DNA from: Macrostomum lignano
Lineage: Eukaryota
DNA: 30,924 nt
Assembly (NCBI GenBank): GCA_002269645.1
Contig: NIVC01004935.1
Span: 1-30,924 of the forward strand
Direction: 5' to 3'
Shown here: piece by piece, positions 1-30,924 of the stretch
How positions within the stretch are numbered: the first letter of the stretch is position 1
Layout of the letters: each line of letters begins with the position of its first letter
Notes under the pieces: model-generated
Database searches by the model: none
What the model was told of the DNA's origin: nothing
Seen by the model: only the letters and a program-made list of their open reading frames with translations
Translations under genes and position numbers: made by a program

Positions 1-376
1 TTTACCTGATTTCTATAACGATTACCTTTTTATGACAGATTGGCTTGCCCATTCTTGATTAGGCTAGACCTATTAAAGTGGATGCCGGTTTTCGAATCAT
101 TTCCTTGCCTAAAATGTATTAATTCTGCTGTACTGTCAAAATGTTGACATTTGAAGTTGAAGTTAAAGCCTACAAGTAAATCATCTTGTACTTAAGTCTA
201 TGTTGGACTTATCAATTCATCAAAAATAAAAAATAAAAAAGGTTTAAAGCCCATTCATATCCATCCATCTTACTCTAAAGTTTATGTAAGACCTTTAAAG
301 TAAAAAAAAATTAAAATACAAAAAATGCACTAGGTAAATTATTATTTGCACTTCCCTCCCCACTTTTTGACTGAGT

Positions 377-1200
377 ATGTCTTACCAGATCTATTCTGAT
401 TGGAGTTGTTTCAATCTACTCTCATTTCAGCTTCGAATCTGCAACTTCAACGAGGAGAGTAAGAAGCTGTTACCAGCATCTGGGCTCTCCCTCGCCGAAT
501 TAAGAACTAAGGGCTGCACTAAATTAGGCATAGAAGATGCTGAAAACGTGCGCATCGTTACAGCCGACGGGTTCGAAATCGACGATGACGAAATTATAGC
601 GGAGGTAGCTAAAGAAGGAGGGAAATTTTTTTCTCCTTCAAGGTGAACTGGTCCCAGTGCCACCTAGTCAATTGCTGCCTGAACCGTCCACTGTGTCTAA
701 AGTGGATCGGACACCGGATGCAGTGAACATAGCTGCAGCATCTGATCTGACAGTATTAGTGACACCCAATCGAGTCCAGCAAACCCCAGCCGATACTTTG
801 ATGGCGTGGCCTGCGGTGTACTCGCTTCCTCGTATGGATTTCCTTAGCGATGCTCTTTGCGAACTTCGAATGCACCCTGATAAGGGTGTGGATTTCAAGC
901 TGAACTCAGCATTTGTTAATAAGTTCCTAAAGTTTATTGTCGACGACGTCACCTCGAAGTATTTGTCACCAACTAATCCGTACCTATCATCGAGCCAATT
1001 AACGGACATCTGTACGGCAATCATCACCTCGTATCGTGGCTTAAAAGACCGGTCTCAGGATGGGAGCTCAAGCTTTTGGCGTACGAAGGTTATTCGCCGG
1101 TTCAAAGAACTTCGATTCGTTGGTAATTTTGCCGACAAAGACAGTCCCATCATGCAATCCAGACGTCAAAAGCACGGGCGGAAGAAGGTGAAGATTACCA
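377..1200 (+). pseudogene. CIDE-N-like (ubiquitin-fold) domain fused to a helical domain resembling SAMD3-like/transposon-associated proteins; split by a +1 frameshift and interrupted at the 3' end
   Basis: ORF 377-646 has RICN..KK..A..L.EL..K...KLGI....RIVT.DG.EIDDD, matching the CIDE-N pattern by eye. Removing one T from the T7 run at 626-632 joins it to ORF 657-1271 (KFFLLQGELVPVPPSQ...AIITSYRGLKD...FWRTKVIRRFKELR). Possible splice acceptor ctcatttcag ends at 430. Confidence 0.5.
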
Positions 1201-1836
1201 GCAGTGCCGGTCTGAGTGGAGTTTTGGGGCATCAAAACTGGCCCAAAGTTTTGGCCTGGCAATTGAATTAGGTGACTGCATACTAATCTCGGTATACCAA
1301 CCAGTCAAAGGCGTCGAAGGCTACGACAAGAAAACCTCAGAAATACGGAATGAACTCGAAAGACTCATGACAAAGGTAGGACAAAAGAAGGCCATTTTCA
1401 TCGGGGCGACTTCAATGCATCAGTAGGAAGCAACAATACAAGAATGAACCCGAAATCTGGAACCCCGTTCACCTGCATAGGAAAATGCAACATGCAAACG
1501 GCTAACGAACAAGGAATATATTTAATGCTGTGGATGGAAGAGTGGAACCTGGTATGGACAAGCTCCTTCTTCAAGCAAAAGTAGGGGCACTTGGAAACAC
1601 CCAAAAACGAAGAGATGGTACGAACTGGACGGTTTCCTGGTAAGAAAAGACCAGAGGCACAAGACCGTGAGAAAAGTGTACACGGACCACAGCCCGAACC
1701 TATCAGATCACCTACCGAAGGTCTTTTGGATACACCCGAACTTGACAAACAAATCAAGAAGATCATCAAGAAGAACAAGGCGACAGCGATAAAGAAGCAA
1801 AAGAGGAAGAGGATCCAGTGGGAAAAACTAATTTAA
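1200..1836 (+). mobile_element. Fragment of an RTE-clade-like non-LTR retrotransposon: C-terminal half of the apurinic-like endonuclease
   Basis: Frame-hopping translation gives ILISVYQP...IFIG-GDFNASVG...NEQG..L...W..SFFK...GTWKHPKTKRWYELDGFLV...SDHLPKV. GDFNA, TWxHP, xDxxLV and SDH are APE motifs; TWxHP is typical of RTE-type ORFs. Confidence 0.75.
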
Positions 1837-2294
1837 TCAGGTCAGATATGCGAAGCCAAGCTGTTGCTGCTGGAGTTGCAACCAAACTTACTGATGCGCA
1901 AATTGCCTAAAATTTGATTCTAGAGCACTCTGCTCAGCCATTTCCAGTATTCATCAACGTTCAATGAGGCTTTTTAAGTTAAACTAGAGTAGTAGGGAAG
2001 ATATGCTTTTGCCCTACTGTCAGTAGTTAAAGCCAGGGAAAATATTCATAGTAGCGTTAGATCGCAAATTTGCGGCTTTCTTATAATTATTGATAAGTTC
2101 TTTGTTGTTTTCCTTTATTCTGGTTGCTGGTTGCCTTGGTAACCAACAAGCTTTAAAGTATTGAGATACTACAGGTATCCACAGTGTGGGCCTTCGGGTA
2201 TCTCTTGCTTCACTGCGAGTTGGCATCTGGGGTGGCCACCTACCTGGCGTCCGGCACCGGCTTCTGCTGCAGCATCGCTCTTCGAGCAGGCACT

Positions 2295-2400
2295 TCTCGG
2301 CGGCTCTCGGCTCTCGGCGACTCTCGGCGACTTTTGGCGGCTCGGCTCGACGGCTCGGTCAGGCGGCTCGGCGGCTCGGCGGCGGCGGCGGCTCGGCGGC
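2295..2400 (+). repeat. GC-rich (CGGCT/CGG)n-type microsatellite in the 5' UTR of copy 1
   Basis: Repeated ctcggcgg/cggctcgg units. A similar tract lies at 12605-12655 in the copy 3 leader. Confidence 0.85.
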
Positions 2401-2672
2401 TCAGCTGCGGCTTCAGGCGGCGCCAGGCTTCGCCCAGCGGTCTGCAACCGGCCGGCCGGCGGCGCACGACTTCTGCAACGAGGCGCCAGGAAGCTGCTGT
2501 TTAGGTTTTTCAGTAGCGTAATAGAATAAGGACATTCTCTTGTATTTAGCCGACCTAGGTCTACTTAAAGTAGTATTATTTAAGTTTTAATTTTATTTAT
2601 ACAGTTTTAAGTTTTAAGTTTTAATTTGTTTTAAGGACTTTTCTTGTATCTTGGCCACTGTTTTAAAGGCCT

Positions 2673-5441
2673 ATGGAAATCGAAATTAATAGCAAACGGT
2701 GCTCACGAGACACTGACTCGCCGCCGACGGTGTCGACCAAGAAGGTGAACAACCGAGACTCTGCCGGCCCTGTCCGCAGATCCGAACAACGAACCATGCT
2801 GTCTCCGTCAAACGCGCCACTGCCAGAAACTCCACCTGGTACCTCAAAAGGTGAGCTGCCTCCTTCTAAAAGGGGTAGTCTAGAAGTCATGAAAGCTGAA
2901 GGTGTAACAACAATTATTAGACTACCAAAACCAGACAAATCAGACAGCAAATCATACAATCTACCAAATAATTGCAACATTAGTTACCATCCATCGGCTC
3001 TAAAAAATTGCGACAATCAAATTTTGAAAATTCTCGTTGACGAGATTCAGGCGAAAGCCTTTCACCACCACACCAACGGTAGACCGGAAGCCCGGAAAAT
3101 CGTTTGGTTTGGACCAGAGTACACCTATGGTGGTACTAAAATTAGTGCCAATGACAACTGGCATCCCCTTGTCACTAGCCTAGCCACCTGGCTCAGAGTC
3201 GAGTACCAGCTTCCCGTCTTCAACTCATGTTTGATCAATTTCTACAAAGACGGATCGATCAACATCCCCTGGCACTCTGATGACGAGGTAGAGTTAGGGC
3301 CTAACCCGACTATCGCATCCATCTCGATTGGCGCAACGCGCGACTTCCACATGCGCCCCAAAGGCTCAACTAACATCGCATGGTCTCAAAGACTCGCCAG
3401 TGGCTCGCTGCTGGTAATGAGCGGTGCAACACAATCGCACCTTCAACACGCGGTCCTCAAAGACCCCAAAGTCAAAGAGCTCAGAGTCAACCTCACGTTT
3501 AGACTTACGCACGATGCTAGGATCCCGGAAGAACTTCCTGTCTCTGACCAGGCAAATCCTTGTATCCAACCAGTCGACAACAGCATCACTTGCGATCTTG
3601 ATGATGAAGACTCGGTTCGCCGACGGGCAGAGCTGGAAGCGGAAAATTTAAGACGAATTAGATCGCGTTCAAACAGTAGCACGGGGCGCAAACCTAGCAG
3701 TCAGCAGCCAACCACTCAAATATCTCAACAAAACAACATGCAAATTGCTCACGAACAGCAATCAACCATTAGCAAGCACAACTTGCAGCAACAAGCCAGC
3801 ATGCAAATGCAGCCGCAGCAGCCGCCATCTGACAACTCACAGCAAACGCTCATCCACTTGACGCCGCCGACAACAACACAACAGCAACAACAAACTGAAA
3901 CTAAAACAACCTGCAATAGCCAACCTAGCCAAACTAGCCAAAATAATCAGCTAAATCAACCTAAAACTCAAAGCCAAACTAGCCAACTTAGCTCTAATCT
4001 AACCAGCCAACCTAACACTGCAAGCAGCAACTATCAACTAAGAACTAATGACAATTCAAAACCTAAAAACTCAGCTCCAGTCATCTTCGAAATTGAGCAT
4101 GAAGGCAAGGATCCCATAAAATTTGAATGGTTTCTAAAAAACAACTTTCCTGAAATTAGAATTAAATCGGTCAAAGATCTGTACCATAGCTCAGGCTACA
4201 TTGTAACTCGAGAACATCCTAAGGATTACAATAAATTACTAACAGCACCACTTAAAACCAACAAAATTAATGAATTTGAAATTACAAGACGCATGGCAGC
4301 CAAGAGGCCAGTAAAACAAGGGGACGATCAGGTGCGTGCACCTCTTAAATCTCCTCAGGTGTACTGTTTCATTGTCAAGCACGTCCCCATTGCGGTGGAC
4401 GCTAAAGAGTTAGCCAAACACCTGGTAGAGTCAGAGCAGCAAATTCCGATTGATGGCGCCGTGCGCATCATCTATAAGGCAACAGGTGAACCATCACCGC
4501 ATGTTCGCCTCTTCACGAAGAGTAAGGGCGCAATGGAGAGATGCATTGAGCACGGCGTCCATCTAGGCTTCAGCAGGTTCAGGTGCGAGGAGTCGATTAA
4601 TCTTCCACCTGTCAAAGCCATCCAGTGCATGAAGTGCCAAAGATTAGGGCACCATGAGAATAAATGCACTGCGTCAGTATACAGATGTAACAAATGCGCA
4701 GGGGAGCACTTCTCAGCCGACTGCCCCAAGGACCGCAAGTTCGAATGCGCCAACTGCGGGGGCGAGCACCCGCAGTTTTCATTTAAATGTCAAAAAATCA
4801 AGGAAGCAAACGAAATTGCAACTAGAAAAGCACACGAAAAAATCAGAGCACAAAGAGAAGAAGCAAAACAAAAACAAAATCAGAACATCTTTGGTAGTCG
4901 GTCCCTAGGGGAGGCTTTTGGGGTACCAGGACCGCTATCCTACGCTGACGCAATGCGACCAATGCGAACTGGACTCATCAAGCCAATCCTGGGTCCTATC
5001 GCGTATTCCAACCGTGCCGCCGCCGCTGCCGCCGCCGCCGCTGCCTCTGCCGCTAGCGATGCCCCACCAGCCGAAGCGCCGGCGAATCGAACTGCTCTGA
5101 CCAATCCGGCGGCAATCCAAATCTCCGCCAACCCGCCCACGCTGCCGGCAGTTGCCTCCGACTCCGTGGCCGCGCCCAATCTAGGAGTTGAAAACGCCAA
5201 TGACACGCGCAAATCAAGTGAGAGGGGCCTAATCTCCCGGATGGGGGTGCTCGAGGTTGTACTTCAGGCACTCACTCGGCTCATGGGCACTAATCCGGGG
5301 CAGATGCTCACTGAATGGGAAGCGGGGCAACTCGCGATCCAGGCAGTGACTGAAGTCCTGGCAGCACTCAGGAATCGAAGGGGACCTGATTCAGGGACAG
5401 GGGACACCGAAGCCGCGCAAGCGGGCGGAGATGAAACCTGA
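2673..5441 (+). CDS. ORF1p: AlkB-like 2OG-Fe(II) dioxygenase, Q/S/T/N-rich linker, gag-like region with three zinc knuckles
   Basis: Uninterrupted 922-aa ORF. AlkB motifs at ~3060-3503. Knuckles CMKCQRLGHHENKC, CNKCAGEHFSADC and CANCGGEHPQFSFKC (CX2CX4HX4C, CX2CX3HX4C, CX2CX3HX6C) at 4626-4790, the arrangement typical of Jockey/I-group ORF1. Confidence 0.92.
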   Translation: MEIEINSKRCSRDTDSPPTVSTKKVNNRDSAGPVRRSEQRTMLSPSNAPLPETPPGTSKGELPPSKRGSLEVMKAEGVTTIIRLPKPDKSDSKSYNLPNNCNISYHPSALKNCDNQILKILVDEIQAKAFHHHTNGRPEARKIVWFGPEYTYGGTKISANDNWHPLVTSLATWLRVEYQLPVFNSCLINFYKDGSINIPWHSDDEVELGPNPTIASISIGATRDFHMRPKGSTNIAWSQRLASGSLLVMSGATQSHLQHAVLKDPKVKELRVNLTFRLTHDARIPEELPVSDQANPCIQPVDNSITCDLDDEDSVRRRAELEAENLRRIRSRSNSSTGRKPSSQQPTTQISQQNNMQIAHEQQSTISKHNLQQQASMQMQPQQPPSDNSQQTLIHLTPPTTTQQQQQTETKTTCNSQPSQTSQNNQLNQPKTQSQTSQLSSNLTSQPNTASSNYQLRTNDNSKPKNSAPVIFEIEHEGKDPIKFEWFLKNNFPEIRIKSVKDLYHSSGYIVTREHPKDYNKLLTAPLKTNKINEFEITRRMAAKRPVKQGDDQVRAPLKSPQVYCFIVKHVPIAVDAKELAKHLVESEQQIPIDGAVRIIYKATGEPSPHVRLFTKSKGAMERCIEHGVHLGFSRFRCEESINLPPVKAIQCMKCQRLGHHENKCTASVYRCNKCAGEHFSADCPKDRKFECANCGGEHPQFSFKCQKIKEANEIATRKAHEKIRAQREEAKQKQNQNIFGSRSLGEAFGVPGPLSYADAMRPMRTGLIKPILGPIAYSNRAAAAAAAAAASAASDAPPAEAPANRTALTNPAAIQISANPPTLPAVASDSVAAPNLGVENANDTRKSSERGLISRMGVLEVVLQALTRLMGTNPGQMLTEWEAGQLAIQAVTEVLAALRNRRGPDSGTGDTEAAQAGGDET
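3000..3510 (+). other. AlkB family (ALKBH2/ALKBH3-like) dioxygenase domain within ORF1
   Basis: RKIVWFG.EYTYGG...FNSCLINFYKDG..IPWHSDDE.ELG..PTIASISIGATRDF...L.SGSLLVMSG.TQ..LQHAV.K....RVNLTFR. HSD His codon at 3273, distal His at 3447, Arg codons at 3483 and 3501. Confidence 0.93.
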
Positions 5442-5472
5442 ACCTGACAATTAAATTACGTTTAGCGTTAAC

Positions 5473-8105
5473 TTGATATCAAATTTCAACTCATCTAATA
5501 ATTCCCCTGATAATAATGGGCCGGGTAAACAGTCTGTTGTGCGGGACACTCTGAACATTGGACATCTCAACTGCAACGGGCTTAGCAACAAATTCTATGA
5601 GATAATATCCTGGATCAACAAAGAAGACTTAGACATTGGGCTTTTCTCTGAAACATGCCTAGAAGAAAAAAACAAATTTCACTTACCAGGGTACGCCACG
5701 CTCCGGTTTGACGTCCCTAACTGTAGAAGAGGACTTGCAGTTGTCTATAAAAATCATTTAGAAATTATGAATGTTGAAAAAAAATTTTGACAACTGCAAC
5801 CACGAGCTTATCAGTTTTGAAGTTCATCTTAAAAATAACAAACTTAAGCAATTTAACGTGGTCCTCTTCTACAGGAACCCGACTCCAACACGGCTTAACA
5901 CCCAACTTCTTGATCATTTATTCTCTAATCCCTCGACCTTAGTTGTCGGGGACTTTAACTGCAACCACCCAGCCCTCGTGGTGACTCCCAAACTAACTAT
6001 CCTGGCAAGCAGCTGTTTGATAGGCTTGACTCGCATCCAAACCCACCAACCATTCTTAACGATTATGGGGACTGTACCAGAGTCAGCTACCGTAGTGGCT
6101 TAGTCCTTAGGAACGTGCTTGATCTAGGAATTTGTTCCCCGGAGCTAATTAAACATACCAGCAACGTTATTGTGGGAGAAGATCTAGATAGCGACCACCT
6201 CCCCATTATCATTAAAATTTATTTAAATCCTAACTGTAAGCTGAGCAAAAAACCCACTAAAAGCTTTTGGAACACTGACTGGGAAACCTTTAGAGGGACC
6301 CTTCAGGATAAACTTAGCAACCAACAGCTTCTCAGTCGCAGATTATCCACACCTGAGGACCTAGACAAAGCGGTTGATCTGCTAAATCAGTGCATTCATG
6401 ACACCATTGAGGATGTTGTACCCAACCGGGACCCTAGGGAACAGCTTCCCCCAGATATTATTAACAAAATTAAGCATAGGAGGAAACTTAGAAAATTATT
6501 CAAAAAAACTAGAATAGACGACTTCAGGGTTCAAGCCAATCAAGCAGCTAAAGAAATTCGAAATGCTATACGTATGCATAGATATAGGAAATTCGAGGAT
6601 CTATGCCACAAAATTGCTAAAACTAGTTACAAAAAGGAACCCAAAAAATTTTGGATTGACATCAAAAAGATGACAGGAGAAAGGTCCAAAATGATCAACT
6701 ATCCCCTTCTAGTCTACAAAGATTCGCATGCCGAGACTGAGGCAGAAAAAGCTTCATTCTTCAGCGACTTTCTTAAAGATCAAATGCAATCTCACCCCAA
6801 CCACGACTCGCTAATCTATGAAAATGTCAGTAAGTACAAAGATCATGAGATCTTCAAAACCCATAACAATATAATTGCGGCACTTTCATACCATAAAGAG
6901 CACGCGAACCCAGATAATCCAGATAAAGAAGATATCGAAAACGATATCCTTAACATTACTGACCAGGACGTGCTCTGGGAAAGCAGAAAACTTAGGTCAG
7001 GAGGAGCTCCCGGTCCGGATAGAATTCCTAACATGGTTTTAAATATTGTCTCGGCCCAGACTCCATCAGAGCGCTCGCAAAAATTTACAACTCTAGTTTT
7101 CTCATAGGATACTTCCCTAAACAATGGAAAAAGGCCATCATTAAGATGATCCCTAAACCAAACAAATCCAAAAATCTCGTGGAAAGCTATAGACCCATCA
7201 GCCTAACCTCCTGTGTTGGCAAACTTTATGAGAAGATTCTAGCTAGAAACCTTAAGATTATCTTAGAAAACCTAGGAATTATTAATGAGGAACAATGTGC
7301 CTACAGATTCGACCACTGCACATATGACAATATAGTAAGACTCACCGACGATGTGCTGAAAATGCTTCAGTTGAGGCAGTACACGTTGGGGGTCTTCTTA
7401 TCATCAAAGGAGCCTTTGATGGAGTCTGGCTGGACTACCTTAAATATAAAATCTGGAAAAGTAAAATCCCGCACAACATGACACGCATTATAGCAAATTA
7501 TCTGGATGACAGATCTGTGGAGCTGGTGGTTGGCGGAGCCCGGGGCGGGGTCTTTCAGCCGACGGCGGGTGTCCCGCAGGGTGGGGTGCTCTCGCCCCTG
7601 CTCTTCATCATCTTCGCCAGCTCTATTCCTAAGCCCACTGATAGCAAAGTCCGCTTTAGTCAGTTCGCTGACGACTTAGCAGTATGGGCCTCTGCCAGAA
7701 AATCTACCATGTCCGCTAAAAGGCTTAACTCCTACTTTATTGTCCTCAAAAAGTGGCTTGACAATTTGGGCATTGTCATCAATCCCTCCAAAAGCAAAGC
7801 CATTTCCTTTTTCAAAGCTAATGGGAACAAGACAGGTATAGACGATCCTCCAATTAAGCTTGGACAAGACAAAATCAAGTACTATGATTCCGTCACCTTC
7901 CTAGGGATGGTTCTTGACAAACAGTTTAACTTTAGGGCCCATATCGACAAGGTAGCTGGGTCTTCGACAGCCAAAATGGCTGCCCTAGCTAGGATAGCTA
8001 AGAACTCCAGGATTTCGCAACTGGCTCTTCGCCTAATCTATAGATCTTACATTGAAAGCACAATGACTTACGGCGCTCCGGTGCTCATCAATCTACTGGC
8101 TTCCC
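5473..8105 (+). pseudogene. ORF2 of copy 1: APE endonuclease plus reverse transcriptase, four frameshifts, 3'-truncated
   Basis: APE motifs GHLNCNG, LFSET, GDFN, SDHLP. RT motifs YRPISLTSCVGKLYEK, KGAFDGVW, GVPQGGVLSPLLF, QFADD (7664-7675). Frameshifts near 5780, 5978, 7048 and 7400. Confidence 0.92.
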
Positions 8106-8109
8106 TTAA

Positions 8110-8880
8110 GCCAACTGCAGTGGTGAGCACACGTCGTATTCTCACAAATGCCCAGTAGCTATTAGGGCACATCGCCTGGCAACTGAAAGGGAGCGCGAGA
8201 GGGTGCACAGTCTACGACAACAGTACGACTACGACTGCTATCAGCAAAACTTACCAGAAGCCTTTCCGAGGCCGCAACAGTTCTCCTACTCTGCAGCAGC
8301 AAGCCGATCAGCTGTGACAAGCCAACTGCCTCCAATGTACAACGCGTGCCCGGCTGGTCCCCCTGCGGCGGTCTCGGCGATGGCCTCTGCAGCGGTTGAC
8401 CCGGCAACCGAGCCTGCATCCCACCCCGCGGCGGTCCAGGCGATGGCCTCCGCGGAGGTCGTCCCGGTACCTGGCCCCTGCAGTGGCTCAGGCGACAGCC
8501 CCTGCAGCGGTGGCCTCAGGCGCGGGGTCAGCATCGACTGTTAACCAGACCGAGCCGGTGACCTACGGACCGAAGGCGAGTTGGGCCAAACCAAATCATG
8601 CGGCCACCAATTATAACCATACCAAAAACAGTAGCTCAAAAATTTACTCACAAACAGATATTCTCAGGCTGGCCATGAGGGCCTTGAGTAGCATCCTGGA
8701 GATGGGCTCGGGCTTCTCTGCGACGCACAGACTGCGGGGGAACTCGCAGTCCACGTTGTCATTGAGGTCCTGGGCTCACTCTCGGAGCTACAGGGTCAGG
8801 GAGCTGATGGTGGGGCAGCTGCATGGTAAGCTGTTCACCTTCAGGCCCCGAACTACTTGTTACCTGAAACTTAAGAGCGC
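8110..8880 (+). pseudogene. C-terminal remnant of copy 2 ORF1 (last knuckle, Ala/Pro-rich repeats, terminal helix)
   Basis: NCSGEHTSYSHKC...AHRLATERERERVH parallels NCGGEHPQFSFKC...ANEIATRKAHEKIR in copy 1. IYSQTDILRLAMRALSSIL parallels LISRMGVLEVVLQALTRLM. One frameshift in between. Confidence 0.75.
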
Positions 8881-8882
8881 GC

Positions 8883-11760
8883 ATGTCAGTGTGTAACAGT
8901 AACAGTCACAGCTCAGTTACCAAGAATGGTTCGAGGGTAAACAACTGCTCTACTACGCTGAAAGTGGGGCATTTAAACTGTAACACGATTTCAAATAAGC
9001 TGCATGAGGTTATATGGTGGGTTCGAGACGAAAACATTGATATAGGCCTTTTTTCCGAGACGTGTCTGACCAAGGACAATAATTTCTTCATACAGGGATA
9101 CGCCATCCTGAGACTAGACGTTCCAGACTGCAGGCGCGGGCTTGCCATTGCTTACAAGAGTCATCTTATTATTGACGGGGTTAAAAAGTATTTTGATAGT
9201 CAAACTCATGAGTATATCAAGTTTTCAGTGCATCTCCCTGGCAACTCTTTCAGGAAGTTTGATATCACGCTGTTCTATAGGGCCCCCGGGCTCCCCGACT
9301 GTCTTAAGACGGATCTGCTTGAGCAGTGTCTATCCTCCCCATACTCCCTTCTGTTAGGAGATCTCAACTGCAGGCATGGGTTTCTTGGTGGTGATAGTGC
9401 TCAAAATTACCCTGGGAGGCAGCTTTTTGATTGGCTCGATTCGCATGCGGATCCCCCTGTCGTTCTCAACAAGTTCGGGGATTACACGCGGATCTATAAC
9501 CGCTCTGGTAAAAACCTAGGCAATGTGATTGACCTAGCTATGTGCACTAGCAGGCTTGCTCCCTTCTCCAGTGAGGTCTCCGTGGGTGAAGATCTAGACA
9601 GTGACCATCTTCCCATAGTTGTATCTCTGTCCATTGATCCCGCTTGCCACAAGGCAAAGCTCCCGCTCAAAAGCTTCGGGAAGACTGATTGGGAGTCCTT
9701 CAGATTCTCGCTACAGGACAAGCTTGACAACATCAGAATTCTAAAATCTGATATCTCTACCCCTGAAGAGATCGACCAAGTCGTGGACAATCTGTCTTCG
9801 GCTATCACTGACACCATCAATGAGGTGGTCCCTGACAGAGACCCTAGAGAGCAACTCCCACCGGACATAGTTAGAAAAATTAAGCACAGGAGGCATCTTA
9901 GAAAATGCTTCAAGAAGACTAGGGACGATACGTTCAGGATTCTTGCCAATCAGGCGGCCAAAGATATCAGAGTAGCTATCAAGAATCACAGATACAAAAA
10001 GTATGAAGATAGCCAAAAATAGTTATCGTCACGAACCACGTCGCTTCTGGGAAGACGTGAAAAAGATGACTGGCGAAGCCAAGAAAAGGATAATCTACCC
10101 TACACTGAAGCATAATGACGCCACTGCAGAAACAGAGGCTGAAAAAGCGAACCTTTTCAGATATTTTCTTGACTACCAAATGCAACCCAAGCCTAAGCCT
10201 GGGACTGAGTACTATAACAAAGTCATCAATGCTCGATCGCGAGAAATCTTCAAGCCCCATGAGGGGATCTTTCAGGCTCTGTCCTACTTTAGAGAAAACC
10301 AGGCTGTTGAGGGCAACAATCAAGAAGTGTCTGAGGCTGACCTTCTTGAGATCATAAACATAGATGTTACAATGGCTATAAGCAGTCTTCGGCTCGGGGG
10401 AGCCCCAGGCCCCGATAAGATCCCCAATGTCGTCCTCAAGAAGGGCCTGAGCCCCAACTCCATCAGGGTGCTTACTAAGCTGTTCAATACTTGCTCCCTG
10501 CTTGGGTACTTTCCCAAAGCCTGGAAAAAGGGAATCATAAAGATGATTCCCAAACCCGACAAACCCAAAGGTCAAATTGACAGCTACCGCCCCATCTGCC
10601 TAACTTCCTGCTTAGGAAAATTATATGAAAAAATACTCGCTAGAAACTTTCGAACCATTCTTGAAAACCGTAACATTATTAGTTCCGATCAATGTGCATA
10701 TCGCCAAGATCACTGCACCTTTGACAACATAGTCAGGATCACAGATGACGTTCTAAAAATGCTGCAGCTTGGGCAATACACCCTTGGTGTCTTTTTTGAT
10801 GTTAAGGGCGCCTTTGACGGCGTTTGGCATGACTCGCTACGCCTTGATCTTCTCGACAGTGATCTTCCTCACAGCCTCATGAGGTCCATTTCTAGCTACC
10901 TTGACGACAGAGAAGTGCTGGTCCAGGTTGGGGGGGGGGGGCTGAGTGAGAGCCTCAACCCGGCGGCAGGTGTTCCCCAGGGAGGTGTCCTCTCGCCGCT
11001 CCTCTTCCTGGTTTATGTCAACAAAATTCCGCTTCCTGCTGACAGAAAGGTTCGCATTAGTCAGTACGCAGATGACCTGGCCGTTTGGGCCAGCGCCAGA
11101 ACTTCATCACTTTCTGCTAAGCTGCTAAATGCCTACTTCAAGAAGCTCAAAATCTGGTTAGACGAGGTTGGGATAATTATCAACCCAAATAAGAGCAAAG
11201 CAATTTCTTTTTTCAAGCCCTTGGGCAATCACCGGACAGGACCTGATAGGCCCCCCTTGCTGCTTGGCAATCAGTCCATTCCTTACTATGACTCTGTGCG
11301 TTTTCTAGGAATTATCCTTGATAAACAGCTCACCTATAAACCTCATCTCATCAAGGTAATTAATTCTGCGCAGAACAAGCTCCTTGCGCTGCAGCGCCTT
11401 GCTAGTAATACCAAAATCTCCCAGCAGGGGCTTAGACTGATTTATAGGATGTATATTGAGAGCTGCATAATTTATGGCGCTCCAGTCTTGATACACCTCA
11501 AGGATGCTCAACTCAACAAGTTGCAGCTGCTACAGAACAAAGCGCTGAGAACGTCACTAGACGCTCCACTGTGCACTAAAATTAGTTACTTACACTACAT
11601 CACCAAAATGCCGATGATCAAAGAGCGCATTTGGAATCTAGCCAAGCGCTGGTACAGAAACACCGAGATGTCTGGAGTACACAACTTCGACCTAGACACC
11701 AAGAAATGGGATAGGAGAGGGTTCAGGATGCCTGCAGTGGCCCGTCTGAGAAATGTCTAA
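8883..11760 (+). pseudogene. ORF2 of copy 2: APE plus RT, single frameshift near 10005-10020, no RNase H
   Basis: ORFs 8883-10022 and 10003-11760. Motifs GHLNCN, LFSET, GDLN, SDHLP, DVKGAFDGVW, GVPQGGVLSP, QYADD (11065-11076). Ends KKWDRRGFRMPAVARLRNV* with no RNase H motifs. Confidence 0.95.
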
Positions 11761-12721
11761 TGTGGCACCCATGCTGTGCTTAGGTTCAACTGTGAGCAGT
11801 ATTGTCAAACAAGAGCAATTATTGAATAAAACCTAACAAACTCTTGATGTAATTGTAAAAAAAAATGAAATGTCAAATAAATCTGTGATAAAATTTTTTT
11901 TACACCAGAAAATATTCATGACAATACATGTATACAATTTTATTGTACAACTAACAATTATTTCATTTTATGCCAATATTCCAAATATTTAATGCCAATA
12001 TGCCAAATATTCAATATACAATAACACTGACGCAACTTTGCCTATACCCCTCGCCTCTTTGTGCTCTGCTTCATCTTCTGTCTCTCTCCCGACTTTGAAC
12101 TGTACATGTTTTAATCATCTCTACTGTTTTAATTTGTTTTTACATCTCCTCACAATTTCCTTTTTCGATTTGTTCTAATGCCTTCGTTCTCTTCATCTTC
12201 GATTCACCTTAGTCAGATTTGTTTTATTGCTTCGATTGCTACTTTATATATTATCTGATGCACTGTTTTATTTGTTTTATTTTATGCACTTTTTAACAAA
12301 ATATTGAAATCGAATGTCAATAAAAACTCGATAACCTACAAATACATTGTGCGTAAGAGCCGAAAAGGCTGCAGCGCCGGGCCTATTTAAGCCCAAATAC
12401 TCAACAATGAATGAATGAATGTTGTTTTCCTTTATTCCGTACCTGCTCAACTTGCTTGCTTAACACCGCCTGCTCTACATTGCCTGCTCTACATCTCCTG
12501 GTGCTCTCCGGCTCTACTGCAGCATCGCACTACGTGCAGGTCCTACATCGGTCTTTATCTGCAGCGGCGTCAGCGGCTACGCACTGCGTGCTGGTCCTAC
12601 TTCTTGGTGGCGGCGGCGGCTCGGTGGCTTGGCTCGGTGGCGGCGCCGTCGGCTCGTGCGAGACAGCGGCTTTTAGCGCCAGACTTAACGCTTTCAAAGA
12701 TGCTTGACTGCTTGACTGCTT

Positions 12722-14778
12722 GATCATCAAAGATGTCCTCCCGCAAGCCTTTCACCATCTAACTAATGGTAGACCAGAAAAAAAGAAAAATTGTCTGGTA
12801 CGGCCCGGCATACACCTATTCCGGTGGTAGTCTGGAAGCCAATGAGGCCTGGTACCCGGAGTTAACCAAGCTAGTTACCTGGCTCCACGTCGAACTTGGG
12901 CTACCACTGTTCAACTCCGGCCTAGTAAATTTTTACGAATCGGGGCATGTTAACATCCCCTGGCACGCTGATGACGAGACCGAACTTGGCCCCAATCCGA
13001 CAATAGCCTCTATTTCGCTGGGAGCTACAAGAGAATTAGCCATTAGATTAGATCCAAGCAGTCCAAAAACATTGTTTTTAAGCAACCTCTCGAGTCTGGC
13101 AGTTTGTTGGTAATGAGTGGTGCACTCAGAAATATTTTGAGCACAGCATCTACAAAGACCCTAAAGTAAAAGACATTCGCGTTAATCTCACCTTTCGAAT
13201 GACTTCTGAAAATCTGGTCTCCGAGTCTCCAGCGCCCTCGTTGAACCCTTGCGTTCGCCAGTCGCAGGATCTCATCACTCCCACTGATGATCAGCCAGTC
13301 ATCTCTTGCGACCTTGATGACCAAGACTCTATTCGTAGAAAAGCTGAAGAAGAGCGAGTCAACCTAGAGAAAATCAGAAGGGCTAGCCAATCCAGCATTA
13401 AATCCAGCGCCAACAATAGCCAGTCCAGGCAGACCAAATCTGCACCAGTCATCTTCGAAGTCGCCCTGGAAGGAAATGATCCAATATAGTTTGAGTGGCT
13501 GCTAAAGACTAATTTCCGTAACGTAAGAATCAAATCAGTTAAAGATCTGTGCCACTCACCTGGCTACATTGTCCATCCTGAGCATCCCAGGGACTTCAAT
13601 ACGCTCTTAACAGCTCCAATGAAAATCAGCTCAATTAATGACTTTGAAGTCACCAGGCGCACTGCTGCTAAGAGACCTGTCCACCAAGCTAATGACCAGC
13701 CGAGGGTTCGAGCCCCCCTCAAATCTCCGAACGTTCTCTCCTTCATTGTCCGTAACGTTCCGCTAGCGGTCGACGTAAGCGGTCTAGCCAAGCACCTAAA
13801 TGACTCTGACCAGCAACTCTCAATAGATGGAGCAGTTAGAATTATCTCCAAACAGACTGGCCAGCCGACTCCCTTCGTAAGGCTATTCACCAAGTGCCAA
13901 AGAGTAGTAGATAGCTGCATCCAACAGGGTATCTACCTAGGATTTGTGAAATATAGATGCGAAGAATCTAATAGTCTCCCGCCCGTCAGAGCTATCCAGT
14001 GCAAGCGGTGCTCAGGACTCGGTCACCATGAGGCGCGCTGCACAGCAAACTATAGGTGCAACAAATGCGCTGGCAATCATTTCTCAATGGATTGCCCCAA
14101 AGACCAAGTCTTCAAGTGTGCAAATTGCGGCGAAAACCATCCGGCATTCTCATTCAAATGCTCTAAAGTCCGAGAGGCTAACGAATTGGCAACCCGCAAA
14201 GAACATGACCGAATCCGAAAGCAACAACAACAGCTGAGAGCCCATAAGCCAGAAAACAGCCAGACCCTTGGGGAAACCTTCGGCGTCCCTGGGCCAATCT
14301 CCTACGCAGATGCCATGCGTCCGCAGCCGGTTCTCGGGCCAATAGCCTTCTCTAACCGAGCTGCCAAAGCTGCCGAAGCCCAACGAGCATCATTCCCCGC
14401 CTCATCTGCCAATGCTGCCGCCGCCGCCTCAGTCGCCTCAGCCAACCAGAATGCTCTGTCTGATGCAATCAACACATTTGAGCCGCCAACAACTGCTCCA
14501 GCCAATCCGGTCATGATGCATCCAGGAGTTGAATCAACTAACCAAATAGGACCAAGTGAGAGGGGCTTTTTCTCTCGGGAAGATGTGCTCGATGTAGTGT
14601 TACAGGCGCTCGACCGACTCATGAACATTGAACAAGGACGGATGTTCACATCCTGGGAGGCGGGGCAATCGTCTTCCGGGTGGTGTCTGAAGTCGTTAGG
14701 GTGTTCAGGTGTCAAAGAGGGCCTGTTGCTGAGTCAGGGGACACCAAAGTCGTGCAAGCGAACGGAGGTGAAACCTGA
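12722..14778 (+). pseudogene. ORF1 of copy 3: AlkB domain, short linker, triple zinc knuckle
   Basis: AFHHLTNGRPE-KRKIVWYG...IPWHADDE (His 12964)...SGSLLVMSGA-TQKYFEHSI (His 13142)...RVNLTFR. Several frameshifts and a stop at 13487-13489. Knuckles CKRCSGLGHHEARC, CNKCAGNHFSMDC, CANCGENHPAFSFKC. Ends GGET* like GDET* of copy 1. Confidence 0.9.
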
Positions 14779-14867
14779 ACTCTCTTTCTATAGTCTGCTT
14801 AGCTCTGCTCTATTAATTCAACTCTCCTCGTAATACTTCTACGACTAAGACTAAAAGTCACTCTGTT

Positions 14868-17206
14868 GTGCGGGACTCCCTCATTATTGGACACCTGAAC
14901 TGCAACGGGCTCAGCAACAAAATCTATGAGATAATCTCGTGGCTAAAAAATGAGGACTTAGACATAGGACTTTTCTCTGAAACTGGCTTAGTTGACACAA
15001 ACCCTTTCTTTGTCCAAGACTACGCCATCCTTAGATTTGATAAACCTCACTGTAGAAGAGGCCTCGCAGTTGCTTACAAAAATAATCTAAACATTATGAA
15101 TGTCAAAAAGTATTTTGATAACAGTAACCATGAGTTTATTAGCTTTGAGGTTTTCTTAAAGCATAATAGGCTAAACAAACTTAATATAGTCCTCTTCTAC
15201 AGGGCGCCTAACCCTACCAAGCTAAACTGCGACATTCTAAAAAATCTTTTCACAAATTCCTCCACTTTGGTTATAGGGGACTTCAACTGTAACCACTCTG
15301 CCCTAGGTGGAGACACAAATTACAATTACCCCGGCAGACAGCTCTTTGACTGGCTTGAAAACCACCCCAACCCCCTATTTTATTAAATAACTATGGTGAA
15401 TTCAGCAGAGTGTGTAATCGTGGCGGCTCCCACACCGCTAATGAGCTGGACTTGGGGCTTTGCTCCCCCAATCTTGGTCCTCACACTAGTGAGGTTCCCA
15501 TAGGTGATGACATGGATAGTGACACTTTCCCATCATCATAAAAGTTTACCTTGACCCAAACTGTAAAATTTCGAACCCCCCCCCTAAAAGCTTCTGGAGC
15601 ACTGATTGGGAAACCTTCAGGGCTGTTCTCCAGGACAAACTCAGTGATAAACTAATCAACTATCTCAGGTTGGCCACTCCAGCTGAATTAGATAGGGCTG
15701 TAGACCTGCTAACCCAGGGCTTGCACGACACGATTGAGGAGGTGATCCCAAACAGAGATCCCGCGGACAACTCCCCCAGACATAATAGCAAAAATTAAAC
15801 ACAGGAGGAAACTTAGAAAACTCTTTAGAAACACCCGGATTGACCATTTTATGATTCAGGCGAATCAAGCCGCTAAGGAGATCAGGCTCGCCATCCGTAT
15901 GCATAGATATAGGAAGTTTGAAAAGTTATGCAAAAAAATTTCCAAAACCAGCTACCGAAATGAACCAAAATTTTTTGGATTGATATAAAAAAATGACGGG
16001 GGAAGGTCCTAAACCGATCTCGTACCCCCCAATCGTTCTCAAGGATTCTGTTGCTGAAACTGAAGCTGAGAAAGCACAGGCCTTCAAGGAGTTCCTTGAG
16101 GCTCAGATGCGTCCCTGTCCAGACAGATCCTCCCAGCTCTATAAGAGAATTGAGGCCCAAAAAGATCATGAGATCTACAAACCCCATAACATCTTAGCTG
16201 CGTTAACCTATCATAAAGACCATGCCGATCCTGATAATCCAGACAAAAAAGACATTGAAGCTGATATTCTCAACATCATAGATCAGGATGTTCTTTGGGA
16301 GAGTAGGAAGCTCAGGGCAGGAGGGGCTCCCGGGCCTGACAAGATTCCGAACATTGTCCTCAAATTTGGCCTGAGTCCAGACTCCATCAGAGTCCTTGCA
16401 AAGATCTTTAATGCTAGCTTCCTCCTTGGATACTTCCCAAGCGATGGAAAATGGCTACTGTCAAAATGATACCCAAACCAAATAAACCTAAAAACCTCAT
16501 TGATAGCTATAGGCCTATCAGCCTTACCTCTTGTTTAGGCAAGCTTTATGAAAAAACTTAGCATGTCTGCTAAAATACTCAATGACTACTTTATCCGACT
16601 CAAAAGGTGGCTTGATGCCGTTGGCATTACTATTAATCCCTCTAAAAGTAAAGCAATCTCCTTCTTTAAGGCAAATGGCAACAAAACAGGCCCGGGTGAA
16701 CCCCTGATCAAACTCGGGAACAACATAATTAGTTATTATGACACTGTCACCTTTCTTGGAATGGTCCTAGACAAACAACTCAACTACAAATCTCATATTA
16801 ACAAGGTCGTTGGTTCTACCACAAATAAGGTTGCTGCGTTAGCCAGAATGGCAAAAAGAATCTCCCAGCACGGACTAGGACTGATCTACAGGTCTTTCAT
16901 TGAAAGTACCATCACTTACGGTGCTCCCATCCTTCTTAATCTTCCCGACTTCCAAGTCAACAGAATTCAGGTACTCTAAAACAAGGCTCTGCGCATCTCC
17001 CTTGATGCTCCGCCTTACATAAAAAACTCTTACATCCACTTGGTCACCAACATGCCCATGATCAAATATCGCTACTTAGCCTAGGGAAAAATGGTTCAAA
17101 AAGCGTTAGTGGTATTCACAAATTCAAAGATGACACCAAAGAATGGTTGAGACCCGGCTTTCGAGTCCCGGTCACAGCTGCGCTCAGGAAAAAACTTAAT
17201 GCCTAA
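14868..17206 (+). pseudogene. ORF2 of copy 3: APE plus RT with many frameshifts and an internal deletion of the RT core
   Basis: APE motifs GHLNCNG, LFSET, GDFN. After GKLYEK (~16555) it jumps to LSMSAKILNDYF, skipping KGAFD, PQG and YADD. C-terminus EWLRPGFRVPVTAALRKK aligns with copy 2. Confidence 0.9.
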
Positions 17207-18185
17207 TTTATAGCCAGATTCCTGGCTATAAAACAAATATTGTGCTTTTCAGTTGGAGTTTGGTCTGTCGACCCTCTTCCCTTTGTATAATTGCAATTTT
17301 TTGCCGTATGACGGAACGGCTCCCGAAGTTATCGCCTGCCTTCCAAGGGGTACTAGCATTGGCTAGGCTGCATAGCCCTCTCTATCCACAGCTCCCTCAG
17401 GCGGGGACGTTTTAAACCTGGAACCCCAAACCAGGTGGACCAAAAGGCCCTTAACTCTGACTGAGTGAGCTGTTATTCACCCCGTAGGGTCCAGTTAGCT
17501 ATTTATACGGACAAAGTTTGACTCGACTAGTTTGATTAGGATTTGACATTATATATTGATTATTCCTTGGAATAATTGATTAAAATATAGACACGAGCAC
17601 CTCTCTCCGGGAGAGAATCCAACCTTTACTGCAGGCGTATTCTAATTGATGACTAAGTATTAATCCAATGCAATTATTTTTGTATTCAAATTATTAAGAC
17701 ATCATATTTTTTAAAAATATTGCCAACTGTTTTACCTCATTTTTTCCAATATTGCTAAAAAACTTTTAATTTTGTCCAATATTGCTCAAATATTTTCTTT
17801 GTGTTTTATTCTTTGTTTTTAATCCTAAATTTATAAAAAAATGATCGTTTTAGTTTATTTCTCAAACTCTCAAATTCTTGTTTTACACTTGACCTCATCT
17901 TTTGTTCCTTTTTATACTAGTATTATTTGTTAATAGCTACCCCAAATATTTGTTTTATGTAAATACTCCTCGATTTTATTTTTTTCCTAAATTGGACGAC
18001 TATAACTTCTAATAATTCGAACATACGCGTAAAAATATAAAGTTGCGCAAGAGGCCTTCAAAGGGCTGAGGCGCAGGGCAACATTATATTAGCCCCTACT
18101 TATTAAAGTAAAAAAAGTAAAAGTTGTTTTCATTTATTAATTTTGGCTTTATTTTGTCAACACTTAGTACTAGCATCAATCTGCA

Positions 18186-20520
18186 ATGGAAGTAGAAGTC
18201 AATAGCAAAAGATGTGCCTCTAGAGACACTGACTCGCCGCCAGTCAGCACCAAGAAGGCCAACAACCGGTCCTCCTTCGGTCCAGACCAGAGGTCCTGTT
18301 CTGCGTCCTCCAGCAATGCGCCGACTTGTGTGCAACAGCAGACAGTGACTGAAGAACTTCATGTGGCCAGCGATGGTGAGAGCCAGCCTGTCAAGAGTAG
18401 TAAACTAGCAGACTTAGGAAAAGCAACTAAAATATTGATACTCAGTCTACCAGAACCAGACCTCACAGATGACAAAACTGGCCAGCCTTTAACTAACTGC
18501 AAAATTAGATATCTGCCAAATGCGCTCAAATCTTCTGAAGCCAAGCTAAATAAAATTTTAATGGAAGACATTTATCCAAACTCATTCCACCATCTAACCA
18601 AGGGCAAGCCTGAGGCCAGGAAAATAGTTTGGTATGGGCTTGAGTACACCTACGGGGGTACTAAGATTGAGTGCAACGACGCTTGGCACCCAGTCGTCAC
18701 TCACTTAGCCATTTGGCTTCACGTCGAGCTTAGATTGCCACTAGCTAATTCGTGCCTGATCAACTTTTATAAAGATGGATCGGTAGCCATCCCATGGCAC
18801 TCTGACAACGAACCAGAGTTAGGCCACGACCCGACCATTGTGTCGGTGTCGCTGGGAGCTCAGCGAGACTTCCAGCTTAGGACTAAGGGCCAGAGCCAGA
18901 ATATAGTCTACTCGCAGAGGCTTGCCAGTGGTAGCATCACGATAATGAGTGGGCTACGCAACGGTTCTTGCAACACTCAATCACAAAGGACCTCAAAGTT
19001 AAGGAACCTCGAATTAATTTAACATTCAGAGTCACTAGTGATAACAGAATCTTCGACTCACCAGCTTCTTAGCCTGGCAATCCTTGCATCCAGCTTCCTG
19101 AAGAGGCCATCACCTGCGACCTCGATGACGCAGAGTCTGTACGCCGTATGGCCAGGCAGGAGGCTGAAAACATTAGCAAAATTAGATCACGTTCCAGCAG
19201 TAACTCGAGGCGAAAAGCTAAATCCGACCAAACAGACCAAACTCAACCAGCCAATCAGCGGTCTCAAGCAACCACTCAGCAATCTAAACCTAACACTCAG
19301 CAGTCAGAATCTCAGAAGGTAGCTACTCAGCAGTCAAAGCCAAACACTCAGCAGCCAAACGCAGCCAATCAGCACACACAATCAGGCACTCAGCAACATT
19401 CGTCAAACACTCAGCAGAATCATGCAGCCAATCGGCACTCACAATCAGGCACGCAACAATCACTAGCAGCCACTCAGCCAGGCACTCAGCAGTCAAAATC
19501 AGTTACTCAGCAGTCACAACCAGTCACTCAGCAGTCACCACCAGGCTTACAGCAAACACAACGAGAGACGCAGCAGACACAATCAACCAACCAATAAACT
19601 AATTTTGCAAACCAGACTCGACAGCCAGCTACGGCTAGCACTGTGAATTCCGTGCAGTCAACTAAACCTAAGCATCCAGACACTCAGCAATCAAGCACCC
19701 ACACTCAGCAGCCTAATAGCTACCATCTGCCAGCAACTCAGCAATCAACCACTCGCACTCAGCAGCCAAGCACTCGCACTCAGCAGCCAAGCACTCACAC
19801 TCAGCAGCCACAAGCACGCACTCAGCAGTCAAACTCACAACAATCTAATAATTCTAAATTAACTAAAATTACGCCAGTTGTATTTGAGATGCCCTTTGAG
19901 GCCAAGAATCATATTAAATTAAAACATTAAAAAAAATTAACTTTCCTAACACTTGCATCGTGTCAGTAAAAGAGCTGTATCATAGCTCAAGATACTACGT
20001 ATTTACTAATTCTCCACACGACATGAACAACTTATTGACAACAACACTAAAAGTTAACGAAATTAATGGGCACACTGTCACTAGGCGCCTGCCTCAGGCC
20101 AACCGACACCTCTCATCAGGATGTTTACAAAGTCAAGGGCAACTTACGACACCTGCCTGGAGAACGGCATAAAGCTTGGGCACTGAAATTCCGGTGCGAA
20201 GAACCGCACAACCTTCCACCGGTCAAGGAGATTCAGTGCCACAGGTGTCAAGGCCTTGGACACACCGAAAGCAGGTGCAACGCCGGTTTTGTGTGCAACG
20301 TGTGCCGGGACGCACTATTCCGGCGACTGCCCCAAAGATACGGGCTTTAAGTGCGCTAATTGTGGGGGTGAAAACCCGGCGTTCTCCTTCAAATGCCCAA
20401 AGGTTCAGCATGCAAATGAGAGGCGACTGAAAAAGAGCATCATAGGATTCAAGCTTTAAGACTTAAATTCGAACAGACAAGAAAATTAGAACCTACTCAA
20501 ACACTAGCTGATGTAGTGAG
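18186..20520 (+). pseudogene. ORF1 of copy 4 with AlkB domain
   Basis: N-terminus MEVEVNSKRCASRDTDSPPVSTKK matches copy 1. IPWHSDNE (His 18798), frameshift near 18952, then ATQRFLQHSI (His 18974)...RINLTFR (19010-19030). Stops at 19070 and 19595. Knuckles CHRCQGLGHTESRC, CNVC-GTHYSGDC, CANCGGENPAFSFKC. Confidence 0.9.
19260..19845 (+). repeat. Degenerate coding repeat of ACTCAGCA(G) encoding TQQ units
   Basis: Many copies of cactcagcag/cactcagcaa; translation is dominated by TQQS/TQQP. Confidence 0.85.
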
Positions 20521-21395
20521 CCGCTAGTTTATGGTTAGGCGTCGCCCTTGTCAGCTGTTCCCTCGCCCTCGCCCTGGGTTGCTGTCTGCCGCTGGTCAGC
20601 TTCCCGCGCCCCCCCTTTTGTCTGCTTGTTGTCGCCCGCCCTTTTGTCGCTCGGTTGCGTCTCTGTTCTCAGCCCCCAGCCTCTCGGCTGTTAGCTGTCT
20701 CTGTTTCGCTCCCGTCCCGTTTTCCCTGTCTTGTGAGCAAGTCACATGACAGTTCTTGCGTTCTTTGAGTCTTAAAGTGCAGTAAACATGTTTACTGCAC
20801 TCGTTGGCCCTGTTTACCGGGTGAGTCACGTGCTTTCGGACCCCTCCCTTCTCTAAGGAGAGGAGTGACTCATGTTGCTAAAAATAGCAACTGAGTCACA
20901 GCCGCGTGTACTCTGGCCGGGGACCTCAAGTGACGTCAGTTCTAAAAATAGAACAATTCACGAGGTCTTCCGCGCGCTTGTACCCTGCCCGAGACTCTCG
21001 AGTGACGTCAGTTCTAAAAATAGAACAAGTCACGAGGTCTTGAGCGCGGGTGTTTCCCGGCTATAAATAGGAGCCCTCTCCCCCTTGTTTCCGTCAAGGA
21101 GTCTTCTTTCTGTTCAACCTCGAGTTCTACGTCTGCGTGTGACTAAATCCCGAGTGTCTGAGCCTTTGCGCATATTGATTCTATTCCTATTGCTCCGACT
21201 GAAACCCGACCAAGTCAACCCAAGTCTACGAGAGGCTAACTCAGCCCTCCCTCTACCATCCTAGCCCGGCAGGTACTGCTGACGAGACGCCCTATTCGTT
21301 GCGCTCTAAATCTGCACGCTGTGCTGTGTTCGTTGACTTCATTATTTCGTTCCGACGGGAAGCTCACCTCACCGAAGGCCGAGACCTGAAGGAAC
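20512..21395 (+). repeat. Putative 5' LTR
   Basis: Starts tgtagtg where copy 4 ORF1 homology ends, contains an enhancer-like cluster and a TATA box (21062-21069), and is followed by the PBS. No second copy exists to confirm it and it lacks a terminal CA. Confidence 0.55.
20822..21070 (+). promoter_or_regulatory. LTR enhancer/promoter: 3 AP-1, 3 MEF2 and 2 CRE consensus sites plus TATA; 41-nt direct repeat at 72-nt spacing
   Basis: TGAGTCA/TGACTCA at 20822, 20866, 20892. CTAAAAATAG at 20878, 20942, 21014. TGACGTCA at 20931, 21003. TATAAATA at 21062. Repeat 20929-20969 vs 21001-21041 with one mismatch. Confidence 0.75.
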
Positions 21396-21405
21396 TGGTG
21401 GCAGC
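21396..21405 (+). other. Candidate primer-binding site, tRNA-Leu-like
   Basis: TGGTGGCAGC is complementary to the 3' end (...GCTGCCACCA) of animal tRNA-Leu(AAG/TAG) and lies just upstream of gag. Confidence 0.55.
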
Positions 21406-21523
21406 ACTACCTACGCTACTGAGAGTTGAGAGAACTTCCCACTGAAGAGGCTCGAGTCTTAAGGTAATCCTTAAGTGCCTAAACCGGCAAGAAACCCAAC
21501 TGTACTTCACTGGTGACGCAGCG

Positions 21524-22772
21524 GTGAGATCCGACTACGACACACCCAAGCCAACCTCTCTTTCGAGAACGACATCGGCCAGTAACTACTACGAGTTCAA
21601 CATGTTCAACGAACGAGACGAGAGCCGGTGCAGCAGCCGGCTGGATCAGCACATCAGCAGTTCGAGGCCTGCGGCAGCGGACGCCGCAGCAGCAGCAGCG
21701 ATCAACGACTTTGGTCAGCAGCCAACGCCGAGGCAAGGTGCGAGAAGCGAGGTGTCCGACGACCCGCCAGACGAGCTTCTGCAAGGCCTGGACAACATCG
21801 GCCGGAACATCATGCACCAGGACGTGAGGACCATCATGGCAGCTCTGCAGCAGCAGATGGAGCGGCCCGTGAGTAAACAAGTTAAAATTGTGAAGTTTAC
21901 TCCAAGTCAGGACATTCATGTCTGGCTTGCCGCGTTCGAGCAGCGTTGCGAGATGGAGCGCATCGTCGACCCGTTCGAGATGAAACAACACCTCATCGCG
22001 AGTCTTGATTTGGCTACTGCGTATCCTTCCTTGCTTAGTATGAATCTTCCGCGTTTCGCCAGCTACGAGGAGGTCAAGCAGCGTCTGATTGAGCGATTTG
22101 CCCGTCATGGTGGTGCTGATGAGTACAGAGAACTGTTGCGACGTCGTCAACAAGGCAAGAATGAGTCAGCAGAAGAGTTTGCTGACGCCCTGAGAACTCT
22201 TGGTGAACGTGTATCCTCGGATGCACCCTGAAGACCACGAGAAGGAGATTGCGGATCAATTTCTTGCTGGTATTCGGACGACTCCAGACCTGCGTGAACG
22301 GCTGTACTGGGTCCGCCCAAATAATCTTCTTGCTGCGATTCGAGAACTACGACGACTAGAAGGCGCCAAAGAATTGGCGCAGCGAACCGCTCAACCCCCG
22401 GTTAGGATGTTGGACGGGGAGCAGGACGGCGACCCGAAGCCCGACGTCACCGCCCAAGCCTTGCTAACTCTAACCGACTTGATCGAGAAGCAGCAGCGAC
22501 TGCTTGATCACCTAGTGCAGCGTGACCAGCAGCAGGTAGCAAGTCCGCCGCAGAGGGCCATAGTCCGTTATGGCTGCGGACAGCCAGGTCACCGCATTAC
22601 CCAGTGCCCGATGCGCCAGAACCAGGGAAACGGCCAGGCGGAGAGCGACAACGGCACCGCCCTCCGCGAGGTCCAAGTCCAGGCTACGTGGCAGACTCCG
22701 AGAGGTCACCAGAAGAAGAGGATGTCGGCTGTGCAGGCGCCAATGCCCACTCCGACAGTCGCTCGTCAGTAA
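21524..22772 (+). pseudogene. Gypsy gag (capsid-like domain plus degenerate zinc knuckle)
   Basis: WLAAFE...YEEVKQRLIERF...RRQQGKNESAEEFADALRTLG, frameshift near 22210, then DQFLAGI...RYGCGQPGHRITQC with the first Cys replaced by Arg at 22566. First in-frame ATG is at 21602. Confidence 0.85.
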
Positions 22773-25700
22773 GTGACGCGGAGTGCGGAGGTTTCGTGGA
22801 CACCTCCCCGAATCAAAAAATCCATGCGCGTGAGGCCGATCCGTACGTCACAGGTCGAGTTGCGAGTCGAGAGGTCCCTTTCTTGCTTGACAGCGGCAGC
22901 CGGAAAAACTTTCTTGGTTCGTCAACCTGGGCCGCTATTAGACGCCGGATGCCTCGTTGTATTATATCGCATGCTATTCCCGATTGCGTAACTATGTATG
23001 ATGGGACGCAGCTCCCACTTGCTTGTAAGGTGACCATTCCGGTGGAGTTCGGTGATGTCGTCGCGGACACCGAATTCCTCGTCATGGTCTCCGATTGCGA
23101 AAATTTGCTTGGCGTATCGTTTATGCGAGAGCACTGCCAGAACTTGGACTTCGCTCAAGGAATGTTGAAGTTTAACAATGGCGCGTGCATCCCCGTTCGT
23201 TATTCGCGGCGTGAGCTTCAGAACTGCCGAGTGTACACCTCTGAGAAGTGCACCCTGCCGCCTAGAAGTTCAGCGCTGCTTGCCGTCAGACTGGATGACG
23301 GCCACCCTGAGAATCGAGGATCGCCATCAATTGTCGAGCTGGTTAAGTCGAGGCTGCATCCCAGCTGCAACGCTCTGGAAGCAGCGCCTGCTCTGATGAC
23401 GATGCCTGAAGGTCGCGGCTACATTGAGGTCGTCAACACCGCCGACAGCGAGGTGTTCCTGCAAGCCGGTATCCGTGTTGGTGTTGCAACCCCACTCCGA
23501 ACTGCCGACCTGATGTACTTGAGCGAGACGCCCGAACCTGAAGTGCGACACCTCCCGAAGAACTCTGAAGAGTCCAGCACAGCATGGCTAGATGAAGTCG
23601 AGATCAACAGCGAATTGTCCAAAGAACAACATCAAAGAGTGCGAGATCTACTAGTCGAATGTCAAGCGGCCTTCTCCAAGCACTCGCTAGACGCCGGCCT
23701 GACTCACCTGGTGACCCACGAGATCATCTTGAAGGACCGGACACCAGTCGCGCTACCACCGCGCCGAATCCCGCTTCATCTGAAGGACAAACTCGACGCC
23801 CTGCTGGACGAGATGTTGGCGAAGCACATCATTCGCCCTGCCTACTCGAGCTACAATTCGCCAATGCTCATCGTGCCCAAGAAGGACGGCAACATCCGAC
23901 TAGTCCACGACTTCAGAGCTCTCAACAACAGGTGTGTGTATCACCCGTATCCGCTGCCGCACATCCAGGAAACCTTCGCGAAGCTTCGTGGTGCTCAGTG
24001 GTATTCCAGCTTGGACCTTGCTCAAGGATTCTGGCAGATCCCGCTGCGCGACTGCGACCAGCACTTGACGGCATTCTCAGTAATCGACCGCGGCCAATTC
24101 TGTTTTAACGTTCTACCGATGGGTCTCCACGATAGTCCCGGCAGCTTTCAGCGTTGCATCAATAAGCTCCTGGACGGCCTGACGCCAAGGACTGCGCTTG
24201 GCTACATGGATGACATCGTGGTGCACTTAGTGACTTTCGAGGAACAGCTGGATAATTTGCGAACTGTACTCCAGCGCATCATCGCAGCCAACCTCAAAGT
24301 GAAACCGAAGAAGTGTCATTTGTTCCTCAAGGAGCTGCATTATTTAGGTCACGTCCTGACTCCCGACGGCCTGAAGACCTGTGAGGACAAGATTGCGCAG
24401 ATCCGTGATTGGCCCGTGCCACAGTCCGTTACTTAACTGAGACAATTCCTAGGCCTCGCCAATTACTACCACAAGTTTGTCGACGGCTACGCTGGAGTGG
24501 CTGCGCCGCTGCATGCCCTGACGCGAAAGGACATTGGCAGCCTGCGGCAGCACTGGACTCCCGAGCATCAGGTAGCGTTCGACACCTTGAAGAAGAAATT
24601 GTGTTCTACTGAAGTTCTCGCTCTGCCTGAATTTAATTCTGATCCTGCTGTGAAGTTTGTCCTCGACACGAATGCCTCTGATATTCGAATAGGCGCTTGC
24701 CTTGGACAACTGCAATCCGACGGCGTCGAACGTCCAATTGCATTCTTTAGCCGTAAACTTCGCGATCCTGAGAAGCGCTACACGGTCACGAAGAAAGAGC
24801 TGCTTGCAATTGTGGACGCTATGCGACATTTCCGTCATTACCTAATCGGCAAGAAGTTTGAAGTTCGATCCGATCATCGGGCCTTACTGTGGTTACTGAA
24901 CCAGACTCAGGCCACAGGTATTTTAGGCCGCTGGATCGAACGCCTAAGCGAGTTCCGCTTCCAGCTCAACCACCGCAAGGGCAAGGACCACGCCAACGCT
25001 GATGCCCTGTCAAGAGGACCGGAGGCGCCGCCGATCTCCTTCGAGCATGGCAGACTGCTAGAGCAACCTGGTTCTACAGCCCGACCCGGTGACGACCACG
25101 ACCTGGAACCGGATTTGGACCCGAAACCCGAGGCCACTGCCAGAGCAGCCCTCCTGAAGACAGTCCACTCTCGCTGCTTGGAGGCCGAGACTGACCTGGA
25201 CGAAGACCTGGAAGCCACCGCGCCAGCAGCCTTCCAGCACGACGCCCACCGCTGCAGTCAACGCCTGGAGACCGGCCTGGACGACAACTCAGAGGCCACT
25301 GCGACAACAGTCCTCTGCCGCGATGCCCATGCCGCCCGCTGCAATTTGGAGACCAACCTGGACAAGACCTTGAGGCCACTGGGGACACAGACCTTGACGA
25401 CGCCCAAGACTACAGGTCTCGGACTCTGAAGACGCACACGGACCAAGATTCAAAGGCCACCGCACCAGCAGCCCTTCTGATGACGGCCCGCAACGCAACT
25501 CCAGGCAAGCAATTTAACTACAACCCCTCCGAGCCTTTCGCTGAGATTTCTCGCCGTGTTGACAGAGGCCAGAATCTCGCGCCAGCTGCAAGGTCGAAGC
25601 TCTGTCCCCGGGCCGACAGACAGCTGCTCATCGCCTGTGCGGAAAGTCGAGTCCCCCTTTGCGACACCGTCCAGTGCAGGAGAAGACTCACCCAATTTCG

Positions 25701-27431
25701 ACGACGACTGAGCCGACGGCTACGGCTGCCTGTGACGAGGCGTGCTTCACGTGTTGCGTCCCGCCCTACAGCCAAGAGTCGCCTGGGCTAGGCAGTGGAG
25801 GCATGCGCGCTGCTCCATCTGCGGAATTTTCTGTCAAGAGAGCGACGATGAGAACTTCGATTCGAGATCAACGGACGTACTCCGACGTTGAGACAAAGTC
25901 CCTCGGAGCGACCTAATCCTGACGCCGACAAGACGGTGCCGTGTGATCGACTTGGAGCCATTAAAGCGGAGACTGCGGGAATCCGGACCCCTCAGCCATG
26001 CCACGCTGTGCTCACTGATTTTCTGAAGCTGCCGATGACTCGCCAACAGTTCGTTGACGCCCAACGCGCTGACCGAGCCATCAGCTACGTGCTCAACCTG
26101 GTCGAGAACGAAGCCCCGAAGCCTGAGTTCGACGCCCGGTTGCGACTGACGAAGGAGCAGCGGAACCTGCTCGGATACTACGATAACCTGGAGGAGGACA
26201 ACGGCCTGCTGCTGATTGACCTGTCCGATGGCCAGCAGCCGCCAAAGGTTGTTCTGCCTGAGGCCCTTGACGCCCAGGTGCTCCAGGAGCTCCACAGTTC
26301 GCCACTGTGTGGACACCTCGGCGAGACGAAGACGTTACTGCGGCTACTCTGGAGACCCGGATTAGCCCGTGCTACCAAGACCTTCATCAGTAAGTGCCGC
26401 ACCTGCCTTGAAAGTAAATCGCGACGGCGAGAGAGAGTTCCGGTCCAGAGCTTCCCAGTTTGCGAAGTTCTGGGTAGAATCCACTGTGATGTAGTAGGAC
26501 CGATCGCGCAGGAGAGCAAGAGCGGCAACCGCTACATCATGACCTTGTGCGATGCGCCGTCGAAGTATCCATTCGCCTACCCGATGAGAAACCAGGAAGC
26601 CAAGACAGTCATCAAGCTTCTGCAGGAGCGCTTCATCCCCGAGTTCGGTGTACCATGCTGGATCCACACCGACCAAGGCACCAACTTCACCAGTTCGGCC
26701 TTCAAGAAGTTCTGCGACCTGTTTGGCATTCGGCATACGACAACAACACCGTACAATCCAGCTTCCAATGGACAAGTCGAGAACCTCAACAAGCAGTTGA
26801 AGAGTGTCCTCACCTGTCTGCTCGAGCGCAACCACAACGACTGGGACACCTTCCTCCCGGCCTGCCTGATGGCTCTCCGCTCCAGCGTGCACCCGGTGAC
26901 CGGTTTCACGCCTCACTACCTGGTGTTCGGCCGTGACTTCCGACTCCAGATCGACAACGCGCTGAAGAAGCTGCCCTAAAGAAGCTGCCCGAGTATGCCG
27001 ACCTGCCCGACTACGTCAAGGACTTCCAACGTCGCCTGGACGAGGCGACTGAGCTAGCCAAGGAGCGCCTGCATCTGCACCAGCAACTGCGAGACGAGCA
27101 CTACTCGAACCTGCCCGCCGCCAAGAAGCTTCAACCCGGTGATCTGGTCTTCCTCAACAATCCGGTGCTTGAACCGGACGAGGCGGAGAAGTTTCATCGA
27201 CAGCGCAAAGCACTGTACGAAGTTGTCGAGCCTAAGGGCGAGGTTGTCTACAAGATTCGACGGAGACTGCCCAACCCGAGAGCTAGACGAGACGAACTAG
27301 TCGTCCATCGCCGGAACCTTCTGCTCGTGCCTGACGCTGACTACACGAGGACATCTGATCCTGAAGTCGACAAGCCGAAGAAACGCCGGCGGCCGCCCGA
27401 CGTCCCGATTGCGCAGGACCCGCGACCCTGA
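22604..27431 (+). pseudogene. Gypsy pol: protease, RT, RNase H, long repeat linker, integrase with GPY/F-like tail
   Basis: FLLDSGS (Asp 22889), YMDD (24203-24214), nonsense TAA at 24434, RNase H TNAS...ERPIAFFSRKL...KELLAI...SDHRAL, integrase H..GH..C..C and D(26488)/D(26671)/E(26779), then PGDLVFL...VVHRRNL after a frameshift at ~26977. Confidence 0.93.
25100..25490 (+). repeat. About five copies of a degenerate 81-nt (27-aa) coding repeat between RNase H and integrase
   Basis: gaggccac-like anchors at 25130, 25211, 25292, 25372 and 25453 (spacing 81, 81, 80, 81). Peptide pattern LETxLDxxxEATAxxxxxxxxHxRC. Confidence 0.8.
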
Positions 27432-28009
27432 CGCCGATTCCCGAAGACGACCAGGACGACCCCGACGATGATGATGATGACGGCTACGACGCAAGGCCGG
27501 CCTTCCGATGGCACTTCCGGCCTTTGGCGACCCGGAGGTGCAGCCAGGAGGTGGACCGGTCACGACACCAGCGAACCAGGCAAGTGCACTTCGGCGTGAG
27601 CCAGTGCCGTATGGTGAATGTCATTTGCATGAGCCTGTTCTTGATGCGTCTATGCCTGCTGTTTCTTTTCCGCCCGTTTCTGCTCCCGTCCCCAGTGCTG
27701 ATTTTTCTGTGGTCCAGACCCCTGGGCCGTCGCTATGCACCACTCCGGTGGAAGCGCCTGTAGGAATTGTAGATGCCGGTAGGCCGGCTAGGAATCGTAG
27801 GCAGCCTGAGAGGCTGATTATTAATCCTAGGCCAAGACTTATGTTAGCCGCATCGCCCGCATCCGCTCGCAAATTGAACCGCATTTCAGCACAGAAATGC
27901 ACCGCCGAGCATTCAAGCGCACTGAGCGCTCGCCAACCGAAGAGGACCGAGCCTCTTCCCGCCGCAACCGGCCTAGGACGGAGTTGCCGTTTCCAACGGA
28001 CTAGGCGAG

Positions 28010-28683
28010 ATGAATATCGCAGTAGATTGCGTTGCTGACACGATTAGCAGCAGCAGTACGACTGCTGGTGGTGGCGCTTCTGCGGCCGCGGTGTCTGCAG
28101 CTCCGTTGCTGGACGACATGGACCTGCGCGCTCAGATCCGAATGTCGTCAGTGAACCAGCGGAAACGTGAGCCCGAGACGAGGTCCTTGACAGCGCGCTG
28201 TCCCGACGTCGTCGTGTCGGCCACCGACTATGCAAGGATAAAGCATGCTGTGTCCGCCTATGTCAAGGGAGGTTACAGGAGTACTGACGCAGATAAATTG
28301 CTTCGGACCTTGTACCTAGCAATTTTCACGGAAGATGAGCTGACTACCTGCTCTTACACGGGACGTAGGTCGACAAAAACTGGTCCGCCACCAAAAGCGG
28401 AAGTGGCAAAGAGAAAAAATTCGCCATTAAGGCGTTTATTCACGGCCTGCAGTTTCCCAACCAAATTCCGGAAAGAAACTATGCCGAGATGTTTAAGTGC
28501 ATTGGATTCTGTACTGCGCGAAAACTAAAAAAATCGCTCAAAGTGGCACCCAGCGGCGATAATAAAAGAAGCAATGAGGTGGCGACGATCGACATCGATG
28601 CCGATGAGGACGCCAACAGTGGTGACAACGGCGATCACAATGACGACGAAGCTGCAGCCTCTCATCCATCTGCAAATCCATGA
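28010..28683 (+). pseudogene. BEN-domain-like protein, one frameshift near 28410, acidic C-terminal tail
   Basis: KLLRTLYLAIFTEDELTTCSYTGRRS...K then KKFAIKAFI...MFKCIGFCTARKLKK resembles the BEN pattern (L..LFT.EEL...S..G....K....K..AI...V). Recognised by eye only. Confidence 0.55.
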
Positions 28684-28928
28684 GTAGAAGTGTACACAGA
28701 CTGAAATGCAGCCATTTCAGGCATTTTATTATTAACTGGGCGTTTTCTGACCTTATCGGGAATTATAGAAAATGGAGAGAGTTGGAGGGAGAAATTTGTG
28801 TATGCAACATATCATGTTACGTTAGGCATTGTGCTAAACTAAACAAAGCTAAACTACACAAAGCTAAATTAAACAAAGCTAAACTAAACCTAAACGTCGC
28901 AGTACAATTGGTTTCTAAACTGCTTAAC

Positions 28929-29164
28929 TTTTGGTCGCACACGTCTGCCATGTCCCACTAGTTCAATTAATTGTTTTTTGGCGCACTTCTGCGATGTCCC
29001 AAATTCAACTAGTTCTTTTTGGCGCACTTCTGCGATTTCCCACTAGTTCAACTAGTTCTTTTTTGGCGCACTTCTGCGATGTCCCACTAGTTCAACTAGT
29101 TCTTTTTTGGCGCACTTCTGCGATGTCCCACTACTTCAACTAGTTCTTTTTTGGCGCACTTCTG
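28929..29164. repeat. 44-bp minisatellite, about 5.5 copies
   Basis: Unit gttcttttttggcgcacttctgcgatgtcccactagttcaacta, repeated head to tail without spacers. Confidence 0.95.
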
Positions 29165-29324
29165 GTAACTATATGCACCATATAATGCATTTGAATACTA
29201 GCGCGCTTCGCGTAAAGCTTTATTGCTGTAAACTACTGGTTATTTCACATCTAATATATTTCTGCTGATTCGTATTCCTGTTACTTATTTACATATTATA
29301 ATACTGTTGGTCAATAGTCAGAAA

Positions 29325-29640
29325 AGGAACACACAAGGTCACAAAACGGTCACACAAATACGGTAACAGTAAACAGTAACATAGTACCCTAAACAAAACT
29401 GTCACAAAGTATGGTAACATTGATCGGTAACATGTGAGTCTGAACAAACGGTAGGAAACTACAGTAACATTGATCGGTAACATGTGACTCTGAAAAAAAC
29501 GGTCACAAATATGGTAACTATGAACGGTATCGTGTTACCTTATTATCATGAACATAAACGGTCACAATAAACGGTCACAATCATTACAGACCACGGTATC
29601 AAGTGGAACGGTAACAGCCCCTTTTTGTGACCGTTTTGTT
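29325..29640. repeat. Degenerate cluster of ACGGTCACAA/GGTAACA motifs with a 14-bp inverted repeat
   Basis: acaaaacggtcaca at 29341-29354 vs tgtgaccgttttgt at 29626-29639. A 31-nt direct repeat at 29414 and 29464 has one mismatch. Confidence 0.7.
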
Positions 29641-29828
29641 TTATACGGGCTTGCGAATTTTCTGGCCAGGGATGCACTTCCGCTTGCGAACAGCCGAGGC
29701 TTATCATCTGGGCGTACTCTTGAACTTGAGAGCCATGAATCGCGAGAATGTCGCCGGTAGACCAATTATTCAAGAGAATATACGTCACAAAACTAATGTG
29801 ACAAATCTAATAGCTTTATTTTTTACAG

Positions 29829-29950
29829 TCGGACTCTGCCGATTCTGCCTGCGGCGCGGCCACATCGCGGCAGAGTGCCGTGATCTACCCCGCCGCAGCC
29901 GCAGCCGCAGCCGCAGCCGCAGCGGCAGCCGCAGCACCGTTGAAGAATGA
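29829..29950 (+). CDS. Probable exon encoding a CCHC zinc knuckle followed by an RS repeat (SR-protein-like C-terminus)
   Basis: CRFCLRRGHIAAEC (CX2CX4HX4C) then RRSRSRSRSRSGSRS*. Preceded by a candidate 72-nt intron 29757-29828 (GT donor, ctaat branch-like motif, T tract, ACAG) with matching phase. Confidence 0.5.
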
Positions 29951-30286
29951 AGAAGTTTTCTATCCAAACGTTTTCTGTTTCTGACACCTGACAAATTGAT
30001 AAGTTCAGTAGCATAACTCTATACATAGCAACTGTTGAGAGAGTTTTTTTAAACGATAAAAATGATTTCCTATATTCCCCAGATTTCCTATTCCTTTTTA
30101 TTATTTGCTATATGTATACTCTGTCAGTTGCTAGGGCACACATAAACAGTTTTTGAAGTAGTTTAACAATTGCTTAATTAAAAATTGTAAAAGAAAGCGT
30201 ACAAATAATTTGTCAAATAAAGATCCACAGAATTTATTACTGGGCACCTGTTCTGTCTGTCCAGTTTGTTAACCTGGAATGGAACC

Positions 30287-30924
30287 AGGATTGGGATAAA
30301 TGGGATCAGGATTGTAAGATTGGAATAAATGGGATAAGGATTGGGATAAATGGGATCAGGATTGCAAGATTGGAATAAATAGGATAAGGATTGGGATAAA
30401 TAGGATCAGGATTGCAAGATTGGAATAAATGGGATAGGGATTGGGATAAATCGGATCAGGATTGCAAGATTGGAATAAATGGGATCGGGATTGGAATAAG
30501 TGGGATCAGGACTGCAAGATTGAAATAAATGGGATCGGGATTGAGATAAATCGGATCGGGATTAAAATAAATCGGATCAGGATTGCAAGATTGGAATAAA
30601 TGGGATCGGGATTAGAATAAAAGGGATCAGGATTGCAAGATTGGAATAAATGGGATCGGGATTGGGATAAATAGGATCAGGATTGCAAGATTGGAATAAA
30701 TGGAATCGGGATTGGAATAAATGGGATCAGGATTGCAAGATTGGAATAAATGGGATCGGGATTGGAATAAATGGGATCAGGATTGCAAGATTGGAATAAA
30801 TGGGATCGGGATTGAAATAAATGGGATCAGGATTGCAAGATTGGAATAAATGGGATCGGGATTGAGATAAATCGGATCAGGATTGCAAGATTGGAATAAA
30901 TGGGATCGGATTGGAATAAATGGG
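30287..30924. repeat. Satellite with a 50-bp higher-order unit made of 21-bp and 29-bp monomers; runs off the window
   Basis: Monomers like aggattgggataaatgggatc (21) alternate with aggattgcaagattggaataaatgggatc (29), with occasional extra 21-mers. Confidence 0.95.

What the first reader, a model, noticed from the sequence alone, without database searches (positions are those of the whole stretch)
2673..5441. LINE ORF1 protein fused to a catalytically complete AlkB (ALKBH2/3-like) dioxygenase
Seen: one uninterrupted 922-aa ORF1 joins an N-terminal AlkB domain (HSD 3273, H 3447, RVNLTFR 3483-3503) to a Jockey/I-type gag with three zinc knuckles, directly upstream of APE-RT. Established: AlkB enzymes oxidatively remove m1A/m3C and related methyl marks from DNA and RNA, and AlkB domains are carried in the polyproteins of some plant RNA viruses (Alpha/Betaflexiviridae, Closteroviridae). 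Known accessory domains of LINE ORF1 include RRM, PHD, esterase and CCHC. I do not know of AlkB as a standard ORF1 module but cannot check databases. Inference: the element packages its own demethylase in the RNP, either to repair RT-blocking lesions on the template RNA or cDNA, or to erase host RNA marks used for surveillance.
Basis: partly seen in the sequence, partly recalled or inferred. Interest (0 to 1): 0.93.

Follow-up and report, generated by a model that had tools for sequence, protein, structure and literature searches.

The report
LINE retrotransposon ORF1 carrying AlkB demethylase
A jumping gene (LINE) of the flatworm Macrostomum lignano has fused a complete ALKBH3-type nucleic-acid demethylase to its own RNA-binding protein, and I found no published description of this; it suggests that methyl lesions or marks on the element's RNA limit its copying.

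Summary
Window 2673-5441 (+) is one uninterrupted 922-aa ORF. Its N-terminal part is an AlkB dioxygenase domain (Pfam PF13532, E 1e-27). The HxD...H iron triad and the RxNLTFR 2-oxoglutarate motif sit at the stated coordinates. Best sequence and fold matches are human ALKBH3, then ALKBH2. Next come a ~180-aa Q/S/T-rich linker, two RRM folds and three CCHC knuckles (a 'type I' LINE ORF1), then APE-RT.

The host is Macrostomum lignano. In this copy ORF2 has at least 4 frameshifts and is cut off by another copy, so the copy is not autonomous. An intact element (ORF1 938 aa, ORF2 950 aa) exists on another M. lignano contig, and a diverged intact one in unidentified SRA assemblies.

Three further copies lie in the window; two visibly carry AlkB. 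The domain is under purifying selection (dN/dS 0.11), and catalytic residues are kept in all 12 LINE AlkBs examined. The 5'UTR+AlkB module has been exchanged between LINE lineages (89% against ~65% nt identity).

An unrelated LINE in marine metagenomes carries AlkB between a PHD finger and an esterase, so capture probably happened twice.

Function is inferred: in-cis removal of m1A/m3C-type methyl groups from the element's single-stranded RNA or cDNA. I found no prior description, but could not search Repbase or Dfam.

The parts
2102..2672 (+). 5' UTR of LINE copy A; the 5' boundary is approximate (2102-2130). It contains a GC-rich short-repeat stretch at 2295-2411.
   Evidence: 89% nt homology to the intact element L001 starts at 2130. 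The motif TGTTGTTTTCCTTTATTC is shared with copies C and D at ~2102. Tandem repeats.
2673..5441 (+). ORF1, 922 aa, intact: N-terminal low-complexity region, AlkB, Q/S/T-rich linker, RRM, RRM, 3x CCHC, C-terminal helical/Ala-rich region.
2958..3527 (+). AlkB (ALKBH3-like) Fe(II)/2-oxoglutarate dioxygenase domain, aa 96-285 (Pfam match aa 140-277).
   Evidence: Pfam E 1.1e-27. phmmer against PDB: ALKBH3 96 bits, ALKBH2 70 bits. AF2 model pLDDT 87.2. Foldseek: ALKBH3/ALKBH2 TM 0.77-0.86.
3273..3281 (+). His201-Ser-Asp203, two ligands of the iron triad. Asp204 follows it in HSDDE.
   Evidence: invariant columns H116 and D118 of alignment A1
3447..3449 (+). His259, third iron ligand.
   Evidence: H174 of A1; invariant in A2
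3483..3503 (+). Arg271-x5-Arg277 (RVNLTFR), the 2-oxoglutarate-binding motif.
3528..4082 (+). Q/S/T/N-rich low-complexity linker, aa 286-470. The breakpoint of the exchanged 5' module lies at about nt 3731.
   Evidence: Composition. Identity to L001 drops from 89% to ~63% at 3731.
4083..4592 (+). Two RRM-like domains, approximately aa 471-540 and 564-640.
   Evidence: AF2 model pLDDT 91.6. Best Foldseek matches are tandem-RRM proteins Pub1, HuR and PABP.
4626..4790 (+). Three CCHC zinc knuckles.
   Evidence: All 12 Cys/His columns are invariant across 40 ORF1 relatives.
5548..8092 (+). ORF2 remnant of copy A (APE about 5548-6250, RT about 7150-7910). At least 4 frameshifts, near 5780, 5950, 7040 and 7390. 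It ends at ORF2 aa ~860 where copy B begins.
8077..11760 (+). LINE copy B, 5'-truncated inside the ORF1 knuckle region. ORF2 is nearly intact, with one frameshift near 10006. Its ORF1 tail matches protein P0127, which starts with the end of an AlkB domain (MRINLTFR).
12420..17507 (+). LINE copy C. It has its own 5' UTR, a degraded AlkB (from aa ~120, frameshifted), a gag ORF at 13619-14833, ORF2 with frameshifts and an internal deletion, and a conserved 3' UTR block at 17299-17507 without a poly(A) tail.
18133..20515 (+). LINE copy D. Its AlkB is in frame for 251 aa (ORF 18186-19022) and is 58% identical to copy A's AlkB. A Q-rich linker and part of gag follow; the copy is cut off at ORF1 aa ~762.

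Best explanation
SHOWN. This is a copy of an APE-type LINE (non-LTR retrotransposon) family of Macrostomum lignano. Its ORF1 protein is a single polypeptide. It joins an ALKBH3-like Fe(II)/2-oxoglutarate dioxygenase domain with every catalytic residue intact, through a ~180-residue disordered Q/S/T-rich tether, to the usual LINE RNA-binding module of two RRMs and three CCHC knuckles. The fusion is old, is kept by purifying selection, has been passed between LINE lineages together with the 5' UTR, and sits in elements with intact ORF1 and ORF2. This particular copy has a decayed ORF2.

INFERRED. ORF1p coats the element's own RNA in cis, as LINE ORF1 proteins do. That would place many tethered demethylase domains along the template. 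There they would oxidatively remove Watson-Crick-face methyl groups (1-methyladenine, 3-methylcytosine and similar), from chemical damage or from host methylation, on the single-stranded RNA and perhaps on the nascent single-stranded cDNA. The element's reverse transcriptase could then copy the ~6-kb template without stalling or miscoding. This is the role shown experimentally for AlkB domains of plant RNA viruses.
For: Identity of the domain: Pfam PF13532 E 1e-27. phmmer against PDB gives ALKBH3 96 bits and ALKBH2 70 bits, with E. coli AlkB not reaching E 0.01. The AF2 model has pLDDT 87; Foldseek gives ALKBH3/ALKBH2 TM 0.77-0.86 against E. coli AlkB 0.65 and ALKBH5 0.58.

Catalytic residues: HxD, His and RxxxxxR are kept in 4 M. 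lignano, 4 SRA-derived and 4 PHD-esterase-type LINE AlkBs.

Single-strand preference: the aromatic 'finger' that ALKBH2 and bacterial group 1B AlkBs use to flip bases out of duplex DNA (FGK) is Asn/Lys/Gly in the LINE domains. ALKBH3, which is inactive on dsDNA, also lacks it (alignment; rule from PMC2790896).

Selection: for the AlkB core, dN 0.019 and dS 0.167, ratio 0.11, between copy A and L001. Between A and D, dN is 0.26 with dS saturated. Across deep lineages AlkB is 40-42% identical, against 35-37% for RRM-CCHC.

One protein: there is no stop and no NPGP 2A site between AlkB and gag in any family. The GenBank CDS P0002, derived from RNA-seq-guided transcript models, is collinear with the genomic ORF.

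Active elements: L001 has ORF1 of 938 aa and ORF2 of 950 aa, both intact. L006 has 843 aa and 948 aa.

RNA-binding module: tandem RRM folds plus knuckles.

Precedent for the mechanism: viral AlkBs prefer RNA and repair m1A/m3C (PMC2553587). Base modifications can interfere with cDNA synthesis by reverse transcriptases (PMC12140624 abstract).
Against: No activity, substrate or expression at protein level was or could be tested here. ALKBH3-type enzymes also act on ssDNA, so RNA against cDNA cannot be told apart. The copy in the window cannot transpose by itself. Its intact ORF1 beside a frameshifted ORF2 could mean the ORF1 is used in trans, or that some frameshifts are long-read assembly errors; one lies in an A8T4 run. 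Whether m1A/m3C occur on LINE RNA in this animal is unknown. The nucleotide-recognition lid is shortened by a few residues relative to bacterial relatives, with unknown effect on specificity.
Confidence: 0.55

Rival explanations
1. Counter-surveillance. The domain erases regulatory RNA methyl marks (m6A, or enzymatically written m1A) that the host uses to flag, destabilise or silence transposon transcripts. It would not be repairing damage.
For: An orchid Ty3/Gypsy lineage captured an AlkB that demethylates m6A in vitro (PMC9289625). m6A affects L1 and ERV RNAs in mammals (PMC7873242). Repeated capture by two LINE clades fits an arms race as well as it fits repair.
Against: The domain belongs to the ALKBH2/3 repair subfamily, not to the m6A erasers. 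Foldseek TM to ALKBH5 is only ~0.58 at ~20% identity, against 0.8 at 33% for ALKBH3. The HSDDE Asp that, from my own knowledge of E. coli AlkB (Asp135), contacts the exocyclic amine of 1mA/3mC is kept. Nothing is known here about m6A on these RNAs.
Confidence: 0.2
2. DNA-directed role. The domain repairs 1mA/3mC on the single-stranded cDNA or on exposed target DNA during target-primed reverse transcription, or removes 3mC made as a by-product of DNA methyltransferases acting on transposon copies.
For: ALKBH3 works on ssDNA; its best structural templates are ssDNA complexes 8jnr and 8jnk. M. lignano is reported to retain DNMT1 and DNMT3, and DNMTs introduce 3mC (PMC9246332).
Against: The domain is fused to the RNA-binding ORF1p, not to ORF2p, which handles DNA. 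Nothing shows ORF1p at the integration site. The 3mC-by-DNMT idea concerns integrated double-stranded copies, for which an ALKBH2-like finger would be expected and is absent.
Confidence: 0.15
3. Passenger or non-enzymatic module. The AlkB part is a neutral hitch-hiker, a mere nucleic-acid-binding or oligomerisation domain, or the intact ORF1 here is a host-domesticated gene that no longer serves the element.
For: In this copy ORF1 is intact while ORF2 has at least 4 frameshifts. UniProt and GenBank list these ORF1s as ordinary host proteins.
Against: All catalytic residues are conserved in 12 sequences spanning ~31-94% identity. dN/dS is 0.11. Intact two-ORF elements carry it. Multiple decayed and truncated copies show transposon dynamics, not a single-copy host gene.
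Confidence: 0.07
4. Artefact. The fusion comes from mis-assembly or from a LINE that landed next to a host ALKBH exon.
For: M. lignano assemblies are long-read based and repeat-rich (PMC5730564).
Against: The same collinear ORF occurs in an independent assembly contig (L001), in two further copies in this window, and in short-read SRA assemblies of other lineages.
Confidence: 0.02

Closest known systems
Human ALKBH3 (and ALKBH2) / bacterial 'group 1B' AlkB repair dioxygenases
   Same: Same Pfam family. It has the same double-stranded beta-helix fold with N-terminal lid (TM ~0.8, 33% identity), the same HxD...H and RxxxxxR motifs, and the HSDDE motif. Like ALKBH3 it lacks the duplex-intercalating aromatic finger. 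Bacterial ~200-aa relatives are 39-52% identical.
   Different: Here it is not a free-standing cellular enzyme. It is the N-terminal domain of a retrotransposon ORF1 protein. The lid loops are a few residues shorter. The donor (animal ALKBH3 or bacterium) is unresolved in my tree.
AlkB domains in replicase polyproteins of plant RNA viruses (Flexiviridae, Closteroviridae, some potyvirids)
   Same: A selfish RNA-templated replicator carries its own AlkB inside a larger polyprotein. The role shown there is repair of m1A/m3C in its single-stranded RNA, and the domain spreads between lineages by recombination (PMC2553587). That parallels the 5'-module exchange seen here.
   Different: Here the host is an animal, the replicator is a retrotransposon, and the fusion partner is an RNA chaperone rather than a replicase. 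Fold similarity exists, but sequence identity to viral AlkBs is only 16-31%, so there is no sign of a viral donor.
AlkB (ALKBH5-like) ORF of giant Ty3/Gypsy elements in Phalaenopsis orchids
   Same: A retrotransposon lineage has fixed an AlkB-family demethylase, proposed to act on its own RNA (PMC9289625).
   Different: That case is an LTR element in plants, with the domain in an additional ORF, of the m6A-eraser subfamily, and recent. This one is a non-LTR element in an animal, fused inside ORF1p, of the ALKBH3 repair subfamily, and old enough to span lineages with ~35-40% protein identity.
Type I LINE ORF1p (RRM + CCHC; Jockey, I, R1, Tad1, some L2) and type IV ORF1p (esterase)
   Same: The C-terminal two-thirds is a standard type I ORF1: RRM folds directly upstream of three knuckles with the classic spacing (definitions in PMC4120745). 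ORF1 is known to be modular and to carry one enzymatic accessory domain, the esterase (PMC3905857).
   Different: AlkB is not among the ORF1 domains catalogued there (CCHC, RRM, coiled coil, CTD, PHD, esterase, zf/lz). 'Dioxygenase' does not occur in that survey of 448 elements.

Membership tests
AlkB family, ALKBH2/3 subfamily (Fe(II)/2OG dioxygenase) | Significant match to the family profile (PF13532) | tested here: met
   E 1.1e-27, 97.9 bits against cut-off 31.2, aa 140-277.
AlkB family, ALKBH2/3 subfamily (Fe(II)/2OG dioxygenase) | Iron-binding HxD...H triad and 2OG-binding Rx5R | tested here: met
   H201, D203, H259, R271 and R277. These columns are invariant or nearly so in alignments with bacterial and LINE AlkBs.
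AlkB family, ALKBH2/3 subfamily (Fe(II)/2OG dioxygenase) | Double-stranded beta-helix core plus N-terminal nucleotide-recognition lid, closest to ALKBH2/3 | tested here: met
   AF2 pLDDT 87.2, pTM 0.86. Foldseek gives ALKBH3/ALKBH2 TM 0.77-0.86 over ~200 columns, against E. coli AlkB 0.65 and ALKBH5 0.58.
AlkB family, ALKBH2/3 subfamily (Fe(II)/2OG dioxygenase) | Oxidative demethylation of 1mA/3mC in DNA or RNA | not testable with these tools
   Needs enzyme assays.
APE-type LINE (non-LTR retrotransposon) | ORF2 with apurinic-like endonuclease followed by reverse transcriptase, downstream of ORF1 | tested here: met
   Pfam Exo_endo_phos(_2) and RVT_1 in the window copies and in intact L001 and L006 ORF2. 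In copy A itself ORF2 is frameshifted.
APE-type LINE (non-LTR retrotransposon) | Multiple dispersed copies, including 5'-truncated and decayed ones | tested here: met
   Four copies in the window (one 5'-truncated, one internally deleted), plus L001 elsewhere.
APE-type LINE (non-LTR retrotransposon) | Target-site duplications and a defined 3' tail | tested here: inconclusive
   There is no poly(A). A conserved 3' UTR block ends the element. TSDs were not identified because the copies abut one another.
   No reference RT set (Repbase/RTclass1) was available. The Jockey clade proper is reported as confined to arthropods (PMC4120745). No RNase H domain was found in ORF2, which from my own knowledge argues against the I clade. 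The clade is left open within the APE-type LINEs that have a type I ORF1.
Type I LINE ORF1p | At least one RRM immediately upstream of CCHC knuckle(s) | tested here: met
   Two RRM-like folds (pLDDT 91.6; best Foldseek matches are tandem-RRM proteins) are followed by three knuckles. Pfam itself gives no hit to this part.

The most novel reading that the evidence does not exclude
Methylated bases on the RNA template (m1A/m3C-type, whether from damage or written deliberately by the host) are a general, so far unrecognised barrier to target-primed reverse transcription. LINEs have answered it at least twice independently by building an ALKBH3-type eraser into ORF1p: once in the flatworm RRM-CCHC lineage and once in a marine PHD-AlkB-esterase lineage. 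That would make base methylation of transposon RNA a defence axis comparable to m6A or piRNA control.
Probability: 0.25. Interest if true: 0.85.

Novelty: new variant of a known kind. Interest (0 to 1): 0.72.

Why it matters
LINE ORF1 proteins are thought of as RNA chaperones, with only one known enzymatic add-on, an esterase of unclear role. A nucleic-acid demethylase welded to ORF1p, conserved and traded between lineages, would be the first case of a non-LTR retrotransposon carrying its own base-repair or mark-erasing enzyme.

It points to a concrete and testable limit on retrotransposition: Watson-Crick-face methylation of the template. Wild-type and H201A elements offer a natural experiment for that.

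There is also a practical side. These ORF1s are annotated as host 'Fe2OG dioxygenase' proteins and escaped repeat filtering. They could distort counts of host ALKBH genes in studies that link ALKB2 to DNA methylation in flatworms.

Tried and rejected
1. Word-indexed homologue search with the gag part alone found nothing. The whole-ORF search was swamped by low-complexity words. The exhaustive representative search was used instead.

2. Exact look-up of the window's ORF1 found no record. The species was assigned through near-identical UniRef and GenBank proteins.

3. The donor of the domain is unresolved. The top 120 hits were all ~200-aa bacterial-type AlkBs. But the index also missed the known M. 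lignano proteins. In a 126-column NJ tree human ALKBH3 nests among the bacterial sequences, and the LINE clade sits outside both. I therefore dropped 'horizontal transfer from bacteria' as a claim.

4. A viral donor is not supported: identity to viral AlkBs is at most 31%.

5. A 2A 'ribosome-skipping' site between AlkB and gag is absent.

6. The small 123-124-aa ORFs between ORF1 and ORF2 in L006 and L010 show no similarity to each other and have no Pfam hit, so I do not treat them as genes.

7. The organism behind runs SRR31628392/394/403/434 could not be identified. The one paper with a similar accession concerns another run.

8. The RT clade could not be assigned for lack of reference sequences.

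9. Rfam gave no hit in the window. No LTR direct repeats of at least 80 bp were found around the Gypsy-type element.

10. The other long gag relatives carry no recognisable accessory domain at the same position.
Full report
OBSERVATION. The window holds an uninterrupted ATG-initiated ORF at 2673-5441 (+) of 922 codons, with an in-frame stop just upstream at 2664. HSD is at nt 3273-3281 (aa 201-203), His259 at 3447, and RVNLTFR at 3483-3503. Three CCHC knuckles lie at 4626-4790 with spacings CX2CX4HX4C, CX2CX3HX4C and CX2CX3HX6C. Pfam places a 2OG-FeII_Oxy_2 (AlkB) domain at aa 140-277 with E 1.1e-27 and 97.9 bits, against a cut-off of 31.2. An open frame of this length has a chance probability of about 6e-20 (my arithmetic).

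WHAT THE DOMAINS ARE. Against all PDB sequences, the AlkB part matches human ALKBH3 best (96 bits, E 1.5e-26), then ALKBH2 (70 bits). E. coli AlkB does not reach E 0.01. An AlphaFold2 model of aa 86-300, built on 38 aligned relatives, is confident (pLDDT 87.2, pTM 0.86). It superposes on ALKBH3 and ALKBH2 crystal structures with TM 0.77-0.86 and 31-34% identity. The values are 0.65 for E. coli AlkB and about 0.58 for the m6A eraser ALKBH5.

In alignments with bacterial relatives the iron ligands, the two 2OG arginines and the N..Y pair are invariant. ALKBH2 and bacterial group 1B AlkBs have an aromatic 'finger' (xFGK) that flips bases out of duplex DNA. ALKBH3, which does not act on dsDNA, lacks it (PMC2790896). 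The LINE domains have Asn, Lys or Gly at that position. This argues, by analogy, for single-stranded substrates.

Downstream of a ~180-residue Q/S/T/N-rich stretch, a second model (pLDDT 91.6) shows two RRM-like alpha/beta domains. Its best structural matches are tandem-RRM proteins (Pub1, HuR, PABP). The knuckles and a helix follow. By the published classification this is a 'type I' LINE ORF1: RRM directly upstream of CCHC (PMC4120745). Pfam does not recognise this part.

THE ELEMENT AND ITS COPIES. Near-identical proteins come from Macrostomum lignano (UniRef, 86-99% identity; GenBank BOX15_Mlig014270g2). Behind ORF1, APE and RT coding sequence follows at 5548-8092. It changes frame at least four times, near 5780, 5950, 7040 and 7390. 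It stops at about ORF2 residue 860, where a second, 5'-truncated copy begins. So this copy is not autonomous. One frameshift lies in an A8T4 run, and the species' assemblies are long-read based, so some breaks could be assembly errors.

The window contains three more copies of related lineages, all on the + strand:
- Copy B, 8077-11760, is truncated in ORF1. Its family's protein P0127 begins with the end of an AlkB domain.
- Copy C, 12420-17507, has a degraded AlkB, a gag ORF and a damaged ORF2.
- Copy D, 18133-20515, has AlkB in frame for 251 residues.

On another M. lignano contig (L001, GCA_002269645.1) the element is intact. ORF1 is 938 aa with the same architecture. After 25 nt comes ORF2 of 950 aa with APE and RT. 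The element has no poly(A) tail. It ends in a 3' UTR block that is 80% conserved between lineages whose coding DNA is only ~65% identical.

IS THE FUSION REAL AND MAINTAINED? Several lines say yes.
- No stop and no 2A (NPGP) site separates AlkB from gag in any family.
- The GenBank CDS P0002 is identical to the first 927 residues of the genomic ORF. The GenBank annotation of that assembly was made from RNA-seq-guided transcript models (PMC5730564). This is indirect evidence for one transcript and one reading frame.
- For the AlkB core, copy A against L001 gives dN 0.019 and dS 0.167, ratio 0.11. Copy A against copy D gives dN 0.26 with saturated dS.
- An exhaustive profile-free search of 1.84 billion representative proteins with the gag half found 4504 relatives. 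Among the top 150, the M. lignano entries and four diverged proteins from SRA assemblies (P0129-P0132, 757-962 aa) carry AlkB. The rest, mostly 200-660 aa, do not.
- One of those four sits in an intact element: L006, with ORF1 843 aa and ORF2 948 aa that is 41% identical to L001 ORF2 over its full length.
- Across this depth AlkB is 40-42% identical and RRM-CCHC 35-37%. All catalytic residues and all knuckles are kept.

The domain is therefore an old, selected part of one sublineage of type I ORF1 LINEs, not a local accident.

MODULAR EXCHANGE. Copy A and L001 are 89% identical at DNA level from the 5' UTR through AlkB to nt ~3731 (aa ~350; dS 0.11-0.17). They are only 63-67% identical over the rest of the element, where dS is above 1.2 or saturated. 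Conversely, copy D's gag is closer to L001's (73-79% nt) than its AlkB is (66%). The 5' UTR + N-terminus + AlkB block has thus moved recently between LINE lineages. This fits the reticulate ORF1 evolution described for other LINEs (PMC4120745). It also parallels the recombinational spread of AlkB among plant viruses (PMC2553587).

A SECOND, INDEPENDENT CASE. Four weak hits of the first search (P0003-P0006, 594-634 aa) have a PHD-type finger, an AlkB domain (Pfam E 2e-21 to 2e-23, all catalytic residues present) and a GDSL/SGNH esterase-like C-terminus; the PHD and esterase Pfam matches are below threshold. On their contigs, which are ENA marine metagenomes including a Tara Oceans scaffold, an overlapping APE-RT ORF2 follows. 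Its RT is only 25% identical to the flatworm element's. In a 126-column NJ tree the eight gag-type LINE AlkBs form one clade (bootstrap 0.58) and the four PHD-esterase ones another (1.0). A joint clade is recovered in only 10% of replicates. Two captures are the simplest reading, though support for the first clade is modest.

The donor is unresolved. Bacterial group-1B-like AlkBs are 39-52% identical, and human ALKBH3 is 33% identical in structural alignment. Human ALKBH3 nests among the bacterial sequences in the tree. Viral AlkBs are at most 31% identical.

HOW IT PROBABLY WORKS. Shown: the architecture, the intact catalytic site, the ALKBH3-like fold, selection, and presence in intact elements. 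Inferred: everything about function.

LINE ORF1 proteins bind the RNA that encoded them. Here each bound molecule would carry a demethylase on a long flexible tether, concentrating the enzyme on the ~6-kb template. ALKBH3-type enzymes remove 1-methyladenine and 3-methylcytosine from single-stranded DNA and RNA. Such lesions disrupt base pairing and impede reverse transcriptases (PMC2790896; PMC12140624 abstract). Plant-virus AlkBs, the closest functional analogue, prefer RNA and restore methylated genomes (PMC2553587).

I therefore favour in-cis cleaning of the template RNA, and possibly the nascent cDNA, before or during target-primed reverse transcription (confidence about 0.55 for the whole statement; the identity part alone is near certain). 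The rivals are:
- erasure of regulatory marks such as m6A, as proposed for an orchid Gypsy element (PMC9289625); this is less likely because the domain is of the repair subfamily, not the eraser subfamily;
- a DNA-directed role at the integration site or against DNMT-made 3mC (M. lignano is reported to keep DNMT1/3; PMC9246332);
- a passenger or domesticated protein, contradicted by conservation and by intact elements;
- an artefact, contradicted by independent assemblies.

NOVELTY. Eight of my ten full-text searches (8 million PMC papers plus bioRxiv) targeted this question. They combined AlkB, 2OG-Fe, dioxygenase, ORF1, non-LTR, retrotransposon, reverse transcriptase and Macrostomum. None returned a description of an AlkB domain in a LINE. 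The survey of 448 Jockey-superfamily ORF1s lists CCHC, RRM, coiled coil, CTD, PHD, esterase and zf/lz only. Precedents exist for the idea, in plant RNA viruses and one plant LTR lineage. I therefore rate this a new variant of a known kind rather than categorically new. Repbase, Dfam and subscription journals could not be searched, so an unremarked database entry cannot be excluded.

LIMITS. There is no biochemical or expression test. The RT clade is unassigned; 'Jockey/I' is only a description of the ORF1 type, and the Jockey clade proper is reported as arthropod-only. The organisms behind the SRA and marine contigs are unknown. The tree is NJ on few columns. TSDs were not found because the copies abut.

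Noticed in passing
L002-L005 (e.g. L002 998-2782 ORF1, 2779-6164 ORF2): An unrelated LINE family from marine metagenomes, including a Tara Oceans scaffold. Its ORF1 is PHD finger + AlkB + GDSL/SGNH esterase-like domain, followed by an overlapping APE-RT ORF2. It looks like a second, independent AlkB capture by a LINE. The host organism is unknown.
   Followed up: partly
window 2130-3731 vs L001 9463-11059: The 5' UTR + N-terminus + AlkB block is 89% identical between two LINE lineages that are otherwise ~65% identical. This indicates a recent recombinational swap of the promoter-plus-AlkB module.
   Followed up: yes
window 2102-20515: Four LINE copies of related lineages lie head-to-tail or nested, all on the + strand, followed by an LTR element. 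The uniform orientation is unexplained; it could be chance nesting or a transposon-rich or piRNA-cluster-like region.
   Followed up: no
window 17299-17507 and L001 15800-16030: A 3' UTR block is conserved at ~80% between lineages whose coding DNA is ~65% identical, and the element ends without poly(A). It is a candidate RNA element recognised by the RT. There is no Rfam match.
   Followed up: partly
window ~21500-27000: A Ty3/Gypsy-type LTR retrotransposon (gag-like CCHC, RT, RNase H, integrase by Pfam), split over several ORFs. It appears to cut off LINE copy D. No LTR direct repeats of at least 80 bp were detected.
   Followed up: partly
window 28940-29164, 29343-29529, 30287-30924: Tandem arrays of 44-bp and 50-bp units. 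The last one (unit GATTGGAATAAATGGGATC...) runs to the end of the window. This fits the satellite-rich M. lignano genome.
   Followed up: no
P0001, P0002, P0128 (M. lignano database proteins): These LINE ORF1s are annotated as host proteins ('Fe2OG dioxygenase domain-containing protein', 'hypothetical protein'). They passed a filter meant to drop transcripts overlapping repeats. They could inflate host ALKBH gene counts in comparative studies of DNA methylation and ALKB2.
   Followed up: partly
L006 4346-4717; L010 3269-3643; L011 3177-3551: A 123-124-aa ORF sits between ORF1 and ORF2 in two diverged AlkB-LINE families from SRA assemblies. The two versions share no detectable sequence similarity and have no Pfam hit, so it is probably not a conserved gene.
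   Followed up: yes
window 657-1271: A 204-aa ORF upstream of the LINE has no Pfam match. Its nature is unknown.
   Followed up: no
window 5442-5560: In copy A the ORF2 frame has no in-frame ATG near its start; the first listed start is TTG at 5473. L001 has an ATG 25 nt after the ORF1 stop.
   Followed up: no

What the first reader, a model, noticed from the sequence alone, without database searches (positions are those of the whole stretch)
3060..19030. AlkB module is conserved in three divergent family members, consistent with purifying selection
Copies 1, 3 and 4 all place AlkB at the same ORF1 position and retain the metal triad and both arginines: HSD/HAD/HSD; QHAV/EHSI/QHSI; RVNLTFR/RVNLTFR/RINLTFR. 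Their DNA differs at many synonymous positions and the adjoining linkers are unalignable. This argues for an old, functionally maintained part of a retrotransposon lineage rather than a one-off capture of a host gene.
Basis: partly seen in the sequence, partly recalled or inferred. Interest (0 to 1): 0.82.

Follow-up and report, generated by a model that had tools for sequence, protein, structure and literature searches.

The report
Flatworm LINE retrotransposons carrying an AlkB demethylase
A lineage of jumping genes (non-LTR retrotransposons) in the flatworm Macrostomum lignano has an ALKBH3-like nucleic-acid demethylase built into its RNA-binding protein and has kept it intact over long evolutionary time, which suggests these elements clean methyl groups off their own RNA or DNA intermediates.

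Summary
The window holds four head-to-tail copies of divergent families of one APE+RT non-LTR retrotransposon lineage; closest database proteins are Macrostomum lignano. Copies 1, 3 and 4 have an AlkB domain (Pfam 2OG-FeII_Oxy_2, E 1e-27) upstream of the linker, RRM-like and 3xCCHC parts of ORF1, with the quoted HxD / H / RxNLTFR motifs. Copy 2 is 5'-truncated, but its family also has AlkB (P0122).

Between copies the AlkB domain is 57-65% identical in protein. Synonymous sites are saturated (pS 0.74-0.84, pN 0.24-0.30; pN/pS 0.30-0.40, intervals exclude 1).

The same AlkB-ORF1-ORF2 layout occurs elsewhere in the M. lignano genome and in four intact families from an unidentified organism. There AlkB has the lowest dN of the ORF1 domains (omega about 0.12 in the one pair where dS was estimable).

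The window AlkBs form one clade (97-98% bootstrap), apart from a putative host ALKBH3-like gene. The predicted fold matches human ALKBH3/ALKBH2 (TM 0.8), not ALKBH5.

The likely role, inferred only, is removal of RT-blocking m1A/m3C from element RNA or cDNA. I found no published AlkB-bearing LINE.

The parts
2104..8100 (+). Copy 1 of the AlkB-bearing non-LTR retrotransposon: full 5' end, truncated at the 3' end at the junction with copy 2
   Evidence: The 5' motif GTTGTTTTCCTTTATT lies at 2104; it occurs only 3 times in the window against 0.06 expected. ORF1 and ORF2 were mapped by tblastn. The junction was read.
2673..5441 (+). Copy 1 ORF1, intact, 922 aa: N-terminal leader, AlkB, conserved post-AlkB segment, Q-rich linker, RRM-like region, 3x CCHC knuckles, C-terminal tail
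   Evidence: ORF list. It is 99% identical to M. lignano UniRef protein P0121.
2955..3527 (+). Copy 1 AlkB (ALKBH3-like Fe(II)/2OG dioxygenase) domain, aa ~95-285. Key residues: N189/Y191, H201 (3273-3275), D203 (3279-3281), H259 (3447-3449), R271 (3483-3485), R277 (3501-3503)
   Evidence: Pfam PF13532 E 1.1e-27. PDB sequence search gives ALKBH3 at 2e-26. AF2 model pLDDT 89; Foldseek TM 0.77-0.80 to ALKBH3. Motif alignment.
3513..3680 (+). Conserved post-AlkB segment (aa 281-336; NPC...ITCDLDDEDSVRRRAELEAENL)
   Evidence: 48-60% identical between copies, pN/pS 0.33-0.43. Also present in P0122.
3681..4046 (+). Q/S/T-rich low-complexity linker (aa 337-458), not alignable between families
   Evidence: pN/pS about 0.9-1.0 on whatever aligns. 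No tblastn match between copies.
4047..4832 (+). RRM-like region plus three CCHC zinc knuckles of ORF1 (aa 459-720)
   Evidence: 58% identical to copy 3. CX2CX4HX4C motifs are read directly in the translation. Related ORF1s hit Pfam zf-CCHC.
5548..8095 (+). Copy 1 ORF2 (APE endonuclease + reverse transcriptase). Frameshifts near 7040 and 7400; ends at RT residue ~499 of 585
   Evidence: tblastn with copy-2 ORF2.
8160..11870 (+). Copy 2, 5'-truncated inside ORF1 so no AlkB is present here. ORF1 tail, then ORF2 8883-11760 with one frameshift near 10003-10022. The 3' end is approximate
   Evidence: Its ORF1 tail matches P0122 along the stretch read at the junction, and P0122 begins 'MRINLTFR', the end of an AlkB domain.
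12421..17200 (+). Copy 3, a decayed copy: 5' motif at 12421, ORF1 remainder 13415-14833, ORF2 14832-17188 with several frameshifts and an internal RT deletion
12720..13198 (+). Copy 3 AlkB domain. At least 3 frameshifts (frame 3 12720-12788, frame 1 12784-13047, frame 3 13047-13120, frame 2 from 13121). HAD at 12964-12972; RVNLTFR ends at 13198. The N-terminal ~119 codons are absent
   Evidence: tblastn alignments; domain-level codon alignment.
18123..20500 (+). Copy 4, a decayed and 3'-truncated copy: 5' motif at 18123, ATG at 18186, degraded ORF1 RRM/CCHC part 19850-20438 with several frameshifts, no ORF2
18486..19030 (+). Copy 4 AlkB domain. H of HSD at 18798-18800; one frameshift at 18953; RINLTFR ends at 19030; stop codon soon after
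   Evidence: tblastn. Pfam E 4e-20 on the first part..
20520..27000 (+). Ty3/Gypsy-type LTR retrotransposon (gag, CCHC, RT, RNase H, integrase) abutting the end of copy 4. Context only; not part of the AlkB elements
   Evidence: Pfam RVT_1 4e-32, RT_RNaseH 4e-35, rve 2e-16.

Best explanation
**What is shown.** The window carries four head-to-tail members of divergent families of one lineage of APE-type non-LTR (LINE) retrotransposons; its closest database proteins are from the flatworm Macrostomum lignano. In this lineage the first reading frame encodes a fusion protein. It has a short leader and a complete ALKBH3/ALKBH2-type AlkB Fe(II)/2-oxoglutarate dioxygenase. A short conserved segment, a disordered Q-rich linker and then the usual LINE ORF1 nucleic-acid-binding part (RRM-like region plus three CCHC knuckles) follow. 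The AlkB module has been retained under purifying selection about as strong as that on the RNA-binding part, and all catalytic residues are kept.

**What the trees support.** The module was most likely acquired once, before the families diverged, and then passed down with ORF1.

**What is inferred.** ORF1 proteins of LINEs coat the element's own RNA. The fused AlkB is therefore held on the template and probably removes 1-methyladenine, 3-methylcytosine and similar Watson-Crick-face methyl adducts from single-stranded RNA, and possibly from the first-strand cDNA. These lesions stop or derail reverse transcriptases. Removing them would raise the yield of full-length, faithful copies. This parallels the AlkB domains in the replicases of some plant RNA viruses.
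For: **Domain identity.**
- Pfam 2OG-FeII_Oxy_2, E 1e-27.
- Best solved-structure relatives by sequence are human ALKBH3 (96 bits) and ALKBH2 (70 bits); E. coli AlkB is not found at E<0.01.
- AF2 model: pLDDT 89, pTM 0.88.
- Foldseek TM-scores: 0.77-0.80 to ALKBH3/ALKBH2, 0.60 to E. coli AlkB, 0.57 to ALKBH5.
- NxY, HxD, H and RxNxTxR are conserved in every element copy.

**LINE context.** APE and RT domains lie downstream in copies 1-3. The same holds in M. lignano locus L011 and in the intact 9-kb contig L001.

**Selection.**
- Window copies: pN 0.24-0.30, pS 0.74-0.84, pN/pS 0.30-0.40, intervals exclude 1.
- Intact pairs: AlkB omega 0.12, or the lowest pN of all ORF1 domains.

**Single lineage.**
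- Window AlkB clade 97-98%.
- AlkB-bearing ORF1s are monophyletic at 78% against AlkB-less ORF1 relatives, with the same four subgroups in both trees.
- Shared signatures are RK(I/V)xW(F/Y)GP, NFY, and loss of the Trp before the second His.
- The putative host ALKBH3-like P0134/P0272 lies outside.

**Recent activity.** Intact 922-aa ORF1; M. lignano proteins are 87-99% identical.

**Mechanism.** From established knowledge: ALKBH3 demethylates m1A/m3C in ssDNA and RNA; m1A/m3C block reverse transcription, which is why AlkB treatment is used in tRNA sequencing; LINE ORF1 proteins bind their own RNA in cis.
Against: - No enzymatic, expression or retrotransposition data exist; the substrate is inferred from fold and family only.
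- ALKBH2- and ALKBH3-type preferences (dsDNA versus ssDNA/RNA) cannot be separated from the model; TM-scores are about equal.
- Synonymous sites are saturated, so omega is approximate. Two of the three window copies are pseudogenes.
- Bootstrap for one clade of all retroelement AlkBs is weak (21-24%), so more than one acquisition is not formally excluded.
- Within the window group, AlkB and the ORF1 C-terminal part give conflicting sister pairs.
- The origin of the module (host ALKBH3, bacterium or virus) is unresolved. Bacterial AlkBs score slightly higher (117 bits) than vertebrate ALKBH3 (about 96-100 bits).
Confidence: 0.6

Rival explanations
1. Epitranscriptomic counter-defence. The AlkB domain erases regulatory methyl marks (m6A or m1A) that the host deposits on element transcripts. 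This would change their stability, export, translation or silencing, rather than repairing RT-blocking damage. It is the idea proposed for the AlkB ORF of orchid Ty3/Gypsy elements.
For: The orchid Gypsy-encoded AlkB protein demethylates m6A RNA in vitro (PMC9289625). m6A writers and erasers modulate L1 retrotransposition in mammals (PMC7873242, abstract listed). Fusion to an RNA-binding ORF1 fits any RNA substrate.
Against: The fold and sequence are of the ALKBH3/ALKBH2 type (TM 0.8), not the ALKBH5/FTO m6A-eraser type (TM 0.57). Whether M. lignano marks transposon RNA with m6A or m1A was not examined.
Confidence: 0.25
2. DNA-directed role. The domain acts on single-stranded DNA at the integration site or on the first-strand cDNA, or removes DNA base methylation at target sites, to assist target-primed reverse transcription or second-strand synthesis.
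For: ALKBH3 and ALKBH2 are DNA repair enzymes. The best structural matches are ALKBH3 bound to ssDNA and ALKBH2 bound to dsDNA.
Against: The domain is fused to the RNA-binding ORF1 protein, not to the ORF2 endonuclease/RT that works on DNA. Nothing in the sequence shows DNA targeting.
Confidence: 0.1
3. The AlkB segments are recent or repeated captures of a host (or bacterial) alkB gene by individual copies and are not functionally maintained. The motif retention would simply reflect youth.
For: LINEs can transduce or fuse with host sequence. Bootstrap support for a single clade of all retroelement AlkBs is weak (21-24%).
Against: - Synonymous sites between copies are saturated while the protein is 57-65% identical.
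- The same architecture occurs in at least 4 window families, in further M. lignano loci and in 4 intact families in another organism.
- The window AlkBs form a 97-98% clade that excludes the putative host ALKBH3-like gene.
- The element AlkBs share derived signatures.
Confidence: 0.03
4. The AlkB-ORF1 fusion proteins are domesticated host genes derived from a retrotransposon gag-like ORF, not parts of mobile elements.
For: Several are annotated as ordinary M. lignano proteins ('Fe2OG dioxygenase domain-containing protein').
Against: Each examined locus has an APE+RT ORF2 immediately downstream. There are many divergent, frameshifted and 5'-truncated copies, a shared 5'-terminal motif, and head-to-tail clusters (window, L011).
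Confidence: 0.03

Closest known systems
Human ALKBH3 (and ALKBH2), the AlkB-family Fe(II)/2-oxoglutarate dioxygenases that repair 1-methyladenine and 3-methylcytosine
   Same: It is the best match by sequence among solved structures (2e-26) and the best match by fold (TM 0.77-0.80). The metal triad, the 2OG-binding arginines and the NxY motif are the same.
   Different: Here the domain is the N-terminal module of a LINE ORF1 protein rather than a free-standing cellular enzyme. It carries lineage-specific changes: RKIVW instead of PRLTxW, NFY instead of NLY, and no Trp before the second His. It falls outside the putative host ALKBH3-like gene P0134 in the tree. Activity is untested.
AlkB domains in replicase polyproteins of plant RNA viruses (Flexiviridae sensu lato, some Closteroviridae and Potyviridae)
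   Same: An AlkB dioxygenase is embedded in the replication machinery of a selfish RNA-templated replicator. The proposed role, keeping the RNA template free of methyl lesions, is the same. The fold is similar (TM about 0.6-0.65 to grapevine virus replicase domains).
   Different: The viral domains belong to RNA viruses of plants with an RdRp; this is a reverse-transcribing nuclear element of an animal. Here the domain sits in the RNA-chaperone protein, not the polymerase. The fold is closer to ALKBH3 than to the plant-virus domains.
AlkB (ALKBH5-like) extra ORF of Phalaenopsis orchid Ty3/Gypsy LTR retrotransposons (PMC9289625)
   Same: It is a retrotransposon-encoded AlkB-family dioxygenase, interpreted as a tool against host control through RNA methylation.
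   Different: The orchid case is an LTR retrotransposon of plants, with a separate additional ORF, described as ALKBH5-like and as a recent acquisition in one genus. The present case is a non-LTR element of animals, fused in-frame to ORF1, ALKBH3-like, and old (saturated synonymous sites; several families; a second organism).
Non-LTR retrotransposons with gag-like ORF1 (RRM + CCHC knuckles) and APE+RT ORF2, i.e. the Jockey/I/R1/LOA-type group of clades
   Same: ORF1 has an RRM-like region and three CCHC knuckles. ORF2 has APE and RT and no RNase H. One copy is 5'-truncated.
   Different: To my knowledge none of these clades is described with a dioxygenase domain in ORF1. The RT is only about 30-35% identical to its nearest relatives outside the family, so clade assignment was not achieved.

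Membership tests
AlkB family of Fe(II)/2-oxoglutarate dioxygenases (Pfam PF13532) | Significant match to the family profile above the curated threshold | tested here: met
   Copy 1 scores 97.9 bits against a cutoff of 31.2, E 1.1e-27. Copy 4 scores 73.3 bits. P0125 scores 107.7 bits.
AlkB family of Fe(II)/2-oxoglutarate dioxygenases (Pfam PF13532) | HxD...H iron-binding triad and RxNxTxR 2-oxoglutarate-binding arginines | tested here: met
   H201, D203, H259, R271 and R277 in copy 1. The equivalent residues are present in copies 3 and 4 and in all related element proteins.
AlkB family of Fe(II)/2-oxoglutarate dioxygenases (Pfam PF13532) | Double-stranded beta-helix fold with an N-terminal nucleotide-recognition extension | tested here: met
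   AF2 model pLDDT 89, pTM 0.88. It aligns over about 200 columns to ALKBH3/ALKBH2 with TM 0.77-0.80. This is a prediction, not a solved structure.
AlkB family of Fe(II)/2-oxoglutarate dioxygenases (Pfam PF13532) | Oxidative demethylase activity on nucleic acid | not testable with these tools
   Needs a biochemical assay.
ALKBH5/FTO-type m6A RNA demethylases | Closest sequence and fold relationship to ALKBH5 or FTO | tested here: not met
   No ALKBH5 or FTO hit in the PDB sequence search at E<0.01. Foldseek TM is 0.53-0.62 to ALKBH5 against 0.8 to ALKBH3.
APE-type non-LTR (LINE) retrotransposon | ORF2 with an apurinic-endonuclease-like domain followed by a reverse transcriptase | tested here: met
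   Exo_endo_phos_2/Exo_endo_phos and RVT_1 in copy 2. The homologous regions are present in copies 1 and 3 and intact in L001.
APE-type non-LTR (LINE) retrotransposon | No LTRs; variable 5' truncation; 3' poly(A) or simple-repeat tail and target-site duplications | tested here: inconclusive
   Copy 2 is 5'-truncated, and copies 1, 3 and 4 share a 5'-terminal 16-mer. The 3' ends and target-site duplications could not be defined. The copies abut one another or other repeats.
APE-type non-LTR (LINE) retrotransposon | ORF1 nucleic-acid-binding protein (RRM-like and/or CCHC knuckles) | tested here: met
   Three CX2CX4HX4C motifs are read in the translations. Pfam zf-CCHC is significant in related ORF1s P0130 (2e-8) and P0132 (2e-5), but weak in P0125 (0.014). 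The RRM fold itself was not modelled.
Jockey clade (or any named LINE clade) | RT phylogeny placing the element inside the clade with reference members | not tested
   No reference RT set was available. The nearest outside hits are 30-35% identical and mostly unnamed.

The most novel reading that the evidence does not exclude
There exists a retroelement-specific clade of AlkB demethylases, distinct from cellular ALKBH1-8/FTO. It has been carried for a long time by animal LINEs. It also appears in an ORF directly upstream of a Penelope-like (RT + GIY-YIG) element in another organism. It moves between element families by recombination, and it is required for efficient reverse transcription or for escape from RNA-methylation-based host control. 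If so, nucleic-acid methylation would be a general, previously unrecognised barrier to retrotransposition in animals.
Probability: 0.3. Interest if true: 0.85.

Novelty: new variant of a known kind. Interest (0 to 1): 0.72.

Why it matters
LINE ORF1 proteins are normally thought of as RNA chaperones without enzymatic activity, and accessory enzymes in LINEs are rare. This lineage has kept a nucleic-acid demethylase fused to ORF1 under strong constraint. That implies methylated bases in the RNA template (or cDNA) are a real cost to retrotransposition in vivo, whether they arise from chemical damage or from host marking.

It gives a directly testable system, because M. lignano has transgenesis (PMC5730564), for asking whether m1A/m3C or regulatory RNA methylation limits retroelements. 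It also extends to animal retrotransposons a strategy known from plant RNA viruses and from one orchid LTR element.

On the practical side, several M. lignano proteins annotated as 'Fe2OG dioxygenase domain-containing protein' are LINE ORF1 fragments.

Tried and rejected
**Searches that found nothing or could not be used.**
- Exact-protein look-ups of P0001, P0002 and the window ORF1 to fetch more genomic copies: nothing on record. dN/dS for the closest (87-99% identical) copies was therefore impossible.
- Identifying the organism behind Logan runs SRR31628392-437 and SRR19193851: no paper cites them. There is no nucleotide similarity to the window or to M. lignano locus L011. The cluster look-ups gave no names.
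- Checking whether those runs belonged to the M. lignano heat-stress RNA-seq study: that study deposited under E-MTAB-14939, so no.
- Five literature searches for an AlkB- or dioxygenase-bearing non-LTR element: none found.
- Rfam and tRNA scans of the window: nothing.

**Analyses that were corrected or left unresolved.**
- The first automatic codon map mis-assigned copy 4 after its frameshift, giving inflated pN for aa 252-336. It was redone with explicit frames.
- LINE clade assignment from the names of RT homologues: hits were too distant and mostly unnamed.
- Origin of the module by score ranking: bacterial, algal and vertebrate ALKBH3-type proteins are intermixed at 95-117 bits, and the NJ sister group is not supported.

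**Explanations considered and rejected.**
- The c1+c4 grouping in the AlkB tree as a long-branch artefact of decayed copy 3: copy 3 is not farther from the outgroups than copies 1 and 4.
- A telomere-like array as the explanation for the head-to-tail order: copy 1 is truncated at its 3' end, which does not fit, and nothing else supports it.


Full report
**What is in the window.**
- The sequence is eukaryotic and repeat-rich. On the + strand, between about 2.1 and 20.5 kb, lie four head-to-tail members of one lineage of non-LTR retrotransposons.
- Copy 1 (2104 to ~8100) has an intact 922-aa ORF1 (2673-5441). Its APE+RT ORF2 has two frameshifts and is cut off at RT residue ~499.
- Copy 2 (~8160 to ~11870) is 5'-truncated inside ORF1 and has a nearly intact ORF2 (8883-11760).
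- Copy 3 (12421 to ~17200) and copy 4 (18123 to ~20500) are decayed.
- A 16-nt motif, GTTGTTTTCMTTTATT, occurs exactly three times (2104, 12421, 18123; 0.06 expected by chance) and marks the 5' ends of copies 1, 3 and 4.
- Copies are only 64-70% identical in DNA, so they represent different families, not recent duplicates.
- A Ty3/Gypsy-type LTR retrotransposon follows from ~20.5 kb.
- The closest proteins in public databases are from Macrostomum lignano (87-99% identity: P0121, P0001, P0002). The window therefore most likely comes from that flatworm or a very close relative.

**Checking the observation.**
- tblastn of copy-1 ORF1 against the window recovers the AlkB region in copies 1, 3 and 4.
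- Pfam confirms a 2OG-FeII_Oxy_2 (AlkB) domain: E 1.1e-27 in copy 1 and 4e-20 in the first part of copy 4.
- In all three copies the domain lies 5' of the linker and of the RRM-like/CCHC part of ORF1.
  - Copy 3's AlkB has at least three frameshifts and lacks the leader and start codon. Copy 4 has one frameshift (18953) and a stop shortly after the domain.
  - The flanks are not wholly unalignable. About 55 residues after AlkB (NPC...CDLDDxxSxRRxAxxExxNL) and the N-terminal leader of copies 1 and 4 are conserved. Only the Q/S/T-rich stretch (copy 1 aa ~337-458) is not.
- Copy 2 has no AlkB here because of 5' truncation. Its ORF1 tail, as read at the junction, matches database protein P0122, which starts 'MRINLTFRLTKDDR', the end of an AlkB domain. 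All four families in the window therefore belong to AlkB-bearing lineages.

**Selection in the window copies.**
- I built domain-level codon alignments, using explicit frames for the frameshifted copies, and applied Nei-Gojobori counting with bootstrap over codons.
- For AlkB (aa 95-280), protein identity is 57-65%. Codon-position identity is about 0.64-0.71 / 0.76-0.80 / 0.34-0.40.
- pN is 0.24-0.30 and pS is 0.74-0.84. pN/pS is 0.30-0.40, with 95% intervals between 0.22 and 0.50.
- Synonymous sites are saturated. dS cannot be estimated, and the true omega is lower than pN/pS.
- The RRM-like and CCHC regions give pN/pS of 0.27 for copies 1 and 3. The Q-rich linker gives 0.9-1.0.

**Selection in intact elements from elsewhere.**
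- These pairs have undergone no pseudogene decay.
- For P0123/P0124, AlkB has omega 0.12. RRM gives 0.16, CCHC 0.16, linker 0.37 and tail 0.40.
- For P0125/P0126, AlkB has the lowest pN of all ORF1 domains (0.24).

**Distribution.**
- A HMMER scan of 1.84 billion representative proteins with the whole ORF1 found further proteins that match both the AlkB part and the RRM/CCHC part.
  - P0123-P0126 (757-962 aa, 34-37% identical) come from Logan assemblies of SRA runs SRR31628392-437.
  - P0127/P0268/P0157/P0280 come from the M. lignano genome.
- Contig L001 (9079 bp) carries an intact AlkB-ORF1 (843 aa), a 123-aa ORF, and an intact 948-aa APE+RT ORF2.
- M. lignano locus L011 (GCA_002269645.1, NIVC01002892.1) carries a full AlkB-ORF1/EN/RT element, followed head-to-tail by a second copy.
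- More distant ORF1 relatives (P0130, P0132, P0184, P0227, P0249) have the RRM/CCHC part but no AlkB.
- I could not identify the organism behind the Logan runs.

**Phylogeny.**
- I built a neighbour-joining tree of 265 AlkB domains. These were the element copies, the 150 best representatives, the 120 best word-search hits, a human ALKBH3 fragment, and a putative host ALKBH3-like gene of M. lignano (P0134/P0272).
- It places all retroelement AlkBs in one clade. Support for that wide clade is only 21-24%.
- The clade of the window copies plus P0001/P0002 has 97-98% support.
- P0134 joins the elements in only 2% of replicates.
- All element AlkBs share changes absent from host, vertebrate, algal and bacterial sequences: RK(I/V)xW(F/Y)GP instead of PRLxxW; NFY/NYY instead of NLY; and L/F/Y instead of W two residues before the second His.
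- The RRM/CCHC tree recovers AlkB-bearing ORF1s as monophyletic against the AlkB-less ones (78%). It shows the same four subgroups as the AlkB tree, three of them at 100%.
- The second refutation criterion (AlkBs grouping with separate host paralogues) is also not met, and a single old acquisition is the best reading.
- One conflict remains inside the window group.
  - AlkB groups copy 1 with copy 4 (93%). RRM/CCHC groups copy 1 with copy 3 (98%).
  - Copy 3 is not a long branch.
  - Exchange of 5' modules between families is therefore plausible but not proven.

**What kind of AlkB.**
- Among solved structures the best sequence matches are human ALKBH3 (2e-26) and ALKBH2 (1.5e-18). E. coli AlkB, ALKBH5 and FTO are not found at E<0.01.
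- An AlphaFold2 model of aa 85-300 is confident (pLDDT 89, pTM 0.88).
- It superposes on ALKBH3 and ALKBH2 with TM 0.77-0.80. The values are 0.60 for E. coli AlkB and 0.53-0.62 for ALKBH5.
- Viral AlkBs also match. Giant-virus AlkBs give up to 0.79 and plant-virus replicase domains about 0.6-0.65.
- In the big protein searches, the nearest non-element proteins are ~200-aa bacterial AlkBs (up to 117 bits). These are intermixed with vertebrate ALKBH3, an algal protein and the M. lignano host-like gene at 95-104 bits. The donor of the module is therefore unresolved.

**How it most likely works.**
- Shown: the domain has every residue needed for Fe(II) and 2-oxoglutarate binding. It has an ALKBH3/2-type predicted fold. 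It is translated as one polypeptide with the nucleic-acid-binding ORF1 protein. It is under purifying selection.
- Inferred from established knowledge:
  - LINE ORF1 proteins coat the RNA that encodes them.
  - ALKBH3 removes 1-methyladenine and 3-methylcytosine from single-stranded DNA and RNA.
  - These adducts block or corrupt reverse transcription.
- The most economical model is that the fused AlkB keeps the element's RNA template, and perhaps the nascent cDNA, free of such lesions. I give this about 0.45.
- The main rival is erasure of regulatory RNA methylation as counter-defence (about 0.25). That is the role proposed for the orchid Gypsy AlkB (PMC9289625). The ALKBH3-type rather than ALKBH5-type fold argues against m6A as the main substrate.
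- A DNA-directed role is possible (about 0.1).
- Recent or repeated capture without function, and domesticated host genes, are each very unlikely.

**Comparison with what is known.**
- AlkB domains are known in replicases of plant RNA viruses and as an extra ORF in orchid Ty3/Gypsy elements (PMC9289625).
- Five full-text searches found no report of an AlkB or other dioxygenase domain in a non-LTR retrotransposon. Repbase reports and subscription journals are not covered by that library.
- I therefore class this as a new variant of a known kind: an ordinary APE+RT LINE with a gag-like ORF1 that has gained and kept an enzymatic module new to that class.
- The LINE clade could not be named. The RT is only 30-35% identical to its nearest outside relatives.

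**Limits.**
- dS is saturated in all comparisons.
- The trees are NJ on a domain of ~180 columns.
- Only three AlkB copies come from the window itself.
- The second organism is unidentified.
- No expression or activity data exist.

**Confidence.** About 0.9 that AlkB is an old, selectively maintained part of this LINE lineage. About 0.45 for the specific repair mechanism. The single figure of 0.6 for the best explanation combines the two.

Noticed in passing
window 2104-20500; L011 8000-16600: The four divergent family members lie head-to-tail in the same orientation within 18 kb. The independent M. lignano locus L011 likewise has two AlkB-LINE copies head-to-tail. The ~200 nt upstream of the 5' motif of copies 3 and 4 are also similar to each other, with a TATA-like box about 40 nt before the motif. 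This suggests either insertion next to resident copies or a shared upstream promoter unit.
   Followed up: partly
L012 3134-7083 (Logan SRR19193851): An AlkB-containing ORF (P0129; 1012-aa variant P0269) lies directly upstream of, and in the same orientation as, an ORF with weak RVT_1 and GIY-YIG matches. That is the hallmark pair of Penelope-like elements. Its AlkB carries the same signatures as the LINE AlkBs (RKxxWYGP, NFY) and joins them in the NJ point tree.
   Followed up: partly
window 2955-3527 / 12720-13198 / 18486-19030 versus 4047-4832 / 13415-14200 / 19850-20438: The AlkB tree groups copy 1 with copy 4 (93% bootstrap), whereas the RRM/CCHC part of the same ORF1 groups copy 1 with copy 3 (98%). 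Copy 3 is not a long branch. This may reflect recombination (module exchange) between families.
   Followed up: partly
window 3513-3680, 13199-13396, 19031-19171: A short conserved segment follows the AlkB domain (NPC...CDLDD(E/Q/A)xS(V/I)RRxAxxExxNL). It is present in copies 1, 3 and 4 and in P0122, and is under constraint (pN/pS 0.33-0.43). Its function is unknown.
   Followed up: partly
L001 4346-4717; L002 3167-3538; L005 3269-3643; L006 3177-3551: In the P0125/P0126 families of the unidentified organism, a 123-124-aa ORF with no Pfam match sits between ORF1 and ORF2.
   Followed up: no
database proteins P0001, P0002, P0121, P0127, P0268, P0157, P0280 (M. lignano): Several M. lignano proteins annotated as hypothetical or 'Fe2OG dioxygenase domain-containing protein' are whole or partial ORF1 products of these LINEs rather than cellular genes.
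   Followed up: partly
window 20899-21053: A 72-bp unit repeated 2.2 times lies just upstream of a TATAAATA box, at the start of the Ty3/Gypsy-type element. Each unit contains TGACGTCA (CRE-like) and CTAAAAATAG. No matching 3' LTR was found in the window.
   Followed up: no
window 28940-29164 and 30287-30924: Two tandem arrays: a 44-bp unit in about 5 copies, and a 50-bp unit (higher-order 100/150/221 bp) that runs to the end of the window.
   Followed up: no
window 657-1271 and 28010-28528: A 204-aa ORF has no Pfam match. A 172-aa ORF has a sub-threshold BEN-domain match (E 0.0045). Neither was examined further.
   Followed up: no
window 2280-2410 and 12560-12660: The 5' UTRs of copies 1 and 3 share a GC-rich GGCGGCTCGG-type repeat. 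Copy 4, whose UTR is only about 60 nt, lacks it.
   Followed up: no
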